Source of the DNA: a virus
DNA: 64,000 bases
Strand: one strand, 5' to 3'
Virus record (IMG/VR): IMGVR_UViG_3300028043_000001
Span: 1 to 64,000 of that record
The notes below the pieces were generated by a model. That model searched no databases, had not been told where the DNA came from, and worked only from the letters and a program-made list of their open reading frames with translations. The number at the start of each line of letters is the position of its first letter. The stretch's first letter is position 1. Of the stretch, positions 1 through 64,000 are shown one piece after another. The translations under genes were made by a program, and so were the position numbers.

Positions 1-1
1 C

Positions 2-640
2 CTCATCGGCGCGCCTCCGGGATATGTGGGCTATGAGGAGGGAGGTCAACTCACTGAGGCGGTGCGCCGCCGGCCTTATTCTGTGGTCCTCTTCGATGAA
101 ATCGAAAAGGCCCATCCGGAGGTGTTCAATGCCCTCTTGCAGATTCTGGATGATGGGCGCCTGACGGATGGTCATGGTAGGACTGTGTTCTTCAAGAACA
201 CCATCGTAATTATGACCAGCAACATCGGTAGCCAGTATATCGCTGAGGCTACAGATGAGGCTCAGATAAGAAATCGGATTCGGGAGTCGCTGCGCTCACA
301 CTTCCGGCCCGAGTTCCTGAATCGAGTGGATGACATCCTGATGTTCCATCGTCTGACCCTCGAACAGCTTCGGCAGATTGTGGACTTGCAAATGAAGCAG
401 TTGAGGAAGTTCTTGGAGGAGCGCTACATTGAGTTGGAGCTCACCGACAAGGCCAAGGATTTTCTAGCCGAGGCAGGATATGACCCGATATATGGCGCTA
501 GGCCACTCCGTCGAGCTATTCAGCGCTATGTGCAAGACAAATTGGCCCCGATGCTCCTCGAAGGCATCTTTAAGGAGAGAGACACCATCGTAGTAGATGG
601 GGACTTAGCGGAGCTTCGGTTTGAGAGAAAGGGTGAGTGA
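2..640 (+). CDS. clpB: ClpB/ClpC-family AAA+ chaperone, C-terminal part (5' truncated by window edge)
   Basis: [38 protein letters not shown] (NBD2 pore loop and Walker B), [31 protein letters not shown]. Confidence 0.9.
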
Positions 641-972
641 GGTAGGTGAGAACATTTTTTGTGTTGCTTAGCAGTGATGATATGTATTGGCCCCAGCATG
701 ATGATTTGGTGACCGCCTTTACTCATCAAGCGCGCAGTTTTACTCTTTTTGTGGCCTTCAATGGTGAGTTGTTGCCCTTAGTGAAAAGAAATTAACATGC
801 ACATAATTTGGCTCATCACCAATAGTCTCCTGGCTGAGAAAGCTGCTATGGTAGGGGACGTCATAGCAGCTTTTGAACCAGGCAGGGCTGTAGTGTGGCA
901 AAGACAGTCTGAGCATAGCTGGAAAAGAGAAAGAGAAATTCTCTTACCATCTGAACCAAGGAGGAGCGACAA

Positions 973-1287
973 ATGAAAGAGGAAATTCGAGAAGCTATTG
1001 ATGTGGTTAGGACCTTGAAAGAACCTGCCTTAGTCTGTGTTATGTCCTCCACGCAGGAGCCTGTTAAAGGTGGTGTGAAGGTAACTAACCACTTTGAGGG
1101 TGGTTTTTTCAATACTTCCCTGTGGGATGTGGATGAACTCATCGACGCTATCACCGCCGCACGCGACCGGAAATGTGGGTGGTTGTTTCGTCGCAATGTC
1201 AGAAAGTGGTGTAACTACCTTCTGGCTTCTCTTTTTGGCATGTTAGCGCAGGCGGTCCTCACACTTTTAAGGCAGGTGGGAGGTTGA
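973..1287 (+). CDS. hypothetical protein with C-terminal hydrophobic segment
   Basis: ORF with strong SD (ggaggag) upstream; no family recognised. Confidence 0.6.
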   Translation: MKEEIREAIDVVRTLKEPALVCVMSSTQEPVKGGVKVTNHFEGGFFNTSLWDVDELIDAITAARDRKCGWLFRRNVRKWCNYLLASLFGMLAQAVLTLLRQVGG

Positions 1288-1537
1288 ATGTGTTTCTTTA
1301 TTTTGACTCATCCTTTAATGGGGGGCATGCTTTGTGGGGTGGCACATATTCGCGGTATAACTTTCTGCGTTGTCAAACTTCCGGGGGTGGAGAGATGAAG
1401 TGGTGGTATATTGTAGGTGGCGCATTGCTCATTGCAGCGTATGTTTGCTTTGCTCGGGTACCTAAACCTGTGGTTAAATTGGTTTTGGCATGTTAAGACA
1501 ATTCCTCGTGCTGTTTATCATGTCAAGGGAGTAAAGA

Positions 1538-1759
1538 GTGCGCCTCGAGAAAAAAATCTTTACCTATCGCTGCCCTAAGTGTAAAAGGGAGGTAGATGAC
1601 CATTTCTATCCTTGGGTACTGCAGGGTTGCTATGTCGTGAAATGTAAATTATGTAGGGGCGAGTTCCTCTTGGTTAGTCAAGAGGTGTGCGAAGCTTGTG
1701 GTCGCCGCCTCGACTGCGTGATTGACTCCACAATACCACCTATGGTCTGGAGGAAATAA
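1538..1759 (+). CDS. small Cys-rich zinc-finger protein (CxxCxxRxDC paralog family)
   Basis: CPKC..CKLC..CEACGRRLDC. Confidence 0.7.
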   Translation: MRLEKKIFTYRCPKCKREVDDHFYPWVLQGCYVVKCKLCRGEFLLVSQEVCEACGRRLDCVIDSTIPPMVWRK

Positions 1760-2415
1760 TGGGTGTTGATGCTCGGATGTTTTTTAAAGTTAGGTACCCA
1801 GTTAGTAAAAGGCAAGTTGCTGATTGGGCTTACATGCTCTATGGAGCCTTCGGTGACCATGTTACCGTTTGGCATGGAGATCAGGCAAGGTTTTTTGATT
1901 GGCCTCCCCATCACTGCATGGAATTCATTGATAAGTATGAGCAGGATGGCCCCACTATTGAGCCTGAAGAGGGGGAAACTTTCATCGAGGTTCACCTTGC
2001 GGGACGCTTCTACGATAAAGGATATGAGAGGGGTCCTTTCTATGTCTTCAAGGCGATCGCTGAATGGTTGGAGGATGTTATCCCTGGCGCAGAGGTGTGG
2101 TATGGAGGGGACTCATCAGGCTGCGTGGCCTTTAGGTTTGATCGTGGAGCACGTGAAAGATTGTTTAAATACTTTTGTGACGTTGGCCACCTGCCTTACC
2201 TAGGAGTTTTTAATCGGGGTGCTAAGATGCAAGTTTGTACGTTATGCGCTAAACCCTTGATTCACACGGGGGGTGGTGTAGAGAGGTCCTTCTACTACTG
2301 TTATGGCTGCCGTGAAAAAGTGATTACTAAAAATGGTGAAGTCGTTGTGAAGTGGCACGACCACGTGGATTTTTTCGCAAAAATAAAGGAGTTGGAGGAA
2401 AGCGGCCAGGCATAA
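1759..2415 (+). CDS. hypothetical phage protein with C-terminal zinc ribbon
   Basis: 218 aa ORF coupled to previous gene (TAATG); CTLC..CYGC. Confidence 0.7.
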   Translation: MGVDARMFFKVRYPVSKRQVADWAYMLYGAFGDHVTVWHGDQARFFDWPPHHCMEFIDKYEQDGPTIEPEEGETFIEVHLAGRFYDKGYERGPFYVFKAIAEWLEDVIPGAEVWYGGDSSGCVAFRFDRGARERLFKYFCDVGHLPYLGVFNRGAKMQVCTLCAKPLIHTGGGVERSFYYCYGCREKVITKNGEVVVKWHDHVDFFAKIKELEESGQA

Positions 2416-2480
2416 AATGATTGTGGTGATGGTGGAATTTTATATGCAAGTTCAGTGGCTGCGGAAGTAGGGAGAAGACT

Positions 2481-2858
2481 ATGAAAGAATACCTTAAAAT
2501 ACCTGAATTAAAAGATGGCTATTTATACCGTATTCGTGCACGTAATGGAGCCTTTGGTGTTTGGGTTGAGCAGGTAAAAGGGTTTGTCCTTTCACGAGTG
2601 AAGCTGGGAGCTAATTTCCTATTTACAGAATTCCACTGTGATACCGGAGTGCCATTTGGGACGGTTTTCCCCCTGTTGGAGATAGAGAAAAGTCCATTTG
2701 AGGGGGCGAGTGATCGACCCGACTTTCCTTTGTATGACCAAGTTCTTGAGTACCTCAACAGTTTTGAGGTGCCCTACGAGGAGGAGCGGTTGAAGGAGTT
2801 AGGAGTTGAAGACTCTCATAGGGTAAGGCTGCTTTCCTACTACAAAAAACAATGTTAG
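2481..2858 (+). CDS. hypothetical phage protein
   Basis: ORF with SD gggag; no family recognised. Confidence 0.65.
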   Translation: MKEYLKIPELKDGYLYRIRARNGAFGVWVEQVKGFVLSRVKLGANFLFTEFHCDTGVPFGTVFPLLEIEKSPFEGASDRPDFPLYDQVLEYLNSFEVPYEEERLKELGVEDSHRVRLLSYYKKQC

Positions 2859-3037
2859 TTGTCTTTTTATTGAGTAGAGCCGCGAACATTTGCTTGCAAG
2901 GGGACAAAACCCTTTTTTTAAAATTTAAGGATCGCAGGGGTTGGACTTTAACTTTAACTCTCAGCGACTACGAAGGCGTAAGGGTTGTCGCGATTGGAGA
3001 TAAATGAAAGTAATTTGTAAAGAGGGGGTTACGTTAT

Positions 3038-3445
3038 ATGGGTATGTTCGATGAAATTTTATGCGAATGGCCTCTTCCTGATCCTGAAGTCCAAGACCAT
3101 GTCTTTCAAACTAAAGATTTGCTCAACATGCTCGACCGGTACACCATTACAAAGGAGGGAAGGCTGATTTGGCATAGGACAAGGCTTGAAAATGTTCCTG
3201 AAGAAGAGCGTCCTTATTGGGGAACTCCTGACTGGGAATCTCCTATTATGAGGCTTGCTGGCATGTATCGGTCGGTGCCAGTTGGAGATGTTGACCTCAA
3301 CCACCATGGTTATCTCGATTTCTATACTTCAAGGGGCAAGCCTGACACCGAGGGTGACTCAGATTATCAGTGGTACGGGTATCGGGCTAAGTTTACCGAT
3401 GGTGTGGTGGTTTCGATTGAAAGGGTGGAGAGAGGGCATGGATGA
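3038..3445 (+). CDS. conserved hypothetical phage protein (MGMFD...FQTKDL type)
   Basis: MGMFDEI..FQTKDL..YTITKEGRL pattern recalled from many phage proteins. Confidence 0.7.
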   Translation: MGMFDEILCEWPLPDPEVQDHVFQTKDLLNMLDRYTITKEGRLIWHRTRLENVPEEERPYWGTPDWESPIMRLAGMYRSVPVGDVDLNHHGYLDFYTSRGKPDTEGDSDYQWYGYRAKFTDGVVVSIERVERGHG

Positions 3446-3650
3446 GAAAAAAATTGAAAAAATGGCCAGGGATTTTCATAAAGCCCTCATGAGGGCCCAG
3501 GTTCCTCACTTTATTTCTATAGCAATAGGTGATGATCAGCTCGATCTTGCGGCTGGTGATGATCCGGAACAAGTGTTTGAGATGCTCCAAGGCGCCTGTG
3601 CCGACTTCAGAGAAAAGCACCCCCAGAAATGCAAGTTCAAGTTACATTGA
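3438..3650 (+). CDS. hypothetical protein
   Basis: ATG at 3438 overlapping previous stop, after ggagagag. Confidence 0.55.
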   Translation: MDEKKIEKMARDFHKALMRAQVPHFISIAIGDDQLDLAAGDDPEQVFEMLQGACADFREKHPQKCKFKLH

Positions 3651-3722
3651 TAATCCAAACCGGAGATGACTCATTTCTCTATCGCCTCTACGTGGGGTTT
3701 TGGCGTGAGATGAGATTAGGGG

Positions 3723-4250
3723 CTATGGTAGAAATGGAGGTTGATTATAGGTACGGCGGGTTTTATTTACGCGGTGTTGACCTTGGGGTGCAAGCAGGGT
3801 AAGATGAAACTTAAAATTGTGCTCATTGTTACACACCGAGACAGTTTTTATATTTGGGGTTGTGAGGATCCCTTCTTTTGTAGGAAAGCGCGAGACGGAT
3901 CTACAGTAGAGTTCAAGCAGCGTTGTCCTCGTACCATGTTTGAAATTTTGGCAGCCGGGATTGGGCGGAAGGGATAAAAACTCGAGCGCGATCTTCTCTA
4001 CTATAATACACTTTAGTGTCCCCGAAAATATGTAGAGCTGCACCCTAAACGGCTTTTTGTGTTGGCGGTGCTTGCATTGTACAATCGCAATATAGGTGAG
4101 AGGTAAATCTTCTCTAAAGTAAAAAGTCCCAGACTGTACTTCAAGATCGAGATTCTCGGCGTCAAGGATCTGCTGTATGGCATGTATTCCTGCTGGGCTG
4201 ATGGGCGCGCATAGAAGAGTGCACATAAGGACAAAAGTGAGGCACCTCAT
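3723..4250 (-). CDS. possible secreted protein; only plausible minus-strand gene
   Basis: N-terminal signal-like MRCLTFVLMCTLLCAPISPA; fills a gap lacking long + strand ORFs (3978-4390); 3' part overlaps a small + ORF. Confidence 0.4.
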   Translation of the reverse strand: MRCLTFVLMCTLLCAPISPAGIHAIQQILDAENLDLEVQSGTFYFREDLPLTYIAIVQCKHRQHKKPFRVQLYIFSGTLKCIIVEKIALEFLSLPPNPGCQNFKHGTRTTLLELYCRSVSRFPTKEGILTTPNIKTVSVCNNEHNFKFHLTLLAPQGQHRVNKTRRTYNQPPFLP

Positions 4251-4295
4251 GCAACTAAATTGACACCCCCTTACTTTTTTTCAGCCAAAAAATAA

Positions 4296-4330
4296 GCCTT
4301 TTAAAAAGCCTAATTGAGCAATTAAAATTA
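4296..4330 (+). promoter_or_regulatory. 35-bp promoter-like element, copy 1 (copy 2 at 54315-54349)
   Basis: gccttttaaaaagcctaattgagcaattaaaatta matches 54315-54349 at 31/35 nt; contains -10-like TAAAAT. Confidence 0.6.
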
Positions 4331-4578
4331 TTAAAGAATTAGTTTTGGGGTCTAAATGCTTCACCCTAGAGGGATTTTTAAGGAGGTAAGCAGTGAGAAC
4401 TTTAATCACTATCCTCTTGTCTATCGCTGGTGCGCGCCTCATTTCTGCATTTATTGAGGGTTATTTCGAGAACAGGAAACGTTTATCCCGCACACTAATT
4501 GACGGAACTGAAAATTGGCAACAGGTGAGGAGGGCTTTACGGCCTCCCCAAAAAAACAATCAAGCTTAGGAGACCTCC

Positions 4579-5127
4579 ATGCACAAAGCACAGACTAATG
4601 ATGTGGTCAAGATCAACAATAAGTTCCTAGCTCGGGCGATTGCCGTTGCACTGGCTGAGGAGTTGGACCCTGAAGGGAAATATGGTCTTGTGGCCGCCCT
4701 TCCAAAAGCAATGATGGAGGGCAAAAAAGACGACTACGATCCTGTGAGTGAAAGGGTGGTAATTGAAAACCCAGAAAAAACTGTACCTGTTAGTGTGGCC
4801 ATCGCCTTAGTTGGACAGGCTGCAGTCAAGATTGCTGAGGAGATGGAAATTGAAGACCTCGAAGCCGCGATGACCTTACGTACGTCTGCGGCAGATCTCG
4901 CGAGGAGCAGTTTGACGTGTTTGCATTGGCGCGAGCTAGCAAATCATACTGGTTGGAGTAAAAGAGACGGCAAAGTTGTAGGGGTTGCCATCTCTCATGG
5001 ACGACAGGAGAAGCTCAAGTGGGATATCCAGCGGGCGGTTTTTTCTGCCTTGGGGGTAAAAACAATCAAAGATATCCCCAAGGCGTTGGACAAATTTGCA
5101 GATGTAATGGACAAGGAAGGAAGGTGA
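4579..5127 (+). CDS. hypothetical protein
   Basis: 182 aa ORF, SD aggag. Confidence 0.7.
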   Translation: MHKAQTNDVVKINNKFLARAIAVALAEELDPEGKYGLVAALPKAMMEGKKDDYDPVSERVVIENPEKTVPVSVAIALVGQAAVKIAEEMEIEDLEAAMTLRTSAADLARSSLTCLHWRELANHTGWSKRDGKVVGVAISHGRQEKLKWDIQRAVFSALGVKTIKDIPKALDKFADVMDKEGR

Positions 5128-5481
5128 GAAATGGAAGGCCTTGTGGTTATCTTTCTTGTTGGTTTAATCGTTCATGCATTTCTAACCTCTTAAATATGTG
5201 AGCGTCAGTTTGTGCAGAATGGCCTAGGGTTAAGGGGTGGTATAAATTCGGGAGATACTGGCTATGTCTTTCGCCCACCCCTACCCTGCTTTCTGTTGGA
5301 AAAAAGGGAAACTAACCGTCCTCGTCTTATAACCGCCCTTTAAAAATTTCTATCCAAAAATTAAGCAGTTAAAAATCCAAAATCCATCATTTAAAATTAA
5401 AAAATAAGGATGAAGAAAGAATAACCATTTGGGGTGAGGTATGCCAAGTCAAAAAGTTAAAGTAGTAGGGAGGGTCACATC

Positions 5482-6237
5482 TTGCAATCGGTTTTTGTAA
5501 AATGTAGGAGTGTGGAAGAGCGCGACCAGATGCTCGAATTTCTGGAAAGGAACTTTCATGGTTTCAGATTTGAGGGTAAACTGCTCCGAATAGAGGGCCC
5601 CACTAAGACGCCGAAGGGGCTCGGCCGCACCCGAAAGCCCTCGATAGGTTTTGACTATGTAGAAGATCTTGGTTATTACTGCGCTCGGGGCTTATGTTTA
5701 TGGATAATGAGAATGTTGGACCTTCGCGAGGTTCAGGATTACGACGGGCCAATCCCTCTCTCTTTATCTCATGCCTTCATTTATAGCCCCCCTTCGATGA
5801 CAAGAAGGAAAAGGTGGGGAGGGACTGGGTCTATGTTAGCTTCCCCGGACTATGTGAAGATCGTGGTAGGTGAGTTGGAAAGGTTAACAAATGCCTGGTT
5901 TCTGGAAAAAGGTTCTAAAGATTGCTTGCTCCCGGAGGACGAAGAAAAGGCAATTTTGAAAATTCCTGAGGTTAAGAAGATTTGCAACGGAGGCAACTAC
6001 GTAGCTATACAGTGTAAGATAGGTAGATTTGATCCCCCCTACTGGCTCTTGCTAAAGGTTCGAGGGCCGGGTTCGCGGTTTAGGATTTTTGGCCCTCGAG
6101 TACCGTTCAGCTCTTGGACGGGGTTTGTTTGCCTGGGAAATATGAATAGGGGGCTGTCTCACTATTTGCGAGAAGGGGATTTTGCTTTGGCTACTACTTT
6201 GCTGGTCAGTTTTATCAAGAAGGCTAGGAGGGAATAA
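5482..6237 (+). CDS. hypothetical protein, first gene of coupled run leading into Ubl operon
   Basis: 251 aa ORF, TTG start after gggagggg; TAATG overlap with next gene. Confidence 0.65.
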   Translation: MQSVFVKCRSVEERDQMLEFLERNFHGFRFEGKLLRIEGPTKTPKGLGRTRKPSIGFDYVEDLGYYCARGLCLWIMRMLDLREVQDYDGPIPLSLSHAFIYSPPSMTRRKRWGGTGSMLASPDYVKIVVGELERLTNAWFLEKGSKDCLLPEDEEKAILKIPEVKKICNGGNYVAIQCKIGRFDPPYWLLLKVRGPGSRFRIFGPRVPFSSWTGFVCLGNMNRGLSHYLREGDFALATTLLVSFIKKARRE

Positions 6238-6872
6238 TGTTTTTTGTGAAGGCTTCTTTGAAGGTTATAAAAGATAGAGGTGTTAAATTTAAAGGGGGAA
6301 GATTGGCATGTAAAAAATGTCATGATCCCATCTTGTTTGCGACCGCAAAAATGAGGCTTTTTGGTGCAAACGGCGATGGTACAGTTTTTGATTCTCACGG
6401 ATTTATTGACTTAGCCTACCTTTTTTGTTCAAAATGTGATGGTGGTGAAGTTTATTCGTGGTCAATATGGCCAGGTGGTATAGCTTACGAGAATGAAGTG
6501 GTATTAGTAGACGGAAATTTTGGGCGGCACATTCCTGAGGTAGACCCCGCAAAGGTTTTAATTGGTGACTTCATAGGGGAAAACTTGGAGGGGCTGAAGT
6601 GGCGTTGTCGTGACCTTCGAGAAGTTGAGGACTTCGATAGGGGTCTCAAGCTCTTTGTCACAAAATATAATACCCCCAAAGGTCGAGCCGAGCTAATGCG
6701 AATCGGTGAGGAGCAAGAGGAGCACCAGCGGGGTTTACGAATTTTGGCAGAATGGCAGCAACGTCGCGAGGAGATAGGAACTGCGCTAGAGACTCCTAAA
6801 AAAGGAAAAGTTACGGTTGTGGTGCAGGATGAATGTGGTTGTAAAAGGAAGATTCGTGAGGTGAAAATATGA
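6237..6872 (+). CDS. hypothetical zinc-ribbon protein coupled to E2-like gene
   Basis: CKKC..CSKC; ATGA overlap with 6869. Confidence 0.65.
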   Translation: MFFVKASLKVIKDRGVKFKGGRLACKKCHDPILFATAKMRLFGANGDGTVFDSHGFIDLAYLFCSKCDGGEVYSWSIWPGGIAYENEVVLVDGNFGRHIPEVDPAKVLIGDFIGENLEGLKWRCRDLREVEDFDRGLKLFVTKYNTPKGRAELMRIGEEQEEHQRGLRILAEWQQRREEIGTALETPKKGKVTVVVQDECGCKRKIREVKI

Positions 6873-8011
6873 AATTTCGTGTGCAAGGAAGGGGTGACTA
6901 CCTCGAGATGTGGGATGTGATGCTTCCCCTTTTGGAGGGATTCGCTGCGAAGATCGAAAAGCACATTAACGTTCTTAACTTTCACGGCTCAAAATCATCC
7001 CCCCTAGAGGTTAAGAAGGGTGAAATCAACCTCTATTTTTGGGCTTGTCCTCCAGGGGTGGAGGCCGATAGTGGAACTCTCGAGAGGGTTTTTGGCCTCA
7101 CTCTGACTGGCGGGATGAGGGATTCTTACATACCTCAATTTGTTCCGCAAGATTATATTCAGATTCTTGATGAGGATACACCGGTTGCTTTGATCAGTAA
7201 ATCGTCCCCGGAGGTTTATGTCCTCTTCGATCTCCCTCATAGAGCCCCAGAAGAATTAACCAGGGAGGTTTTGGGTGATCTCTTGAGGCTCCTCTTGCAA
7301 GAAGCATGTATCGCAAAAGCGGAGAACCCGGAGGATGAATCTCCCGAGTCGCGGTTTGTGCAAATTTGCAATGCTTGGCGCACAAACAGGAGGAAAGAAT
7401 CTGAGTCAAAAATCCGGCGGAGTGAGCGGAGAATCAGGGAAGTACTGGAGGAATTACAAGTACAGAGACGTCGATTGGAAGAAGAAAGATTGCTCCACGC
7501 TGGTTTACTAGAATCTCTAGAACAAAGGGAGGACGAGTTTAGAAAAATGTTTAAGGGAATTTTAGAAATTAAGGGGGTAGAATGGGTTGAGGTTACTGAG
7601 AAGGGCGTGAGTGTTTTTACTGATATGATCTACCTGGATTATGCTGGGCGCTCCTATAAAATTGGGAAATTCAAAATCACCTTTGGGGAAGAGAATCCGA
7701 CGCCTGACGTTATAAACCTTTTAAATGAGAAAATTACGGGGCAGAAGTACTTCCACCACCCACATATATTTGGGGACCGTGTCCCTAAAATTTGTGGAGG
7801 GAACTTGAGCCCCGGGATGGAAAAGCTAGTTATGGAGCAGGACTTTTTGAATGCAACGGCGGTTATGATAAGATTTCTCCGCACTTTCAACCAGAGTTCC
7901 CAATATGTAGGGTGGCTGAAGAGCAATTGGGCTCCCGAGCCATTCCCGGAAAAGGGGAAGGGGAAGGTAAAGGTAAAGGTAAAGGAGAAGGTAGAGGAGG
8001 AGGACTTATGA
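6869..8011 (+). CDS. prokaryotic E2 (UBC-fold)-like protein with N-terminal domain and central coiled coil
   Basis: C-terminal HHPHIFGDRVPKICGGN resembles the UBC HPN..IC active-site motif (Cys309); adjacent to JAB, E1 and Ubl. Confidence 0.7.
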   Translation: MKFRVQGRGDYLEMWDVMLPLLEGFAAKIEKHINVLNFHGSKSSPLEVKKGEINLYFWACPPGVEADSGTLERVFGLTLTGGMRDSYIPQFVPQDYIQILDEDTPVALISKSSPEVYVLFDLPHRAPEELTREVLGDLLRLLLQEACIAKAENPEDESPESRFVQICNAWRTNRRKESESKIRRSERRIREVLEELQVQRRRLEEERLLHAGLLESLEQREDEFRKMFKGILEIKGVEWVEVTEKGVSVFTDMIYLDYAGRSYKIGKFKITFGEENPTPDVINLLNEKITGQKYFHHPHIFGDRVPKICGGNLSPGMEKLVMEQDFLNATAVMIRFLRTFNQSSQYVGWLKSNWAPEPFPEKGKGKVKVKVKEKVEEEDL

Positions 8012-8592
8012 AGGCTACTGCACCACAAAGTCTGCGAGTTTTAATTCCTTTGGAGGTGAAGCATCGACTTGATCTGTACATTCAATGCAGTCCCCTTGAA
8101 ATTTCTGGGTTGGGGGAGGCAGTTTTAATTGAGGACAACGTTTTTTACATTAAAAACGTTTTTATCTTACCCCAAACAGTTTCAGCGGCGTCCACATACC
8201 TTGCTGTTCCTGCGGTAGGACAATTTTTGACCCAATTAATCCAGGAGGGGCGCGATCCCGAATTAATAAAGGTTTGGTGGCATTCACATGCTGACATGGG
8301 TTGCTTCTGGTCATCGATTGACGACTCCACAATTGAAAAATTCAAAAATGAATGGATGATTGCAATCGTGGGAAACCATCATGGGGAATATAAAGTTCGA
8401 GTTGATCTTTACTCACCGGTTCGAGTTGTCATAGACGACCTCCAATTGGAGGTCGTCGTAGATGACCCTGATGAGGAGATGAGAGCTGAGGTGGAAGCTG
8501 AAATCGCTGCGAAGGTAATTCAGGCCCCCCTTCCCCCTGCTGTGGGCTTTAATTGGAGAAAATCTAAGTGGACGGAGGGTACTTGGCTATGA
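8008..8592 (+). CDS. JAB/MPN+ metallo-isopeptidase (Ubl processing/deconjugating)
   Basis: EISGLG and WWHSHADMGCFWSSIDD give the E..HxH-x7-S-x2-D JAMM motif; ATG 8008 overlaps E2 stop. Confidence 0.9.
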   Translation: MKATAPQSLRVLIPLEVKHRLDLYIQCSPLEISGLGEAVLIEDNVFYIKNVFILPQTVSAASTYLAVPAVGQFLTQLIQEGRDPELIKVWWHSHADMGCFWSSIDDSTIEKFKNEWMIAIVGNHHGEYKVRVDLYSPVRVVIDDLQLEVVVDDPDEEMRAEVEAEIAAKVIQAPLPPAVGFNWRKSKWTEGTWL

Positions 8593-9242
8593 TGGATTTC
8601 ATGAGACAGTTAGGCATCTTAGCTCCCCCAGAACATTTAAATTTCCCTGTTTCTGTGGTCGGTTGTGGGGGTATTGGTTCTCCGACAGCTTTAGTGCTCG
8701 CCAAAATGGGGTGCACTGATATAACGGTCTACGATTTCGATCATGTAGAGGAGCACAACCTGCCCAACCAACTTCACAAACTGTGCCATGTTGACCGCCC
8801 AAAGGTGGTAGCGGTGGCCAATGTTGCTAAGGAGTTTGCTGGAGTAAAGGTTAAAACCAAAGAAGAGAGCGTTGGCGGTGAGCACCAGTTATCGGGAGTG
8901 GTTATTTCGGGTGTTGATACAATGGAGGCCCGCCGCGAGATTTGGAAAGCGGTAAAATATAACCCCCAAGTTCATCTGTATATTGATGGTCGCATGGGGG
9001 CTGAAGTTTGCAGAATTTACTCAGTGTGGCCAATTGATCCCGAAGATGTGCGTCGTTATGAGGCCTCGTTATATTCTGACGAGGAGGCTTTAGAGCTGCC
9101 GTGTACAGAGAGGGCAATTATTTACAACGTCTTTGTTGTTGCGGGTTTAATTGGTAACCAGGTTAAAAAGTATGCAAAGGCGGAGCCTTTCGCAAAAGAG
9201 GTGATTTTAGACCTCGTCTCGCTCACCCTAATTACCGTTTAA
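8589..9242 (+). CDS. ThiF/E1-like Ubl-activating adenylyltransferase
   Basis: VVGCGGIGS, YDFDHVEEHNLPNQ, SGVDTMEAR, IDGRMG, candidate catalytic Cys in ELPCTERA. Confidence 0.9.
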   Translation: MMDFMRQLGILAPPEHLNFPVSVVGCGGIGSPTALVLAKMGCTDITVYDFDHVEEHNLPNQLHKLCHVDRPKVVAVANVAKEFAGVKVKTKEESVGGEHQLSGVVISGVDTMEARREIWKAVKYNPQVHLYIDGRMGAEVCRIYSVWPIDPEDVRRYEASLYSDEEALELPCTERAIIYNVFVVAGLIGNQVKKYAKAEPFAKEVILDLVSLTLITV

Positions 9243-9258
9243 AAAAAGGAGGAGTGGC

Positions 9259-9465
9259 ATGAAAACTGTTAAGGTTGCAAAGTTGGGAGCACCGAAGAAG
9301 GATGTCATTCTCGAGGTGCGGGCTACGATTAGAGACGTTCTCAATGAAGCAGGGTTGGATCCGGGCGGATTTGAGGTTCTTCTCAACGGCAAGGAGTCTA
9401 AACTCACCAGCTTCGTTGAGCCTGGGGATATTGTTGTTTTGGTCCCTCAAATTCGGGGAGGGTAA
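9259..9465 (+). CDS. ubiquitin-like (beta-grasp, ThiS/MoaD-type) protein ending in Gly-Gly
   Basis: 68 aa; ATIRDVL..VLLNG..VEPGDIVVLVPQIRGG*; strong SD aggaggag. Confidence 0.9.
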   Translation: MKTVKVAKLGAPKKDVILEVRATIRDVLNEAGLDPGGFEVLLNGKESKLTSFVEPGDIVVLVPQIRGG

Positions 9466-9492
9466 CTCCTCAATCATAAAAAAAGGAGGTTG

Positions 9493-9527
9493 ATAGGGGG
9501 CGTCGCCTCCAAAAGCGCGCCCCCTAT
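9493..9527 (+). terminator. GC-rich hairpin closing the Ubl operon (terminator or stability hairpin)
   Basis: atagggggcg / cgccccctat 10-bp stem; no clear U-tract. Confidence 0.4.
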
Positions 9528-9535
9528 ATCCGAAC

Positions 9536-9814
9536 ATGAGAGATTACAGTAAACCTCATATCATAGAAGAAGGCTTCGCCTTCTGTTTCTCCTGCAATAC
9601 TTATACCTTTAATCGTCATATACAGAAGGTAGGAGTTCGACGTTATCTTGATATGGAAATCATTGTACCTGAAATGGTGTACGTCTGTATGGAATGTCTT
9701 GAAGAAGTTTCTTGGTATAAAAGAGGAGATTATGATGACATGCTAGCTCTGTACCAGATCCACGCGGAGCTCCTAAAAAGGAAAAATAGATTCAGTGGCC
9801 CCGTCAATGAATAG
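9536..9814 (+). CDS. small zinc-ribbon protein
   Basis: CFSC..CMEC. Confidence 0.55.
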   Translation: MRDYSKPHIIEEGFAFCFSCNTYTFNRHIQKVGVRRYLDMEIIVPEMVYVCMECLEEVSWYKRGDYDDMLALYQIHAELLKRKNRFSGPVNE

Positions 9815-9822
9815 ACTTCCGT

Positions 9823-9890
9823 GTCTTGAAACTCTCTTAAGACTTTTCTTTTTAAGTAATAGGTTTAAGTCTTAAGAGTTTTTACAAGAC
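9823..9890. repeat. intergenic inverted repeat
   Basis: ctcttaagactt (9834-9845) / aagtcttaagag (9867-9878), outer gtcttg/caagac. Confidence 0.7.
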
Positions 9891-10065
9891 TAATTGACAG
9901 CAAAACAGCGGAAAAAAACTGACCACCCCATAAACTGGGAGTTGATGAAAAAATGTTGCCGTTAAAATTTTTGGTGACCACGCTTTGCCTATTTCTTTCA
10001 GCAGCATTTTTAACCGCGGCCCCCGTCTTTCTAGACTTATTTGGGGATGAGGTTGCTTATATGCA

Positions 10066-10314
10066 ATGTCTAGGTTTAAGTTTACTCCTTGCAGTAGTAG
10101 GTATATACGTTTGGGGGGTACTCTAATGGGCGATTTACCCGACGATGTTTTAGCGGCGTTGTTGCGCTTAGAGGCCAAACAAGTTCTCCGGGGATTTAAG
10201 TCAGGACTCTTCCCCGATATGACCCTCAAAGAGGCTCAAGCAATTCGACAATTACCCTTAGAGGTGTTAACGGAAGAATTAAAGAGGACAAAACGCAATG
10301 AAGTCCCTCAATGA
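10066..10314 (+). CDS. hypothetical protein
   Basis: 82 aa ORF after gaggt. Confidence 0.55.
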   Translation: MSRFKFTPCSSRYIRLGGTLMGDLPDDVLAALLRLEAKQVLRGFKSGLFPDMTLKEAQAIRQLPLEVLTEELKRTKRNEVPQ

Positions 10315-10633
10315 GTGGAAAGAGCACCTTCAGGCCGAGGGGCTAATGCAACCCGGACAAGAGGGTTTTTTAGAGGTTTATGATTGCCCCTTTTGTGGTC
10401 AGGAGAACGGTTTTTGGTATGATGGCCCTCTCTTTGTTTGTGGGGCACAATGCGAACATTGCGACAAGGGGTTTTCTGGAATTATTAGTATTGAGGAAAC
10501 CTGCTCAAAATGCAATGACCGAATCGACTGCTTAACGCGGCAGCTAACTAGACCTCTAGTAGTTGCAAAAATTTTTGAGGTTCCTGATAAATATGACGTG
10601 ATACCCGGGGGGTTTTACGTTGAAGGACCGTAA
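10298..10633 (+). CDS. small Cys-rich zinc-finger protein (CxxCxxRxDC family)
   Basis: CPFC..CEHC..CSKCNDRIDC. Confidence 0.7.
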   Translation: MKSLNEWKEHLQAEGLMQPGQEGFLEVYDCPFCGQENGFWYDGPLFVCGAQCEHCDKGFSGIISIEETCSKCNDRIDCLTRQLTRPLVVAKIFEVPDKYDVIPGGFYVEGP

Positions 10634-10859
10634 AGTAAAATGTCCTTTTTGTGGGCAGCAGCTGCGTCTCACTGAGGAGTGGCGGCGGTCGTTTGGCTTG
10701 GATAAGCCTTGTTACTTTATGTCATGTCCTTGTCAATTAAATGCCTCACTCGAAGAGAAGTCATCTAAGGTTTTTATTGCGGTTTTTGATCGCGTTGAGT
10801 GTCTTATCTGCCAGCGTTCGCAACGATGTGAAGGAGTGCCGCGAAGACATGTGGATTGA
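10620..10859 (+). CDS. small Cys-rich protein (degenerate family member)
   Basis: CPFC..CPC..CLICQRSQRC. Confidence 0.55.
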   Translation: MKDRKVKCPFCGQQLRLTEEWRRSFGLDKPCYFMSCPCQLNASLEEKSSKVFIAVFDRVECLICQRSQRCEGVPRRHVD

Positions 10860-10936
10860 CTGTCAGCGAAAAGTTTTTATTCTTCTCTTTGCCCCCGCTG
10901 CAAACGCCCCCTTTCCTCTCCCTGTAGTGGTGGCGA

Positions 10937-11182
10937 ATGGCTCATCTGATCACAAAATTCATTACATATATGGGGAACTTAGAACATCAACCAGTGCATG
11001 AGAAATGCTCTTCCTGTAAAAGAATCGCTGATGGCGTTTGTTCGGTTTACAGCAATCCTTCTTTATGGTGGGAAAAACGCAAACAGTGCCCTTTGGCCTC
11101 ACACCTACGTAAAGTTGTAGTTGACTACGAAGGTAAGCAACGAGCTGGCCAACAAAAACAAAAACGTAAAAAGAAAAAGTAG
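10937..11182 (+). CDS. PxxKW-like cysteine-rich protein with basic tail
   Basis: PVHEKCSSCKRI..CSVYSNPSLWW..CPLASH resembles the PxxKW family recalled from deltaproteobacteria. Confidence 0.5.
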   Translation: MAHLITKFITYMGNLEHQPVHEKCSSCKRIADGVCSVYSNPSLWWEKRKQCPLASHLRKVVVDYEGKQRAGQQKQKRKKKK

Positions 11183-11314
11183 ATGCCCTCTAAGACTGGA
11201 CTTAAGGCTTATGGTAGGGGCCGCCGCAAGAAAGGCAGCAAAAGGCGGCGAGCCCAACGACGCCGCCGCTTGAAGAAGAAAGGACGTTAGATTTTTAGAG
11301 CCATGAAAAATTCG

Positions 11315-11344
11315 TTGGCAGGCCAAATTTTTAGCCATTATAAT
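11315..11344 (+). promoter_or_regulatory. sigma70-like promoter
   Basis: TTGGCA-N18-TATAAT upstream of 11379. Confidence 0.55.
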
Positions 11345-11378
11345 TAAATAAAAAGATGAGTGAAAAAAGGAGTGCCCC

Positions 11379-11741
11379 ATGAAGAAAAGCAACGCAGCAC
11401 CTAATTGGTTCGAGGAGGTTCTCAAGGCCGGTGAAAGGCGGCGGGACTCCAAAGCCGAGAAGTTTCGTGGTGTCGTTCTCAACGTCCTGGCTCAAGCAGC
11501 TGATCCTGCTAATGCCACCAAAGTGGTTCGTATCAACGGCAACCCTGCCCTCAAAGTAGGGAAAATTGCTAATGCCCTTAAGAGCCTTTTCGGCGACGCT
11601 GGCAAAGAGCAAACCATGTATAATCGTTCTTACCAATGTCTCAAGAGCATGGCACCTCTTTTAAAGTCCAAAGGCTGGGAGTTCGTTGAGTATAGCGGCT
11701 GCCGCCATTTGGTGCTAGTTGAGCCCGAGAAGTTTTCATAA
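11379..11741 (+). CDS. putative DNA-binding protein, paralog of 13080-13481
   Basis: shares WFEEV, AADP, PALxVG..ANxLKxLF, YNRSY, GW..HLVL..P.KF with 13080 gene. Confidence 0.7.
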   Translation: MKKSNAAPNWFEEVLKAGERRRDSKAEKFRGVVLNVLAQAADPANATKVVRINGNPALKVGKIANALKSLFGDAGKEQTMYNRSYQCLKSMAPLLKSKGWEFVEYSGCRHLVLVEPEKFS

Positions 11742-11753
11742 AAACCTTTTACA

Positions 11754-11795
11754 TTAAACAAATTTAGGGTGCCTAGGCACCCTAAATTTGTTTAA
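11754..11795. repeat. perfect 42-bp palindrome
   Basis: ttaaacaaatttagggtgcct|aggcaccctaaatttgtttaa, no spacer, no mismatch. Confidence 0.95.
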
Positions 11796-11811
11796 GTGAG
11801 GTAAATCGAAT

Positions 11812-12393
11812 ATGAGCAGATGCAAACCCACCGATTTTCCCAACCACGTGCAAGATTTAGCGTTATCTCTTCTTAGGGGACTGCCTCTCAACCCGATGCA
11901 GAAAGAAGCTATAGAAGACAGCTTAGGCTTTTCGTGGTTTAAACAGGTGCAAGAAGGTGAAATCGTACTCGTCGACATTTGTGATGAGATGCCCCTCTTA
12001 GGCGCTCTCCTCCTTTTTCGAGACTCCTTTACTAGGGGGTTGGAACGCCTCTACCGTTTGAGCGATGCAGATGTCGACGCAGATCTACCTCTGGAAGTTC
12101 TCTCCATGGTACCCCTTTTGGTGAACATGAAGAATTTTCTGTTCGCCCTCTCGAAGGTGGTGTGTGCCAGATTTCCCGGCGTTCTCCCCGATGCGTTCAG
12201 GGTGAATGATCACGGCAGACTCGTACTTACCGGCACTGCAGTTGGGGTGGAAAACATTAGGATGCAAGTGAAAGCTGAACTCGCTCTTAATGAAGTCCTC
12301 GACTCTCCTCACACTGCCATCAAAGTTAAAGCTATCACTACTGATGATGCCCCCAAACCTTCAGACTCCCTTTACAGGAAGAGCCTGCACTAA
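11812..12393 (+). CDS. hypothetical protein
   Basis: 193 aa ORF after gaggt. Confidence 0.65.
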   Translation: MSRCKPTDFPNHVQDLALSLLRGLPLNPMQKEAIEDSLGFSWFKQVQEGEIVLVDICDEMPLLGALLLFRDSFTRGLERLYRLSDADVDADLPLEVLSMVPLLVNMKNFLFALSKVVCARFPGVLPDAFRVNDHGRLVLTGTAVGVENIRMQVKAELALNEVLDSPHTAIKVKAITTDDAPKPSDSLYRKSLH

Positions 12394-12409
12394 AAAAAGG
12401 AGAGAGCAA

Positions 12410-12889
12410 TTGGGAGCTGACCTGTATATCGAGAGCGTATTCAAGCCATCGTTTGATACGTGGAGCCCAAAATTTGAAGAAGCCGTAGTCAACCGAGACC
12501 GAGCCACCACCACAGAGGAAAAAGGGAAGTGGCAGAAGAAAGTTACTCAGTACTATGAAAAAGCGTATAGCAAGGGCTACTTTCGGGACAGCTATAATAT
12601 TACCAACGTCTTGAATACCTTTGGCTTAAGTTGGTGGCAAGATGTGATTCCTCTCACCGACGACGAAGGTTACTTGCAGCCCCAGGAAGTTAATACCTTG
12701 CTAGACATGATACTCTCTCGGAACCAAAAATTGCCAACCATGGAGGAACTAAGAGAGGGCCGAGCTAAAATGGCCACCAAGAACGCTTTAGTGGGGTGGC
12801 ATGGGTATTACAGGGAAAAAGGTAAGAAGCTCATTGCTTTCCTTAAACTTGCCAAAAAACTAAATTCTCCCATAAAGGCCAGCTTATGA
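12410..12889 (+). CDS. conserved hypothetical phage protein (MGADLY...YFRDSYN type)
   Basis: TTG start at 12410 after aggag; GADLYI, YFRDSYN, GLSWW. Confidence 0.65.
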   Translation: MGADLYIESVFKPSFDTWSPKFEEAVVNRDRATTTEEKGKWQKKVTQYYEKAYSKGYFRDSYNITNVLNTFGLSWWQDVIPLTDDEGYLQPQEVNTLLDMILSRNQKLPTMEELREGRAKMATKNALVGWHGYYREKGKKLIAFLKLAKKLNSPIKASL

Positions 12890-12931
12890 AATACGCGAAC
12901 TAAATCTTTTGCACCTTTTAACACTAACCCC

Positions 12932-12960
12932 TTGAGATTCATTTAGAAATTGATTACAAT
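12932..12960 (+). promoter_or_regulatory. sigma70-like promoter
   Basis: TTGAGA-N17-TACAAT upstream of 13080. Confidence 0.55.
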
Positions 12961-13079
12961 TAAGGAAAAGTTCAAATTTGTTTTACTTGAGCTTGGTGGT
13001 CAATCTGGGAAAACCGCAAGGAGGTGATAGGCTTTACTTACAACCCACAAACCCTAGGAATAAAGGAATACTTTTATCC

Positions 13080-13481
13080 ATGGAACCCAAAAATGGTGGT
13101 AATGCTCTTGACTGGTTTGAGGAAGTTTGTGCTGCTCAGGAGCGTAGTCGTGGAGGCAAGCACTCCGTCATGACAGAGTTTCGCGCTGCTCTTAAAATGA
13201 TTTTAACGAAAGCAGCCGATCCTGTCAATCGCGAGCGCATCACGTTAATTGGCAACCAACCAGCTCTACGTGTAGGTAGCGTAGCAAACAGCCTGAAACA
13301 ACTTTTTCCCTTCGCAGGCGAGGAGGCTTATAATCGTAGCTATCGGTATCTAAGGGGAATGCAAAAAACCCTGGAAGACTGGGGGTGGGTGATTGATTCC
13401 TTTGAGGATAAGAAGCATTTAGTCCTCACAGACCCCAAGAAGTTTCAGGACTCTATAAGCCCTTCACCCCCCTCTCCATAA
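13080..13481 (+). CDS. putative DNA-binding protein, paralog of 11379-11741
   Basis: see paralog motifs; ATG 13080 chosen by alignment to paralog. Confidence 0.7.
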   Translation: MEPKNGGNALDWFEEVCAAQERSRGGKHSVMTEFRAALKMILTKAADPVNRERITLIGNQPALRVGSVANSLKQLFPFAGEEAYNRSYRYLRGMQKTLEDWGWVIDSFEDKKHLVLTDPKKFQDSISPSPPSP

Positions 13482-13493
13482 CAAATTTTTGGG

Positions 13494-13599
13494 AGCCCAC
13501 TAAAAATTTTCGACGGGAGAAGTTCAAGGCGTTGGGTGGTTAGAGTGGCTCCTCCACCACCCTATAATGCGCCGCTTCTCCCGTCGTCCAGTTGGGGCT
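13494..13599. ncRNA. candidate structured RNA (long interrupted hairpin)
   Basis: cgacgggagaag (13511-13522) / cttctcccgtcg (13575-13586), inner gggtggt/accaccc and ggcg/cgcc, outer agccc/gggct. Confidence 0.35.
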
Positions 13600-13994
13600 T
13601 TTTGATGAAGGTTTGTGAAACCTGTATTTATTGGACTCCAGAATTTACGGGGCGCTGTTCTAAATTAGAACTTGGTGTGGGTAAGTTCTTCTTTTGTGAA
13701 CTGTATACCGCCACAAACAGTATAAACCAGGTTGAAAACCTGGGGGGTCTTGAAGGTAAGGAGGAGCCTGAGGAGGAAGGTAGGTGACTTATGTCTCCCC
13801 AAACGCAGCTAAATCAGTTGGGCAAAAAGCACCCTCCCTCCTTGTATATCAAGCACGTTTCTCTGCCGCTGGTATCAAGGAAGAGAGCCGGAAAAGCCGT
13901 TAACTGTTTGCGGTGTCTTTTTAGTGGGGTGGAGAAGTCGACTCCACTAAAAAACTTTTGCGCCTTTTTGGAAAGCTGGCGTTGGAGGTGAGTC

Positions 13995-14231
13995 TTGTCT
14001 TTGAATCCTCGTATTGACTGGGAATCCCTTTTACACGGGAAATACGCCGGTCATACGGTGGAGTTTATGCTAAGAGATATGTATGGTGAGTTTGGTGGTG
14101 TGACAAAAATCGCAACCATCTTAGGAGTCTCTCGGGGCTCGGTTTTGAGGAAACTCAGGTCACTTAGCATTTCGGTTAATAGGAGAGGGGGCGATAACAG
14201 GAGGCAAAAAGTCTTAGCCCCTAAAAATTAG
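13995..14231 (+). CDS. HTH DNA-binding protein
   Basis: GVTKIATILGVSRGSVLRKLR helix-turn-helix pattern. Confidence 0.6.
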   Translation: MSLNPRIDWESLLHGKYAGHTVEFMLRDMYGEFGGVTKIATILGVSRGSVLRKLRSLSISVNRRGGDNRRQKVLAPKN

Positions 14232-14680
14232 TGGCACGAGATAGGCGCTTTATCAATACCTCCAAAAATTGGGAGCAGTTAAGGTCTACCAAGCGAGGGA
14301 CTGTTCTCTATGAGCAGTGGCTTGATGAGGAGACCGTTTTTTTGGTTGTAAGGGGTACTATATGTCTTTGTGCTTACTTGGGCATCCCTCAAAAGCATCC
14401 TCTGGGGGGGCTTGATGAGGACGTAATCAGTGAGATTTTAGATGTGCGCGGAGGGATTACTTTCCAAGGTGAGGGATCTAAAATTGTCGAGCACTTCGAG
14501 GATTTTTTCTTTTATGGTTGGGGTTATGCCGAGTCTTTATTTGATCCCCACATCTTCTCGTCACTGAAAAAATATCGTGAAAAACAATGGCTCACACATA
14601 ACGTTATCCAGGATTGCCAAGAGGCAATACGAAGCTTCATGCAACACAAAAAGGAGGTTGAAAATTCATGGAACCCCTAA
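14231..14680 (+). CDS. conserved hypothetical phage protein
   Basis: CAYLGIPQKHPL..DVRGGITF..FYGWGYA resembles the CGYV..VHGGLT..GFDCAH phage family. Confidence 0.6.
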   Translation: MARDRRFINTSKNWEQLRSTKRGTVLYEQWLDEETVFLVVRGTICLCAYLGIPQKHPLGGLDEDVISEILDVRGGITFQGEGSKIVEHFEDFFFYGWGYAESLFDPHIFSSLKKYREKQWLTHNVIQDCQEAIRSFMQHKKEVENSWNP

Positions 14681-14979
14681 GACTCTCTATCCCAGGCCCC
14701 GCCTATATTGTCGTGCCTCTATCTGAGGATCCCGCACTGCGGCTTCTTTTCAATGATGTAGTGGACTTCACAAGGAGAGGCAAGCCAATTGACAGCATTG
14801 AGGACTTGGAGAGGACTTACGAGCTGGTAAATTCTTTGATTGATTTTTTAGTGGAAGACGATCTTCTCTCTCAAACCATGCTTCCCGACCCTGAAGATCC
14901 AGCGAGCCGAGAAGTTTATCATCAATTCCACACAAAACTGTTCAACGCCTTTACTGCCAATGCAACGAATTGGAATTAG
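14668..14979 (+). CDS. hypothetical protein
   Basis: ORF after aggagg. Confidence 0.6.
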   Translation: MEPLRLSIPGPAYIVVPLSEDPALRLLFNDVVDFTRRGKPIDSIEDLERTYELVNSLIDFLVEDDLLSQTMLPDPEDPASREVYHQFHTKLFNAFTANATNWN

Positions 14980-14981
14980 AT

Positions 14982-15227
14982 ATGGCCTCCTATGCGTGGC
15001 GATGTCCCCACTGTGATAACCTATTTGAAATTAAACAGAGAACTAACACCGAGTTATGCAGGATAATCAAGTGCAGCCACTCGGTTGAGCAGAAAATGTA
15101 TATCGTTCGGTGGACTGAAGACAGTTGTGAGCTTTGCGAGAGGCGCGTTGACTGTCTTATTGATTTATATCCCCGGGTTACCTGTGAGGTAAAGACGAAT
15201 GAAAACCCTAGTCACTCTTTTGGATGA
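14982..15227 (+). CDS. small Cys-rich zinc-finger protein (CxxCxxRxDC family)
   Basis: CPHC..CSH..CELCERRVDC. Confidence 0.7.
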   Translation: MASYAWRCPHCDNLFEIKQRTNTELCRIIKCSHSVEQKMYIVRWTEDSCELCERRVDCLIDLYPRVTCEVKTNENPSHSFG

Positions 15228-15471
15228 TGAGGGCAAGCTTGTTGCACAGCAACTCACTGAAGCTTCACCTCATTCCATCGAGGTGTCTCGCACGACGCGA
15301 GGTTACACATGGACCATAAAGAAGTATTTTGGAGAGCAGCCCCCTGAAGTCACAGTGAATGAGATTTTGGCCCTTGATAAGATTTTAAAAGAGAGGTTCT
15401 TAACTAACGACCCCTCCACCGCAATGGAGGAGTTCTTGGATGAAGCTGTTAGTGGCAAGAAGAAAAAATAA
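15199..15471 (+). CDS. hypothetical protein
   Basis: 90 aa ORF after gaggt. Confidence 0.6.
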   Translation: MKTLVTLLDDEGKLVAQQLTEASPHSIEVSRTTRGYTWTIKKYFGEQPPEVTVNEILALDKILKERFLTNDPSTAMEEFLDEAVSGKKKK

Positions 15472-15487
15472 AGTCCAGGAGGCAGTT

Positions 15488-16024
15488 ATGAGAAGACGCC
15501 CTTCAAGAAAGCTCCCCGCAGTGAGAGTAAGCCCTGGAGTTCGGCTTTGGCATGTTAAGAATCTCGATCCTGGCATCCATTCAGGAGGCCATATCACTGT
15601 TGCTGCACGCATTGATCCCCTCTTCAAAACCGTTGCTCTCGGTTTTTCTTTTTGCAGTCCCACAGATGAGTTCGAAAAGCGTCAAGGAGCCCTGCGCGCT
15701 CTAGGCAGATTGTGGAAGTTTCCTATAGTAATCCGTTTTTATGACGAAAACCCCATCGTAGCGATTAAAACGTTTGTTGTCCACGTCTTCACTCAGGGCG
15801 TCAAGTTTGCTCGAGATGTATTTGCCCACCCCATTTCACGTAAGAAAGATCAACAAAGGATTGAATGGTTCCTCAAGAATGATCTCCCCAAACACCCAAC
15901 TATCGTCTCCGCCCCATATCAAGCTACAAAGAAGTTTCCAATACGCTACCCTTGGTGGTGGACCTTTTCTTTCCCCCTCCAATGGCAGCCGAAGGAGAGG
16001 GAAAAGACTGGAACTGGAGGATGA
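15488..16024 (+). CDS. hypothetical phage protein
   Basis: ATG 15488 after aggagg; GFSFCSPTDEFEKRQGALRALGR motif. Confidence 0.6.
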   Translation: MRRRPSRKLPAVRVSPGVRLWHVKNLDPGIHSGGHITVAARIDPLFKTVALGFSFCSPTDEFEKRQGALRALGRLWKFPIVIRFYDENPIVAIKTFVVHVFTQGVKFARDVFAHPISRKKDQQRIEWFLKNDLPKHPTIVSAPYQATKKFPIRYPWWWTFSFPLQWQPKEREKTGTGG

Positions 16025-16227
16025 CGCTCATGGCTGAGTGGTTTTTTCATAGCAAGTGTTGTAACGCGCACTGGGATTTACATTATGTCGATGGCTATTA
16101 CTCACTCGAATGCGCGAGCTGCGGAAAAGGGATAGGAGAGGCCATCAAGATTGATGGCCCACTTTTGAGGGACGTGTCATGCGAAGAATGCGGAACCAAT
16201 AAATCAGAGGAGGACAAAGAATCATGA
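16021..16227 (+). CDS. small Cys-rich protein
   Basis: CC..CASC..CEEC; start uncertain (16021 or 16030). Confidence 0.5.
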   Translation: MTLMAEWFFHSKCCNAHWDLHYVDGYYSLECASCGKGIGEAIKIDGPLLRDVSCEECGTNKSEEDKES

Positions 16228-16406
16228 AGTTTGCTGTTGGTGATCGCGTTCAAATTGTTGACAAAACCTCACAGCACAACAAGGTTGGAACCGTTGTGAG
16301 GGTTGGTATCGGCAAAATCATTATCGTCGAACTCGAGGAAGGTCAAAGTTGGCCAGTCTTTGAAAACGAAATCCAAAAAGTTCCCGAAAAGATCGAGGCT
16401 TCCTAG
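16224..16406 (+). CDS. small KOW/SH3-like protein
   Basis: KFAVGDRVQIV..GTVVRV pattern. Confidence 0.55.
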   Translation: MKFAVGDRVQIVDKTSQHNKVGTVVRVGIGKIIIVELEEGQSWPVFENEIQKVPEKIEAS

Positions 16407-16560
16407 AAGTGGGTATCTTCGTCTACGCCGCGGTGGTGCCCACAATCTTAGGCGTAAGGGGATTAAGGGATATTCAAGGAGGCTTAACTACGCCTTTTTA
16501 GAGGAGGCTTTTGAGGACTATGCCCAGCCTCAGAACGACGTTGAATAAGAAAGGAGTTCA

Positions 16561-16992
16561 ATGCAACCGGTTTTGAGTAAGGAGTTACTTTCCTTGCGAC
16601 GAGAGACCTTGAAAGCCCTCAAAGAGCTGCGTAGTGAAGGGTACATCGCGCGAGCCAACTTCGCTTGTTGTCAAGATTGTGCTGAGGCATCATTGCGTGC
16701 AATGGTGTCCACCTTCACTTCGTCGAAAGCCAAAAAAGTGAAAGGCTGTGTGTTTTGGCATCGCGGTGATGAAAGAGTATTATACGAAAAGGGTTTCCTT
16801 AGCCTTTCATACGGACCTCTATTTACAAGGGCTCATGGGTTAGTTGGCGCACCACCTTTGGAGGTTGGGCAAGTAATAATGGAGAAATTATCTAACCGAG
16901 GCCTCACAGTAGAGTGGCCCCTCAAGAACTGCAGATTTCGAATCAAGGTCTTCCCCCCTCTTTTAGAGGGGGGAAGACAGAAAGAGGAATGA
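16561..16992 (+). CDS. DUF6891-like protein
   Basis: GYIARANFACCQDCA..GCVFWH..D..GLTVEW. Confidence 0.55.
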   Translation: MQPVLSKELLSLRRETLKALKELRSEGYIARANFACCQDCAEASLRAMVSTFTSSKAKKVKGCVFWHRGDERVLYEKGFLSLSYGPLFTRAHGLVGAPPLEVGQVIMEKLSNRGLTVEWPLKNCRFRIKVFPPLLEGGRQKEE

Positions 16993-17459
16993 GCGAACCC
17001 TACAACACGCTAAAGGGGAAAATAACTGTGACAGACTTCATCAAACGGCTGCAGACAGTGGTCAGCGAAATGCGGGAGGAAAGGGGAATCCACGTTCATG
17101 AAGAGGGAGTTGATGATGATGGTGACTACTTCTACGACTTCTTTTTCGCTGGAACGAGAGGAAACCAGTTCCACACAAGACTAATCCTTCGAAACGAGCA
17201 AGTGATCGTAGTAACTCAACTTCCCCTACGAATACCAGACACACGATTGCAGCGAGTACTTAACGCTATTCATGAGGTTAATAGCACCTTAGCGGTTGGT
17301 GCATTTACTACTGAGGAGGGTTACCTATCTCACAGATCAGGATTCAATCTCTCTCGTAAAGCGGAGGTGACGAAAGACTGTATTTACATGACATTACTTT
17401 CAAATGTAGAGCAGGCCGACCAATTCTTGCCAACCTTTTTAAGGTTGCTCAAAAAATGA
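16989..17459 (+). CDS. YbjN/T3SS-chaperone-like domain protein
   Basis: LPLRIPDTRLQRVLNAIHEVNSTLAVGAF pattern; ATGA overlap. Confidence 0.55.
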   Translation: MSEPYNTLKGKITVTDFIKRLQTVVSEMREERGIHVHEEGVDDDGDYFYDFFFAGTRGNQFHTRLILRNEQVIVVTQLPLRIPDTRLQRVLNAIHEVNSTLAVGAFTTEEGYLSHRSGFNLSRKAEVTKDCIYMTLLSNVEQADQFLPTFLRLLKK

Positions 17460-17531
17460 TAATTATCTTAAAAAAAGAAAGTGCGGGGTGTTTAGTATGA
17501 TACAAATTAAATCTTAGAAAGAGGCGGGGGG

Positions 17532-18026
17532 GTGTTTTTAATCATGAGTTTAAAGTTTGTCGAGTCAAGAGGGCTACGCAACACTGGCTCTGGTTTTAAA
17601 GTCGTAAGGCAAATTGATGAGGGGGTTTTTATTCCCTACTTTTACTACTTTTTGCGCAGCGGCTACGGAGGCCTACCACCAAGCGTTGAGGTTTCTCCTG
17701 CCCTGCGTCCCTTTGTGGTTAAAACTAGGACGGTTTATCGGTTCTTTGAAACTACAAAGGTTAAAGCGGATTGCTTTGCTCGCGCCCTTAACGGCGTTAT
17801 TTACCCAGCTGGTATTCATGCGTGGTTTGATTTAGATCACGCAGAGGAACAGTTCAAGACTTTATCGGTTTTGGACAATTACACCGGACCTCCGGATGCC
17901 CGCTTAGTGTTAGTAAAGTTTAGGTGGCAAAAACCTGTTGCCTTCGATAATACAACCCTAGTTTCAATGGCAGGTTCCCCGATTGAGGTGATTGAAACTG
18001 CTCACCTAAAAGAGGAGCTTAAATAA
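17532..18026 (+). CDS. hypothetical phage protein
   Basis: GFKVVR..YPAGIHAW motif; start uncertain. Confidence 0.55.
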   Translation: MFLIMSLKFVESRGLRNTGSGFKVVRQIDEGVFIPYFYYFLRSGYGGLPPSVEVSPALRPFVVKTRTVYRFFETTKVKADCFARALNGVIYPAGIHAWFDLDHAEEQFKTLSVLDNYTGPPDARLVLVKFRWQKPVAFDNTTLVSMAGSPIEVIETAHLKEELK

Positions 18027-18027
18027 A

Positions 18028-18444
18028 ATGGCAAGAGAAAATTCTGGTTTGTACGCGAAAATAAGACCCATTGCGTTCGCTTTGAAACCTTACTTCACTG
18101 CCAGGCAATTAATGGAAGCCTGCACAAAGGCGGGTCTACCAATCACAGAAGAGCAAGCTTCTAAGGCGTGCGTTTATTGGGTCTCAAGGGGAGATCTCAA
18201 AACAATGGGGCGCCTCAAGGTTTCTAGCAAACAACAGAGAGAGTTAACCGTTTATACCAGCGTGTCGAAACAGGGAAAACTTTTTGGTGCTCCCTCTCCC
18301 AAGCTGGTTTCTACAGAGGTACAACCCGAAAAAGTCGTCCCATTTAGGCAACGAGGAGACTTGGATTCTGCCATCAGTGAGTTTATCGCTGCTCTCGAGC
18401 GCCTCCTACGCAAGGCTCTCATCGACCCAAAAGAGGGGGCATGA
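18028..18444 (+). CDS. putative winged-helix protein
   Basis: FTARQLMEAC..EEQASKACVYWVSRGDL. Confidence 0.45.
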   Translation: MARENSGLYAKIRPIAFALKPYFTARQLMEACTKAGLPITEEQASKACVYWVSRGDLKTMGRLKVSSKQQRELTVYTSVSKQGKLFGAPSPKLVSTEVQPEKVVPFRQRGDLDSAISEFIAALERLLRKALIDPKEGA

Positions 18445-18866
18445 GCCACGTTTATCTTGTTCCTAGCTGCGTAGAAGTCGTTGGAGGCAAAATTAAAGCA
18501 GTTTGTGGGGGATTGTGTTGTGGTGCCTTAGACTTCTCACAATTCCCTCACAAACAATGGATCGAGGGTCTTTGTCCTTACCTTGACATGGGCGTTTGCT
18601 CATGTTATAGTGAAAGGCCTTTAGCGTGCCAAGGGGCCCCTTTCTTTGATTATTCTTTTGAGGAAGTGGTGCCAATTTTTGGTCCCAACAAGTTCGGCAT
18701 TCCTTGGTGCAGCTTTAGGTTACCAATTGTTGAACATTTTGGGCTTCCATATGAAATTCTTGACAGCGGCCAAGAGTGTATCGAAAGATACGCAAAAGAG
18801 GGTCTCGGGAGATTTGAGAGATGGACCTTAAAGTGGTTCCACAAAAGAACTATTTTTTGGGAATGA
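18441..18866 (+). CDS. YkgJ-family (CxxCxxCC) Cys-cluster protein
   Basis: CGGLCC..CPYL..CSCYSERPLAC..PF. Confidence 0.7.
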   Translation: MSHVYLVPSCVEVVGGKIKAVCGGLCCGALDFSQFPHKQWIEGLCPYLDMGVCSCYSERPLACQGAPFFDYSFEEVVPIFGPNKFGIPWCSFRLPIVEHFGLPYEILDSGQECIERYAKEGLGRFERWTLKWFHKRTIFWE

Positions 18867-19105
18867 CTCCCCATTACCCGAAACGCCATGCCTTTAGGCT
18901 GAATTGTCCTCACTGTGATTGCCAGTTTTGGTCTCTGTCAAAAGATGTATTTAGGCTACAAGCCAAGAATGGTACGTGTTTTGCGCGACACTGTCCCGTG
19001 TGCAAGGAAACTTTTATGGCGAAATTAATGGATTGCGAGGATTGTAATTACCGTATTGACTGCATTGTTTTACAAATTTCTCACCCCTTTTCTTTTCGAA
19101 AATGA
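18863..19105 (+). CDS. small Cys-rich zinc-finger protein (CxxCxxRxDC family)
   Basis: CPHC..CPVC..CEDCNYRIDC. Confidence 0.7.
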   Translation: MTPHYPKRHAFRLNCPHCDCQFWSLSKDVFRLQAKNGTCFARHCPVCKETFMAKLMDCEDCNYRIDCIVLQISHPFSFRK

Positions 19106-19365
19106 GTTCCTTAACAGCCTCGTGTCCACTATGCGAATGCGTTCAAAGCATCCCTCTGTCGGACACTATTGCGGCTTATTTTGAGGGCGGCCAAGGGCGC
19201 CTCTGCGTGAAGAAGGAATGTCTATGTTGTGGTACTACTTTTTTAGTTCCCGCGAAACAAGATTGTGAAAACTGCCTCAACCGCATCGATTGCCTTTTAA
19301 TCCCCCGGGGGAAAATGTTGAATTCAATATTAACAACCCGAAACCGAGTACTTGCAATTAAATAG
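19102..19365 (+). CDS. small Cys-rich zinc-finger protein (CxxCxxRxDC family)
   Basis: CPLC..CLCC..CENCLNRIDC. Confidence 0.7.
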   Translation: MSSLTASCPLCECVQSIPLSDTIAAYFEGGQGRLCVKKECLCCGTTFLVPAKQDCENCLNRIDCLLIPRGKMLNSILTTRNRVLAIK

Positions 19366-19375
19366 GGGTAATTGT

Positions 19376-19669
19376 ATGCGCCGCGTCAGATTATATGTAG
19401 AGCACTCCTACCACAGTGTATATGATATCCCCATTCCCTCTTCCTTGATGTGTGGGAAAAGCACACTCGAAGAGTTAAGTGATAACGAGTATTTAAAGTT
19501 GCACAATTATATTGAAGATCACGCCGGCGATTTCTGGGTTGAAGAAATACCTACGGACCAGGCTCTACCCTCAGAACTTGTCCTTTTAGCCGAGTGTAAG
19601 CTGAATGAAGACGAAGAAAAATGTATGGAGTGTCGTGCACGCCTAGCGTGTTTAATTGATCATGCATAA
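19376..19669 (+). CDS. protein with C-terminal CxxCxxRxxC module
   Basis: CMECRARLACLI. Confidence 0.6.
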   Translation: MRRVRLYVEHSYHSVYDIPIPSSLMCGKSTLEELSDNEYLKLHNYIEDHAGDFWVEEIPTDQALPSELVLLAECKLNEDEEKCMECRARLACLIDHA

Positions 19670-20108
19670 GAATCCCATCAATGAAAAGCCAGTAATTGAC
19701 GAGGCTCCGCGTAGAAAAACAGGGCGCCGCAAACGGCGAAAGACTGCTTGTGCAGATTTAAGGAGAGGCTACTTCAATTGTGGTATCTGTGGCTCTGCAG
19801 ACCATGTGTATGAGGTACTAACTACCTGTGAAGTATGTAGCGCAGAGGTTTTCACCATCGAGACGCGAGACGGGTGGTGGCCTCCTAAGGGGGAGAGGCC
19901 TTGTGGCTGCCAGTACTTGAAAAAAGGCGTCTTTGTCTGTACAACGCGTAGCCGGATTAGTAGGAAAGTATGCGCGGTATGTGGTAGTATGGAGGGCCCA
20001 ACATGTCCCTCTTGCAAGAAGGGGAGAGGCGGCAGTTGTTGGACTTCACCCTATGGCGAAAAACGCTGCTCGTGCGGCTTCAGGCATCCAGGGTTTAGGA
20101 GAGAGTAG
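19662..20108 (+). CDS. multi zinc-ribbon protein
   Basis: CGIC, CEVC, CGC, CAVC, CPSC, CSC. Confidence 0.6.
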   Translation: MHKNPINEKPVIDEAPRRKTGRRKRRKTACADLRRGYFNCGICGSADHVYEVLTTCEVCSAEVFTIETRDGWWPPKGERPCGCQYLKKGVFVCTTRSRISRKVCAVCGSMEGPTCPSCKKGRGGSCWTSPYGEKRCSCGFRHPGFRRE

Positions 20109-20256
20109 CCATGGGGCGCTGGATGGCACCTTTTTTCCTTGGTATAGTTGTGGGGGAGGTTATAGCTTATAGTCTCCCCCTCAAACGCCCCGAAGAACTT
20201 CTAGCGGTGTGTTTAGTTTTTTTGTTCACCGGTTTTGTAGCTTGGGTGACTCAAAG

Positions 20257-20430
20257 ATGACAGTCGTTAATATTCTTTGCCCTTGGTGTAATGAATGGAA
20301 AAAAGCCACCTCTCCTCTAATTGAGATTGGGCATGGAGCTGTTAACTGGACGTGTCCCGATTGTAAGACACACTTTTCTGTGCAGATTGAATTCCTTGAA
20401 GTTCCGGATGTTGAATATATAGTAAAGTAG
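20257..20430 (+). CDS. small zinc-ribbon protein
   Basis: CPWC..CPDC. Confidence 0.5.
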   Translation: MTVVNILCPWCNEWKKATSPLIEIGHGAVNWTCPDCKTHFSVQIEFLEVPDVEYIVK

Positions 20431-20482
20431 AAAGTTTTTTCGCTTTCGTTTTTTCTTCATCTCGTTCAATTTATAGAACGAG

Positions 20483-20854
20483 ATGAGCGTAAAGATATCC
20501 TGGCAAGAGATTGAACCCCAATTTAATCGTGCTGCCGAGCACCTCGAGGGGGTGTTTACCCAAACCATTAGGATTTGTGAGCTTTTTGAGCAACTAAATC
20601 TCGAAGTGCTAAAAACGTGTGAAACCGACGACCAGTTTTTTACTCGAACGAATGCGAGCCTTGAGGTCCTAAACTTGATAACCCAAGTTTCTAATCCTGA
20701 GGCAATCCCCGTAGAGGTTCTAGCCAGAGCCTCCTACATTTTTCTCCAAGCTAACTATATGTTGGAGATTATTTCAAGGGTCCTCGACGCGATGGCCTTC
20801 CAGTCAACAGTACCTAAACCCACAGCGTTTGATGGAGGTCACCAGTATCACTAG
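20483..20854 (+). CDS. hypothetical helical protein
   Basis: 123 aa ORF. Confidence 0.6.
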   Translation: MSVKISWQEIEPQFNRAAEHLEGVFTQTIRICELFEQLNLEVLKTCETDDQFFTRTNASLEVLNLITQVSNPEAIPVEVLARASYIFLQANYMLEIISRVLDAMAFQSTVPKPTAFDGGHQYH

Positions 20855-20876
20855 GTGATGAAAGGGAGTTTTTTCG

Positions 20877-21356
20877 ATGATTTGGCCTTGTCAAGATCCG
20901 GAAGAGAACTTGTTTGAGTTCTATGGTGATCCAGGAGAGAATCAGGTTCGAGTGAAGACGCCCTACCCCCTCGTTATAGCTTGGGACACTAGTAAGACCG
21001 TTCATAGCTTTTTGTGCCATGAGCTGGTTAAGAGCTCCTTAGAGAGGATCTTCGCCCAAGCACTAAAACATTATGGCTTGGCCTCTATAACAGCCCTCGG
21101 CTTGAACATCTGGGGCGGTTGCCTGAACATTAGGCCGATGACTGGCAACCCAGATAGGCTCACTTTGCATAGTTGGGGGATAGCTCTTGACTGGCACCCA
21201 ACTCAAAACCGTTATGGCTGGAACAAGAAAAAAGCCCTCTTTGCGCAGCCTATATATAATGCGTGGTGGGACATTTGGGAAGCTGAAGGCTGGACTTCTC
21301 TAGGTAGGGCCATCGATAACGACTGGATGCATGTACAGGCAGCGAGTTTATTGTAG
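20877..21356 (+). CDS. M15-family zinc peptidase (endolysin-like)
   Basis: GGCLNIRPM..LHSWGIALD..DWMHVQ (HxxxxxxD / DxxH). Confidence 0.85.
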   Translation: MIWPCQDPEENLFEFYGDPGENQVRVKTPYPLVIAWDTSKTVHSFLCHELVKSSLERIFAQALKHYGLASITALGLNIWGGCLNIRPMTGNPDRLTLHSWGIALDWHPTQNRYGWNKKKALFAQPIYNAWWDIWEAEGWTSLGRAIDNDWMHVQAASLL

Positions 21357-21836
21357 TCATTCTAAAAAACCTTCCAACAACCCCTTTTTTCAAAAGAGCC
21401 AAAAAAATCAATTGATTTACCCAATTTCAATCAATTAAAATATATTATCTTCTAAATATATCACACGAATAAGGGGGTTCTATGGGAAAGAAAAACTATA
21501 GACTTCCCCAAGAATTTGACAAACCAAGGCTTAGAAAATGTGGGTTTTGGTATGCTGTAGAAATATATGGTAAGCCAAAGAAAGGTAGGGGGAACTTAAA
21601 AAGTGTTGAATCTGCTTTTCTTGACAACATTGTCGCTGATTTTTTAAAGAAGGGAAAGAAGGCTAAATGACAGCGCGATTATATAAAACCGCGTTATTGC
21701 CCGCTTAAGGAGGTTTAGATAATGGGTTGGGGTCTAATTATATTTTTGATTTTGGTGGTCTTGTGGACTTACTGGAAAGAGGACCAGCTTTGAGCTACTT
21801 AGATGGCAAACCCAAAAGAATTCCAAGATAAAAAGG

Positions 21837-22127
21837 ATGATGACGATGCCAAAGGTTAAGGTTTATAAAATTGTTAAGACCATTACAGACGATGGTTTAT
21901 TCGAAATTGACAATCCCGATGTTCTTGGACACGAGCTCCTAAAAGTTGTAGACAATGTCGACGTGAACTTCCGCACGAAGAGTGGAATCGAACATTCCAA
22001 ACTTTGTGCGTCAGTCCAAGACATGCAATGGAATACCACCTTCTTTATTCCCCTTGAACTAATCGCCGAATCCCACGAAATTGTCATTCCCGACGCTACC
22101 CCTGAGCAGCCAAGTAGAAGGAGATAA
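21837..22127 (+). CDS. hypothetical protein
   Basis: 96 aa ORF. Confidence 0.55.
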   Translation: MMTMPKVKVYKIVKTITDDGLFEIDNPDVLGHELLKVVDNVDVNFRTKSGIEHSKLCASVQDMQWNTTFFIPLELIAESHEIVIPDATPEQPSRRR

Positions 22128-22130
22128 CTT

Positions 22131-22367
22131 GTGGGCATGGTTCGTTGCTTAGAGTGTGGCAAGATTTTGGAAAGTAAGTCACGCCACGACTTCCAATCTT
22201 GTGGTTGCCCTAACAATACCTTTGTGGATGGTGGTGAAGACTACCTTAGATGTGGTGGTAAAGATTTATCAAAGGTGCAAGTCATCACAACCGAAGAGCA
22301 GCTCGTTCGAGGAGGAAGCCTCTCGGACTCCATTGCAACCTACTCTAAAAATAAAAAGAAGGAGTGA
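22131..22367 (+). CDS. conserved phage zinc-binding protein
   Basis: CLECGKILESKSRHDFQSCGC..VDGGEDYLR. Confidence 0.7.
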   Translation: MGMVRCLECGKILESKSRHDFQSCGCPNNTFVDGGEDYLRCGGKDLSKVQVITTEEQLVRGGSLSDSIATYSKNKKKE

Positions 22368-22372
22368 AGACC

Positions 22373-22600
22373 ATGGGTGAGTTGAGAATTTTGGACCCCA
22401 CACACGGCGACCTTAAGGTCATTTGGGATCCCAACAACGAAAACGAGGTTGAAGCAGCCCGCAACCAGTTTAACGAGCTACTCAGAAAAGGCCACCAAGC
22501 TTTTGCTGTTGACAAGGTGGGTGAAAAAGCCAAGGAAGTTAAAAGGTTTGACCCCGAAATGGGTAAGGTAATTCTCTCACCTCCAGTAAAAGGAGGCTAA
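22373..22600 (+). CDS. small Gly-Gly-terminated protein, candidate second Ubl-like modifier
   Basis: 75 aa, ends KVILSPPVKGG*; SD aaggag before ATG 22373. Confidence 0.6.
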   Translation: MGELRILDPTHGDLKVIWDPNNENEVEAARNQFNELLRKGHQAFAVDKVGEKAKEVKRFDPEMGKVILSPPVKGG

Positions 22601-22603
22601 CCC

Positions 22604-23227
22604 GTGGCTAATTGCACCAGTAGTTATATGTTGAGTTCTTGGGCAGGCAACACAGCCACCACGAATGACACAGTGTGGTACGGATGGAATACTTTTGACT
22701 CCACTACCTCTTCTTCTATTGACACCTACACTACGTGGACTAACTGGAATCTAACATTTACCACAAGTGATGTGTGGGTTACTTGGGTCTCCTATCCGAC
22801 GTTCCCCCAGGCAGTTGAATCTGAAGAGGAGTTACAAGCTCGACAGCAACGTGAGGAGGAATTGAGGCGCGAGCGGGAGGCAGAGAATGCGCTACGAGAG
22901 CAGGCTGAGGCTGCCGCCGAAGAGCTTCTTGAAGACCTCATTGGCGAGAAGGAAATGGAAGTGTTCAGGTCTACTGGGCGGATGTTGGTCAAAGGTAAGG
23001 AGTTTGACTATCTACTCCATCGCGGTGGTGCTGTACAGCGCGTGGAGAAAGACAAGATCGTCGACCTGTGCATCCATTTGCCCTACAAGGCAAAGTATGT
23101 CGATCTCGACAATGTTATCGCGCTTAAATGTTTCATTCAAGGTTGTGAAAAGGATTTCAATAAGCAGGCACATTCCCGCGGTTCTAGACCCAGGCCTGTG
23201 GAACTTCCTCTAGCCGCGAATGGTTAA
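22604..23227 (+). CDS. partner of GG protein: Trp/Thr-rich N-terminus, coiled coil, C-terminal LCIH domain
   Basis: 3 nt after previous stop; AEAAAEELL..DYLL..LCIH..DNVIALK..EKDFNKQA. Confidence 0.65.
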   Translation: MANCTSSYMLSSWAGNTATTNDTVWYGWNTFDSTTSSSIDTYTTWTNWNLTFTTSDVWVTWVSYPTFPQAVESEEELQARQQREEELRREREAENALREQAEAAAEELLEDLIGEKEMEVFRSTGRMLVKGKEFDYLLHRGGAVQRVEKDKIVDLCIHLPYKAKYVDLDNVIALKCFIQGCEKDFNKQAHSRGSRPRPVELPLAANG

Positions 23228-23233
23228 ACTTGT

Positions 23234-23580
23234 GGGCGGAATAACGAAGCTGCACAAAAGCTACCCGCTGTGACCTACCGCCTCTAATGAGGGGAGGTGA
23301 ACTGCCGCTTTGTGTAGATAAGTACGGGTTAATACCCGGATTCCGCCCTTCAGATTTCGAGTTGGGTGCTATAGAGCCTGGGATAGTAGGAGAGGTGCTT
23401 TCTTACTATCCCAAGTCAACTTTAACAACGAAGAGCGTCACTGAGGAAAATAAGCCTCGATGGTGCGCACCACCTAGGTGAAGGTTCCCCACGCGATGCT
23501 GTGAGCGTCACTCTATGCGTTAGGAGGTAATCATCTCAAGGGGAGCTCTTCCGCCGTAAACCCAAATATCGACGGAGGAG
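23234..23580 (+). ncRNA. candidate structured leader / riboswitch-like element upstream of 3D-domain gene
   Basis: stems gggcggaat/attccgccc, ctgcacaaa/tttgtgtag, cgggt/acccg, 15-bp tgggatagtaggaga/tttcttactatccca, gaagagc/gctcttc; ctcttccg can alternatively pair with SD cggaggag. Confidence 0.45.
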
Positions 23581-23585
23581 AGACA

Positions 23586-23990
23586 ATGATTGGGTTTCTT
23601 TTAGTGGGGATTCTTTTGTTGAGTCCCATAAGGGCTGAGAGTTGCAGCATAGTTCCGATCGGCAAAATAAATGTTACATCGTACACGTACTACAAAAATT
23701 CTAAAAACATTACCGCCTCCGGCAAGAAAGTCCGAAGCGGTCACATTGCGTTGAGCCCCGATATCAGAAAGCAATTTAAGCCAAAGTTTGGCGACAAGAT
23801 TTTCTTGGAAGGTTTTGGGCTTTTTGAGTATCAAGACCACATGCCAAATCAATGGCGTCGGAGGGCAGACATTTTTATCGCGGATAGGTCAACATGCTTT
23901 CGGTTTGGTTTGAAAAAAGGTGTTGTTGCCTATCTTGTGCGGCGTGAAGCAATGCACCAACCTGAAGAGGAGGGAGGACGAACAAATTAA
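23586..23990 (+). CDS. secreted 3D-domain (MltA-like) cell-wall protein
   Basis: signal peptide; VTSY..TASG..IALSPD..FGDKIFLEGFG..QD..RADIF. Confidence 0.8.
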   Translation: MIGFLLVGILLLSPIRAESCSIVPIGKINVTSYTYYKNSKNITASGKKVRSGHIALSPDIRKQFKPKFGDKIFLEGFGLFEYQDHMPNQWRRRADIFIADRSTCFRFGLKKGVVAYLVRREAMHQPEEEGGRTN

Positions 23991-24198
23991 GAGGACACCT
24001 TTCCCAGTGTGTGTGTTTTGTGGTGACTACTACGAAGAAGAGTGTCACTTCTGTGAGCTACGAGCCGACTGCAAAGCGGTTAATTATATTGACCACTGTC
24101 TCCTACCAGATACTGTATGCCCCTCGTGTTGGGAGATAATCAAAGACAAAACCCCTGGGACACGCGAAGAATTTCGCCAATATTTGAATGAGAATTGA
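23920..24198 (+). CDS. small Cys-rich protein (CxxCxxRxDC family); start uncertain, possibly ATT 23986
   Basis: CVFC..CHFCELRADC..CPSC. Confidence 0.6.
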   Translation: MLLPILCGVKQCTNLKRREDEQIKRTPFPVCVFCGDYYEEECHFCELRADCKAVNYIDHCLLPDTVCPSCWEIIKDKTPGTREEFRQYLNEN

Positions 24199-24211
24199 AG
24201 GGAGATAATAC

Positions 24212-24859
24212 ATGAAGCTTGTTGAGGAGTTCTGTTCAATTCAAGGGGAGTCGTCGTATGTGGGTAGACCCTGTTATTTTGTTCGAGCTCACGGATGTAA
24301 TTTAGATTGTCAGTGGCCATGTGATACCTTGTATGCGAGAGATGAGAAAACTTTTTACGATTCTCCCATCGAACAGATAGTGAAAAGATGCCGCCAGAAT
24401 CTAGTGCCATTAGTACAACTTACTGGTGGTGAGCCCCTATTACAAATTGATGAGGCGGCAGACTTGTGCCGCAAATTGGCAGATTTCAAAACGGTTTTGG
24501 TGGAGACTAATGGCACCATCTCTATAAAGCCCTTCAAAAATGCACCTAAAAACGTTGTTTTAGTTGTTGATTGCAAAACACCCTCGTCCGGAATGCACAT
24601 TTATTTGGAAAAATTTGTTGTAAACATTCCTCATCTTCGGAAGGTTGATCAAGTTAAGTTCGTAGTTGGTAACAGGGATGATTTTGATTTTGCAAGAGGC
24701 ATAGTCGAAAAATTTAGTCTCAGCGACAAGGTCAGCGAAGTCCTTATCTCACCAGTTTTTGGCATGATAGAACCCACTAGGCTTGCTGAATGGTTGCTTA
24801 GTGAACTTCCCGCGGCAAGATTTCAAATCCAACTTCATAAACTGTTAAACGTGCGTTAG
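24212..24859 (+). CDS. queE: 7-carboxy-7-deazaguanine synthase (radical SAM)
   Basis: EEFCSIQGESSYVGRPCYFVRAHGCNLDCQWPCDT, LTGGEPLLQ, ETNG, KFVV, QIQLHK. Confidence 0.92.
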   Translation: MKLVEEFCSIQGESSYVGRPCYFVRAHGCNLDCQWPCDTLYARDEKTFYDSPIEQIVKRCRQNLVPLVQLTGGEPLLQIDEAADLCRKLADFKTVLVETNGTISIKPFKNAPKNVVLVVDCKTPSSGMHIYLEKFVVNIPHLRKVDQVKFVVGNRDDFDFARGIVEKFSLSDKVSEVLISPVFGMIEPTRLAEWLLSELPAARFQIQLHKLLNVR

Positions 24860-24867
24860 GAGGTTAC

Positions 24868-25095
24868 ATGAAAGAGAAGGATGTCATGAATGTGATTTTC
24901 GCGGCTGACATAATGGCTGCTACTTTACAACACTTTTTAGACACTTTCACCAACATCCTAACTGATGAACAACGCGTTGTTATTGAAAACACTATCATTG
25001 ATCTTACCGAACCCTACATAAACGAAGCAGAAGGCGAATGCACTCTGCGCTATCAATTGCACAGCATGTTAGATGCGAGTGGTAAAACTCACTAA
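24868..25095 (+). CDS. hypothetical protein
   Basis: ORF after aggagg. Confidence 0.55.
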   Translation: MKEKDVMNVIFAADIMAATLQHFLDTFTNILTDEQRVVIENTIIDLTEPYINEAEGECTLRYQLHSMLDASGKTH

Positions 25096-25129
25096 CCCAT
25101 CCAAAAATTAACCTTGTGGAGGATTTTGT

Positions 25130-25810
25130 ATGACCTTGCAGAACTACTCTCACATCGCACTCGTTCTCGACCGCTCAGGCTCAATGTCTATGGTAAAAAG
25201 TGACGCCATTGGTGGCTACAACGAGTTCATCCGCAGCCAACAAACTGTTCCTGGAAAAGCCACGTTCACGTTAACTCAGTTCGATGACAAGTATGATGTC
25301 GTGCAAGAATTTGTCGACCTTAAAGACGCCCGAATTCTGGATGACGACAATTTTCAGCCCCGCGGTTTAACTCGCCTTCTCGACGCAATCGGCAAGACCC
25401 TGAATTTGGTAGGAGAGCGGCTCGACAAACTCCCTGAAGATCAGCGCCCTGAGAAGGTGGTTTTTGCTATCTTAACTGATGGCCACGAAAACGATAGCCA
25501 GGAATACACTGAAATTATTATTCGCGAGATGATTGCACACCAGGAAACTGTGTATAACTGGCAAGTTCTCTTCTTATCCTCCGACATCCGAGCCGAAGCT
25601 GATGCTTTAAAGTATGGCATCAGCCCACAGGCCACTTTAAGCTTTTCTAAGACTGGGGATGGCATGACAGCGGCCTTTGCGGGCCTAGCTGAAGCAACTA
25701 CCTTGTATAGGGTGGGAGCGTCGACTAAGGCGATGTTTGATCCCGCCGTCAAAGCCGAGCAACTCCGGCAAAGACTAAAAGAAGACAAAGAACAGAAGCA
25801 GAAAAAGTAA
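25130..25810 (+). CDS. vWA domain protein
   Basis: VLDRSGSM MIDAS, PRGLTRLLDAIG, ILTDGHEN. Confidence 0.88.
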   Translation: MTLQNYSHIALVLDRSGSMSMVKSDAIGGYNEFIRSQQTVPGKATFTLTQFDDKYDVVQEFVDLKDARILDDDNFQPRGLTRLLDAIGKTLNLVGERLDKLPEDQRPEKVVFAILTDGHENDSQEYTEIIIREMIAHQETVYNWQVLFLSSDIRAEADALKYGISPQATLSFSKTGDGMTAAFAGLAEATTLYRVGASTKAMFDPAVKAEQLRQRLKEDKEQKQKK

Positions 25811-25830
25811 ACTCTTAAAGGGAGGAAGCC

Positions 25831-26328
25831 ATGGTTGAGAATCCTGTTGATCTGTTTACGGAAATTCTGAAACCAAAGAGAAGGACGGCGGAATATCAAG
25901 ACGCCCCCGAAGTGCAAGAAATTGCCACCAACCTGATTTCCTCGTTGGAAATGGTTGATGCGCGGGACGCTCGAATAAAGTACCTTTTCAAGGTTTCCGA
26001 GAAACCCCAAAAGTTTGCAGGACGATGCCACAAGGCGGATAAAAAGTGGCACCACTTAACAGGAATTGACTTTGTAATTGAGGTTTGGGATGAGTGGTGG
26101 AGACGTGCCACTCCAGAGTCTCGCGAAGCTCTTGTGTACCACGAACTTTTACACATTGGCAAAGGCGAGACCAGAACCGGCAAAGTGAAGTGGTTTATCG
26201 TCGACCATCCAGTTGAATCCTTCTTTGAGGAGGTTAAACGCTACGGACCTTGGAGCCCACAGCTCCAAGAAATCGCGAGCCTTCTCCAACCCTCACCCGA
26301 AGCTGAGAGAGCGTCTTATGAAGATTAA
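25831..26328 (+). CDS. putative phage metallopeptidase
   Basis: IKYLF..DFVIEV..W..ALVYHELLHI..HPVESF. Confidence 0.75.
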   Translation: MVENPVDLFTEILKPKRRTAEYQDAPEVQEIATNLISSLEMVDARDARIKYLFKVSEKPQKFAGRCHKADKKWHHLTGIDFVIEVWDEWWRRATPESREALVYHELLHIGKGETRTGKVKWFIVDHPVESFFEEVKRYGPWSPQLQEIASLLQPSPEAERASYED

Positions 26329-26563
26329 GGAGATCCGAGTTGACCTCGAGAAAAGCCTGTCGGTAAACTTTAACTCAGTGCGTTTGCGGATTGGCTTTTC
26401 GAGCGAATTTGAGGGCGCGTCCTTAGAGGAGCTTGATCATGCGGTAGTTGTCCAAAAAGAGCATATTGAAAAGCTCCTCGACAACCAGATTCTAAAATCA
26501 GTACAAGCCCTCCCTCGGCTGAAGAAGAAGGCCGAATCTTTAAGCGAGGACATTCCCTACTAA
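26318..26563 (+). CDS. hypothetical protein
   Basis: MKIKEIRVDLEKSLSVNFNSVRL; overlaps previous stop. Confidence 0.55.
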   Translation: MKIKEIRVDLEKSLSVNFNSVRLRIGFSSEFEGASLEELDHAVVVQKEHIEKLLDNQILKSVQALPRLKKKAESLSEDIPY

Positions 26564-26743
26564 ATGCCTTTGTTTCACTGCACAAAATGTCATCATGAGT
26601 GGGAATCTGTTGCCCAGAAAAGCAAGTGTGGTTGGTGTGGAGCAAGAGGCTTTATCATCGGAGAGACCAGCTTCGAGATAATGGGCAAAAGAGAGGACTT
26701 TTGGGCCTTAATTAAACAACGGATCAGGAGGGAAGATGTATAG
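26564..26743 (+). CDS. small zinc-ribbon protein (below ORF-track cutoff)
   Basis: read manually: MPLFHCTKCHHEWE..KCGWCG, 59 aa. Confidence 0.55.
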   Translation: MPLFHCTKCHHEWESVAQKSKCGWCGARGFIIGETSFEIMGKREDFWALIKQRIRREDV

Positions 26744-26987
26744 TGTCAATGCAGAACGCCTTGGTGAAGAGTGGCGCGATTGTACACCAATTTATGTGCG
26801 CGCGCAGTTACCAGATGGCACATGGGTTGCAGCTAATTTAGCGCAGCTAACCAAAGAAAGCCTCTTGGCCTGGTTGCGCTCAGACGGCACCCAAAATCCC
26901 CTTGCCGAAAACGTAGTTGGTATCCTATGTGGTTATGATCACATCGTAGAAATGGAGAGGACCACAGGAGAAGCTCCCCCCGAATAA
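26736..26987 (+). CDS. hypothetical protein
   Basis: 83 aa ORF after aggagg. Confidence 0.55.
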   Translation: MYSVNAERLGEEWRDCTPIYVRAQLPDGTWVAANLAQLTKESLLAWLRSDGTQNPLAENVVGILCGYDHIVEMERTTGEAPPE

Positions 26988-27011
26988 TCTCATCTCACCG
27001 AAATCTGGGCG

Positions 27012-27050
27012 TTGACAGAAAGATTTACTTTATAGTATACTTTCTGTCAA
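27012..27050 (+). promoter_or_regulatory. sigma70-like promoter embedded in an 11-bp-arm inverted repeat
   Basis: TTGACA-N18-TATACT; ttgacagaaag (27012-27022) / ctttctgtcaa (27040-27050). Confidence 0.7.
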
Positions 27051-27076
27051 ATTAAACAATTGGGAGGAGTTCGCCA

Positions 27077-27700
27077 ATGGCCCAGATAAGGCAAGATGTA
27101 GCAATAGGGGAAGAGAATAAACTGGTTCTAGAGAACCAAGGCTTCGTCTACAGCATGGCTAACAAGTACGCCAGTTCAGGAGTCCCTTATGGGGATCTAG
27201 TCAATGCGGGGCTGCTAGGCCTAGTGATTGCATCCAAACGATTTGATCCCTCCCGCGGGTCAAAATTTATTTCTTTTGCCACAAGCTTCGTGCAACATGA
27301 AATGATACGCACGATACGTGAAACCCGATTCCCTTGTCGCGTTCCTCTGAGTCTTAATGCTATCGTGAACAAAATCAGAAGGGGGGAGGGAGATGAAGAC
27401 TCCCCCGAATTTGCAGCCATCTTACCCCTACTCAGGACGCCAGAGAGGGAAAGTTTTCATGGCGTGGAGGAGGGCCTCGAAGAAGTTTTAGTCAACCGCC
27501 TTTCAATTTCTCAAGCACTTGACCACCTCGATAATCGCACCCGCAATTTAATTACTAGGTTTGCGGGAATCAACTGCGAACCTTTAGGAATCTCGGAGTT
27601 GGCGGCCGAGTTTAAATTATCCAAACAACGTGTACGTAGCCTAATAAGTCAGGGTTTTTTGGCTATGCGTCGCGCTTTAAGCGACTTTTCCAAAAGTTAA
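27077..27700 (+). CDS. sigma70-family RNA polymerase sigma factor
   Basis: region 2 DLVNAGLLGLVIASKRFDPSRGSKFISFA; region 4 ISELAAEFKLSKQRVR. Confidence 0.9.
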   Translation: MAQIRQDVAIGEENKLVLENQGFVYSMANKYASSGVPYGDLVNAGLLGLVIASKRFDPSRGSKFISFATSFVQHEMIRTIRETRFPCRVPLSLNAIVNKIRRGEGDEDSPEFAAILPLLRTPERESFHGVEEGLEEVLVNRLSISQALDHLDNRTRNLITRFAGINCEPLGISELAAEFKLSKQRVRSLISQGFLAMRRALSDFSKS

Positions 27701-27762
27701 CCTTAACGGCAGCACGACCTCTTAGGGGGCAAAACATTTCTTTAGGGTAAGGAGGAAAACGT

Positions 27763-28296
27763 ATGGGCAAGTTGTTTACGGTTATCTTTTCGTTTCTTTT
27801 ACTGGCAGGCTGCGCCACAAAGTTCGACGTTAAGGTGCTACCAACCGAGATCCTCGGGGTACCTGCCGCTTCTGTCCAAGAAGAAAGTAAGAATCCTTGG
27901 ACACACAACCGTTCTCAAACCACTCTCGTTGTCAAAGACAAGGAGGGCAACTTAAAGGTTCTGGCCTCCTCTCACCACGGCAACGATGGCGTGATGCAGA
28001 AGGGCACGGCTGGTTTCATGACCAATACTCCTATTGGAGTCGGTTTGGGAACTATGTATCTTGGTCGCGCTCCTGACACCACTTCTGTAAGCACCAATGT
28101 GCAAGGAACGTCTGGAGCAGTCACTGGCCCATCTATTTCTGGAGCTTTCACTGGGCCTTCTACCTCCATTTCTGGAGCTATCACTGGGCCTTCTACCTCC
28201 ATTTCTGGAGCCACGTCAACATCTGGCGCTGTTTCGGGTGCAGTATCCAGCTCTGCATCGACCAGTGGTAACTTTAGCCCCATTACGGGATTCTAA
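27763..28296 (+). CDS. lipoprotein with Ser/Thr/Gly-rich repeat tail
   Basis: lipobox LLAGC; TGPSTSISGA repeats. Confidence 0.7.
   Translation: MGKLFTVIFSFLLLAGCATKFDVKVLPTEILGVPAASVQEESKNPWTHNRSQTTLVVKDKEGNLKVLASSHHGNDGVMQKGTAGFMTNTPIGVGLGTMYLGRAPDTTSVSTNVQGTSGAVTGPSISGAFTGPSTSISGAITGPSTSISGATSTSGAVSGAVSSSASTSGNFSPITGF
28135..28211 (+). repeat. 33-bp in-frame tandem repeat (about 2.3 copies)
   Basis: atttctggagct(t/a)tcactgggccttctacctcc x2 plus atttctggagc. Confidence 0.9.
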
Positions 28297-28314
28297 AAAC
28301 TTCTAACTTTCATC

Positions 28315-28397
28315 GCGCTGAGGGCTTGGTGTCAAGCACTGGCGAATAGTTGGCAGGGCTGCAGAGAAGCGGTCCGCAGCGGCCAAGCCCAAAGCGC
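28315..28397 (+). ncRNA. candidate three-way-junction RNA in 5' UTR of beta-helix gene
   Basis: gcgct/agcgc, gggcttgg/ccaagccc closing; inner tgtcaa/ttggca and gctgc/gcagc. Confidence 0.35.
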
Positions 28398-28416
28398 ACA
28401 TAGAAAGGAGAAGCTC

Positions 28417-30975
28417 GTGTTTTTCTGGGTTTTAATTATCTCTCTGGCTTCCTTACTTCTCACGCCTATGGCAGGGTGGGGAAAAGATTGGTATATCCGC
28501 CCCTATGTAGATGGCGGCTATGGAGATAATTCCGGCACCTCATATGATAACGCCTTTGTCTTAGGGCCCAAGGCTGTGGTGGCAGTCGATCCGGACACAG
28601 ACGTTTTTAGTTTAATGCATATCAACGATAATTCACCTATTACATTTTCTTCAACTGGAACACTACCAACCCCACTAGTAGCGGGAACGGTTTATTATGC
28701 AATCATGACAACTGGAAGCACCTTCAAGGTTTCAGCTACCAAGGGGCCGGGGCCTAGTATTGACATAATTGATACTGGTACTGGCACTCTGACGTGCTCT
28801 GTGGGAATGAGGCGGGATGCTGGTGGGCCGACGATAGGGGATATCGTATATATCTGTGGCACGCATGGAGTTGATGATTCACAAGGTAACTACATCAGGA
28901 ATTTTCTAACCCTTTATCCCATCGATGGTGTAATCTTTGATGGGAACTACCCGGCTGACCCTGCAATTATTCATGGTACGCTCACCGTGTTAAAAAACTC
29001 ATCGAGTTGGGTGGACACCGGAGTTAATGGGGTATATAAGGCACTACTTATCTATAACGCAACAAGTTGGATTGTGGAAAACGGCACTCCTTTTACTACA
29101 ACAGCGCCAGTATGTGAAAAAGATCCTGACGCTACTGAACTTAACCTTTTCAAGCCAGGTTGGTGGTGTGGTAATGGAACTTGGATTTGGATAAAACCTC
29201 TCAATGGGCAGGCTCCAAGTAATAATAGCTACAGGTTAATGTGGAGCTATAAGAATGTTGATCTGACTGACTGTAGCAATGTCACAGTAAAGAATCTTAC
29301 TATTCATTTTGGCAGAGTTGTTCTTTCAAACACAAATAATTGTACCATAGATGGGCTAAAGATAGACTATTTTGGTGCTGAGGGAATCTCTGCTGTCAAT
29401 TCAAACAATAATTTAATTAAAAACTGCACCATAGAGCAGGGCGGCAACGGTATTTACTTTCATTATGATTATACTAATCGCCTTGACTGTAATAACAATA
29501 CAATAGATAATTGTACTATAAAATACATCGATCCCTCTAGAATGATTTGGGTTCCGGATAACCATGCTATTGGTATTCAAGGTGGGAGTGGCAATGTCGT
29601 CAAGAACTGTTACATTGACTGGGCGGCAACTGGCATCACGCTCTATACGGACACTTTTTATGGCAAGGCGCAAAGTATTGAAATGAGTGGCAATTTTGCA
29701 ATAAATATGTGGGTCGCGGGTTACCTCCGTGACATTGACTACATGACTAATACGAACCCATGTATTGTCTATCGTAAAGGCCATACTTTCACGAGTTTTG
29801 GAATTGATGGTACAGTGCAATTAAAGTTTCAGGATATCACTCAGTCTGGTTGGTCTGCTCTCAATGGCAATACCTACACTGCTACTGTCCTTGACAAGAA
29901 CCGCCTATCCATACCCGTAGATGCCTCTGGATGGCCGGCCTACGATCCTGACACAGACCCAGGCAAAAACATTTGTCCCAAGACCCCATCGATCTACGGG
30001 GTTGCCTATGATCACCACGGTGGCAATTGTGAGTATCCCGTAACCTTCAAAGCCTATAATAATATTGCCGTTAATTGCGATTATGCTGGCATTTGGCCGA
30101 CCACGGTAAAAAATGGAGAAGGTTCCTTTGAGATTTATAACAACATTGTTTACAACAGTAACGCTGGTATCCATATTGGAGGATCAAGTTTTTTTACTCC
30201 CCCTTGGAGAGTAAAGAACAACATTGTCATGAATCCAAGGGACAGTGGAACTGGAGCAGTGCCCCCGTGTTTTATCCATGCATATCTTCACCAGCCAAGT
30301 TCTGCTTGGGATGTTGAATGTGATAACAATAATTATTATTCAGACGATTACTTGGAAACTCCAATCTACTTTTATGAATATGGTAGTTTTCCTCACCTAA
30401 TTACACTTGCCGAATGGAAATCTAAGATATTCAAAAACGGCTTCGGCCCCGATAGTCGAAGCTTAAACAGTGATCCTAAGTTTGTTAATTATAGTGGTAC
30501 CTTTAAAAAGGCTAATGATTTTATAGCCGATCTTTCTTCACCTATCATCCACGCCGGAGTTGATGTGGGTTTGACCAAGGATTTTTTGGGCAACCCAGTT
30601 TATCTCCCTCCCGATATTGGATGTTACAATAATGTCTTAGCAACAAACACAACTACGAAGGCAACTGCAAAGGACATCACTTGGAAGACTGAGGGTGGTA
30701 AAAGGGGTAATTCCCATCTGTTGGTCACTGTTTGGGTAGCAAATACCCTGGGAGGCGTGTTGTCTGGTGCCAACGTTACACTGGAACTCACTTGTCCTAA
30801 TGGGAAGAAGAAGATTTACACCGGCACTACCGGCTCCACTGGCACCGTAACTTTCAAGTATTCTAATGCTCCTAATGGCACTTACAAGGCCACCGTCATA
30901 AAAATCGATGCTTCGGCTTTGGGGCTTGAATGGGACGGAGTAATGTATTCAGAAACCGCGACTAAACCTATGTGA
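28417..30975 (+). CDS. secreted right-handed beta-helix (pectin-lyase-like) protein with inserted modules and C-terminal Ig-like domain
   Basis: signal peptide; Asn-ladder repeats (NVTVKNLTI, NNLIKNCTI, NVVKNCYI, IYNNIVYN); SPIIHAG..DFLGN..PDIGCY; VTVWV..GANVT..TGSTGTVTF. Confidence 0.8.
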   Translation: MFFWVLIISLASLLLTPMAGWGKDWYIRPYVDGGYGDNSGTSYDNAFVLGPKAVVAVDPDTDVFSLMHINDNSPITFSSTGTLPTPLVAGTVYYAIMTTGSTFKVSATKGPGPSIDIIDTGTGTLTCSVGMRRDAGGPTIGDIVYICGTHGVDDSQGNYIRNFLTLYPIDGVIFDGNYPADPAIIHGTLTVLKNSSSWVDTGVNGVYKALLIYNATSWIVENGTPFTTTAPVCEKDPDATELNLFKPGWWCGNGTWIWIKPLNGQAPSNNSYRLMWSYKNVDLTDCSNVTVKNLTIHFGRVVLSNTNNCTIDGLKIDYFGAEGISAVNSNNNLIKNCTIEQGGNGIYFHYDYTNRLDCNNNTIDNCTIKYIDPSRMIWVPDNHAIGIQGGSGNVVKNCYIDWAATGITLYTDTFYGKAQSIEMSGNFAINMWVAGYLRDIDYMTNTNPCIVYRKGHTFTSFGIDGTVQLKFQDITQSGWSALNGNTYTATVLDKNRLSIPVDASGWPAYDPDTDPGKNICPKTPSIYGVAYDHHGGNCEYPVTFKAYNNIAVNCDYAGIWPTTVKNGEGSFEIYNNIVYNSNAGIHIGGSSFFTPPWRVKNNIVMNPRDSGTGAVPPCFIHAYLHQPSSAWDVECDNNNYYSDDYLETPIYFYEYGSFPHLITLAEWKSKIFKNGFGPDSRSLNSDPKFVNYSGTFKKANDFIADLSSPIIHAGVDVGLTKDFLGNPVYLPPDIGCYNNVLATNTTTKATAKDITWKTEGGKRGNSHLLVTVWVANTLGGVLSGANVTLELTCPNGKKKIYTGTTGSTGTVTFKYSNAPNGTYKATVIKIDASALGLEWDGVMYSETATKPM

Positions 30976-31279
30976 GTAGGGCAACTGTAAAGCAGTCCAC
31001 TTTGCTAAAGAATTGGAGGATTTTGATGGAAGTCCTACTTATCATCGCGTGTGTAGTACTGGTAGTAATACTGTTCATCGCATACCAATTTTCAGAGTAG
31101 ACATTTGGTCTCTACCTGTTCAAAGAGAAGCCTTTCTTTCCCGCAGCTATGATTTCACCCGCTGGTGACCCTTGGCGAGGATGAGATGGAAAAAGATTAT
31201 GGAATCAGTAAAATAGCCCGTGAATTAGGCGTGCCCCGCCGACAGGTGCATCAAAAAGTAAAGGTGTGTCAAAATCCCT

Positions 31280-31468
31280 ATGTTAACTTTAAAACGTAGA
31301 GGCCGTAAAAGCAAGGAACCATCAGTAGAAATAGTCGAAATGAAAGTTCTCGCATGGATATGCCCTGTTTGCAATACGTCCCGCCTTCTTCGCAAGAAAC
31401 CAACACGCAGATTATATCGGTGTAATCGGTGTGAAAAATGCTATAGGTTAAAAATACCTGGGCCTTGA
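31280..31468 (+). CDS. small basic zinc-ribbon protein
   Basis: CPVC..CNRC. Confidence 0.5.
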   Translation: MLTLKRRGRKSKEPSVEIVEMKVLAWICPVCNTSRLLRKKPTRRLYRCNRCEKCYRLKIPGP

Positions 31469-31710
31469 AGGAGGAAAAGATGATGAGTGACCCATATTCT
31501 GCTTTAAAGAAACATTACGATGAAACGTGGGAAAAAAATTTTCGATTACATGAAGAAATCCGGCGCCTCCGGGTGTTGCTTGGGGAGTGCTGGGAATGGT
31601 TAGAGTATGTTGCTCATGGCAATAACAGATGGCCAAGACGGGAGGGTGCACCCAGCGGTTTTGAGTTATTAACTAAACTTCAAGAGTTCAAGCCAGAGGA
31701 GGAGCCATGA
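31465..31710 (+). CDS. hypothetical protein (shares C-terminal module with 31932 gene)
   Basis: LLGECWE..QEFKPEEEP. Confidence 0.6.
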   Translation: MKEEKMMSDPYSALKKHYDETWEKNFRLHEEIRRLRVLLGECWEWLEYVAHGNNRWPRREGAPSGFELLTKLQEFKPEEEP

Positions 31711-31892
31711 CCGACAAACAACAAAAGGCACTTGCCTTTGGAATTTTTATGACCCTTTCTGGGCTGCAAAAACTTGTAAATACAAGGTCAACTTGCGATC
31801 ATCTTCCTGAAATAAGAGCTTGGAGAGAAGTAGCAGACGAAGCCAAAATGGGCCTTTTCACTAACTTTGGCCCTTGGAAGGAAAAGCCATGA
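31707..31892 (+). CDS. hypothetical protein
   Basis: ATGA-coupled ORF after ggagg. Confidence 0.55.
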   Translation: MTDKQQKALAFGIFMTLSGLQKLVNTRSTCDHLPEIRAWREVADEAKMGLFTNFGPWKEKP

Positions 31893-31931
31893 CCAACGCC
31901 GAGCTTGATGCAAAAAAGGAGGTGATGCCAA

Positions 31932-32264
31932 GTGAGAAGTCTTGACGACTTATCCCATTCTGGGCAGCCAGGGAAGCACGAAGAGGAGGGCGGGGGCTGT
32001 CCTTTCTGTGGGGCTGAAGATGGGGGTCTGTTGAATTTCGGCTGCGGCACTTATGCTATTACCATTCCTCTTTACGATAAGGAGTGTGAGTGGATACGGC
32101 ATGAAGATTGCTACTTGCGCCAAATCGCCCAACTCCAAGGATTGCTTGGGGAGTGCTGGGAATTTTTCTATGCGTATGAAAACAATCTGCCAATTCCATT
32201 CAATACATGGCCGAGTGAAATGCTAAAGAAAATCCAAGAGTTCAAGCCAAAGGAGAAGCCATGA
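31932..32264 (+). CDS. mosaic zinc-binding protein
   Basis: GGCPFCGA..FGCGT..EDCYLRQIAQ plus LLGECWE..QEFKPKEKP. Confidence 0.6.
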   Translation: MRSLDDLSHSGQPGKHEEEGGGCPFCGAEDGGLLNFGCGTYAITIPLYDKECEWIRHEDCYLRQIAQLQGLLGECWEFFYAYENNLPIPFNTWPSEMLKKIQEFKPKEKP

Positions 32265-32635
32265 TCGACGGCAACCTTAACCACAAGATGGCCGAGATTA
32301 TGGGATGGGAAATCAGAATAAGGGACTATCCACGTCCCGGTCATAATTGGTTATACGATGCTGAGGGAAACGAAGTAATGGCTCTTTATGAGTGGCACCC
32401 CTCCACCTACATCGCCCAAGCTATGATGGTGGTGGATAGGCTTATTGATAGATATGAAATGTATGTCACTCTAGTTAGTCACTGGGAAGGCTGTCGCTGG
32501 ACTTGCTTCATATTCCCAGATCCTTATTCCGAGGAAGGAAAGGTTAAAGGCAAGAATAAGACTCTTGAAAGAGCTATTTGCCTCGCCGCAGCCGAGGTGT
32601 GGGAGAAGATGAAAGGAGGAGTACCTAGTGAGTAA
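32261..32635 (+). CDS. phage ABA-sandwich domain protein
   Basis: LNHKMAEIMGW..WHPSTYIAQAMMVVDRL..W.C..TLERAICLAA. Confidence 0.7.
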   Translation: MIDGNLNHKMAEIMGWEIRIRDYPRPGHNWLYDAEGNEVMALYEWHPSTYIAQAMMVVDRLIDRYEMYVTLVSHWEGCRWTCFIFPDPYSEEGKVKGKNKTLERAICLAAAEVWEKMKGGVPSE

Positions 32636-33173
32636 AGACGACTTGGGATTGCTAAGGACAGACCCAATTTTAAATGAAATGGCAAAAACAACGAGGGAAG
32701 CATGGAAAGAGGTGGGTGGGAGCTGTCCTTTCTGTGGGGCACCCAAAAGAATTTATTCCGACCCATATGACTACCCCTCGGACTTTGATTGCGGAACAAT
32801 TTTAAATCTGCGTGGACAGACTAAGCGGGGGGAAGATTGCTATGAGCGACAGATTGCTCAGCAGGCTGAGCGAATCAAAAGCCTTGAAGAACGTCTCTCA
32901 CAGTATGAAGGTGAGGACTTTAACGTTGCCACCATTGATGAGCTTAGAGGTACAAGAATAAAACAATGGCGTGAAATAAAAAGCCTAAACGAAAAACTTG
33001 CTGTATGGCGCACCAGCCTTGAGCTAGTCAAGGCTCTTGCAGGTATAAGTGTAACCCACTTAGCGTGGGCAGGATGGCAGGAAAAGATAGCTGAATTTCT
33101 TGAGAACCTTAAAACCGTAGGGGAGGACATGAGCCATGGAACTAAACCCTCGAACAATTCTTACAGCGATTAA
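32628..33173 (+). CDS. zinc-binding plus coiled-coil protein
   Basis: GSCPFCGA..FDCGT..EDCYERQIAQ then heptad pattern. Confidence 0.6.
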   Translation: MSKDDLGLLRTDPILNEMAKTTREAWKEVGGSCPFCGAPKRIYSDPYDYPSDFDCGTILNLRGQTKRGEDCYERQIAQQAERIKSLEERLSQYEGEDFNVATIDELRGTRIKQWREIKSLNEKLAVWRTSLELVKALAGISVTHLAWAGWQEKIAEFLENLKTVGEDMSHGTKPSNNSYSD

Positions 33174-34236
33174 GGCCAATGAGGAACAAGTCACAACCCC
33201 TTCTATCATTAGCAACTTACGGCGTGTTGCTAAGTACTTAACTAATGAGTGCCAACTTAAACCCGACGTTGACATCGAAAGTCTTGCCTCACAGTGTAAG
33301 TCAGTAGTAAGCACCGTGAAGCGCTATATTAAGGTTTTTCGGGATGCATTCCTATACGTCACAGAACCTGAAACTCACACAAACCTCGTTGAGAAAGCCC
33401 GTAAAGGTTCTCAAACTGGTGCCGGGATTCTCAGTTTGCTGGGAAGAGACATCACCAGTTTAGAGAAATACGAATCCTTCCAGAGACAGCATCTGCGGCA
33501 ATTTTTACCTAAAGGTAGGGTTGGTAGGCCTCCCAAAGCGAAGCTTGAGGTTAAAAGGAGGGTACCTTTAGTTAAGGTAGCTCCCGTTAGAGAATGGAGA
33601 TCTCTCACTCAAATCGAGGATGAGAATCGAGAGCTGCGCGGCGAAGTCAAGACCCTCAACACAACTCGAAGAAATTTAATGGGAACTATTGAGGACCTCA
33701 AAAGACAGCTTAGCGCTGCACAGGGTAAGGCCTCCCACACACTGGATTTCGAGACTCTTATAAACTCGGGTATTCCTCAACCCCTCAAAGGTGCTGACCT
33801 CGCTGAGCAACTTTCAAGGTTCTTTTCTGAACTGAGCAAGTTTTCAGGACAGTCAGCAAGATGTGTAGAACTTGCAAACAGGCTCCGCGAGCTCAGCCAC
33901 CCAGAACCTGTAATTGATTTACCTTCTACGGCAGTTTGGCAGCAGAAGGGGTGGGCGACGATTGAGCTTTCTGAGGAGGCTATGCGGGAGTTCAAAGCTC
34001 TTAGCCCCACCCAAAAAGAGCTCCTAAGGAATGCCTTAAGGCACCTCTCTTTGGATATAAGACACCCATCGTTGCACACTAAAAAGCCCTACGCCCCAGT
34101 CAGTGGTATCCCTACTGAGGCCTACTACAGCAGAGCGTCAAGCAAAATTCGCTTCTATTGGACCGCTAAAGGAGCCGCAGGGATGTGGGAGGATGTGATT
34201 CTATCTATTCATCGAATCGAAGTGAAGCGAGGCTAA
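33136..34236 (+). CDS. multidomain protein with AT-hook-like motif, coiled coil and C-terminal RelE/ParE-like domain
   Basis: GRVGRPPK; IELSEEAMREFKALS..LRHLSLDIRHPSLHTKK..YYSRASSKIRFYW. Confidence 0.6.
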   Translation: MELNPRTILTAIKANEEQVTTPSIISNLRRVAKYLTNECQLKPDVDIESLASQCKSVVSTVKRYIKVFRDAFLYVTEPETHTNLVEKARKGSQTGAGILSLLGRDITSLEKYESFQRQHLRQFLPKGRVGRPPKAKLEVKRRVPLVKVAPVREWRSLTQIEDENRELRGEVKTLNTTRRNLMGTIEDLKRQLSAAQGKASHTLDFETLINSGIPQPLKGADLAEQLSRFFSELSKFSGQSARCVELANRLRELSHPEPVIDLPSTAVWQQKGWATIELSEEAMREFKALSPTQKELLRNALRHLSLDIRHPSLHTKKPYAPVSGIPTEAYYSRASSKIRFYWTAKGAAGMWEDVILSIHRIEVKRG

Positions 34237-34638
34237 ATGTACAAAAAAATTACAGTCTATGCCCGCCTTGAGGAGTTAAGGAGTTATCGACTCACTAGAG
34301 GAGGTGACCACGCTTTTAGAGTGCTCTTTTGTAATACGGATCACTTTAGGTGTCCCTCGTGTAATACCCTCATCGCTTTGAGGGTGTCATATAAACCTAA
34401 CGCAGGTTTTCGGTCATCAGTATGTGCAGAGTGTGGTTCTCGTTATTGCCTACAATTCCTCGAGGACTCGTGCGGCTTATGCCGCCACCGCACTGTCGAT
34501 TGCCTACTTAAAGTTCAGGTCAAATTGGAATTAGTGCACTCCCACTCTCGTCATGAAGGCTTGTATCTCATCTCTCGTGGATTGTGGCCCCTTTCGCGTA
34601 TACAAGAGGAGATCGAAAGAATGAGACAGAGAATTTAA
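34237..34638 (+). CDS. Cys-rich zinc-finger protein (CxxCxxRxDC family variant)
   Basis: CPSC..CAEC..EDSCGLCRHRTVDCLL. Confidence 0.65.
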   Translation: MYKKITVYARLEELRSYRLTRGGDHAFRVLFCNTDHFRCPSCNTLIALRVSYKPNAGFRSSVCAECGSRYCLQFLEDSCGLCRHRTVDCLLKVQVKLELVHSHSRHEGLYLISRGLWPLSRIQEEIERMRQRI

Positions 34639-34743
34639 GAATGAGGAGTCCGTTTTGGTTTGGCTCTGGAGAGTTTAATGTTAAGTTGATGGAACGCATT
34701 GTAGTATAAACCAAAAAAATTTTTACCCTTGTAGGGACCTCGA

Positions 34744-35016
34744 GTGGAAATTGATACGACAAATATTGTTTATTCGTTAGATGAAGTGTGTTTCATTTTT
34801 CGTATTGGCAAACGGAAGTTGAAAGAATTGATTCGTGAAGGTAAAATTAAAGCAATTTCATTTAGTAAAAGGCATTGGGTTATTCCACGCAGCGAAGTAG
34901 AACGCTGGTTAGGAAGTGATTTACGTTTCGTTGATTTGGCTGGACTTGGCAAGAAACCACCCAAACCTAAACAGAAACGAGATGTGGTAAGGTTTTTGAA
35001 AAGGCGAGTACAATGA
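34744..35016 (+). CDS. excisionase-like HTH_17 DNA-binding protein
   Basis: YSLDEVCFIFRIGKRKLKELIREGKIKAI..WVIPRSEVERWL. Confidence 0.8.
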   Translation: MEIDTTNIVYSLDEVCFIFRIGKRKLKELIREGKIKAISFSKRHWVIPRSEVERWLGSDLRFVDLAGLGKKPPKPKQKRDVVRFLKRRVQ

Positions 35017-36374
35017 GCAGAATTCACATTGAAAATATTTTTTGCCGTTTTGAGGGAACCCCACCGGAAGAGCTGTTAAAGCTTCTATCTTATGTAGACA
35101 AGCAACGCTCATTTCAGAATTACCACTTTACTGGTACTTACGCCCCAGCTGTCAAAACTCTGTTCTCGCGCAGAAGTAACTCCTTCCCCACCGGCCTTCT
35201 ACCTCTCGTACAAGACAAGTTTCCTGAGTGGGAGTACATTGACAAACGCGAGCAGGAAGAAATCGAATGGCTCCCTTATCCTGAGGAGTTATCTTACAAA
35301 AGTGGTCATCAGCTCGAAGCCGTACGTATTATGCAAGAAAAGAGAAGGGGTACGATTGATGGTGTCACTGCGATGGGGAAAACCTTCATTGAAGCTGGCT
35401 TCGCCGCAATTTTTCCTGCTAACACGCTTATCCTTTGTCATCGACGCGAGATCTTCAATACAATTGTCGATCGATGTCAAACCCTTTGTGGAGACGACAA
35501 CGTGGGAATTATCGCGAGTGGCAAGACTAAAATCGCTCGTGTGGTGGTGGGGATGGTTGGAAGTGTGGCATCTCGAATTCGCCAACTAACCAAGTACCTG
35601 AATAGCGTGGAAGCTATTCTTGTTGATGAAGCTCACCATATTAGTATGGGGTCACAATATGCGAAAATCTTGGCAAAATGTGGACGTGCAAGTTTTCGTT
35701 TTGGTCTTACCGGAACACCATACCGCGAGTCTGGCGATACTATTGCGATATTTGCTTTTACTGGGCCGGTTATCTACTCCTACCAGTATGAGGTCGCTCT
35801 TGCAGATGACGTTGTGGTGCCCATTGAAGTCTACGTAAGCCCAGTCAACTCTATAATCCGAGACATGCCATTACTAGAAAACTTTAGGCATGTTTATGAG
35901 AGTGGCATTGTTAGGAATGGGCAACGAAACGACATGATAGTCAAAATCGCACGGAGGCTTTACGAAAAAGGTGAAAACGTGCTTATCCTTGTGTGGCGTA
36001 AAGTCCATGGCAGAATCATTAGTAAAATGCTCGAAGACGTCCCTCATTGTTATCTTCATGGGGATTCAAGAGATAGGGATATCGAGCGATCCCGCTTTGA
36101 GAACGGCGATAATTCTGTTCTTATCGCTTCCTCTATTTATGACGAAGGTACTGATATCACCAACGTCAGGAATATCATTGTAGCTTCGGCATTCAAGTCC
36201 TTACGCATTACTGCACAGCGCGTCGGCAGAGGCATGCGTCCGCATGAGGGGAAGGCAGTGTGCCGGGTTTTTGATTTCATGGACTTATCCCATGATACTT
36301 TACTCAAGCATTCAAGAAAACGTTTAGGTTACTATAAGAAAATGAAATTTACTATTAAGGAGCTTGTGATTTAG
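35013..36374 (+). CDS. superfamily 2 DEAH helicase (UvsW-like)
   Basis: TAMGKT, DEAHH, LTGTP, DEGTDI, QRVGRGMR. Confidence 0.9.
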   Translation: MSRIHIENIFCRFEGTPPEELLKLLSYVDKQRSFQNYHFTGTYAPAVKTLFSRRSNSFPTGLLPLVQDKFPEWEYIDKREQEEIEWLPYPEELSYKSGHQLEAVRIMQEKRRGTIDGVTAMGKTFIEAGFAAIFPANTLILCHRREIFNTIVDRCQTLCGDDNVGIIASGKTKIARVVVGMVGSVASRIRQLTKYLNSVEAILVDEAHHISMGSQYAKILAKCGRASFRFGLTGTPYRESGDTIAIFAFTGPVIYSYQYEVALADDVVVPIEVYVSPVNSIIRDMPLLENFRHVYESGIVRNGQRNDMIVKIARRLYEKGENVLILVWRKVHGRIISKMLEDVPHCYLHGDSRDRDIERSRFENGDNSVLIASSIYDEGTDITNVRNIIVASAFKSLRITAQRVGRGMRPHEGKAVCRVFDFMDLSHDTLLKHSRKRLGYYKKMKFTIKELVI

Positions 36375-36455
36375 TAGTTGTCAAGTCCCTAAACCTTTAA
36401 AAAACACATACAACTGTGATTGTAATTCAAATAATCTGTCAACTTTAGAGGTAAT

Positions 36456-37445
36456 ATGAGCAGAGAAGACATTATAAAACGGTTTGGCAAGATACTTGCA
36501 GAGCATGGCCCTCTGCTTTCCACTGAATACGATAGGCTAGACATTCCCGACAAACCTTCGAGGAGGCTTTTGTTCGCTCATTGTGGGTCGTGGCAAAATG
36601 CGGTTAAGGAAGCAACACAGACTTGCAACTTAAAACTTGAGCCCCGAGAAGTTGAGTCCTCCCCCCATCCCGAAGTCTTGCGGCTGATGCAGCAAGTTGA
36701 GGATCTCAAGAAATCCTTACAAACATCGAAGTTACACTTGCATGGCACCGAGTTTAAGTTTGGGGTTATTTCTGATACTCATATCGGCAGCTTGTTTTGT
36801 GATTATGGTTTGCTCGATGTCGCTTATGAGACTTTCGCTGCTAGGGATGTTAAAATTGTACTCCATGCTGGAGATCTTTTGGATGGTCAAAAAGTTTATA
36901 AGGGGCACGACTTTGAAGTTGAGACCTCTGGAGCCGACAGCCAAATCAATTTGTGTGTGGACAGATATCCTCGTCATGATGGGATAACTACCTATTTTAT
37001 CAATGGTAACCACGACCGCTCTTTTTGGAAAAGATCAGGGATCGACGTGGGTCCCAAAATTACTACGAAGCGTCCCGACATTGTTTATCTGGGTTATCAG
37101 GAAGAAGATATCACCCTTGGGGACGAGCCTCAGAATGTCGTGGTTAGGTTGTTTCACCCGGAGGGCTCAGGGTCGGCTTATGCACTGTCCTACTTAGCCC
37201 AACGTTATGTCTCAGAACTATCCAACGTTAACAAACCTCACCTTCTCATTCATGGCCACACCCACAAGTTCAATTACATGTATTACCAGAATGTTTTCAT
37301 TTTACAAGCTGGTGCTTTGCAGAAACAGACACCCTTTATGAGAGGCAGAAAACTAGCCAGCCATCAAGGTTTTTCAATCGTCGATCTCGTCGTGACGAAA
37401 AAGGGTGTTGCAAGCATGAAGGTCGAATTTTTTCCGTGTTATTAA
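36456..37445 (+). CDS. metallophosphoesterase with N-terminal homing-endonuclease-associated-repeat-like domain
   Basis: SDTHIG, HAGDLLDG, GNHD, GHTH; N-terminus EDIIKRF..STEYD..PSRRLLFAHCGSWQNAVKEA. Confidence 0.85.
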   Translation: MSREDIIKRFGKILAEHGPLLSTEYDRLDIPDKPSRRLLFAHCGSWQNAVKEATQTCNLKLEPREVESSPHPEVLRLMQQVEDLKKSLQTSKLHLHGTEFKFGVISDTHIGSLFCDYGLLDVAYETFAARDVKIVLHAGDLLDGQKVYKGHDFEVETSGADSQINLCVDRYPRHDGITTYFINGNHDRSFWKRSGIDVGPKITTKRPDIVYLGYQEEDITLGDEPQNVVVRLFHPEGSGSAYALSYLAQRYVSELSNVNKPHLLIHGHTHKFNYMYYQNVFILQAGALQKQTPFMRGRKLASHQGFSIVDLVVTKKGVASMKVEFFPCY

Positions 37446-37503
37446 GAGGTTAGCCAAAACTCTTCTTCACATAGAGCAGCTTGCCCAAACGGGACAAATT
37501 GGA

Positions 37504-37965
37504 TTGTGGGGAGGGAGTTTGTTGGAGTACATAGTTCGTGACTGCAGCAACTGCGGGGGGTGGTGTTGTCGTTGCCTTGTTACGGCTGGGGAGTATCAGC
37601 CTTTTTGGAATTCTGTAACCCCACAGCAGGTTTCATTTTATAATCCGTGGCTACCAAGTAGCGTCGATCTCGAGAAGCATCAGTGGGCGACATGCCGTTT
37701 ATTGACAAGCCGGGGGATTTGCATTGATTACGCTGATCGTCCCAACTATTGCCGAAGTTTTCCTAATTTTGAATTGTTCTTGGAGGAGTATTTGAGTGGC
37801 CTTGCATTCTTTTACTGTCCATGGTGCTACTATCGGGCCGTAATTTTGGAGATGCAAGGTATTCCTTTTTTATTTTGTGAAACTGGTGATGAATGTCTCG
37901 AGCGTTACCTGCAAGACTTCAAAGATGACCCGACGTTAGCACAACAGTTTTTAGGCCCGTTTTAG
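37504..37965 (+). CDS. YkgJ-family Cys-cluster protein, paralog of 18441
   Basis: CSNCGGWCC..CRLL..CIDYADRPNYCRSFP..PWCYYR..GDECLERY. Confidence 0.7.
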   Translation: MWGGSLLEYIVRDCSNCGGWCCRCLVTAGEYQPFWNSVTPQQVSFYNPWLPSSVDLEKHQWATCRLLTSRGICIDYADRPNYCRSFPNFELFLEEYLSGLAFFYCPWCYYRAVILEMQGIPFLFCETGDECLERYLQDFKDDPTLAQQFLGPF

Positions 37966-37978
37966 TTTTGAGGCTGAA

Positions 37979-38365
37979 TTGAAAGTTGAGTTTGTCTCTT
38001 TAGCTGAACTCGATGAATTTATTGGCTGGGATAATTCTGCCAACGCCCCCGAATTTGTTTTCTTAGTTGAGTATCAACATGCTTGGAAGGAGTTCTTCAA
38101 TGCTTATATGTGCCCCATCCAAGTTAAACCACAATCCTTTGAGAGTTCAAAAAATTTTTGTCAGCGAGTTGGCCTTCCTTTTAGGTGGTTTTTAAGGTGG
38201 AGTATTCAAATTCTTGAACACTTCCCCCGACCTTGGGAGCTCAACCTCCATTGGCTACAAGCAGAAGTTGAGCAGATTTGGCTCGACGCCCAAAACGTAA
38301 AAGTTCTTAAAGGGGTTGACCCATCATGGCAACTGCCGAAGATACTCAAAGCTCATCACTTTTAA
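37979..38365 (+). CDS. hypothetical protein preceding helicase
   Basis: 128 aa ORF. Confidence 0.55.
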   Translation: MKVEFVSLAELDEFIGWDNSANAPEFVFLVEYQHAWKEFFNAYMCPIQVKPQSFESSKNFCQRVGLPFRWFLRWSIQILEHFPRPWELNLHWLQAEVEQIWLDAQNVKVLKGVDPSWQLPKILKAHHF

Positions 38366-39606
38366 TTTCAGACGCCCTAATTGTGAGTGCGTCGATTCAC
38401 CCTTCGCTTGCGGCACAAATTTTGCCCAAGTTTAGTGCCGCGTGGGTAAACACGCCCGAGCTTCGTCTTGTTTTTCAAAACGCTCAAGCATTCTTCACGA
38501 AGTTTCGTACACCTCCAACCCCTGAGAGTCTTTTAGAGTTTATCCGTTTAGAAGGAAAAGTTTCGGAGATTCAAATTGAAAAACTTGAAACTTTTATTCG
38601 AAATCTGCCCACGATTACCCAACCTGACTTCTTTGCTTATCAACTGGAGAAGGTTCTACAAAGTAAGGTTTTGCAAAAGGTAATTCGTGATGCCGCAGTT
38701 CTTCACCAACAAGGACAGTACGATGACATTTTTCGTTTGTTTCAAAGGGCACGAACTGACGTATCCCTTCGGCACGAAAATGCAGGATCTTTTTGGGATG
38801 ACTGGGAGCTCCGTGATATTTCTCTGCTCGGAGAACCCAACCCAACAGGTTTTCCCTCTCTGGACTCACTACTCAAGGGTGGTATTTTTCCCAAAGAAAT
38901 GATGTTGGTAATAGGAGCGAAGTCAGCTGGCAAGTCCTGGTTTGCCTCCTGGGTCGCAAAGTCTGCCTTGTTTTTCAATAAATTTTACGTAGTGGTAACT
39001 ATGGAGATGTCACGTACCGATCTCCTGAAGCGTATTGATTGTGCAATTACAAACTTTGATTTCGATTTATACCATGAGAGACGCGACGCGATTCGTGACA
39101 TTATTATGTCCAAGAGAGAAGAACTGCAGGGTAATGTTTACATCGTTGAGTATCCTTCTGGGTTTCCTACCGTGTCAATCATCGAAAATGAAGTGTTGGA
39201 TATTGAGCAAAGGGTGGGACGCAAAGTCGACTGCGTGCTAATCGATTATCTTGACCTCATGAGAGGTACAGTAGTAGGGGATGGTGAAGAAGCCCGCCGA
39301 TTCGGACTTATTGCGGCTGCTGTAGAGATTCGTGGCATGTGTAGTCGAAATCAATGTAGCGCAATTGTGCTTAAACAGTCCAATGCTTTAGGGAAGAAGA
39401 GGCCATTTATAGAGGCGGAAAATTCCGCTGAAGCGTATGGCGCTGCGTGGGCCCCCGATTTTATCGTTTCAATAAATGAAGTTATCAACCGCCCTGATTT
39501 AAGGCGTTTGTATGTGGCAGATTCGAGACGCACAATGAAAAAGGTAGCCATTCCCTACCACGTCGACTTTAGTAGGGCTCAGTGGACCGAGCATGGAGGT
39601 TTCTAA
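38326..39606 (+). CDS. DnaB-like replicative helicase
   Basis: PTGFPSLD..GG, GAKSAGKS, TMEMS, LIDYLDLM. Confidence 0.88.
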   Translation: MATAEDTQSSSLLISDALIVSASIHPSLAAQILPKFSAAWVNTPELRLVFQNAQAFFTKFRTPPTPESLLEFIRLEGKVSEIQIEKLETFIRNLPTITQPDFFAYQLEKVLQSKVLQKVIRDAAVLHQQGQYDDIFRLFQRARTDVSLRHENAGSFWDDWELRDISLLGEPNPTGFPSLDSLLKGGIFPKEMMLVIGAKSAGKSWFASWVAKSALFFNKFYVVVTMEMSRTDLLKRIDCAITNFDFDLYHERRDAIRDIIMSKREELQGNVYIVEYPSGFPTVSIIENEVLDIEQRVGRKVDCVLIDYLDLMRGTVVGDGEEARRFGLIAAAVEIRGMCSRNQCSAIVLKQSNALGKKRPFIEAENSAEAYGAAWAPDFIVSINEVINRPDLRRLYVADSRRTMKKVAIPYHVDFSRAQWTEHGGF

Positions 39607-39685
39607 AAAAGCAATGGCAACCATTAAAATTTGTGACTGTTGTGATTAAAGAGCGGATCGTGTAGCAAAAAAAAAAAGAGAAAAA

Positions 39686-40522
39686 ATGAAGTACCCTTAC
39701 TTAACCACTGGCTCCGAAGAGCTTCGTTTTTGTTGTCCAAAGTGTGGTGATACTAAATATCACCTTTACTACAATCCCCACAAAGCGGAAGGAGGGGGCC
39801 TTTATCATTGTTTTCGCTGCAATTACTCTGGTAGGGGATTTCCTCTTGAACTTTCATCCCTGTCTTTGCCCCCAATTCCGCAAACCTATCAGGAGAAGAA
39901 AAAGCAACGAGCCTTTTCGTGGCACCCTATTTCCGCACACCCCCAAAGTGTTATGGAGGCTGTTGCACTTGATTACTTACAAAATACTCGACATTTATCA
40001 ATTGAAACTATTCAAGACTACCAACTCAGTTGGAGTCCTGAATTACCTCTTACAATAGTTTTTCCAATCATAATGAATGGTGAACCTCAAGCACTACAGG
40101 TTAGACACTTAACCAAGTCTTTTGCAAAGTACGTTTTCCACCCCGCGAAACCTGGTGACGATCTCAAGAAGAAGGTTTTGCTGTATAATTTCGACAAGGT
40201 AAAAGAAGGAGTGAGTACTCTTTATGTAGTTGAAGGTATTTTTGACGTCCTATGTTCCGATTCTAGTTGCACAGTTTGTACATTTGGCAAGAGGGTATCA
40301 CTTGAACAAGCCGAGCTACTTCGTTCGATCCCTAAAAAGAAGTTAGTTTTGGCATATGACACCGATGTCAAATTAAAGGAGCTTCGCCTTTCGGTGGAAA
40401 GGCTTGAAGCGTTCGAGCCGGTTTATATCAAGAAACTCCCTAGAGGTCAAGACCCCGCAGACCTCGGCCCAGAATTTATAGGACAACCCGAGTTCGAGTT
40501 CTTCGAATTTATCTCAAGCTGA
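39686..40522 (+). CDS. DNA primase (Zn finger plus TOPRIM)
   Basis: CPKC..YHCFRC; VVEGIFD; LAYDTD; QDPAD. Confidence 0.88.
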   Translation: MKYPYLTTGSEELRFCCPKCGDTKYHLYYNPHKAEGGGLYHCFRCNYSGRGFPLELSSLSLPPIPQTYQEKKKQRAFSWHPISAHPQSVMEAVALDYLQNTRHLSIETIQDYQLSWSPELPLTIVFPIIMNGEPQALQVRHLTKSFAKYVFHPAKPGDDLKKKVLLYNFDKVKEGVSTLYVVEGIFDVLCSDSSCTVCTFGKRVSLEQAELLRSIPKKKLVLAYDTDVKLKELRLSVERLEAFEPVYIKKLPRGQDPADLGPEFIGQPEFEFFEFISS

Positions 40523-40535
40523 AAGGAGTTGTACC

Positions 40536-41255
40536 ATGCTCACAAAAATTGCTTTAGAAACTCCCCTTTCTTGTCCTGACTTGGGGTTTAGGTATGGTGA
40601 CTATTTGTTCGTTTTGGGTCATCTTTGGTCAAACCCAGTCTACCGAGAAGCTGTGCTTTATTGGCAGCGGACTGGAAAGCCAGTTTACCTTGATAACTCA
40701 GCGTTTGAGCTTTCGACCTCAATCTCAAACACCGATTATTTCCAAGTCATTGGGGAGCTACGCCCAGACATAATTGTCGTTCCCGACGCAGTGGGTCAGT
40801 TTAAGGAGACTGTGAGGTTAGCCCGCTCCTTTTTTACTGAAATTTCAGGATCTGCTTTTATGCGGCACCGTTTTATGATAGTCCCCCAAGGCAAAGATAA
40901 CCGAGAAAGGATGAAGTGCTATCACGCATTAAAAGGAATGGGGTTTCCTTTTCACATGATTGGGTTACCTAGACATGCTTACCCTTACAGGGTGGAGCTT
41001 CTCTACAATCTAATGAAGTTTACTAATAAGTCCAACATGCTTTTCCACTTCCTGGGAGTTCCCGACCCTAAGGAGCTGAATGGTATTTCTCCACTGTTGC
41101 ATTCTTTAGATACGTCGTGGGTGGCAAAAGATGCGATTGGTAAAGGGGGCTTTGATTCCCTTAACTTTGAGGCTGATGAGGTTGAGGAGAGTGCTTTCTT
41201 GTCGTCGCTAGAGAAGCTGGTTAATGCCTTGCAAGAAGGAGATGAAGGTGAGTGA
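40536..41255 (+). CDS. TGT-fold transglycosylase, DpdA-like (7-deazaguanine insertion into DNA)
   Basis: VYLDNSAFE, VPD, IVPQG, HFLG, SLDTS; queE/queD/folE2 in same genome; sits between primase and polymerase. Confidence 0.65.
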   Translation: MLTKIALETPLSCPDLGFRYGDYLFVLGHLWSNPVYREAVLYWQRTGKPVYLDNSAFELSTSISNTDYFQVIGELRPDIIVVPDAVGQFKETVRLARSFFTEISGSAFMRHRFMIVPQGKDNRERMKCYHALKGMGFPFHMIGLPRHAYPYRVELLYNLMKFTNKSNMLFHFLGVPDPKELNGISPLLHSLDTSWVAKDAIGKGGFDSLNFEADEVEESAFLSSLEKLVNALQEGDEGE

Positions 41256-43653
41256 CGCTGATACTTTAATCGCGAAGCTTTTAACTCATTGTGCTCCTAA
41301 CTCTATCGTACCCGCCCAGATTCCCACTTCAGAGTTTTCGGGAATTGCTTTCGTAGGGATAGCTCCTGCCAGCCAAGAAATCTTGGAGGGCAAGCCTTTT
41401 GTCGGACCTTCAGGGAAGGTTTTTGATGCTTGTCTAAACGCGGTTGGCATTGACCGCTCAAGATGTTGGGTAGGAAATTTATGTCCCGTACGCCTCTCCC
41501 AAGATAGAGGCCTCTCGCGCTACGAGGTGCAGGTTTTACGAGAGCCCCTAATTGCAGCTCTGAAGAAACTGCAACCGCGCCTAATTGTAACTTTAGGTGC
41601 AGAACCAACACGCGCGTTCTTCATTGAGAGAGACGTGGAAATAATGCTTCTGCGTTCACACATTTTTGAGTCAGAAGATCTTCCTGGTACCTCTATCATG
41701 CCCACAATCCATCCTGCCTACGCCCTGCGCCAAAATCTTGCTTTGGGGGCTTACTTACTAAACGACTTTCTAATTGCAAAGAAGTTTTTAGAGGGTGTAC
41801 CTCGATACAAACCTTGGACTTACGAAGAAATTACCACTATTGCCCAGCTTCAAGAAGTCTTCTGGACCTTTAAAGATCAACTTACAGCCCTCGATTCTGA
41901 AGCCACTAGCGTTAACCCGTTTAAGGCCTCTCCTTTTATGGTGAGTTTTGCCTTCGAGAGTGATCCCAATCATAGTTATGTTATTCATACACCTCACGAA
42001 AATTACGTCCCGCAACTAGGTGCTCCGGAGCTTCTTGATGGTAGGAGTAGTGCAACGCCAATTGAAAAAGTGTTGCCCATCTTAAAGGCACACAATCCCC
42101 GTACAGTAGTCCAGAACATGCTCTACGACTTTGTCCTCCTTTCTAGGTTTGGTTATTCTCCTAACGTTTACGCAGATTCTATGTACGCTTTTTCCTTACT
42201 CGATGAAAACTGCCCTAGAGGCCTCGAGACTTTAGGTAGTTTTTTTGGGGGAATTGCTCCATACTCTATTGATTATAACTCCTGTGACTTAACGATGTGG
42301 AAGCCCTACGCAGCCTGCGATGCCGTAAATGCTTTGAGAGTGTGGCAGTCTTTCGAGCCCCGTTTTATAGAGCCTCATATGAAGTGGCTGTTGTGGGACT
42401 ACATGCTTCCCCTACTCCACGAGTTAGCCCGAATGGCAATTCGAGGTTTGCATATTGACACAACGAAGCTTGCAGAGGTGGGCGCGAAGGTACAAGACGA
42501 TATACGAAAAAAGGTTTCAATGATGCACATGATTGCGGGGTATGAGTTTAATCACCGCTCAGGCGATCAGTTAACACCTGTCTTTGAAAAACTACGTATT
42601 CCCATCCTTGGCAAATCGCGGAAAACAAAGAAACCCTCTTTTCGTAAGGAGTTACTTGAGAGACTTAAAGACCGTTACCCTTTTGTGGAGCTGTTACTAG
42701 AAACCAAGAAGATGGAAAAAATGTATTCGTCTTACATTAAAAATGTCCACCAGTTTCTTGATGATGAGAACTGTGTACACCCCAACTTTGATATCAAGAA
42801 AACAGGACGCCTATCTGCTTCAGAACCCGCAGTACAAACATTGCCGAGAAATTCGGTTATTTTGGAACTATACAGCGCTCGACCCGGCCACGTATTTATA
42901 AAATGTGACTACAGTGCCGCCGAGTTACGTTGGCTAGGCTTTTTGGCGGGTGAGGAAAGGTGGCTTAATCCAGCGGCTGATCTTCATGTTTCTAATGCTT
43001 CCTTCTTTTATCAAGTAGAGCCTGGACAGGTTACTCCAACAATGCGCACGGAGGTTAAGTTTTTGGGGTTTGGTAAGGTCTATGGTTCTAGCGTGGAGAC
43101 TCTTGCGAAGCAGCTGAACTGCAGCATCGCACAAGCCCAGCAACTCGAGGACAAGTTTTTCAAAACCTTCCCCAAAATTAAGGCGTATATGGAGCGGTGC
43201 AAAAAGATCGCTCTAACAGAAGGATGTTTAACCAATTACTTTGGGCTCAGCCGCCGATTCTCATATGACATTATTTTTGGAGGACCTAGTGATGAGGAGA
43301 GGATCGTTAGAGAAGCCTATAATTTTGGACCCCAATCGACTGTTGCGATGTGGACAAACCTTACTCTGGTCAAAATTCAGCAATGGTTTCGCCACCACTT
43401 ACCCGGTTCCCACATAGTTTTACAGATTCACGATGCCATAGTTGCCGAAGTGCCCGTAGAGGAGATCTATGTTGCAATGAAGGCCATGTGGACTATAATG
43501 AGGCGCACAATCGATGTCAAGTCGAAGTTCTTTTTGCCCGTCGATGTTTCTATCGGACCTAACCTTCTACGTCAAGTCAAAGTCATTCCGTTTTATGAGG
43601 AGGATTTCGATGTCGCCTACTCCCAAACTTCTAAAAGTGCTAGAGCAGTTTAA
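41248..43653 (+). CDS. family A DNA polymerase with N-terminal UDG family-4-like domain and 3'-5' exonuclease
   Basis: VGIAPASQE..PFVGPSG..HPAYALR; Exo LDSEAT, YD, YAACDA; KTGRLS, CDYSAAELR, KFLGFGKVYG, QIHDAIV. Confidence 0.92.
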   Translation: MSDADTLIAKLLTHCAPNSIVPAQIPTSEFSGIAFVGIAPASQEILEGKPFVGPSGKVFDACLNAVGIDRSRCWVGNLCPVRLSQDRGLSRYEVQVLREPLIAALKKLQPRLIVTLGAEPTRAFFIERDVEIMLLRSHIFESEDLPGTSIMPTIHPAYALRQNLALGAYLLNDFLIAKKFLEGVPRYKPWTYEEITTIAQLQEVFWTFKDQLTALDSEATSVNPFKASPFMVSFAFESDPNHSYVIHTPHENYVPQLGAPELLDGRSSATPIEKVLPILKAHNPRTVVQNMLYDFVLLSRFGYSPNVYADSMYAFSLLDENCPRGLETLGSFFGGIAPYSIDYNSCDLTMWKPYAACDAVNALRVWQSFEPRFIEPHMKWLLWDYMLPLLHELARMAIRGLHIDTTKLAEVGAKVQDDIRKKVSMMHMIAGYEFNHRSGDQLTPVFEKLRIPILGKSRKTKKPSFRKELLERLKDRYPFVELLLETKKMEKMYSSYIKNVHQFLDDENCVHPNFDIKKTGRLSASEPAVQTLPRNSVILELYSARPGHVFIKCDYSAAELRWLGFLAGEERWLNPAADLHVSNASFFYQVEPGQVTPTMRTEVKFLGFGKVYGSSVETLAKQLNCSIAQAQQLEDKFFKTFPKIKAYMERCKKIALTEGCLTNYFGLSRRFSYDIIFGGPSDEERIVREAYNFGPQSTVAMWTNLTLVKIQQWFRHHLPGSHIVLQIHDAIVAEVPVEEIYVAMKAMWTIMRRTIDVKSKFFLPVDVSIGPNLLRQVKVIPFYEEDFDVAYSQTSKSARAV

Positions 43654-43673
43654 ACCTTGGTGACTCGAACAAA

Positions 43674-43958
43674 TTGAGAGGAAATATGATAAACCTTCTA
43701 CTAGTCGTGGTACTCCTTCTCAATGGCTGTTCTGGGGTTTGGAGACTAAACGAGAAGCCTATTGTTCTTGAAGATGGCTCCTCAATTACTGTAGTTCGTG
43801 CAACTGCAAAGCAAGTCTTAGGGTTGGGAGGATCTTTAACTGCACTGTATTTATTCCAACACAAGGATGGAGATAGTAAGTTAATCCGAGCCGATTCAAG
43901 CTCTGCGGCTAGTGCTTTAGAAAATCTCAAACTCGTGGCGGGTAAGGCGGCCCCTTAA
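43674..43958 (+). CDS. small lipoprotein
   Basis: LLVVVLLLNGC lipobox. Confidence 0.6.
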   Translation: MRGNMINLLLVVVLLLNGCSGVWRLNEKPIVLEDGSSITVVRATAKQVLGLGGSLTALYLFQHKDGDSKLIRADSSSAASALENLKLVAGKAAP

Positions 43959-43961
43959 AAA

Positions 43962-44240
43962 ATGGCTTGGTTGCGTTTCGGAGAGTGTTGTAGGTGTGGG
44001 CGCTGTTGTTACCTGAAAAATCTTCTTGATTCTCCAGTTCACCAAAAAACTAGTTGCAATGTTAAATCAGATGATGTAAAATGTAAGCATCTACGATTTG
44101 AGAAGGGGCTCGCGATTTGTGAACTTTTTGACTCAACAGAAAGGCCCCTCGCATGTGGCCTTCACCCTAGCAGCCCCGACTCGTTAACCCCTAATTGCGG
44201 GTATTTCTTTATGTGGATTAATCGTTTCGACGATTCCTAA
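43962..44240 (+). CDS. YkgJ-like Cys-cluster protein
   Basis: GECCRCGRCC..CKHL..C..RPLACGLHP. Confidence 0.65.
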   Translation: MAWLRFGECCRCGRCCYLKNLLDSPVHQKTSCNVKSDDVKCKHLRFEKGLAICELFDSTERPLACGLHPSSPDSLTPNCGYFFMWINRFDDS

Positions 44241-44251
44241 AGGAGACTAAA

Positions 44252-44650
44252 ATGTATAGTATTACGCGTGAAGCAACGTTTGAGTATGCCCACCGGCTGC
44301 TCGATCATAAGGGAAAGTGTCGCTACATTCATGGTCATAGTGGGAAGGCGATAGTCACTGTATTTTCTGAGTCTCTAGATAATGAGGGTATGGTCCTTGA
44401 CTTCTCAGTATTGAAGGAGCGTATGAATAGCGTGCTCGATGAGTGGGATCATGCAATCATTCTACAGAAAGACGACCCTCTTGTTCCCCTATTACAAACT
44501 CTCGACCAACGCGTCTTTGTGTTACCAGGTTCTCCTACTGCAGAAAATTTGGCCCACTTTCTATACTTTAAGTTACATACTATGGGCTTGAACGTTGAAA
44601 GCGTAACAATTTATGAAACAGAAAAAAATTGTGCAACAATGAGGTTTTAG
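44252..44650 (+). CDS. queD: 6-carboxytetrahydropterin synthase
   Basis: FEYAHRL..KCRYIHGHS..GMVLDFS..WDH..PTAENLA..YET. Confidence 0.93.
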   Translation: MYSITREATFEYAHRLLDHKGKCRYIHGHSGKAIVTVFSESLDNEGMVLDFSVLKERMNSVLDEWDHAIILQKDDPLVPLLQTLDQRVFVLPGSPTAENLAHFLYFKLHTMGLNVESVTIYETEKNCATMRF

Positions 44651-44651
44651 T

Positions 44652-44975
44652 ATGGACTTCAATACGTTTGATCGGCTGCTACCAATTTTGAGGCAGCAGG
44701 CAATGGTTAACGGCAGCGTTTTTCTTTTGGTGTCCCTTTTGTTTGCGGTTGTAGGTGTGGGGGGTGTTTACGTCTTACGAGCATTCTTTCAATCGAAAAA
44801 CAAAAAGGAGGACAACTGGTTTGCCTTTTCGGGCACGGCCCTAATACTTGTAGGTATTGCAGGCTTTTTAGTTTTTTTAAGTTTGGGGTTGCCGAGGCTC
44901 TTGAATCCCACCTTCTACGGCTTAGAGCAGTACTTTGACTTCTTGAAGGCTGCAAAAGGAGTATATCAGCCATAA
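44652..44975 (+). CDS. membrane protein (2 TM)
   Basis: two hydrophobic stretches; LLNPTFYGL. Confidence 0.6.
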   Translation: MDFNTFDRLLPILRQQAMVNGSVFLLVSLLFAVVGVGGVYVLRAFFQSKNKKEDNWFAFSGTALILVGIAGFLVFLSLGLPRLLNPTFYGLEQYFDFLKAAKGVYQP

Positions 44976-45395
44976 ATGGCAAAAGTAAGGTCGAATATTC
45001 GCTCTAATAAGGCTGCAGGCAGAGAACTACAAAATTGGACTTGTAAACAATTTTCGGGCGCTCTCGAGACACCTTGGGGTACTGCTGACGACCTCGAAAT
45101 TCGTCCGCGCCCGGGAGGCCAGGGGGGAGTTGATATTATCTTTTCAGTAAGGCTGAAAGCCTTACTATCAAGGTTAGGCATCCCACACTCGGTTGAGTGT
45201 AAGAACCACAAAACATGGAACGTGCAAAAGGCCATCATCCAGGCTAGAAACAATAGCTCGACTGGGAAAGACTGGGCGTTGATAATGAAACGGCGTTCTC
45301 AGCAAAAAGCCGAGAAAATTGAACCCGTTATAGTTATGGACGCGTCAGTATTTTTTGAGTTGCTGGGGAGTTTGCATGGCAAAAGTAAAAACTAA
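44976..45395 (+). CDS. PD-(D/E)xK Holliday junction resolvase-like nuclease
   Basis: KAAGRELQ..GGQGGVDI..SVECKN. Confidence 0.75.
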   Translation: MAKVRSNIRSNKAAGRELQNWTCKQFSGALETPWGTADDLEIRPRPGGQGGVDIIFSVRLKALLSRLGIPHSVECKNHKTWNVQKAIIQARNNSSTGKDWALIMKRRSQQKAEKIEPVIVMDASVFFELLGSLHGKSKN

Positions 45396-45858
45396 AAAGG
45401 CGCCTCGTGTAGCTGTTAGTGCTGCTGAGCTGGATTTCGATAAGTTGTTTGAGGTAGCGCTAGCGCCTCCCCCAAAGAGAGAGAAAAAGGCTCGTGGGAA
45501 AGCAAAACAAACTCCTGCTGCCCCTAAAAAGATTGATGGTGAAAAACGCGATTTAATTAAACGCATAAAGAAAATTTACCGCGATAACGAGTTTCCGAGT
45601 GTTACAGATTTGACCAGCTTTACTCCAGAGCAGCTACGTAATCATCTAAACCGCCTGCAATGGGGTCTTATTGAGTGGATGACCCGCAAGGGGATTGTAC
45701 CCGATCCTCCTGACGAGTATCCTGTTAAAGGGTTTCGTTGCGAGACCTCTTTCCATAGAGTCTGGACAAACTCTTCAATCTGCCAGTCACGCACTTATTA
45801 CCCCTCGCTATATCCTGCCTGCGGGCGATGCATAAAATGGGAGGAGGAACGTGGTTAA
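45376..45858 (+). CDS. hypothetical basic protein
   Basis: Lys-rich N-terminus, C-terminal Cys cluster. Confidence 0.55.
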   Translation: MAKVKTKKAPRVAVSAAELDFDKLFEVALAPPPKREKKARGKAKQTPAAPKKIDGEKRDLIKRIKKIYRDNEFPSVTDLTSFTPEQLRNHLNRLQWGLIEWMTRKGIVPDPPDEYPVKGFRCETSFHRVWTNSSICQSRTYYPSLYPACGRCIKWEEERG

Positions 45859-46082
45859 AGTGATACCGATTCCCCCGATGTTTTCGTTGGAGATGCCTAG
45901 CCTTAACCTTGTCCACAATCTATCTCCCTTCTCTACCATAAAACCCAAAAAGATTTCAACCGAGCCATTCCCGGTCGATTCTTCAATGATCTGGATTGCT
46001 TTAATCAAGGATTTGTGTGGCTTGTTTTTAAAGGAAGATCTATTTTTACATCAAAAGTGTCCAACGTGTGGGAGGGAATTTG

Positions 46083-46451
46083 ATGAAAGAGAAATTTGAG
46101 CGCCAAGCCAATGATCTATCCCCCAATCTCTTGCCGGACTCTTTCAGTGTGTTCACAAGGGTGAGCTTGCGTGTGATGTTCGACTTACTAACCGAGGTTT
46201 CCGGCAAATTACCTGGGGACTCCTTGATGCTCGATCTCTTAGCTCGATTTGAGATAGCCTTTAGGAGGATATTTCCTAACGCTGAGCCTCCGCGTCTCGA
46301 ATCTTTTAAAGCGTCGCTGTGGCGGATGCTTATAGAAGCTCATTATGTGGCTCCCCTTGATAATCCAGCTGACCTTCAAAAGAAGCTCCACACCAAAGAA
46401 GGTCCAATTTTTTATGGCACAGTTTCACCCAGGAGGAGGCCAAAACGATGA
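46083..46451 (+). CDS. hypothetical protein
   Basis: ORF after ggagg. Confidence 0.55.
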   Translation: MKEKFERQANDLSPNLLPDSFSVFTRVSLRVMFDLLTEVSGKLPGDSLMLDLLARFEIAFRRIFPNAEPPRLESFKASLWRMLIEAHYVAPLDNPADLQKKLHTKEGPIFYGTVSPRRRPKR

Positions 46452-46678
46452 TTTTTTCGCGTGATGATATTGTTGCAGCTCTCGACCTTGTTGACGACCT
46501 CGAGGAGCTTTGTGCAGATCTGATTGAGACAGCATCTATGGTAACTCATACTGGCGACGTCACAGAGCTAGAAGTTCTTCTCGAAGAGTTGGGTGAATTT
46601 ATTGAGTCAAGTAGCTGGGGAGACCGAAAAGTCTGGAAAGATTTTTTTAGTCTCAGTGATGAAGAGGAGAGCGAGTGA
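46448..46678 (+). CDS. small acidic protein
   Basis: Asp/Glu-rich 76 aa, ATGA-coupled. Confidence 0.55.
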   Translation: MIFSRDDIVAALDLVDDLEELCADLIETASMVTHTGDVTELEVLLEELGEFIESSSWGDRKVWKDFFSLSDEEESE

Positions 46679-47487
46679 AAACATGCAAACTCCTTGTTGG
46701 TGGACTTTGCGTAGGAGACACGTTTCATTTTACGTCTCTTCTCAACCGTTTAATGGACAACGAGGGTGTCACCCAATTTATCTGGATGACTGGAACCTTC
46801 GCGCGACAGGCAGTCGAGTTTATGGGACGCTGTTTTCCTATTGAGCCCATTTTCCTTTTTGATACGGACAAACCTTTAAACATTAACAATATTGTTGAGT
46901 TTAAGGAAGTTCGTAAAAAAGAGTTCGAAGCGATCGAAGCTGACTTAAGCATCGACGACCAGAATCTCGGTTTTAACTTTAGCGGCGTGGAGTATGATTC
47001 TCCCGAGCTGCGTTTTCGCAATCTTGAGCAGTTCTACGATCCTAGTGAGCCCCAGTGCTTGATTGTCCACCCTCAATCACGCAACAATTGGAAAAATGTT
47101 AGTGCCCTCCTGAAAATTGATTGGCCCATGTTCGGTCTACCAGTATACACCGCGGGCGCTCCGGATGAGGTGCTAATCCCCAATACAATTGATTTTCGAG
47201 GTAAGACTTTTGTAGAACTGGCTCCCAAAGTTTTGGCTGCTGCTGTGGTAGTCAGCATACACTCTGCGGTTGCGTGTTTTACCTTTTATACTCCCACTAA
47301 CCTCGTAACTTGTCATCCTGGTGAAGGGGATTACTTGACTTTTAGCCATTTTAAATCAAACGCTCTAGACATCCTAACTCCTCCTGGCGAAGATATAAAG
47401 AAGCCAAATTCAGTGAAGATCGTTGAGGCTATAGAGTACTTTCTTAACAACCAGGGTAGCCAAAATGTGCCATCAATCGGTTCGTGA
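46675..47487 (+). CDS. GT9 (heptosyltransferase)-like glycosyltransferase
   Basis: VGDTFHFTSLL; IVHPQS..WK; DFRGKT..L..VVSIHSAVA. Confidence 0.6.
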   Translation: MKTCKLLVGGLCVGDTFHFTSLLNRLMDNEGVTQFIWMTGTFARQAVEFMGRCFPIEPIFLFDTDKPLNINNIVEFKEVRKKEFEAIEADLSIDDQNLGFNFSGVEYDSPELRFRNLEQFYDPSEPQCLIVHPQSRNNWKNVSALLKIDWPMFGLPVYTAGAPDEVLIPNTIDFRGKTFVELAPKVLAAAVVVSIHSAVACFTFYTPTNLVTCHPGEGDYLTFSHFKSNALDILTPPGEDIKKPNSVKIVEAIEYFLNNQGSQNVPSIGS

Positions 47488-48028
47488 CTTTGGTGACCGC
47501 ATCCTAACTTGGGAAAGGGTTGCAGGTAAGACAATTCTTGAGGTGGGCTCACTAGATATAAACGGTAGTTTACGAGAGTTTTGTTTGCAGCGAGGCTGCA
47601 AGTCCTATCTAGGAGTTGATTTAGAAGAGGGTCCAGGAGTTGATAAGATCGTAGATGCTATTACCTTAGTTGATGAGTTTGGCTTTTGTGCGTTCGATAT
47701 TGTGATTGCTACTGAGCTCATCGAGCACACTCAAAATTGGCAAGCCGTGATTAATAACATTAAAAACGTTTGTAAAGAGGGCGGTTTTATTCTAGTTACA
47801 ACCCGCTCTCCTGGATTTCCACTACACCACCCCCCAGACTGTTGGCGGTTTACCGCTGATGAGTTCTTCAACATTTTCTCAGATTTGGACATTAAAATAC
47901 TCGCGCAAGATGAGCAAGTTCCTGGCGTGTTTATTTTTGCGGAAAAGCCTAACAACTTTCTTAATACAGATCTCAGCAATATCCATCCTTTAAAAGTCGA
48001 GGACCAGGAGGAACAAAATGAACCTTAG
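47465..48028 (+). CDS. class I SAM-dependent methyltransferase
   Basis: ILEVGSLDINGS..GVDLEEGPGVD..FDIVIATELIEH..DCWRF. Confidence 0.85.
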   Translation: MCHQSVRDFGDRILTWERVAGKTILEVGSLDINGSLREFCLQRGCKSYLGVDLEEGPGVDKIVDAITLVDEFGFCAFDIVIATELIEHTQNWQAVINNIKNVCKEGGFILVTTRSPGFPLHHPPDCWRFTADEFFNIFSDLDIKILAQDEQVPGVFIFAEKPNNFLNTDLSNIHPLKVEDQEEQNEP

Positions 48029-48860
48029 TGGCCTGCGAGTTTCTAAAAAGGACGACAGGGATTTCTCTCCGGAGACTCCTGAAGTTGAGTCAATTTTGTG
48101 GAGCAAGGTTGCTCCGCTTGCACTCGAGAAGTCTGCCAGCCTCGAGGAATGGTTTTCACCTCTAGAGGACCAAGAACAACTTGGTGCGTGCACGGCACAT
48201 GCTGTCGTGGCACTGTTTGAGTACTACGATCGCCGCGCTTTTAATAATCAGTACAGCGATCTTTCCCGCCTATTCCTTTACAAAGTCACTCGTAATCTAT
48301 TAGGCCTGACCGGCGACTCCGGCGCTGATCTACGTTCTGCGATGCGCGCTACACATCGGATCGGAATCTGCCCAGAGAAATATTATCCATACAACATTGA
48401 AAAGTTTGACTGGGAACCTGATTCTTTTCACTACGCGCTCGCTAGGAATCATCGCGCTACCCACTACGTTCGCCTCGACAAAGATCAGAACGTGGAGGCA
48501 ACCCTAACAAGGGTGAAAGCCTTCATTCGTGCAGGGCTACCAAGCTGTTTCGGTTTTTTGTGTTATGAATCTCTGGATGATGTTGGCTCAAGTGGCAATG
48601 TGCCTTTCCCCGGTGAGAGTGAACAAATTGTTGGAGGCCACGCAATCGTCGCTGCAGGATACGACGACGAGAGAGTAATTACTCACCCATCGACTGGTGA
48701 TCAAACTGTTGGCGCGATAAAGTTCCCCAACTCGTGGGGTACTGAATGGGGTAGCGAAGGTTGGGGTTGGTTACCCTACTCCTACATTTTAAAGAATCGT
48801 GCCTTCGATTTTTGGGTTCTCCTGAGAACCGACGCAGTGAGGTTTTTAGAATGGGATTAG
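48018..48860 (+). CDS. papain-like C1 cysteine peptidase
   Basis: DQEQLGACTAHA, GGHAIVAAGYDD, NSWGTEWG. Confidence 0.9.
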   Translation: MNLSGLRVSKKDDRDFSPETPEVESILWSKVAPLALEKSASLEEWFSPLEDQEQLGACTAHAVVALFEYYDRRAFNNQYSDLSRLFLYKVTRNLLGLTGDSGADLRSAMRATHRIGICPEKYYPYNIEKFDWEPDSFHYALARNHRATHYVRLDKDQNVEATLTRVKAFIRAGLPSCFGFLCYESLDDVGSSGNVPFPGESEQIVGGHAIVAAGYDDERVITHPSTGDQTVGAIKFPNSWGTEWGSEGWGWLPYSYILKNRAFDFWVLLRTDAVRFLEWD

Positions 48861-49059
48861 GAGAGAACTTTAAGGACTTTATCGTTTGTTGTCATCTCAA
48901 GGACTGCAAGTACAACGATGGCCTGGGTTGCTGTACCCTTGAAGGCGTCCAGGCTTCTCAATGTACAGTTCAGGGACGAAACCGTTATACAAGAGTACTT
49001 CATCCAAAAGAGCAAAACCCCAAAACAAAAGTAAGTTTTTTACCTAAAAGGGAAAGGAG

Positions 49060-49488
49060 GTGACAAGACAAATGGCTAAGAGAGTTTTCACATGGATCGT
49101 TCTCCTAACTTTCTGCGCAACCTCAACTTTCTCGTGCAGCCCAAAATTTGCGGACAAGTGGGATAACTTCATTCGGATTGCTTGCGACAGATATGAAGAG
49201 TTCCACCCAAAAATTGAGAATGGGTTGAACACGTTGCAGGATGTTCTCAATTTGATCGTGAGTGGTTGGCCTGAAAGCGCCACTGAGGTAGCCGGCTTTA
49301 TTTTAGCGGCGCAGATTGTAATTGCGGGTCTCACAAAGGTTTTGTCTTTTATTGCCAAAACCTGTCCGGAGAAGGCTGACGTTGAGGCGACCGAAAAAAT
49401 TTGTAGGCAGGTTCTAGTGAGTCCTGTTGTCCAAATGGCGATGAAACAGGCTAAAATTAACATTGCTAGGAAAGCCACAAAGAAATAA
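49060..49488 (+). CDS. membrane/lipoprotein of unknown function
   Basis: N-terminal hydrophobic segment with Cys; second hydrophobic stretch. Confidence 0.55.
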   Translation: MTRQMAKRVFTWIVLLTFCATSTFSCSPKFADKWDNFIRIACDRYEEFHPKIENGLNTLQDVLNLIVSGWPESATEVAGFILAAQIVIAGLTKVLSFIAKTCPEKADVEATEKICRQVLVSPVVQMAMKQAKINIARKATKK

Positions 49489-49508
49489 ACAACACTAGGA
49501 GAAATGGT

Positions 49509-50207
49509 ATGAAAAAAGTTTTACTTGCTACACTACTCATCTGCTTTTTAGCCGCACCAGTGAGTGCCGGCGTTTGGATTGGGGGTCATTTTGGTCCGAA
49601 CTGGACGGGGGATTCGGATGTTAACTTTAAAGCACCCCCCTTAAAGGGGACTTTGAATGGTGTCACCACTAATGCTGGCTATCTTGCGGGGTTGATAGTT
49701 GGCTATGACTTCGATCAACGCCACGGATTTCCTGCATGGACTGAGTACTTTGGAGTTGCCCTTGATTTCTCGTACAACCCCTTCAATCAATCTGCCCAGA
49801 TTGTTGGAGGTACGTTTATTCCGCCCTTCATTAATGCTGCACAATTACCACAGATCGAAGGGTACCAGGTAGCCCTGTCATTTTTGTTGAAGGGGCAATA
49901 CCCGTGTTTAAAGAGCGCTGCATTTCCCAAGGGCAGACTTTTCCCTTATCTTATGGTTGGTCCGGCTGTTGTGTGGACTACCTCTTTTGCTAACACGATT
50001 GCTTCACAGTCGTCCACCAATGTTGGAATCGTGACTGAGGTAGGGCTGCAGTACTTCATTGTTCCTAATCTCGCTGCAAGTGCTGGGTTTCGTTACCGCC
50101 ATGTTTGGGGGCCAACTTTTGATTTCAGGCGCGACATTAATTATGTTCACGCCAACACATCTACTGACCAATACACCGTGCTCCTGAGGCTGTCGTACCA
50201 CTTTTAA
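49509..50207 (+). CDS. outer-membrane beta-barrel protein
   Basis: signal peptide; alternating amphipathic strands (GLIVGYDF, PYLMVGP, VGLQYF); C-terminal LSYHF. Confidence 0.8.
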   Translation: MKKVLLATLLICFLAAPVSAGVWIGGHFGPNWTGDSDVNFKAPPLKGTLNGVTTNAGYLAGLIVGYDFDQRHGFPAWTEYFGVALDFSYNPFNQSAQIVGGTFIPPFINAAQLPQIEGYQVALSFLLKGQYPCLKSAAFPKGRLFPYLMVGPAVVWTTSFANTIASQSSTNVGIVTEVGLQYFIVPNLAASAGFRYRHVWGPTFDFRRDINYVHANTSTDQYTVLLRLSYHF

Positions 50208-50279
50208 GGTGGGTATTTGGGACACAGTATTCACTGTGTCCCAAATGTTTTTTTGTTGTTGGGAAGCTGGAGAGGTGAA

Positions 50280-51221
50280 ATGGAATTTCCTGTTCTCCTT
50301 ACTGGGGACCTCCACGTCTCTCACCGCAACTTACATTTGTTCAAGATTTTTTCCGGACAGGTAGAGGCTTTAGCTCCCGACTTTCGGTCGATTGTCATTA
50401 TTGGTGATCTATTCGATAGTCAAGACGCCACTAAGTGGGAAGCCATTTTAACTGTTTATGAATTTCTGGCTTGGCTTTACACCCAAAATAAATCGATCTA
50501 TCTTCTTTCAGGCACTCACGACACCCTGTTTTTAAATCGAACTGAATCTACCCTTTCAATTTTTAGTCCCCTTGCAAACGTGATCCGAGTTCGTACGGAG
50601 TTTGAATGCTGTACGTGGCTCCCCCATTCAAGGGATTTAAACAGAGACGTTGAATTTTTAGAAGCTGCTACAAACATAGATGCCTGTTTTTCACATCACA
50701 TGGTTAGAGGATTGCAAATTGGTAACTTTGTCGTCCCCGCAGGTTTGCCTTTGGAGCTGCTGCAAAAGTTTGATTGGGCTTTTAATGGACATATTCATCA
50801 ACCCCAAGTGAGTGGCACATTTTTCAATGTAGGCTCCCCGTGGCAGCACTCTTTTGCTGAGGCTAATCAAAACAAGTATTTGTGGTTGTGGGATAGACAC
50901 TCTGTAAAGCCTCTTGCATCGGAGGTAGAGCCACAGTTTTTTAGTGGCTCATTCTCGGAGCTTCGGGGTTTAAATTTAGAGGGTAAAAGTGTCAGAGTTT
51001 TTTTAGAACAAACGGACGACCTCGAAAGAGTTGTTGAGTTCCTTACCTCCGCTGGTGCTCTTAGGTGGGAGCTGTGTTCCCCAACTCTTCAGCCACTCGA
51101 CGTGTCCCCTTTAAATGAATCCTACCAGTTAGAGGACTTGGTTGAAAGGTGGGCGAACGCGAAAAACTTATCTGCAGACGAAACTTCATTGGGCAAAACA
51201 TTTCTTAAGGGGATGTCATGA
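50280..51221 (+). CDS. SbcD/Mre11-like nuclease
   Basis: GDLH, IGDLFD, GTHD, NGHIH, VGSP. Confidence 0.85.
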   Translation: MEFPVLLTGDLHVSHRNLHLFKIFSGQVEALAPDFRSIVIIGDLFDSQDATKWEAILTVYEFLAWLYTQNKSIYLLSGTHDTLFLNRTESTLSIFSPLANVIRVRTEFECCTWLPHSRDLNRDVEFLEAATNIDACFSHHMVRGLQIGNFVVPAGLPLELLQKFDWAFNGHIHQPQVSGTFFNVGSPWQHSFAEANQNKYLWLWDRHSVKPLASEVEPQFFSGSFSELRGLNLEGKSVRVFLEQTDDLERVVEFLTSAGALRWELCSPTLQPLDVSPLNESYQLEDLVERWANAKNLSADETSLGKTFLKGMS

Positions 51222-52930
51222 TAATTTTTCGGCGTGTTGCGGCCCGCAATTTTCGCTCCTTCGAAACTTTTGATCTGCCTCTCGACGCCTTCGGAATGGT
51301 TTTAGTACAGGGAATCATTGAGGGAGGGTCGGCGTTGGAGTCAAATGGTGCTGGCAAGTCTTCCCTTTTTGCAGCAATTTCTTGGGCCTTGTTTGGTAAA
51401 TTTTTTCATGTAGGCGGGGCATTAGTTTCAGGTGAACAGGTTATAAAAAGGGGTAGCAGCGGTGGTTGCTGCGTTACCCTCGAGCTTTTTAAAGGAGACG
51501 ATCAGGTTGTTATCAATCGTTTTCGCGGTGACAAGCAGTATGGTAACAAAATCGTCGTTAGCGTAAACGGGGTTGATCGCACGCCCTCCTCTAATTTTAA
51601 AACTCAAGAGCTGATTGAAGAGGTGCTGGGTATTACGTTTGAATTATTTGCAAACCTCGTTTATATTAATGAAACATCGATGCGCAGCTCTTTCGTTTTA
51701 GAGGCCGACACTCAAAGGAAAAAGCTATTAGTAAGTGCGCTGCCCCACTTGGAACAGTTTGGTGAAGCCCGCGAGGAGGTTAAACGCAATCTCGATTTCT
51801 ATCACAAACACAAAGCTGAACACAAGAGCCAGATTAACGCACTGCTCGAAGCTTCGCGAGAGTTGCAAAACAGTACTCCCCCAAGTCCCGATTCAATTTA
51901 CATCCAACTTCACTCTTTGAAGGAGCGGTTTACAGATTTAAGTGATCGTTTCGTCCTTGCTAACTCAATTGTGCTCAAACTACCTTCACAGGAGCAATGT
52001 GAGTCACAACTCCGAGCCAAGATTAGGGAGGTAGCTACTGCTGAGGCAGCCATTAAGTTTCATGAAAAAGAGGTTAGTAATTGGAAAGCTTTGCACAACG
52101 CGTGCTATGTTTGTTCACAACCCATTTCGCCCGACTTCAAAGAAACTCAAATTCAAGTCCTTGGGCGTACTATTACGGAGTTGCTCGATGAACTTGGTCA
52201 ACTTCAAAGGGAAGAGGAACAGCTTCGCAGTTTTTGTGGACAACACCAGAGCCTCCTGAAGATAAAAGAGAGTAAAGAAGGACTCATGCAATCTATTACG
52301 CAGTTGCAACAGGTAGCTGCCGAGATAGAGCAAACCCAGTTGAAACTAGCTCGGCAAAAACAATCCCTAGAAAGAAGGATTGAAAACTTGCAAGAAGTTT
52401 CACGGATCGTTGATTCGTATAGTCAGACCTTTCAGGTCTGGCTCGACGGTTTTGGTCCTCGGGGTGTGATGTCGTTTGCTCTTGAACACGTCGTTGCAAT
52501 TCTAACCAAGAAGTCGGAAGAGTGGTTAAAGAAGTTGTGGGCTGAGGGAGCTGCTGCGACGTTTGGTTTAGCAGGCGATGACTCTTCAAAAATTGAAGCA
52601 AAGTTGTTTTTAAATCAACACGAGGTTAACCTCCTCTCCCTAAGTTCTGGAGAAACCCGTAGAGTGTGTCTTGCGATTTGTTTTAGTCTTCGAGAGACTT
52701 TACAAGCTTTAACGGGGTGGAGTTCAAATTTGCTGATATTAGACGAAATTAATGCTGGTTTAGATCCTTCTGGAAGTGAGCAAGTTATAAAACACTTAAA
52801 ATCGGCGTATGGGACCAACTCTAGCATTTTTGTGATTTCCCACCTCCCAACTCCCAGCCGCCTTTTTGACGAGCATTTACTCGTGCATTACCGGGGAAAT
52901 TCTTCAACGCTTGAGTGGCACACAAAGTAA
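51218..52930 (+). CDS. SbcC/Rad50-like ATPase
   Basis: NFRSF, SNGAGKSS, hook CYVC, LSSGE, LILDE, VISH. Confidence 0.9.
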   Translation: MIIFRRVAARNFRSFETFDLPLDAFGMVLVQGIIEGGSALESNGAGKSSLFAAISWALFGKFFHVGGALVSGEQVIKRGSSGGCCVTLELFKGDDQVVINRFRGDKQYGNKIVVSVNGVDRTPSSNFKTQELIEEVLGITFELFANLVYINETSMRSSFVLEADTQRKKLLVSALPHLEQFGEAREEVKRNLDFYHKHKAEHKSQINALLEASRELQNSTPPSPDSIYIQLHSLKERFTDLSDRFVLANSIVLKLPSQEQCESQLRAKIREVATAEAAIKFHEKEVSNWKALHNACYVCSQPISPDFKETQIQVLGRTITELLDELGQLQREEEQLRSFCGQHQSLLKIKESKEGLMQSITQLQQVAAEIEQTQLKLARQKQSLERRIENLQEVSRIVDSYSQTFQVWLDGFGPRGVMSFALEHVVAILTKKSEEWLKKLWAEGAAATFGLAGDDSSKIEAKLFLNQHEVNLLSLSSGETRRVCLAICFSLRETLQALTGWSSNLLILDEINAGLDPSGSEQVIKHLKSAYGTNSSIFVISHLPTPSRLFDEHLLVHYRGNSSTLEWHTK

Positions 52931-52959
52931 GAGGGAATTTCAACTTGAGGAGCAGATAT

Positions 52960-54291
52960 ATGGACAGAAGGAATTTTACTTTGCAGATCTTGATCGGTAG
53001 TTTAATTTCTTCCCCGGAATTTCTGGTCCGCAGAGAAGAGAACTACCTTTATGTGGAAGACATTTTACAGCCCCACATAGAGTATCAAATGTGGAAAGTA
53101 CGCCATTGGAAGCAGTACGGCGAAATTACCAATGACGCTATGTGGGATGCAGGTATTATTGCCTTCGTTATTCCAGAAGCCGTTGCTGAGTTTATCGATT
53201 GTGAACGAATTTCGACAGGACAGACTGGGCATCTACTTTCCCTCCTCAACGATCTTGGACTAGCAGTTTGGTTTATGGAAACAAGTTCGTGGCAGGATGA
53301 TCAACTTGAACTTCCCTTACCTATTGACTGGTTTCAGTTTGCTCAATCCGCGGAGCGCCTCTTCAACCCCTTCGATGTTGTGTTACCCTCCAAGCCTGAA
53401 ATTTATGTTACCTTCGACGACGACAGTGCTATGAAGTTAAAAGAGGCCATCTTTCCGTTCGTTGTGCCATCTAAAAGAACCAAGTTTGGGAAGTATCTCT
53501 TAGAACTGCACGACATCTCAAAGTCAGTTTCGAAAACCCAAATGCAAATTCAAAAGGTTGGCATCCGCCAAGTTCCTATACCATTAACTATTCATCTCAG
53601 ATCTGAGCCCTTCCAAACCATTGCAACCGCGTCGGTGTATACTAATCTGCAGCCCGAGGTGATGGGCTCCCACCTCAGCCGCCTTGTTGAAGTTTTAAAC
53701 TCGGTTTCCTCTCAACCTTTAGCCACCGACTTGCAAACTATGCAGTCTTTATTGAGCGTCCTTCAAGAGCGCTTAAAAGCAACGAACGCTTACCTCAAAC
53801 TTAGGTTCCCAATCTTGATTGCACAAGAAGCACCTGTCTCGAAAATTAAAGGAATGGTGCACTACGACTGCACTCTCTCCGGCGAGATAGTTGATGGGGA
53901 CTTGAAAGTTTTAAAGACGATACGAGTGCCCTACGTTTCTTCTTGTATTTGCTCAAAAACGATCAGCTTATTTAACGCTCACAATCAGAGGAGTTTTGCT
54001 GATGTAACCCTGATGTTGAGAGAGTGCGACTATGCTTTTGAGGATATCATCGAGATCGTAGAGGGCTGCTGCTCGGCACCGATTCGGGCGCTCCTGAAAA
54101 GAGAGGATGAAAAATTCATCACCGAGGCTTGTTTTGATTATGCTGGCTTTGTTGAGTCCATCTGTCGCCAGATTGCAGATAACGTTGCTGCTCTAGATGT
54201 GAGGGGCTGGCTGGTTGTTTGTGAACATCTGGAGAGTATCCACCAACACAACGCGGTTGCGTTGATTCGAGGTGGTGAGTATATCCCCTAA
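52960..54291 (+). CDS. folE2: GTP cyclohydrolase IB (FolE2) fused to N-terminal degenerate LAGLIDADG domain
   Basis: IQKVGI, GSHLSRL, CICSK..AHNQRS, LLKREDEK, ESIHQHNA; N-terminus QILIGSL..EYQMWK..LGLAVWFM..PFVVPSKRTK. Confidence 0.85.
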   Translation: MDRRNFTLQILIGSLISSPEFLVRREENYLYVEDILQPHIEYQMWKVRHWKQYGEITNDAMWDAGIIAFVIPEAVAEFIDCERISTGQTGHLLSLLNDLGLAVWFMETSSWQDDQLELPLPIDWFQFAQSAERLFNPFDVVLPSKPEIYVTFDDDSAMKLKEAIFPFVVPSKRTKFGKYLLELHDISKSVSKTQMQIQKVGIRQVPIPLTIHLRSEPFQTIATASVYTNLQPEVMGSHLSRLVEVLNSVSSQPLATDLQTMQSLLSVLQERLKATNAYLKLRFPILIAQEAPVSKIKGMVHYDCTLSGEIVDGDLKVLKTIRVPYVSSCICSKTISLFNAHNQRSFADVTLMLRECDYAFEDIIEIVEGCCSAPIRALLKREDEKFITEACFDYAGFVESICRQIADNVAALDVRGWLVVCEHLESIHQHNAVALIRGGEYIP

Positions 54292-54314
54292 AAAAATTAA
54301 GGTCATAAATTTTC

Positions 54315-54349
54315 GCCTTGAAAAAAGCCAAATTAAGCAATTAAAATTA
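54315..54349 (+). promoter_or_regulatory. 35-bp promoter-like element, copy 2
   Basis: TTGAAA-N18-TAAAAT; 31/35 identical to 4296-4330. Confidence 0.6.
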
Positions 54350-54379
54350 CTTAATAAGTAGAATACTTTAGGAGCGAGA

Positions 54380-54601
54380 ATGGAGTGGTTGTATTTTTTG
54401 GGAGTAGTGCTTCTATTTGGAAGTCTGTTCTCAATAGGTTGGGTTGTAAGAAGGAGGCACTCCAAGAACGCAAGAGAGTTAGTCCACCCCCACAAACTTG
54501 GGGACAGTTTTGACATCGAAGGAATGCGCAACCAGTTAGCGCGGCTAGACAATGAGCTTAAAAGGCTGCATGAAGTGCTTGGGGGAGATGAAAAGAAATG
54601 A
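54380..54601 (+). CDS. small membrane-anchored protein
   Basis: N-terminal TM then coiled coil. Confidence 0.6.
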   Translation: MEWLYFLGVVLLFGSLFSIGWVVRRRHSKNARELVHPHKLGDSFDIEGMRNQLARLDNELKRLHEVLGGDEKK

Positions 54602-54770
54602 GAGAGACATGTATTGCATGTGGTGAAAAATTTACGAAGTTTGGCTACGAAGCATCAACTGACCCACTATGCTTCAAATGCAGGGAGAAGTTGGAAGAGG
54701 AACAACAGGATAGCCGCACCCAAAGAAGAGGATGGACACATCCTCTTTCATTTTTGTTTGGTGATGACAT

Positions 54771-55004
54771 GTGGTAGGAGGAAAAAAAGTCGTGTCTTTT
54801 GAAGATAAAACTTTTTCCATGCAAGAATTTCTAAAGAACCTTGCGAAGCAACTATTTGGACGCGAGATTGATGGTATACATTGCGTTGTTTGCGGGTCGG
54901 CAGTTGAGGGACCCCACAATTTTCGCGACGAGCTTTCTTGGAAGGAGTGGCAAATTTCCTTTCTGTGCCAAGCATGTCAAGATGAAACTTTCGGAAAGCA
55001 ATGA
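54771..55004 (+). CDS. small zinc-binding phage protein
   Basis: CVVC..FRDELSWKEWQISFLCQACQD. Confidence 0.6.
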   Translation: MVGGKKVVSFEDKTFSMQEFLKNLAKQLFGREIDGIHCVVCGSAVEGPHNFRDELSWKEWQISFLCQACQDETFGKQ

Positions 55005-55022
55005 GAACAAATTTTCAAAGAG

Positions 55023-55415
55023 ATGCGCAATCAAGAACTTAGAGTTACAATGTTCGCGATAGATGACGGCACCTTCCAGGAAATGACATTGGCTGCTCCC
55101 AAACTCTGCGCCTTAACACAAGTTGCAGAATTAGCCGTCCAAAGAGTAGACCAACCGCCCCCCGAAAGTAAATCTTTACGCCCCAACCTCTACATCCAAG
55201 TTGAAGTAGCTCTAGGTGATAAATGTGTGCGTTGTTGGTACTCCTCTCCAAGTGTTGGTAGTGATTTACACCATCCTCAACTTTGTGGTCGTTGTCTCCA
55301 AATTGTGGCCCCTCAAGGAGGGTTAATTAGTGATTGGCAAAAGAGTAAAAATAGCGAACCGATTTGCCTCAAGGATCTGGGAAAAATATCACCGGAATCA
55401 TTTAATTGGATTTGA
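55023..55415 (+). CDS. stand-alone IleRS C-terminal zinc-finger-like protein
   Basis: VEVALGDKCVRCWYSSPSVGSDLHHPQLCGRCLQIV. Confidence 0.7.
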   Translation: MRNQELRVTMFAIDDGTFQEMTLAAPKLCALTQVAELAVQRVDQPPPESKSLRPNLYIQVEVALGDKCVRCWYSSPSVGSDLHHPQLCGRCLQIVAPQGGLISDWQKSKNSEPICLKDLGKISPESFNWI

Positions 55416-55611
55416 AACTCTTGAAGAGATTGAGGAAAACTTACCTCCAGTGGGAGCGTATAGAAAAACCAAAGTGTTTTGCTCTTGTCCCTACTGTTGC
55501 GGGAACCCTCGTCGTGGCAAAGGAAGCTTAAAGGATAGACTAACCAAACAGGAGTTACAAGCTCTCGAGGACGAGGTTATTCAGTTCCAGGAAGGAATAG
55601 GAGTCTTTTAA
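55330..55611 (+). CDS. small Cys-rich phage protein
   Basis: CSCPYCCGNPRR..LTKQE. Confidence 0.55.
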   Translation: MIGKRVKIANRFASRIWEKYHRNHLIGFETLEEIEENLPPVGAYRKTKVFCSCPYCCGNPRRGKGSLKDRLTKQELQALEDEVIQFQEGIGVF

Positions 55612-55618
55612 AGGGTAA

Positions 55619-55876
55619 GTGACATTGAAAGATGAGTGGTGGAAACTTATTCTTTCGATAGCTGGTGCGGCAATTTTATTCCTACTCCATCAGAATCAAC
55701 AGTTTCTTGAGAAGGAGTTGGATCGAAATAAAGTCCAAAACTCAGCTCAATGGCGGACCTCCGCTGAAGTAGAGAGAAGTCTGGTTCGGGAAATTGCAGC
55801 TTTAAAGGAAAAAGTTGCCTTTATTGATGGCTACCACGCAGGCCTTCGAGAGAGTAAAGTAACAACAAAGAAGTAG
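55619..55876 (+). CDS. TM plus coiled-coil protein (holin-like)
   Basis: WWKLILSIAGAAILFLL then heptads. Confidence 0.45.
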   Translation: MTLKDEWWKLILSIAGAAILFLLHQNQQFLEKELDRNKVQNSAQWRTSAEVERSLVREIAALKEKVAFIDGYHAGLRESKVTTKK

Positions 55877-55880
55877 ATTT

Positions 55881-56072
55881 ATGACACCTATAACTGAGCT
55901 TCCCTTCAAGCCGCATGGCTGGTGGCGACGAGTTTGGCAAACGCTGCTAGTCTTTTTCGGATTGGCGAGCCTTGCAACTGGAGGCCTCCTAAAATATCGT
56001 AGGCGCCCGTTGCTGATTTTCACTGCAGCTGTCGTCGCAGGTGCAGTTTTAGTTTGGTGGGTATGGGAATAA
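55881..56072 (+). CDS. small 2-TM membrane protein
   Basis: two hydrophobic helices separated by basic loop. Confidence 0.5.
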   Translation: MTPITELPFKPHGWWRRVWQTLLVFFGLASLATGGLLKYRRRPLLIFTAAVVAGAVLVWWVWE

Positions 56073-56449
56073 TTGAGTATCTTATATTGTTGTGGGAAAG
56101 ACGTAGACTCAGAAAGATAGTCGAGCAGTTGCATCGGAGGCGAGATTATGAAAAAAGGGAGGCATCGACGGTGACCACGGTAAAAACCAAAAATGAGAGA
56201 GCTGAGGCTATGGCGTTTTTACTATCAGCGCGTGGCAACTTCATTGTCTCACAAGCGCTGGTGCTAGCAATAAGGACAATCAAGTCCCGACCAAAAACTT
56301 TTCAAGAACCCTCAAACGTGGCAGATATGGAATATCTGCTAGACACCCTATTCCCGATCTATAAAGCTGTTGAAGCTTCACAACATGTGGCTAACAAGCA
56401 TCACCCCCTTACCGACGAAACGCTCGCTAAAATTTACAATGAAGAGTAG
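56054..56449 (+). CDS. hypothetical protein
   Basis: 131 aa ORF; true start may be internal. Confidence 0.5.
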   Translation: MVGMGIIEYLILLWERRRLRKIVEQLHRRRDYEKREASTVTTVKTKNERAEAMAFLLSARGNFIVSQALVLAIRTIKSRPKTFQEPSNVADMEYLLDTLFPIYKAVEASQHVANKHHPLTDETLAKIYNEE

Positions 56450-56505
56450 GGCCTTTTTTCCAACTCTTCCAAATCGAACAAGGTATTCAACGAAGGGTAG
56501 ATAAA

Positions 56506-56820
56506 ATGGGTTTTTGGGATTGGCTTTTTGGCTCATCGGAAACCCTGGACCGAATCGAGGACAGGGTTACCCATATTCAACAACAAATTCAACTTTTGGA
56601 GGAAAGGCAGATGTTGGAGTTCGAAGCACTAAAAGCGGCAGTGGCGGAGCAGACCACGGTAATCAACAGCGCAATCGTCCTTTTGAACGAGCTCGAGGAT
56701 CGTCTCGAGGCAATGAAGGACGCCCCAACCCCGCAGGATGTCCAAAATCTCTTGGATACGGTGATAGCCGACAAAGAGGCTCTTGCGGCAGCTGTCGCAG
56801 AGAACACCCCTGGCGCCTAA
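56506..56820 (+). CDS. conserved phage coiled-coil protein
   Basis: LKAAVAEQTTVINSAIVLL..LAAAVAENTP. Confidence 0.65.
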   Translation: MGFWDWLFGSSETLDRIEDRVTHIQQQIQLLEERQMLEFEALKAAVAEQTTVINSAIVLLNELEDRLEAMKDAPTPQDVQNLLDTVIADKEALAAAVAENTPGA

Positions 56821-56828
56821 TCTTAAAT

Positions 56829-56860
56829 AAGGGAGGATCTCCGGATCCTCCCTTCATTTA
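56829..56860 (+). terminator. probable intrinsic terminator
   Basis: aagggaggatc-tccg-gatcctccctt 11-bp stem, followed by cattta. Confidence 0.6.
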
Positions 56861-56875
56861 AAGGGTTAAGCTAAG

Positions 56876-57544
56876 TTGGAAGAATTTGGCATCGTTGTAC
56901 TCACCTTTAACCGCCTTGAGCGTCTACAGTCGTGTTTAGACCACATCTTCTCACGCACAAAAGCCTCCTTTAAACTTTACGTAGTCGATAATTACTCAAC
57001 TGATGGCACACAAGAGTATCTCGAGGGTTTCAGTGCCAACCAAAAGCTCGTCTATATTAGGATGGATTCGAATGTTGGGGTCTTAGCTCGAAACGTAGCG
57101 TTTCGTCAAATTACTGCACCCTTTATTGCCCAGATCGATGATGACGTTACTGTTGACCCTGATTGGGACTCAAAATGCTTGCAGTTAATGAACAGCGATT
57201 CCCAAATCGGTTTGATTTGTCATCAAGGAGCCCGTATCAAGGAGTGGCCCCATTTTGAGGTCCAGCATGAAGATTGCTTTGTTGATTGCGCTACCGGGTT
57301 TTTTATGTGCTTCAGAAACGTTGGCCTGTTGTTTGATGAGAACATTGAAAGATTTTGGTGTGAGGATCTAGACTTATCACTACAATTTAAAGAAAAGGGT
57401 TACCGCATTTTTTGCACACCAACGTTGTGTAGCCATGCAAGTGCCCGTGATATCCCTATCGACCTGGATCTTTATAATAGGAACCATGATTACGTTTTTA
57501 AAAAGTGGGCTTCAAGATTAGCAAGCCTGGGGCTCGAGGCTTAG
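56876..57544 (+). CDS. GT2 glycosyltransferase
   Basis: VVLTFNR, VDNYSTDGT, IDDD, EDLD. Confidence 0.9.
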   Translation: MEEFGIVVLTFNRLERLQSCLDHIFSRTKASFKLYVVDNYSTDGTQEYLEGFSANQKLVYIRMDSNVGVLARNVAFRQITAPFIAQIDDDVTVDPDWDSKCLQLMNSDSQIGLICHQGARIKEWPHFEVQHEDCFVDCATGFFMCFRNVGLLFDENIERFWCEDLDLSLQFKEKGYRIFCTPTLCSHASARDIPIDLDLYNRNHDYVFKKWASRLASLGLEA

Positions 57545-57822
57545 ACGTGTTTAACTTTTTTGTGCTTGTAAACCAGCAGTCCGAGGCTCTCAAAACCATC
57601 GTAGACTCCCTGCTAACGTTTGGGGTGAGGTGCTCTGAGCTTCCTCGGGTGTGGGTATGGGACTTATTGCACTCAACTCCCCACACACGAATTCTAACCT
57701 TCGGTGCAAGACGCACGAAGCTTCCCGAACGTACTCCCCTTGAGTTCGTCGATGACGAAGGAAGAAGGTGGAAAGTGGGGCCCGTAATTTCACAAAAAAG
57801 ACATGGAATACAGCAATCTTAA
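57505..57822 (+). CDS. hypothetical protein
   Basis: ORF filling gap in GT cluster; start uncertain. Confidence 0.45.
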   Translation: MGFKISKPGARGLDVFNFFVLVNQQSEALKTIVDSLLTFGVRCSELPRVWVWDLLHSTPHTRILTFGARRTKLPERTPLEFVDDEGRRWKVGPVISQKRHGIQQS

Positions 57823-58381
57823 GGCGGTTGAAAATATTTTTGGTTGGCTTGAACCTTTAGAGGGTGAGTGTCTTTACCGTTTAGCTCAGGAATGTTCAAA
57901 GGGAGTGATTGTTGAGGTAGGTTCCTTTAAAGGGAGGTCAACTGCATGTCTTGGTTTAGGCTCCCTTGCCGGGTTTAAAGTTAAAATTTATGCGGTAGAT
58001 CATTTCCAGCCCTACTTCGACGTGATCTTGCAAACTGTTTTTGACTACACTCTTGAAGAATTTTGTACTAACATGCACAGCTTGGGTCTTGGAGAAATTG
58101 TTATTCCAATTGTAGCTTCGTCAAAAGAAGCTTTTAAAACCTTCGAGCACGACATCGGGGTTCTGTTTATAGACGCGTGCCACAACTTTGACGAAGTTAC
58201 ACATGATATAGTCTCCTGGTCGACAAAGTTACTTCCAGGCGGAATTATTGCTGTACATGACTGCGCGCCTGGAGGGAATTGGGTTGAGCCTCAACGTGCT
58301 TTTAATCAACTTGTAAAAGAGTCCCCGCAGTTCCAGTTTCTTGGATTTGTGGGTTCAATTGGAGTGGCAAGAAAAAAATGA
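57803..58381 (+). CDS. Methyltransf_24-type SAM methyltransferase
   Basis: GWL..VEVGSFKGRST..LFIDACH..GGIIAVHD. Confidence 0.88.
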   Translation: MEYSNLKAVENIFGWLEPLEGECLYRLAQECSKGVIVEVGSFKGRSTACLGLGSLAGFKVKIYAVDHFQPYFDVILQTVFDYTLEEFCTNMHSLGLGEIVIPIVASSKEAFKTFEHDIGVLFIDACHNFDEVTHDIVSWSTKLLPGGIIAVHDCAPGGNWVEPQRAFNQLVKESPQFQFLGFVGSIGVARKK

Positions 58382-59064
58382 ATCCAGCTTTTAAAGAGGA
58401 GTTTGAGTATTGGGAGGAATGGCTCAAAACGCGGGGAAAATGTCAGGATTTGTTTCCTCACGAGTATGAGGAGCGCCTCGATCCTTACCTTCCCCTCCAA
58501 TTTGAGATTGAAAAGCTTCTCCCGAGGGAATCACGAGTTGCACGCATTCTCGACGTAGGATCTGGTCCGCTAACACACGTTGGTAAATTTCATCCAAATA
58601 TTACTCTTGAGGTGGTTGCACTTGATGCACTTGCAGATGAGTACAATCAGCTCCTAGAGACTTGCGGTGTTATTCCTCCGATAATGGTGGTTAAAGGAGA
58701 TGCCGAAAAACTGCTCTCCTATTTTAACCCCGACTTTTTCGATGTTGTGTGTTTTCGTAATAGTTTTGATCACTGCCCTCGACCTTTGCCTTCCTTCGTT
58801 GCAGCCCTTTCAGTAGCTAAAACGGGGGGCTATGTGTTCTTACAGCATGAGGAGTTTGAAGGACAAAAAGCTGAGTATACCGGCTTGCACCAGTGGGATT
58901 TATACTCACGCGACGGCAGTTTTTTTGTTAGTGATAAAGTGGGTAACACTTTTAATTTCTCATTACTATTTCAGGGCGTGGCTCAGCTCGAGTGCTCGTA
59001 TGATGTTTTTGGGTGGTTGGTAGTAACGGCAAAGAAAATCGTTACGGGAGTTGTTAATGTATAG
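58378..59064 (+). CDS. class I SAM-dependent methyltransferase
   Basis: ILDVGSGP..FDVVCFRNSFDH..GGYV. Confidence 0.82.
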   Translation: MNPAFKEEFEYWEEWLKTRGKCQDLFPHEYEERLDPYLPLQFEIEKLLPRESRVARILDVGSGPLTHVGKFHPNITLEVVALDALADEYNQLLETCGVIPPIMVVKGDAEKLLSYFNPDFFDVVCFRNSFDHCPRPLPSFVAALSVAKTGGYVFLQHEEFEGQKAEYTGLHQWDLYSRDGSFFVSDKVGNTFNFSLLFQGVAQLECSYDVFGWLVVTAKKIVTGVVNV

Positions 59065-60256
59065 ACATCCAATTGGTAAACTTAGTAAAGGGGCAGTTCT
59101 TGATATAGGTTTGAAGTGTCCCCACAGTTGTGCCTTCTGTTACTATTCATATTTGAATGGTGAAGATGAGCAGTTTTACGGCATCCGTCACTCATCTTTT
59201 CGCACTCCCCAAGAATGCACCGCAATTTTAGACCTCCTCAAGCAATCAAAGTTTCTTAACTTTGATATCACTGGTGGCGAACCAGTAGTCCATCCAGGTA
59301 TTGTTGAGATTGTTCAACATTCGACCGAGCTCAGCCTAGCATCTCGCCTGATTACTCTAGGCCAGTTTTTGTTTGTTGATAATTTAATTGATAGGTTATT
59401 AGACGCAGGATTAACAAATTTCCTTTTCTCTGTCCACTCTCCCAATAACAAGACTGCTCAAAGTTTGACGGGCGCAAAGCTAACCAAAATTTTAGAGGCT
59501 TTTGACTTCCTGGACGCCCTTGATTTTTCTTACTGCACAAACACCGTTATTACTGATTTCAATTTTAAAGACTTGCCTGCCCTCGCTTCCTTATTTACCC
59601 AGCACAACGTTTACCACTCCAGCTTCATTTACATGAATCCCCACTACGGCTGGCAAGATCTGTCAAGAACGGATACCCTCTTTAAGTTGCTCGCGAGACA
59701 CTCCGATATTCAACCATTTATAGTTGAGGCGGTGCAGATCTTGGAAGCCAGCAAGATCGCGGTCAACTTAAGATATGCTCCAATGTGTACTGTGAAAGGT
59801 GTAGAGAAGAATATGGTCGGCGTTGTAGGAGTACGCTACGACCCCTACGAGTGGATGAATCAAGGTGGACATCTTGGTGGAGACCCAACCTCTTGCGCAA
59901 CCCCTAACAGGATCGTAGAAGGTGATGTGGAGCCTAATTTCCGCCTGGAGCGGTTTTCTGCCCCTATTCAATTCCTTGACTTTGCAGTTATTGGTAGACG
60001 CAGTGATTTAAGGTATTTTCCTTTACAATGTGGTGAATGTGGTATGATCGAAGTATGTGATGGCGTCCATGGTCGTTATTTGCAAAAGTTTGGTGCAGCA
60101 GAATTTTCCCCCTTTCCCGAGAGGGAATTAGGCTTTCCCATTCATGCAGCGAGGGCACAATATTTACCTCCCTTCATTGTTAAAACCGAGCAATTTGAGA
60201 ACATGAAGGCACTTCTGACCGCGGAGTTCGACGAGTGTACCCTAGAGTCTCCGTAA
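59057..60256 (+). CDS. radical SAM enzyme with C-terminal Cys cluster
   Basis: CPHSCAFC, ITGGEP, CGEC..C.G. Confidence 0.88.
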   Translation: MYRHPIGKLSKGAVLDIGLKCPHSCAFCYYSYLNGEDEQFYGIRHSSFRTPQECTAILDLLKQSKFLNFDITGGEPVVHPGIVEIVQHSTELSLASRLITLGQFLFVDNLIDRLLDAGLTNFLFSVHSPNNKTAQSLTGAKLTKILEAFDFLDALDFSYCTNTVITDFNFKDLPALASLFTQHNVYHSSFIYMNPHYGWQDLSRTDTLFKLLARHSDIQPFIVEAVQILEASKIAVNLRYAPMCTVKGVEKNMVGVVGVRYDPYEWMNQGGHLGGDPTSCATPNRIVEGDVEPNFRLERFSAPIQFLDFAVIGRRSDLRYFPLQCGECGMIEVCDGVHGRYLQKFGAAEFSPFPERELGFPIHAARAQYLPPFIVKTEQFENMKALLTAEFDECTLESP

Positions 60257-61719
60257 TTATTCCATGCTTTAACTACGGATTGTTTCTCACTAACGCAATT
60301 CAGAGTGCCCTGTTGCAAACTTTGCCAAACTTTGAGGTCATTGTGGTTAACGATGGCAGCACTGACAACTCCTTAGAAGTAGCTCAGGGTTTTGAGTCAG
60401 ACGCTCGTGTCAAGGTAGTGGACCAACCAAATAGTGGCACGCCTGCTATTTCCCGAAACAGGGGCGCTCTTCATGCACAAGGTGATTATTTCGTTTTCCT
60501 CGATGCGGACGATATCCTTGAACCCGATGCTCTGAGAGAGTGGTCTACTTTCCTCAATCAACACCCCGAAATTTCTTTGGTCTACTCTGATCGCTTTGAC
60601 TTGCACAGCGATGGCTCAAAACACTACATCCATTTTCTGGATTGGAATACTGAGCGACTCAAAATTCCCCTCAACTTGTTTTCATATTGTAACATGATGC
60701 GTCGCAGTTTGTGGGAGGCGATCGGGGGTTTCCGTACAAACGTTCATGGGGTTGAGGATTGGGATGCCTGGGTAGCAATGGTCTCTCGAGGGCTTGTCGG
60801 ATATAGAATTCCGAAGCCGTTATTTACTTATCGAGTAAAAGAGGTAGGGGTTTTTCAGGATGTTGTACGTAATGAAGAGTTAAAAAAAGCACTCGTTATT
60901 GTGAATAACGCCGAGTTGTTTTCGGAAGAGGGCATCAAAGCTGCCAAAAACGTAATACCGAGAAACGTTGTGCAGCCCCTTGTTTCAATAATTATTACGA
61001 CCTTCAATAGACCTGAGCTAGTAAAAAGAGCAATTTGTAGTGCTCTCACTCAGACATACCGGAACATCGAAGTTATCGTTGTAAATGATGCGGGGTGTGA
61101 CATTAGCCCCCTAATTGAGTCTATCAATCGGAGTAATTTAAAATATATTACTCACGAGACTAACATTGGAATATTATCGGTTACGCGTAATAGTGGAATT
61201 GCCCAGGCCAAAGGTAAGTACATTGGGTTTCTCGACGACGATGACTTCCTGTATCCCCACCACGTAGAGTTTTTAGTGGAAGCTTTAGAAGCAGACTCCT
61301 CTCTTGGAGCTGCTTATTCGGACGGTATTTTTAGTGAGGTTGATTTTGTGAACAACATTCCCGTTATTAGAAACCAGTTTCGCACCCAGCATATCGATTG
61401 GCGGTCGAATATCTTTTTCGAAAATAATATAAGCCCCGTGACTGCATTTTTAGTTAGGAGAGAAGTTCTCGACGAAGTGGGCCTTTTTGATCCTCGACTA
61501 GGCATCAACGAGGATTGGGAACTTTGGATCCGTATCGAAAAGAACTTTCCCTTCAAGAGAGTCCCCAGAACTACCTTTGAAGTGGTTATTCCTGTTGAAA
61601 GTTGGAATTCCCCTACACGTAAACTTGTCCGCGAAAAGTTTTTACTGGGGGCAGCTCAAATCTTTAGGGAGGAGCATGGTAAGGATTTGGAGTATGTTTT
61701 AAAAATGTATGGTATGTAG
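60235..61719 (+). CDS. tandem GT2-GT2 glycosyltransferase
   Basis: two repeats of VSxII..FN / VVNDG / FLDxDD / EDW. Confidence 0.92.
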   Translation: MYPRVSVIIPCFNYGLFLTNAIQSALLQTLPNFEVIVVNDGSTDNSLEVAQGFESDARVKVVDQPNSGTPAISRNRGALHAQGDYFVFLDADDILEPDALREWSTFLNQHPEISLVYSDRFDLHSDGSKHYIHFLDWNTERLKIPLNLFSYCNMMRRSLWEAIGGFRTNVHGVEDWDAWVAMVSRGLVGYRIPKPLFTYRVKEVGVFQDVVRNEELKKALVIVNNAELFSEEGIKAAKNVIPRNVVQPLVSIIITTFNRPELVKRAICSALTQTYRNIEVIVVNDAGCDISPLIESINRSNLKYITHETNIGILSVTRNSGIAQAKGKYIGFLDDDDFLYPHHVEFLVEALEADSSLGAAYSDGIFSEVDFVNNIPVIRNQFRTQHIDWRSNIFFENNISPVTAFLVRREVLDEVGLFDPRLGINEDWELWIRIEKNFPFKRVPRTTFEVVIPVESWNSPTRKLVREKFLLGAAQIFREEHGKDLEYVLKMYGM

Positions 61720-61730
61720 GTAGAAGTTTA

Positions 61731-62279
61731 ATGACTCCTCAAGAGGTATGGCAAGTATACTGTGGTAAGCAGCCCGTGATTGATATTGGGTGTGGATGGC
61801 ACATAGTATTTAGTTTCGATTATGTCAGATTCGACAAAGCAAGTCAGATATTGAGTCAAAAAACATGTGTTAATCACTACGGCGATTTTCATGACATGTC
61901 CAACTTCGCAGACAACACGTTTGCTTTTGTCAACGCAACGCATGTTATTGAACACGCCGAATTTCCTGAAAGGGCCTTGAGCGAGTGGCTACGTATCTTA
62001 CAAGCCGGCGGCGTGATCAATTTGACGTGGCCCGACTTAGATGTAGGGGATCGAGGCAAGATTGAGGAGTTAAAGAAAGCAGTGGATAGAGGAGACTTAG
62101 AGACATACCGAGCATTGGGAGGCGACTTAGCTTGGGTTTCTTTAGATAAAGATGGCAAGAAAATGTTAGATGTCCACTACAACAGAATTACTTTAAATGA
62201 CATGAAAAAATATTTAGGTGAAAAGGTTGTGGTACTCGCTGAGGGTATTGAATTTCTAATTGCAAGGAAGGTTTATTAA
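61731..62279 (+). CDS. class I SAM-dependent methyltransferase
   Basis: IDIGCG..HVIEH..EWLRILQAGG..WPD. Confidence 0.8.
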   Translation: MTPQEVWQVYCGKQPVIDIGCGWHIVFSFDYVRFDKASQILSQKTCVNHYGDFHDMSNFADNTFAFVNATHVIEHAEFPERALSEWLRILQAGGVINLTWPDLDVGDRGKIEELKKAVDRGDLETYRALGGDLAWVSLDKDGKKMLDVHYNRITLNDMKKYLGEKVVVLAEGIEFLIARKVY

Positions 62280-62306
62280 CTTTATGTCTTTAGGAGTGAA
62301 CAAAAT

Positions 62307-63257
62307 ATAAGACCGCTTAAAATTTTTGGTGTTGCAGCAAACCACCGAAAGTATGGTGGTAAGGGGGGTGTTGAAAAATTCCACCACCACTTAAAAGAGG
62401 CTATAAATGCCGAGCCTCTTTTACCGCAAGAAGTTGTTGGTGCTCTCGAAAGATTTTCGGCCGAGAGTTTGCTTTTCGTAGTTGACGGTGGGCACGGCAT
62501 TGACATTCCTCACTACATTCCTTTAATTTCTGTTTGTCATGGAACTTGGGTTGCTTTGTGGGCAAGGGCAGACTGGCAGCCTGAACATCTTGGTTTTGAC
62601 GAAGAATGTTATGAACCTTCTCAACTACAAATGTACGGCAGGCGCGGTCAACCTGGAAGGCCAAACATGCTCCCCGTCGCAGTTTCCGCCGGCGCAAAGA
62701 GGGAGCTCGTTATGTATCATAATCGCCACGACGCGGTTACGATTTGCAATGGCGTTAGCACTCGAGAATTCTGCCCACTTCCTAAGCATACCGACAGGGC
62801 CCGGCCGATCATAATTCACGCCGCGGCAGATTGGCGGAAAGGGATTTATATTATTCCCAAACTCCAGGAGAGGTTGCCTCATTTTGATTTCCAATATTTG
62901 AATGCTGAAATTGGAGAAGAACCCGCAAAGTTTGCACGAGGTGACATGTTTGTGCACATCTCGTGCTCTGAAGGTAACGCTTATGCATGTCTCGAGGCGA
63001 TGAGCTGCAATTTGCCAATGGTGGTGACAAATGTCGGTCTATTTGAAAGTGACGTTGATAGTTCTATTGTTGGTCGTGTTATACCGTATGTATCAACAGT
63101 TGAGGAAATCTGTCAAGCAATTGAGGAAGTGTGGGAAACCAGAGAAAAATTCAATCCCCGAGAATGGATTTTAAGCAATGCCACATTCGAGCATTTTAGA
63201 GATAATTGGCATAGTTTAATTGAAAATCTCGAACAACTTGGATTAAAAAGGAATTAG
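62307..63257 (+). CDS. GT4 glycosyltransferase, probable non-canonical ATA start
   Basis: frame open from 62280: RPLKIF..GGVEKF N-terminal motif, CHG, AVS, NGV, EGNAYACLEAMSCNLP; SD aggag at 62292. Confidence 0.8.
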   Translation: MRPLKIFGVAANHRKYGGKGGVEKFHHHLKEAINAEPLLPQEVVGALERFSAESLLFVVDGGHGIDIPHYIPLISVCHGTWVALWARADWQPEHLGFDEECYEPSQLQMYGRRGQPGRPNMLPVAVSAGAKRELVMYHNRHDAVTICNGVSTREFCPLPKHTDRARPIIIHAAADWRKGIYIIPKLQERLPHFDFQYLNAEIGEEPAKFARGDMFVHISCSEGNAYACLEAMSCNLPMVVTNVGLFESDVDSSIVGRVIPYVSTVEEICQAIEEVWETREKFNPREWILSNATFEHFRDNWHSLIENLEQLGLKRN

Positions 63258-63261
63258 GAAA

Positions 63262-63924
63262 ATGGTATTTGTAGCAGATGGATTGGCGGCTAAAAGTATT
63301 CGTGCTATTTTTCATGGCTACCGTCCTTTTAAAATTGTTGAAACTGGTACTTTTCTTGGTCTTGGATCTACCCGAATTATAGCTGAGGCTATAAGAGATT
63401 ACAGCATCAACGCGCAATTTTACTCAATAGAGTGTAATCCCTCTTTCTTTAACGGAGCCACTAACAACTTGAAATCTTTGGGGTTAAGCATTTTTGTTGA
63501 ACTAATTAATGGGTTATCAGTTCCCCATTCTAGGTTACTCCCGCGCGAGGAAATCGTTGAGTGGCTCTCAAAACAACCCGCTGACTTATTTGACGACCTG
63601 CAAAGAGAAAGAAAGGCAGTTAACTACGTTGAAGAGACTTCATTTAATGTTCCTGACGACCAGCTCCGAGTTGTCCTAGAGAAGTTTAATTTTCGCCCCG
63701 ACTTCGTTTTACTAGACAGTGCAGGCTATTTAGGAAACGTTGAGTTTAACTACCTTCTAAGTTTATTAAAAGGTCCCACCTTTATAGTTTTAGATGATGC
63801 TATGCACCACGTAAAACATTTTGAAAATTGGCAGTTCATGTTGAATAATCCCAAACAGTTTAAACAAATGTTTACCGTTGACGAACGCTATGGTGTCGTT
63901 GGCTTCCACTACAATCCTGACTAA
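63262..63924 (+). CDS. SAM-methyltransferase-fold protein
   Basis: IVETGTFLGLGST..YSIE..VLLDS..VLDD. Confidence 0.7.
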   Translation: MVFVADGLAAKSIRAIFHGYRPFKIVETGTFLGLGSTRIIAEAIRDYSINAQFYSIECNPSFFNGATNNLKSLGLSIFVELINGLSVPHSRLLPREEIVEWLSKQPADLFDDLQRERKAVNYVEETSFNVPDDQLRVVLEKFNFRPDFVLLDSAGYLGNVEFNYLLSLLKGPTFIVLDDAMHHVKHFENWQFMLNNPKQFKQMFTVDERYGVVGFHYNPD

Positions 63925-64000
63925 AAAAATTTTCTTCCCTCAAGGACCTGGAATTGAGATTTTTTGGGGTTAACAAAATTTGGAGTTGAAAAATTTTTGA

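What the first reader, a model, noticed from the sequence alone, without database searches (positions are those of the whole stretch)
6869..9465. Complete phage-encoded ubiquitin-like conjugation operon (E2 - JAB - E1 - Ubl-GG)
Seen: four adjacent genes, with ATGA overlaps at 8008 and 8589. They encode an E2-like protein (HPHI..IC309 behind a long coiled coil), a JAMM peptidase (HSH..S..D), a ThiF/E1 (GCGGIG, candidate Cys in PCTER) and a 68-aa beta-grasp protein ending QIRGG. No thiamine or molybdopterin genes lie nearby. Established: bacterial E1-E2-Ubl-JAB systems (BilABCD, CBASS Cap2/Cap3) are host anti-phage conjugation machines. Inference: here the phage itself carries the write/erase machinery. 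It could tag host proteins, compete with host Ubl defence, or strip host Ubl from virion proteins. Because the Ubl already ends in GG, JAB would act as a deconjugase rather than a maturase. The E2's N-terminal domain and coiled coil could select substrates in place of an E3.
Basis: partly seen in the sequence, partly recalled or inferred. Interest (0 to 1): 0.92.

Follow-up and report, generated by a model that had tools for sequence, protein, structure and literature searches.

The report
Phage-borne ubiquitin-like protein-tagging operon
A large tailed phage carries an intact set of genes for attaching a small ubiquitin-like tag to proteins and removing it again; the gene family is shared with tiny-genome (CPR) bacteria, I found no paper describing it, and what it tags is unknown.

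Summary
Four coupled genes at 6869-9465 encode:
- a 380-aa protein whose C-terminal domain is a diverged UBC/E2 fold with an HPH...C309 motif;
- a JAMM peptidase most like Rpn11;
- a minimal ThiF-type E1 with an invariant Cys172;
- a 68-aa MoaD/SAMP-like protein ending in GG.

The record is a tailed phage (terminase, portal and capsid genes downstream), not a defence island.

New points:
- The operon starts at 5482. It has two further coupled genes, one of them a degenerate second E2-like protein.
- The E2-like family is large (675 clusters) and unannotated.
- The same E2-JAB-E1(-Ubl) order recurs in 5 other phage contigs. It also recurs in 7 MAG contigs, 6 of them CPR or unclassified and set among housekeeping genes.
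- In 7 of 9 aligned tags GG is followed by 1-2 residues, and one tag is a head-to-tail dimer. The JAB is therefore also a maturase.
- The system fits neither Bil, Cap2/Cap3, PRTRC nor ThiS/MoaD sulfur systems by their models.

Conjugation itself, the targets and the biological role are untested. This scan has met the same family before on other DNA. I found no paper describing it.

The parts
5482..6237 (+). First operon gene, 251 aa. Its C-terminal ~95 residues form a degenerate E2-like (UBC-like) domain that keeps the 'CLGN' cysteine but lacks HPH. It is a candidate E2 variant or adaptor.
   Evidence: hhalign of the E2 family profile A1 against this protein gave probability 93% and E 3.5e-7, aligning its residues 153-248 to the E2 C-domain. 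phmmer gave weak hits to E2-like paralogues in L004, L006, L009 and L020. It has no Pfam, PADLOC, PHROG or NCBIfam family. Its stop overlaps the next ATG by one base.
6237..6872 (+). Second operon gene, 211 aa, with CxxC...CxxC (a zinc-ribbon-like pattern read from the sequence). Function unknown.
   Evidence: ORF. ATGA overlap with the E2 gene at 6869-6872. No family in Pfam, PADLOC, PHROGs or NCBIfam. No relative in the 13 related loci.
6869..8011 (+). E2-like protein, 380 aa. It has an N-terminal alpha/beta domain (1-150), a long helix or coiled coil (159-233), and a C-terminal UBC-fold domain (237-355) with H297-P298-H299 and candidate catalytic C309.
   Evidence: Model pLDDT 89.5 for the full length and 91 for the C-domain. 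The Foldseek top 50 are nearly all E2s, best E 0.075. VIA-align gave Ubc13 Z 5.9, rmsd 3.1, 100 residues, and every listed row of the wide search is UBC/UEV/RWD. The family profile hits UBE2L3 at E 0.065. The family has 675 clusters at E<=1e-3.
8008..8592 (+). JAMM/MPN+ metallopeptidase, 194 aa (E31, H92-S-H94, S102, D105). Predicted Ubl C-terminal hydrolase and isopeptidase.
   Evidence: phmmer against the PDB: Rpn11/PSMD14 at E 3.8e-9, CSN5 at 0.05. Pfam Prok-JAB 17 bits and JAB 14.1 bits are both below cut-off. The catalytic residues are invariant in 13 of 13.
8589..9242 (+). Minimal ThiF-type E1, 217 aa (a single adenylation domain, GxGxxG at 25-30, invariant C172).
   Evidence: Pfam ThiF E 4.3e-20, 72.3 bits against a cut-off of 28.1. 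PDB hits UBA5, ThiF, MccB and MoeB at about 1e-5. phrog_15670 at 2.4e-24. Invariant residues are listed.
9259..9465 (+). Ubiquitin-like modifier, 68 aa, ending QIRGG (already mature).
   Evidence: End-to-end but weak alignments to MoaD (E 0.011, ending SGG) and SAMP2 (E 0.037). Pfam SAMP2 1e-3 and ThiS 0.012 are below cut-off. Homologues follow the E1 gene in 5 of 5 complete viral loci and in 4 MAG loci. GG is invariant in 9 of 9.
9493..9527 (+). Strong GC-rich hairpin just after the Ubl stop. It may mark the operon's end or stabilise the RNA. It has no U tail.
   Evidence: RNA fold -29.6 kcal/mol, z -4.5, and 0 of 200 shuffles fold as well. The terminator scan did not call it, and that scan found no more sites than chance.

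Best explanation
This is a working ubiquitin-like protein-conjugation system of an undescribed family, carried by a large tailed phage.

Proposed mechanism (inferred from the families involved):
1. The minimal E1, presumably a homodimer, adenylates the Ubl's terminal Gly68 and takes it onto Cys172.
2. The Ubl passes by transthiolation to Cys309 of the E2-like protein.
3. The E2 moves it onto a lysine of a target. The E2's own N-terminal domain and coiled coil, and perhaps the degenerate E2-like protein and the zinc-ribbon protein encoded just upstream, choose that target in place of an E3.
4. The Rpn11-like JAMM peptidase cuts after GG. It removes the tag from targets, and in most relatives it first matures the precursor (GG followed by 1-2 residues, or a head-to-tail di-Ubl).

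Biological role: the nearest copies are chromosomal in CPR bacteria. The phage most likely took the system from such hosts and uses it during infection to re-mark host or phage proteins. The target and the outcome (regulation, unfolding or degradation, or exclusion of rival phages) are unknown.
For: Shown here:
- Six translationally coupled genes.
- ThiF domain above its Pfam cut-off.
- All JAMM catalytic residues invariant in 13 of 13, and Rpn11 as best solved relative at E 3.8e-9.
- A UBC-fold C-domain. The Foldseek, VIA-wide and VIA second-look lists are filled with E2/UEV/RWD proteins. The best match is Ubc13 at Z 5.9 over 100 residues, and the bacterial CdnG-associated E2 scores Z 5.4-5.8.
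- The family profile hits UBE2L3 over the stretch up to its residue 87.
- HPH...CxG is kept in 135 of 151 family proteins.
- E1 Cys172 is invariant in 15 of 15.
- The Ubl aligns end to end with MoaD and SAMP2, and GG is invariant in 9 of 9.
- The order E2-JAB-E1-Ubl is kept in 5 of 5 complete viral loci. E2-JAB-E1 is kept in 7 of 8 MAG loci; the eighth is cut off after E2.
- In 7 of 9 Ubls, 1-2 residues follow GG, and one is a tandem di-Ubl. This makes sense only if a free GG end is needed and the peptidase cuts after it.
- No MoaE, ThiG or rhodanese in the 116 kb held.
- The record is a phage.

Inferred: every chemical step, the homodimer, target choice by the N-domain, and acquisition from CPR hosts. 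The last rests on the E1 tree, where viral and CPR rows interleave and the window's nearest row is a Saccharibacteria copy at 57% identity.
Against: - No experiment and no complex model supports the cascade.
- The E2 assignment rests on moderate structural scores (Z below 8, Foldseek E no better than 0.075, TM 0.36-0.44). No Pfam, PADLOC or NCBIfam E2 model matches.
- The motif is HPH, not the canonical HPN.
- JAB and Ubl are below every curated Pfam and NCBIfam cut-off.
- The E1 has no separate catalytic-cysteine or UFD domain. Such minimal E1s include pure sulfur-carrier activators, and archaeal SAMPs do both jobs.
- The N-terminal domain keeps a set of polar residues (N37, H39, D101, D121, H124) that look more like an active or metal site than a binding surface. 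I cannot explain them.
- The host of the phage is not established.
Confidence: 0.7

Rival explanations
1. Tag-and-unfold takeover. The phage tags host (or its own) proteins so that a Clp-type AAA+ unfoldase, which it also encodes, unfolds them or feeds them to a protease. This would be a viral, bacterial-world analogue of ubiquitin-directed degradation. It refines the best explanation rather than replacing it.
For: - The record begins with the C-terminal part of a Clp-type ATPase (AAA_2 at 2.1e-43, ClpB_D2-small at 3.5e-29) at window 2-640, about 4.8 kb upstream on the same strand.
- One CPR locus (L019) has an AAA ATPase gene divergently upstream of the E2 gene.
- Earlier notes of this scan report a phage ClpC beside an operon with a look-alike E1, and an NC10 operon with a Cdc48-like ATPase (unchecked AI notes).
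- The JAB's best solved relative is the proteasome lid's Rpn11.
Against: - The Clp gene is not adjacent. At least five ORFs, one on the other strand, lie between.
- It is truncated by the contig end.
- No Clp or AAA relative of the window's fragment lies within 6-8 kb of the operon in the 13 related loci at E<=1e-3.
- No ClpP or proteasome gene was looked for or seen.
Confidence: 0.15
2. A phage-carried defence system (superinfection exclusion) that works like Bil. It would tag a structural protein of competing phages and so spoil their assembly.
For: - Bil systems with the same four activities conjugate a Ubl to a phage central tail fibre (10.1101/2023.09.04.556158, abstract in the listing).
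- The E1 matches PADLOC 'E1-E2' models at up to 5.1e-10.
- Viral and cellular copies interleave in the E1 tree, as mobile defence genes often do.
Against: - PADLOC has no match for the E2, JAB or Ubl.
- The PADLOC E1 matches cover only the nucleotide-binding part.
- In the MAG loci the neighbours that Pfam names (in L013, L014, L015, L017, L018 and L019) are housekeeping or metabolic genes (ribosomal proteins, RF, TopA, PBP, TrmD), not defence genes.
- No defence genes were seen beside the operon in the window.
Confidence: 0.1
3. A sulfur-carrier or other non-protein acyl-transfer system. The E1 would make a Ubl thiocarboxylate (or acyl-adenylate) used to build a modified nucleotide or cofactor, fitting the phage's many DNA-modification genes. 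The 'E2' would then be a scaffold.
For: - The E1 is a minimal ThiF/MoeB-type enzyme, and the Ubl's best matches are MoaD, SAMP2 and ThiS.
- The phage encodes QueE-, QueC- and FolE2-like enzymes and several glycosyltransferases.
- Distantly related E1 modules of crAss001 and FpV4 sit beside UDG and replication genes.
Against: - No MoaE, ThiG or rhodanese in 116 kb. The only PP-loop match is QueC.
- The E2-like gene with its near-invariant Cys is kept in every one of the 13 related loci, with JAB and E1 in all 12 that are not cut off.
- Precursor tails and a tandem di-Ubl are not expected of a pure sulfur carrier, although JAB-processed ThiS/MoaD fusions are known (PMC1779556, passages).
- All NCBIfam ThiF and MoeB equivalog cut-offs are missed by a wide margin.
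Confidence: 0.05

Closest known systems
BilABCD (bacterial ISG15-like) systems, type I and II (Iyer 2006 classes 6d/6c)
   Same: They have the same four activities in one operon: Ubl, E2, JAB deubiquitinase and E1. In type II the Ubl has a conserved Gly followed by up to nine residues that must be removed (10.1101/2023.09.26.559546, passages). That parallels the GG+1-2 tails seen here.
   Different: - Bil E1 has inactive plus active adenylation domains in one chain. This E1 is a single 217-aa domain.
- Class 6d E2s lack the classical histidine before the Cys (PMC1779556). This family has HPH before the Cys.
- This E2 carries an extra N-domain and a coiled coil.
- No PADLOC model matches the E2, JAB or Ubl.
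- Bil is a host defence. This copy is in a phage, and its cellular copies lie among housekeeping genes.
Type II CBASS Cap2/Cap3 (classes 6a/6b)
   Same: E1, E2 and JAB chemistry. The E1 matches PADLOC 'E1-E2' models and NCBIfam 6A-MBL cap2_3 over the Rossmann part. The CdnG-associated E2 is among the structural neighbours, at Z 5.4-5.8.
   Different: Cap2 is an E2-E1 fusion that conjugates a CD-NTase, without a free Ubl (PMC10097602, abstract in the listing; the rest recalled). Here E1 and E2 are separate, a free Ubl gene is present, and the Pfam and PHROG scans of the window's larger ORFs named no nucleotidyltransferase.
Eukaryotic and archaeal ubiquitin machinery (UBC E2s, Rpn11, polyubiquitin precursors; Caldiarchaeum-type operons)
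   Same: A UBC fold with His-Pro-x about ten residues before the Cys. The JAMM peptidase's best solved match is Rpn11. In relatives the tag genes are made as head-to-tail repeats or with an extra C-terminal residue, as polyubiquitin genes are (recalled).
   Different: HPH rather than HPN. The Ubl is MoaD/SAMP-like, not ubiquitin-like, in sequence. The E1 is minimal. There is no RING E3. I made no test of common descent beyond fold-level similarity.
Archaeal SAMP / UbaA / HvJAMM1 system
   Same: A small MoaD-like modifier ending in GG, a minimal E1 and a JAMM deconjugase (PMC4443979, abstract in the listing). The Ubl's weak matches include SAMP2.
   Different: As I recall it, sampylation needs no E2. 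Here an E2-like gene is kept in all 13 related loci. The NCBIfam UbaA score is 34 bits against a cut-off of 450.
PRTRC cassette (TIGR03734-03742), suggested by earlier notes of this scan
   Same: A ThiF-type E1 with JAB, E2 and Ubl-like partners on mobile DNA (as described in the notes).
   Different: PRTRC_ThiF scores 39.9 bits against a cut-off of 144.75. No PRTRC_A, B or C model matches the JAB, E2 or Ubl at E<=0.1.
E1 + JAB + Ubl-like module of crAss001 (Gp76-79) and Flavobacterium phage FpV4 (gp50-53)
   Same: Cultured phages with a homologous E1 (E 4.5e-14 and 5.8e-24). The same Cys is conserved. A JAB-motif protein precedes the E1, and a protein with a Ubl-like N-terminus ending ...SGG or ...SGA plus an extension is also present (read from the sequence).
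   Different: Their E1s form a separate clade (100/99). The protein in the 'E2 slot' shows no relation to this E2 family (hhalign probability below 1%). The window's JAB finds nothing in 50,697 phage records by tblastn at 1e-3. GenBank annotates those E1s as 'thiamine biosynthesis protein'.
Lambda/T1 tail-assembly TAPI (Ubl) / TAPK (JAB)
   Same: A phage-encoded Ubl with a C-terminal Gly and a JAB predicted to release it (PMC1779556, passages).
   Different: That system has no E1 or E2 and lies in the tail gene cluster. Here the operon lies about 60 kb upstream of the virion genes.

Membership tests
UBC/E2 superfamily | UBC fold (beta-meander followed by helices) | tested here: met
   C-domain model pLDDT 91. 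Most of the Foldseek top 50 are E2s, but the best E is 0.075 and TM 0.36-0.44. Every listed row of the VIA wide search is UBC/UEV/RWD, at Z 4.1-6.2. The second look gives Ubc13 Z 5.9, rmsd 3.1, 100 aligned residues. The scores are moderate; what supports the fold is that the lists hold almost nothing else.
UBC/E2 superfamily | His-Pro-Asn motif followed about 10 residues later by the catalytic Cys | tested here: met
   H297-P298-H299 ... C309. P298 is invariant, and H297, H299 and C309 are at least 90% conserved in 84 sequences. HPH...CxG occurs in 135 of 151 proteins. The third residue is always His, not Asn, so this is a variant of the motif.
UBC/E2 superfamily | Match to a curated E2 model (Pfam UQ_con or Prok-E2_A-E) | tested here: not met
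   No Pfam family at E<=1 other than a coiled-coil artefact. None in 84 family members at E<=0.01. The only sequence link is profile against UBE2L3 at E 0.065.
UBC/E2 superfamily | Forms a thioester with the Ubl | not testable with these tools
   Needs biochemistry.
JAMM/MPN+ metallopeptidases | E ... HxH ... S ... D zinc and catalytic motif | tested here: met
   E31, H92, H94, S102 and D105 are invariant in 13 of 13. Rpn11 at E 3.8e-9. The Pfam scores (17 and 14.1 bits) are below the cut-offs of 25 and 22.5.
ThiF/MoeB/E1 adenylating enzymes | ThiF Rossmann domain with an ATP-binding loop and a conserved Asp and Arg | tested here: met
   PF00899 at 72.3 bits against a cut-off of 28.1. GxGxxG, D49, D51, K72, D110 and R115 are invariant.
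ThiS/MoaD sulfur-carrier pathways | Partner sulfur-use enzymes (ThiG, MoaE, rhodanese) and an equivalog-level E1 | tested here: not met
   0 matches to MoaE, ThiG or Rhodanese in the 116-kb record, with positive controls. ThiF and MoeB equivalog scores are 30-57 bits against cut-offs of 152-647. The record is about 75% complete, so absence is not proven.
BilABCD | Components recognised by defence-system models, and a two-domain E1 | tested here: not met
   PADLOC gives no hit for the E2, JAB or Ubl. The E1 hits only 'E1-E2' models, over residues 6-117 or less. The E1 is 217 aa with one domain.
BilABCD | Protects bacteria from phage by Ubl conjugation | not testable with these tools
   Needs plaque assays.
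CBASS type II (Cap2/Cap3) | E2-E1 fusion next to a CD-NTase | tested here: not met
   E1 and E2 are separate genes. The Pfam and PHROG scans of the window's larger ORFs named no nucleotidyltransferase.
PRTRC cassette | Scores above the cut-offs of TIGR03735/03736 and their partner models | tested here: not met
   PRTRC_ThiF scores 39.9 against 144.75. No PRTRC model matches the JAB, E2 or Ubl at E<=0.1.
Ubiquitin-like beta-grasp modifiers | A small beta-grasp protein with a C-terminal Gly-Gly that is exposed or exposable | tested here: inconclusive
   GG is terminal here and invariant in 9 of 9 relatives. The fold is inferred only from weak end-to-end alignments to MoaD (0.011) and SAMP2 (0.037) and from sub-threshold Pfam and NCBIfam hits. 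I made no structure model of it.

The most novel reading that the evidence does not exclude
Phages of CPR bacteria and their hosts share a ubiquitin system that is closer in its logic to the eukaryotic one than any bacterial system described. It has a separate HP(x)-Cys UBC enzyme plus an inactive-looking E2 variant, an Rpn11-like peptidase, and tags encoded as polyubiquitin-like repeats or with a blocking residue after GG. The phage would use it, together with its own Clp-type unfoldase, to mark host proteins for unfolding or destruction. That would be the first virus of bacteria to 'ubiquitinate' its host.
Probability: 0.12. Interest if true: 0.93.

Novelty: new variant of a known kind. Interest (0 to 1): 0.74.

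Why it matters
Bacterial ubiquitin-like conjugation is so far known as a host weapon against phages (Bil, CBASS Cap2/Cap3). Here a complete, conserved write-and-erase kit sits in the phage. Its gene family has at least 675 sequence clusters, and no domain library names its E2-like member. The family is shared with CPR bacteria, whose biology is largely unknown. If it conjugates, three things follow:
- It gives a tractable model for what a virus of bacteria gains by tagging proteins.
- It adds an E2 architecture (N-domain, coiled coil, UBC domain) that may replace an E3.
- It adds polyubiquitin-like precursor genes outside eukaryotes.

It also suggests that the 'thiamine biosynthesis protein ThiF' label on genes of crAss-like and Flavobacterium phages is probably misleading.

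Tried and rejected
- **Complex prediction (E1 dimer with the E2 C-domain).** The queue was full or the job was not sent on. The tool was declared unavailable. Nothing was folded.
- **Word-indexed homologue search for the E2.** It found only 3 proteins; the exhaustive search found 675.
- **Related loci, first tries.** The search for related loci with the single protein found none. An 8-row alignment worked, but it searches through one motif (…FD[LM]PH). The 6 viral and 8 MAG loci are therefore a biased sample, not a census.
- **tblastn against 50,697 phage records.** No match for the E2 or the JAB.
- **Full-length model searches.** Against the PDB and BFVD there was no match at E<=1e-3. The lists were filled by coiled coils and by GATase-like domains for residues 1-150, at Z about 7. 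I do not claim a GATase relationship.
- **phmmer of the C-domain alone against the PDB.** Nothing meaningful.
- **ESM Atlas.** Only 'hypothetical protein' clusters, viral and Methylomirabilota-labelled.
- **Relation of crAss001 Gp78 and FpV4 gp52 to this E2 family.** Rejected.
- **Conserved neighbours outside the operon.** None at E<=1e-3 among the 13 loci.
- **Promoter and terminator scan.** No more sites than chance.
- **Sequencing runs.** Three DNA holders and no RNA holder listed.
- **Literature.** Nine searches were answered. I also read passages of the Bil papers, the 2006 Iyer paper and the 2021 jumbo-phage overview. None gave a description of a phage-borne E1-E2-JAB-Ubl operon or of a CPR one. 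Subscription journals and preprint supplements (for example the Bil operon tables) were not visible and could hold one.

Full report
**1. The observation**

The four ORFs exist exactly as described: 6869-8011 (380 aa), 8008-8592 (194 aa), 8589-9242 (217 aa) and 9259-9465 (68 aa, ending QIRGG). The ATGA start/stop overlaps at 8008 and 8589 are visible in the sequence.

The same kind of coupling continues upstream. There is an ATGA at 6869-6872, and a one-base overlap at 6237. The transcription unit is therefore most simply six genes, 5482-9465. It is preceded by a 354-base gap and followed by a strong hairpin at 9493-9527 (-29.6 kcal/mol, z -4.5). Consensus promoter and terminator scans gave no more sites than chance.

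**2. What each gene is**

*E1.* Pfam ThiF scores 72.3 bits against a cut-off of 28.1. The nearest solved proteins are UBA5, ThiF, MccB and MoeB, at about 1e-5. In 15 aligned E1s the nucleotide-binding loop, D49, D51, K72, D110, R115 and Cys172 are invariant. From memory, that Cys lies where ThiF and MoeB carry their reactive cysteine. I did not test that alignment.

*JAB.* Pfam scores are below cut-off. However, phmmer against the PDB gives the proteasome lid peptidase Rpn11/PSMD14 at 3.8e-9, well ahead of CSN5. E31, H92, H94, S102 and D105 are invariant in 13 of 13 sequences.

*Ubl.* The matches are only weak but run end to end, to MoaD (0.011) and SAMP2 (0.037), both ending in GG. I did not model its structure.

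*E2-like protein.*
- No library names it: Pfam, PADLOC, PHROGs and NCBIfam gave nothing.
- The word-indexed search found only 3 relatives. The exhaustive HMMER search found 675 clusters at E<=1e-3 and 161 at E<=1e-10, mostly aligned over the full length.
- With 84 of them the model is confident (pLDDT 89.5). It shows an alpha/beta domain (1-150), a 75-residue helix (159-233) and a C-terminal domain.
- Modelled alone, that domain has pLDDT 91.
- Its Foldseek list is nearly all ubiquitin-conjugating enzymes, though weak (best E 0.075, TM 0.36-0.44).
- The Foldseek-independent search lists only UBC, UEV and RWD proteins, at Z 4.1-6.2.
- The second look gives Ubc13 at Z 5.9, rmsd 3.1 A over 100 residues, and the bacterial CdnG-associated E2 at Z 5.8.
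- The family profile's only non-coiled-coil PDB hits are UBE2L3, at E about 0.065.
- H297-P298-H299 and C309 are conserved. HPH...CxG occurs in 135 of 151 held family proteins, always with His as the third residue.

I accept it as a diverged E2. The scores are moderate, and no curated E2 model matches.

**3. Two further genes**

The first gene (5482-6237) ends in a domain homologous to the E2 C-domain (hhalign 93%, E 3.5e-7). It keeps the CLGN cysteine but lacks HPH. Extra E2-like paralogues also occur in L004, L009 and L016, and a short E2-like gene is the only one seen in L020. The second gene (6237-6872) has a CxxC...CxxC pattern and no relatives that I could find.

**4. It is a phage**

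The window is the first 64 kb of a 116,436-base IMG/VR record, estimated 75% complete.
- Nearly all genes lie on one strand.
- The window holds PolA, DnaB, primase, SbcCD, a sigma factor and deazaguanine-pathway genes.
- The remainder holds terminase large subunit, portal, head protease, major head protein, head-tail adaptor and UvsX.

The 'cellular defence island' refutation fails.

**5. Relatives and context**

A motif-seeded scan found 6 viral contigs, two of them about 190 kb. E2-JAB-E1-Ubl is kept in all 5 that are not truncated.

The same scan of one genome per species found 8 MAG contigs: Saccharibacteria 2, Collierbacteria 3, Paceibacterota 1, an unclassified bacterium 1, and a 3.6-kb contig labelled Gammaproteobacteria 1. 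E2-JAB-E1 is kept in 7 of them, and the eighth is cut off. The neighbours that Pfam names there (in L013, L014, L015, L017, L018 and L019) are ordinary chromosomal genes: L25, a release factor, S2, TopA, a PBP, Nramp, Tmk, ThyX, TrmD and a PilB-like ATPase.

In an E1 tree the family is one clade (100/99), apart from the E1s of crAss001 and FpV4. Inside it, viral and CPR rows interleave (2-3 label changes, backbone unresolved). The window's nearest row is a Saccharibacteria copy at 57% identity. The system is therefore shared between CPR bacteria and large phages. That this phage infects a CPR bacterium is a reasonable guess, not a result. Both scans go through one peptide motif, so the counts are not a census.

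**6. The tags of the relatives**

GG is invariant in 9 of 9 aligned Ubls, but only 2 end there (the window and L007). The other 7 carry R, A, A, F, H, L or TE after GG. L005 encodes two Ubl units head to tail, each ending AIKGG.

A free GG end is therefore needed, and something must cut after it. That fits a JAMM peptidase acting as maturase as well as deconjugase. It argues for conjugation rather than a mere sulfur carrier. Type II Bil tags show the same trait.

**7. What it is not**

- PADLOC recognises only the Rossmann part of the E1.
- NCBIfam ThiF, MoeB, UbaA and PRTRC_ThiF scores are far below their cut-offs, and no PRTRC partner model matches.
- E1 and E2 are not fused, and no CD-NTase was named.
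- MoaE, ThiG and rhodanese are absent from the record.
- The crAss001 and FpV4 modules share the E1, but their 'E2-slot' proteins are unrelated to this family.

**8. Mechanism and role**

The cascade is inferred from the families, not shown. The E1 adenylates the Ubl and takes it onto C172. The Ubl passes to E2 C309 and then to a target lysine, and the JAB reverses this.

Target choice by the E2's own N-domain and coiled coil is plausible. That domain, however, keeps polar residues (N37, H39, D101, D121, H124) that I cannot explain.

A Clp-type AAA+ fragment at window 2-640 and an AAA gene beside one CPR operon keep a tag-and-unfold idea alive. The linkage is loose, though, and it is not conserved in the loci I hold.

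**9. Literature and earlier notes**

Nine answered full-text searches found no description of this operon in phages or in CPR bacteria. Neither did passages of the key papers. Supplements of preprints and subscription journals were not visible.

This scan has met look-alike E1s before in three other genomes: a CPR prophage, a CPR accessory cassette and a phage with ClpC. It has also met PRTRC-like cassettes elsewhere. I tested the PRTRC lead here and it does not fit.

**10. Verdict**

This is a real, conserved, phage-borne ubiquitin-like conjugation operon of an undescribed family. It is a new variant of a known kind of system. Its chemistry, targets and purpose are all untested.

Noticed in passing
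window 2-640 (+): C-terminal part of a Clp-type AAA+ ATPase (AAA_2 at 2.1e-43, ClpB_D2-small at 3.5e-29), cut off by the start of the record. So the phage encodes its own ClpB/ClpC-like unfoldase about 4.8 kb upstream of the Ubl operon.
   Followed up: partly
window 6869-7318 (E2 residues 1-150): The N-terminal domain of the E2-like protein keeps N37, H39, D101, D121 and H124 ('NPHG', 'FDLPH') across the family. It has a flavodoxin/GATase-like topology at Z about 7. It could be an active or metal site rather than a binding surface; unexplained.
   Followed up: partly
L005:8941-9345 (+): A related phage contig encodes the tag as two head-to-tail Ubl units, each ending AIKGG, with one extra residue at the end. 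This is the layout of a polyubiquitin gene.
   Followed up: partly
L003 (crAss001 Gp75-Gp79) and L002 (FpV4 gp49-gp53): Cultured crAss-like and Flavobacterium phages carry an E1 annotated 'thiamine biosynthesis protein'. Beside it lie a JAB-motif protein and a protein whose N-terminus looks Ubl-like and ends ...SGA or ...SGG before a long extension. The module sits next to UDG and replication genes. The 420-444-aa protein between them is unrelated to the window's E2 family.
   Followed up: partly
window 9536-10859 (+): A run of small Cys-rich (CxxC) ORFs follows the operon directly. The first has a weak, sub-threshold RING-type zinc-finger hit (E 0.006, residues 5-20 only). No other family was found.
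   Followed up: no
window 4579-5127 (+): A 182-aa ORF upstream of the operon has a weak F-box-like hit (E 0.0012, 19 bits against a cut-off of 24.3). It is probably chance, but curious next to a ubiquitin-like system.
   Followed up: no
window 24212-24859, 52915-54291, 56876-63257; G000 65748-66467: QueE-like, FolE2-domain and QueC-like genes plus several glycosyltransferases, a radical-SAM enzyme and a methyltransferase. This is a likely 7-deazaguanine and/or sugar DNA-modification set.
   Followed up: no
window 41224-43653 (+): A family A DNA polymerase with a uracil-DNA-glycosylase-superfamily domain at its N-terminus (UDG at 6.5e-18, residues 39-172).
   Followed up: no
window 48018-48860 and 49509-50207 (+): A papain-family cysteine peptidase (2.8e-9) and an outer-membrane beta-barrel protein (2.7e-10) encoded by the phage. 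The second would be odd if the host were a CPR bacterium.
   Followed up: no
L019:5561-7033 (-): In one Saccharibacteria MAG an AAA ATPase gene (PF00004, 1.2e-33) lies divergently just upstream of the E2 gene.
   Followed up: no

Follow-up and report, generated by a model that had tools for sequence, protein, structure and literature searches.

The Locus and Its Two Genes

The locus described here lies within a window of 64,000 nucleotides, which is the whole stretch of viral DNA that was analysed (IMG/VR virus record IMGVR_UViG_3300028043_000001, positions 1 to 64,000). It consists of two small genes, designated A and B, which follow each other on the same strand (Table 1). The frame of gene A runs from an ATG at 22373 to a TAA stop codon at 22598-22600. 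Its product, MGELRIL...KVILSPPVKGG, is indeed the 75-aa protein with a PPVKGG end that the original prediction had named as a candidate modifier, and it terminates in SPPVKGG directly before the stop codon. The spacing of 3 nt to the next gene, given in the same prediction, is also correct, as the trinucleotide ccc separates the stop codon of A from the GTG of B at 22604. The layout that had been described for B was recovered as well: a Trp/Thr-rich N-terminus is followed by a charged helix and by a C-terminal domain that contains the tetrapeptide LCIH (residues 155-158).

Table 1. Coordinates of the A and B genes, of the protein features that they encode, and of the E1-like gene of the same genome.
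Feature	Position	Strand	Description
Gene A	22373..22600	+	75-aa beta-grasp protein (modelled) with free C-terminal Gly-Gly; stop codon within coordinates
Gly74-Gly75 codons GGA GGC	22592..22597	+	Also serve as the GGAGG Shine-Dalgarno site of B
Gene B	22604..23227	+	207-aa partner, GTG start; stop codon within coordinates
B residues 1-66	22604..22801	+	Trp/Thr/Ser-rich, nearly uncharged, three WxxW motifs, predicted disordered
B residues 74-124	22823..22975	+	Long charged helix H74-113 and short H115-124, pLDDT >90; candidate coiled coil or oligomerisation element
B residues 125-207	22976..23224	+	C-terminal domain predicted to bind A, made up of a four-strand meander, the Cys loop, two helices, and a strand
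Cys156 codon TGC	23069..23071	+	Invariant Cys; contacts A in the co-fold
ThiF/E1-like gene	8568..9242	+	Pfam ThiF, E 4.7e-20; genomic context only, putative activator of A in the original prediction

Gene A and the Beta-Grasp Fold

Gene A belongs to a large family, as a search of 1.84 billion cluster representatives gave it 2,463 relatives (E<=1e-3); at a level of 50% identity, the family comprises at least 2,463 clusters. The AF2 model of the protein (pLDDT 84) has the strand order b-b-a-b-b-b plus a tail, with the elements E2-6, E14-18, H23-38, E42-46, E53-56, and E65-69; the tail is less confident than the rest of the model (last-block mean pLDDT 59). The top Foldseek rows are PB1, RBD, ubiquitin, NEDD8, and MoaD (E 0.03-0.2), and the best 50 VIA-align matches are beta-grasp proteins almost throughout (Z 3.4-5.6). 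The highest identities in the latter search belong to MoaD chains (17-21%, Z 3.4-3.6), and further matches include the SAMP-like Mth1743, TtuB, Urm1, and BubA (9eav_C, Z 3.9). These fold matches are weak, none of them reaching Z>=8 and the rmsd being 3-4.5 A. AF2, Foldseek, and VIA-align nevertheless agree on a beta-grasp topology, and A is modelled as a divergent protein of the ubiquitin/MoaD type, which supports this point of the original prediction.

The relationship to known families is hardly visible at the level of sequence. The Pfam ThiS family (PF02597) is matched by 0/49 members of the A family, even at E<=1, and a PDB sequence-profile search with A retrieved no MoaD or ThiS at E<=10; the PDB profiles returned for A, and likewise for B, are unrelated rows at E>=0.14. 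The only hints of ThiS/MoaD membership are an ESM-Atlas lead at 0.75 and the structure-based identities given above. The window encodes a ubiquitin-like protein (Ubl) of its own, Ubl1, which ends in LVPQIRGG and is weakly matched by SAMP2/ThiS-like NCBIfam models. Its comparison with the A family by hhalign gave a probability of 39% (E 3e-4) over the last 32 residues, that is, the C-terminal half of A.

The Terminal Gly-Gly as a Protein Feature

The Gly-Gly end of A has a possible trivial origin. As the original prediction had warned, the GGA GGC codons do overlap the GGAGG ribosome-binding site of B, and the dipeptide could be a mere reading of that site, with A and B as functionally unrelated neighbours. 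The pattern GGAGGN does encode the Gly-Gly in the window and in 10 other loci, with the start codon of B located 0-13 nt past the stop. Across 17 loci, A ends in GG-stop in 16 and in GG-Cys-stop in 1. For the first Gly, 11 of these loci use GGA, 3 use GGT, 2 use GGC, and 1 uses GGG. The Gly-Gly is thus kept without GGAGG in six loci, where it is written as GGT GGA (twice), GGC GGG, GGT GGG, GGG GGC, and GGC GGC. One of the six is L020, in which B is not downstream of A at all, and in another locus (L010) a separate Shine-Dalgarno site is located after the stop codon of A.

The family at large gives the same answer. The statistics were taken from all 150 best of the 2,463 A-family representatives, as the 49-row alignment A3 was built from 47 of these 150 chosen as 72-80 aa long and GG-ended, and its Gly-Gly is invariant by construction. 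Among the best 150, the last two profile positions read GG in 139 and AG in 4, and the two columns (139 and 143/150) are as well conserved as the core Gly (149), Trp (148), and Phe (145/150). The protein ends exactly at the Gly-Gly in 122/150 of these representatives, as it does in the window; residues beyond it occur in 28/150, with 1-5 residues in 18 and longer extensions in 10. The Gly-Gly is absent from the fused A-B form L022. Both the synonymous variation of the codons and the presence of GG in 139/150 imply that the dipeptide is not a by-product of the Shine-Dalgarno site of B. An origin in that site alone is rejected and carries a negligible probability, and the conservation on which the original prediction depended is real: the free C-terminal Gly-Gly of A is under selection at the protein level.

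Gene B: Architecture and the Invariant Cysteine

The first 66 residues of B include 17 Thr, 10 Ser, and 7 Trp, together with 4 charged residues. Residues 1-61 are modelled at pLDDT <50, and nothing in this variable region is conserved across the alignment except the WxxW columns (motifs at residues 25, 45, and 58). The composition then changes to 22 charged residues out of 48 at positions 67-114, where the long helix probably serves for oligomerisation.

Besides itself, B has 24 relatives at E<=0.01. Three residues, C156, D169, and A189, are invariant across two B subfamilies whose identity to the B of the window is only 20-46%; no nucleotide-binding motif is found among the invariant residues. 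Cys156 is present in 25/25 sequences of the B alignment and in 24/24 across both subfamilies. The protein had been introduced as a Cys-His partner, of which the Cys stands (25/25) and the His does not, as several homologs carry another residue in place of His158 (CIAM, CISF, CVLL, CVAH).

The original prediction also saw in B an echo of the E2-like gene of the window, and this part was not sustained. Homology of B to the E2-like protein of the window is rejected at the sensitivity of hhalign (probability 0.6%), and no UQ_con or Prok-E2 Pfam match was obtained for B or for 24 members of its family (E<=0.1). Nor did the scan of B and the 24 members find a Pfam family common to them. The order of the elements of B (H115-124, four strands, Cys loop, H167-180, H182-188) is compatible with the UBC order, taken as a1, four-strand meander, active-site loop, and crossover helix. 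The structural comparison itself gave Ubc13 at Z 2.4 with 88 residues aligned and an rmsd of 4.2, which ranks below unrelated rows. A Foldseek search of the PDB with B returned nothing at E<=0.001, and the matches listed by the wide VIA-align search were coiled-coil helices (Z 5.3-5.9), which are uninformative for the C-terminal domain. In a second comparison with PDB structures, the best domains were those of polo-box, stefin, and the SAS-6 head with Z about 3, and these rows, like that of Ubc13, are at the level of noise. A likeness to MoaE did not emerge in any search, which is weak evidence. As far as the models and these comparisons reach, the C-terminal domain of B has no recognised fold.

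Linkage, Neighbourhood, and Distribution of the Pair

The adjacency that had been anticipated for the two genes is strict. A B-like gene adjoins A or is fused to it in 14/14 loci that were found starting from A: it lies directly upstream in L020, is fused in L022, and lies directly downstream in the remaining 12, which include three loci found before (L001, L002, and L004). A B-like gene is likewise present in the record from the phage collection (L025). Further fusions are represented by the proteins P0118 (238 aa) and P0075. The linkage has its exceptions on the side of B. One locus (L005) holds an intact B homolog of 153 aa that lacks the Trp-rich arm, and no A is found in its 7 kb; in another (L008), B is reduced to a C-terminal remnant and no A is present.

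The pair recurs across otherwise unrelated phage contigs, and with the number of relatives of A and of B this exceeds coincidence. In a clustering of the neighbourhoods, the joint A/B cluster occurs in 19/19 loci and the next one, DNA polymerase, in 5/19, and no third conserved gene is found within +/-6.5 kb in the 19 loci. The setting is one of early genes and of genes for replication and recombination, with DNA polymerase, RecA/Sak4-like, and Rad52-like neighbours. A and B are best explained as a translationally coupled, self-contained two-gene phage module.

The A family is almost confined to contigs of uncultured phages and viruses. Pfam, PHROGs, NCBIfam, and PADLOC hold no model for A or B. 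A BFVD search retrieved uncharacterised phage proteins only, the best being a 268-aa protein and one of Agrobacterium phage Atu_ph07. The phage collection contains one record that matches A (KX853510.1); it gave no DNA match for the region and no tblastn match for the B of the window or of locus L015. A single-protein locus scan with A in viral contigs returned nothing. Scans of 185,579 bacterial and archaeal species genomes with the pattern GDTK[VI]IWD and with the B motif detected no relative, a result that applies to these narrow patterns and not to cellular genomes in general. The literature searched, to which supplements and subscription journals did not belong, yielded no report on the A-B pair and no use of "phage-encoded ubiquitin-like", "phage Ubl", or similar phrases. 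The pair is common in uncultured phages and undescribed in the literature searched, and it may be a minimal device for protein tagging or a carrier.

Such a distribution also suits an anti-defence decoy or trap. According to this explanation, A would mimic the Ubl or the C-terminal Gly substrates of Bil, Bub, or type II CBASS, or the sulfur carriers of the host, and together with B it would jam or divert an E1-type enzyme of the host. The pair does lie among early, replication, and recombination genes, its carriers include phages without an E1 of their own, the family is nearly confined to viral contigs, and the pattern scans of cellular genomes found no relative. Ubl conjugation in bacteria is moreover an established anti-phage mechanism, as described in PMC11601603 and 10.1101/2023.09.04.556158. 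A decoy is still judged improbable, as no PADLOC model matches A or B, the pair shows no tie to any particular defence system, and its carriers span 33 to 63% GC, implying many host groups, whereas Bil, Bub, and CBASS have a patchy distribution.

The Predicted A:B Complex

A and B are strongly predicted to form a complex. Co-folding of B residues 95-207 with A gave an ipSAE of 0.82 (three runs, 0.81-0.82), and the best of 3 controls reached 0.02, a difference that also speaks against A and B being unrelated neighbours joined only by a ribosome-binding site. At least 97% of the contacts agree among the runs, and the pLDDT of the partner is at least 88. The mark applied was reached by 58/80 solved complexes and by 2/110 mismatched pairs, a calibration that is rough since the alignments were supplied by the analyst. 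No solved complex resembling A:B was found by sequence, so that a co-fold produced from recall is unlikely.

In the predicted complex, the face of the beta-sheet of A and its tail lie against the helix of B that follows the Cys loop, an arrangement which we take to resemble closed E2~Ub. The interface comprises residues 5, 7, 9-13, 42, 44, 46, 65, 67, and 69-75 of A and residues 130, 156-161, 164-166, 169, 172-181, 185, 188-190, and 206-207 of B, and the tail of A is predicted to touch the Cys156 loop. Because the contact list names no residue of A opposite Cys156, proximity of Gly75 to Cys156 is not established.

Activating Enzymes in the Carriers of the Pair

The genome that carries the pair also encodes an operon of the order E2-JAB-E1-Ubl at 6869-9465, and the PADLOC E1-E2 models match its E1 region down to E 4.7e-10. 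The original prediction had suggested that this E1 possibly charges A, and it had named co-occurrence of the pair with ThiF and JAB as a check. Such a co-occurrence was not observed. A ThiF is present in 1/10 related virus records with the pair and in 0/4 of those that are at least 90% complete, and Prok-JAB in 0/5 related records. The sole ThiF-bearing relative is a 406-kb provirus record, where the gene is located about 140 kb from the pair. The phage of the window, with its own ThiF 13 kb away, is an exception among the carriers. A link between the pair and the phage's own E1 is not supported; charging of A by this E1 is made plausible only by the similarity of the tails of A and Ubl1.

Comparison with Known Systems

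MoaD, ThiS, and SAMP resemble A in being small (about 75 aa) beta-grasp proteins with a hydrophobic last strand, a P-x-x-G-G end, and a free carboxylate. The tail of MoaD is itself PPVxGG-like. As with MoaD and MoaE, gene A is directly coupled to the gene of the protein that it is predicted to bind, and its tail would insert into that protein. Unlike in the MoaD and ThiS systems, no MoeB/ThiF, MoaE, ThiG, or other cofactor gene lies beside A and B. With its invariant Cys, coiled coil, and Trp-rich arm, B represents a new family.

A purely non-covalent complex after the manner of MoaD-MoaE is the strongest alternative to conjugation chemistry. The Gly-Gly tail of A would thread a pocket of B, Cys156 would be structural or bind a ligand or metal, and the output would come from the oligomerising helix and the WxxW arm of B, which might, for instance, bind some factor of the host or the phage at an early stage of infection. 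Binding is the only interaction that has support, through the co-fold; 9/10 related records hold no E1, and no third gene is conserved. The natural fusions P0118, P0075, and L022 are of a kind typical for obligate subunits, the structure matches of highest identity are MoaD chains, and the free GG end in 122/150 of the best representatives leaves nothing to cleave. This reading is nonetheless considered somewhat unlikely. The Cys beside the docked tail is strictly invariant between subfamilies as distant as those of B, which exceeds the usual need of packing, the Gly-Gly is conserved like core residues, and the missing similarity of B to MoaE counts, weakly, in the same direction.

The Bil and Bub/6E operons (Iyer et al. 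2006, PMC1779556), of which the window has its own example at 6869-9465, share with the pair a GG-terminated beta-grasp protein and a Cys-bearing partner, and BubA is among the structure matches of A. Unlike these operons, the pair lacks an E1 and a JAB, and no E2 can be recognised in it. In E2 enzymes the HPN motif sits upstream of the Cys, whereas B has no HPN in this position and shows instead C-x-H, often C-x-H-P, after strand 4.

The E2-only, or short type II, CBASS offers another parallel. PMC12948482 describes a system of two components that has no E1. Its Cys protein, the E2, acts on the region of the C-terminal Gly in the neighbouring CdnG, with which it forms a stable 1:1 complex. 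SmE2 is reported there to cleave a C-terminal GFP off CdnG and to form a covalent complex resistant to SDS and DTT. That system differs from A-B in its substrate, a 46-kDa nucleotidyltransferase, in an E2 that is a bona fide UBC homolog, and in the cleavage of a C-terminal extension. A, in contrast to CdnG, is a Ubl that mostly ends at the Gly-Gly, and B has no detectable UBC domain.

The precedent of SmE2 (PMC12948482) leads to a further explanation, in which B would be a cysteine peptidase or transpeptidase acting on A. It could trim extensions, deconjugate A, or link it covalently without an E1 by attacking the peptide bond after the C-terminal Gly, as the lone E2 does. Suggestive of such an enzyme are the invariance of Cys156 and Asp169 and the His that often stands two positions after the Cys, and the residues after the Gly-Gly in 18/150 (1-5) and 10/150 (longer) of the best representatives would need processing. 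Yet 122/150, including the A of the window, end at the Gly-Gly and offer no peptide bond to attack, His158 is not invariant, and neither a protease nor an E2 fold was recovered. This role is judged improbable.

TAPI is like A in being a beta-grasp domain that is related to ThiS/MoaD, encoded by phages, and conserved in its C-terminal Gly. It differs in belonging to the tail module, where a JAB/NlpC-P60 protein is its neighbour, and in its fusion to another domain; the A-B pair occupies early and replication neighbourhoods and has neither of the TAPI partners.

Proposed Mechanism and Its Implications

The fold class of A, the constraint on its Gly-Gly, the invariant Cys of B, the strict linkage of the genes, and the strongly predicted complex are directly supported. 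The reading that we tentatively prefer, at a little less than an even chance, is that A is a Ubl and B its dedicated Cys carrier, E2-like in logic and not in detectable homology. The C-terminal domain of B would dock the beta-sheet face of A on helix 172-181, and residues 69-75 of A would lie along the loop that carries Cys156. In the first step, an E1-type enzyme would adenylate Gly75 of A; in most carrier phages this would be a MoeB/ThiF-like enzyme of the host, and in the present phage its own ThiF is possibly the activator. In the second step, A would be transferred to Cys156 of B as a thioester or an acyl-persulfide. In the third, A would pass to an acceptor, with B acting as an E2 or a carrier without recognisable E2 homology. 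In this scheme, the covalent steps, the activating enzyme, and the acceptor of A are inferred.

The original pairing of a modifier with its enzyme is partly upheld. It is supported by the beta-grasp fold, the Gly-Gly, the Cys, the adjacency, and the co-fold, and fails in the E2 homology, the His, and the co-occurrence with ThiF and JAB. The carrier model is weakened because no activating enzyme travels with the pair and B bears no E2 signature, and also because locus L005 has a B homolog without A and the fused L022 lacks the Gly-Gly. A more specific version of the carrier model is unlikely. It takes the pair for a minimal viral system of protein tagging, in which A is loaded through its Gly-Gly on Cys156 by a hijacked host E1 of the MoeB/ThiF type, or by the phage's own E1 in the present case, and no E2, E3, or deubiquitinase takes part. 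The coiled coil and the WxxW arm of B would afterwards bring A, early in infection, to targets of host or phage origin.

So far, Ubl conjugation in prokaryotes has been known as a host defence (Bil, Bub, type II CBASS) or as sulfur-carrier chemistry, each with an E1. The A family, in contrast, is locked to one new Cys-bearing partner, with no E1, E2, or peptidase. If the tagging reading is true, the pair would be a third kind of Ubl conjugation in the prokaryotic world besides Bil/Bub and CBASS, encoded by viruses and spread over thousands of phage lineages. If covalent chemistry takes place, phages would own a stripped-down device for tagging or carrying, and two small proteins would suffice to test how a Ubl is activated without a cognate E1. 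Otherwise, the pair would be a widespread early-gene complex all the same. The genome studied here encodes both the A-B pair and the full E2-JAB-E1-Ubl operon, which makes the cross-charging of A by a phage E1 testable.

Gene pair and its reading frames

The analysis shows a pair made up of a beta-grasp protein (A) with a selected, free Gly-Gly end and an obligate partner (B) with an invariant Cys, for which a confident complex is predicted. The coordinates and description in the original prediction hold, with a 75-aa A ending in PPVKGG and B following 3 nt on. The long ORFs of the window are almost all on the + strand, and the ORF scan found no overlapping minus-strand ORF of note that competes with A-B. 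Neither protein has a match in Pfam, PHROGs, NCBIfam or PADLOC, and the literature searches found no description of the pair. In part of the 2006 survey of prokaryotic Ubls by Iyer et al. (PMC1779556), the only phage Ubl mentioned is the tail-assembly TAPI Ubl.

A DUF7695 zinc-ribbon gene adjoins A upstream and is not conserved beside A-B in the other loci. An ORF downstream is a good QueE candidate, judging from its profile matches. The record of the window comprises 116,436 bases (75% complete), and the longest contig listed for identical A and B proteins has 175,249 bases; thus a longer assembly of this phage, or of a near-identical one, exists.

Coordinates of the A-B genes and associated features
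Feature	Sequence	Position	Strand	Remarks
Gene A	window	22373-22600	+	ATG start; 75 aa; C-terminal KVILSPPVKGG then TAA
Gene B	window	22604-23227	+	GTG start; 207 aa; three bases after A's stop
N-terminal arm of B	window	22604-22801	+	B residues 1-66
DUF7695 gene	window	22131-22367	+	Pfam E 3.9e-14; phrog_8074 E 8.1e-9
QueE-type radical SAM ORF	window	24212-24859	+	TIGR03963 E 2.1e-51 over 1-212, under curated cut-off; Radical_SAM and Fer4_12 (Pfam) also match
ThiF-type protein	window	8568-9242		E 4.7e-20; PADLOC E1-E2 models match
B remnant	L008	5990-6180		last 60 or so residues
A-B fusion	L022	2453-2980		GG lost, Cys region degenerate
Tandem A	L025	3806-4237		two-domain
CRISPR repeat region	KX853510.1	2318-2572		about 1.2 kb upstream of A-B
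Second B-like paralog	KX853510.1	6141-6980		279-aa ORF; LCVHDF; about 1 kb downstream of A-B

Terminal Gly-Gly of A

The Gly-Gly end of A overlaps the aggagg Shine-Dalgarno (SD) site of B and, as the original prediction recognised, could have been incidental. The overlap is confirmed: in the window, as in the six loci closest to it, GGA GGN always encodes the two residues, and the stop and, 1-4 nt on, the start codon of B come next. Gly-Gly is nevertheless kept across synonymous codons. Among 17 loci, A ends in GG-stop in 16 and in GG-Cys-stop in one, and the codons other than GGAGGN are GGT GGA (twice), GGC GGG, GGT GGG, GGG GGC and GGC GGC. One locus (L010) has a separate GGAGG after the stop codon of A. 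In another (L020), A ends in FQGG although the B-like gene sits upstream, so an SD at the end of A is not needed there.

A profile of eight A proteins, searched against 1.84 billion representatives of 50%-identity clusters, retrieved 2,463 relatives at E<=1e-3, of which 1,013 pass E<=1e-10. In the best 150 of the 2,463, all aligned to the profile, the last two positions are GG in 139, AG in 4 and unaligned in 7, the latter including tandem A forms with RG or KG ends. The two Gly columns of these 150 (139 and 143) are, by this alignment, as conserved as the core Gly (149), Trp (148) and Phe (145). Such conservation, together with the varied codons, indicates that the Gly-Gly is under selection at the protein level. 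The reading of the motif as an SD artefact is effectively excluded by the non-GGAGG codons, the gene order in L020 and the 139 relatives.

The chain stops exactly at the Gly-Gly position in 122 of the same best 150, carries 1-5 extra residues in 18 and longer extensions in 10. This bears on a peptidase or transpeptidase role of the pair, for which E2-only CBASS offers a precedent: passages of its description (PMC12948482) report a lone E2 covalently joined to the C-terminus of CdnG while a C-terminal extension is removed. Such a role is improbable here; the 122 proteins have nothing beyond Gly-Gly to remove.

Tandem two-domain forms of A with an ISG15-like layout (P0068, P0111, P0113, P0126 and one in L025) end in RG, KG, AG or PG, not GG.

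Fold and family of A

The AlphaFold2 model of A (pLDDT 84, eight sequences only) has the order strand-strand-helix-strand-strand-strand plus tail, which is the beta-grasp order. The top Foldseek rows are PB1, Ras-binding domains, ubiquitin, NEDD8, ISG15 and MoaD, all weak (E 0.03-0.2, TM 0.35-0.48). Structural alignment (VIA) against 48,161 chains returned beta-grasp proteins almost exclusively (Z 3.4-5.6, rmsd 3-4.5 A), including BubA, TtuB, Urm1, the SAMP-like Mth1743 and three MoaD chains, with the highest identities (17-21%) in the MoaD chains. These models fit the modifier-like reading of the original prediction. The last 32 residues of A align by hhalign to the Ubl of the window (GFEVLLNGKE...VVLVPQIRGG; probability 39%, E 3e-4), a protein with weak matches of its own to SAMP2 and ThiS-like NCBIfam models. 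As none of 49 A members matches Pfam ThiS and the profile search found no solved relative by sequence, A is filed as a predicted beta-grasp protein, MoaD/Ubl-like by fold class and tail, and not as a member of PF02597.

Arm, helix and Cys domain of B

Composition confirms the three parts of B described earlier: a Trp/Thr-rich N-terminus (residues 1-66 include 17 Thr, 10 Ser and 7 Trp but just 4 charged residues, with WxxW at positions 25, 45 and 58), a charged stretch (22 of 48 residues, 67-114) and a C-terminal LCIH (155-158). In B and its 24 relatives, G131, C156, D169 and E182 are invariant. When a second subfamily from the A-seeded loci (motif Y-C-x-H-P) is added, C156, D169 and A189 remain so in 24 sequences. 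His158 is common, yet replaced in several homologs; the label "Cys-His partner" is therefore too strong, and only its Cys half stands.

The AF2 model of B (pLDDT 76.6) has disordered residues 1-61, a 40-residue helix (74-113) and a short helix, followed by a C-terminal domain in which a four-strand meander ends at Cys156 and leads, through a loop, into two helices and a strand. With whole B as the query, Foldseek found no PDB match at E<=0.001 and two VIA searches gave no convincing fold match; the wide one was dominated by the long helix, and in the second the SAS-6 head, polo-box and stefin reached a Z of about 3, ahead of Ubc13 (Z 2.4). The order in which the modelled elements follow one another would also suit a possible UBC-like layout. 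The proposed echo of the E2-like protein of the window found no homology behind it (hhalign probability 0.6%).

Little of the N-terminal arm is kept in homologs beyond three or four WxxW at intervals of about 13-20 residues; the background is disordered, rich in Ser/Thr and almost without charge. The arm is missing in L005, P0002, P0015, P0017 and the fused P0118.

Predicted complex and proposed mechanism

Residues 95-207 of B were co-folded with A, each with its own alignment. The pair scored 0.82, with three runs giving 0.81-0.82, and the highest-scoring of three controls reached 0.02; contact agreement between runs was at least 97% and partner pLDDT at least 88. Of 80 solved complexes, 58 reached the mark of the tool, as did 2 of 110 mismatched pairs, counts that apply only roughly here because custom alignments were supplied. 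The interface involves residues 5, 7 and 9-13 of A, its strands 3 and 5 (42, 44, 46, 65, 67, 69) and the entire tail (70-75), and residues 156-161, 164-166, 169 and helix 172-181 of B; Cys156 is among the B residues in contact with A as a chain. The tail of A is thus confidently predicted to lie at the Cys loop of B. This predicted layout, with the Ubl sheet face on the helix after the Cys loop and the tail along the loop, is reminiscent of closed E2~Ub.

In the proposed mechanism, an E1-type enzyme, in most phages that of the host, would activate A, which would then be bound to Cys156 through a thioester or acyl-persulfide before being transferred onward. As a joint claim, these steps are plausible, with somewhat less than an even chance. 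The main alternative, a wholly non-covalent A:B complex like that of MoaD and MoaE, is rather unlikely, and an anti-defence decoy is improbable.

Linkage of A and B

Gene contexts were drawn from viral contigs only. A lies directly upstream in six of eight B-seeded loci; the two others hold a shorter B without A (L005) and a B remnant (L008). The remnant (...KDKIADLCVHL...LPLAACM-stop), with stop codons upstream and no A, is by its sequence a decayed copy. All 14 A-seeded loci have a B-like gene, directly downstream in 12 (L001, L002 and L004 are found again among these), directly upstream in L020 and fused in L022, which bears out the expected adjacency. When every + strand ORF lying up to 6.5 kb from A in 19 loci was clustered, A/B occurred in 19/19, followed by DNA polymerase (5) and a RecA-like protein (3), and no third conserved component was found. 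The GC content of carriers ranges from 33 to 63%.

In P0118 (238 aa), A and its GG run through a linker into the helix and domain of B, and P0075 (124 aa) is similar; the GG is internal in both (PPMSGG|AL...). These two and L022 may be genuine fusions, or else artefacts of assembly or of a frameshift.

The single record with A in a collection of 50,697 phage genomes is Virus Rctr197k (L025, KX853510.1), in which a 268-aa B comes after a tandem A. Its annotated CRISPR repeat region and a second B-like paralog without its own A are listed in the table.

Association with E1 and JAB

The co-occurrence with ThiF and JAB that the original prediction made a check was not borne out. ThiF was present in one of ten related virus records, a 406-kb provirus in which it lies about 140 kb from A-B, and in none of the four that are at least 90% complete; Prok-JAB was found in none of five. 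The A-B module thus does not depend on an E1 from the phage. Besides its ThiF-type protein, the window encodes a 68-aa Ubl with a QIRGG end and shows a weak match to JAB. Particular to it is the presence, in one genome, of both the A-B pair and a full E2-JAB-E1-Ubl operon. Since the tails of A and this Ubl are alike, A might be cross-charged by the E1 of this phage.
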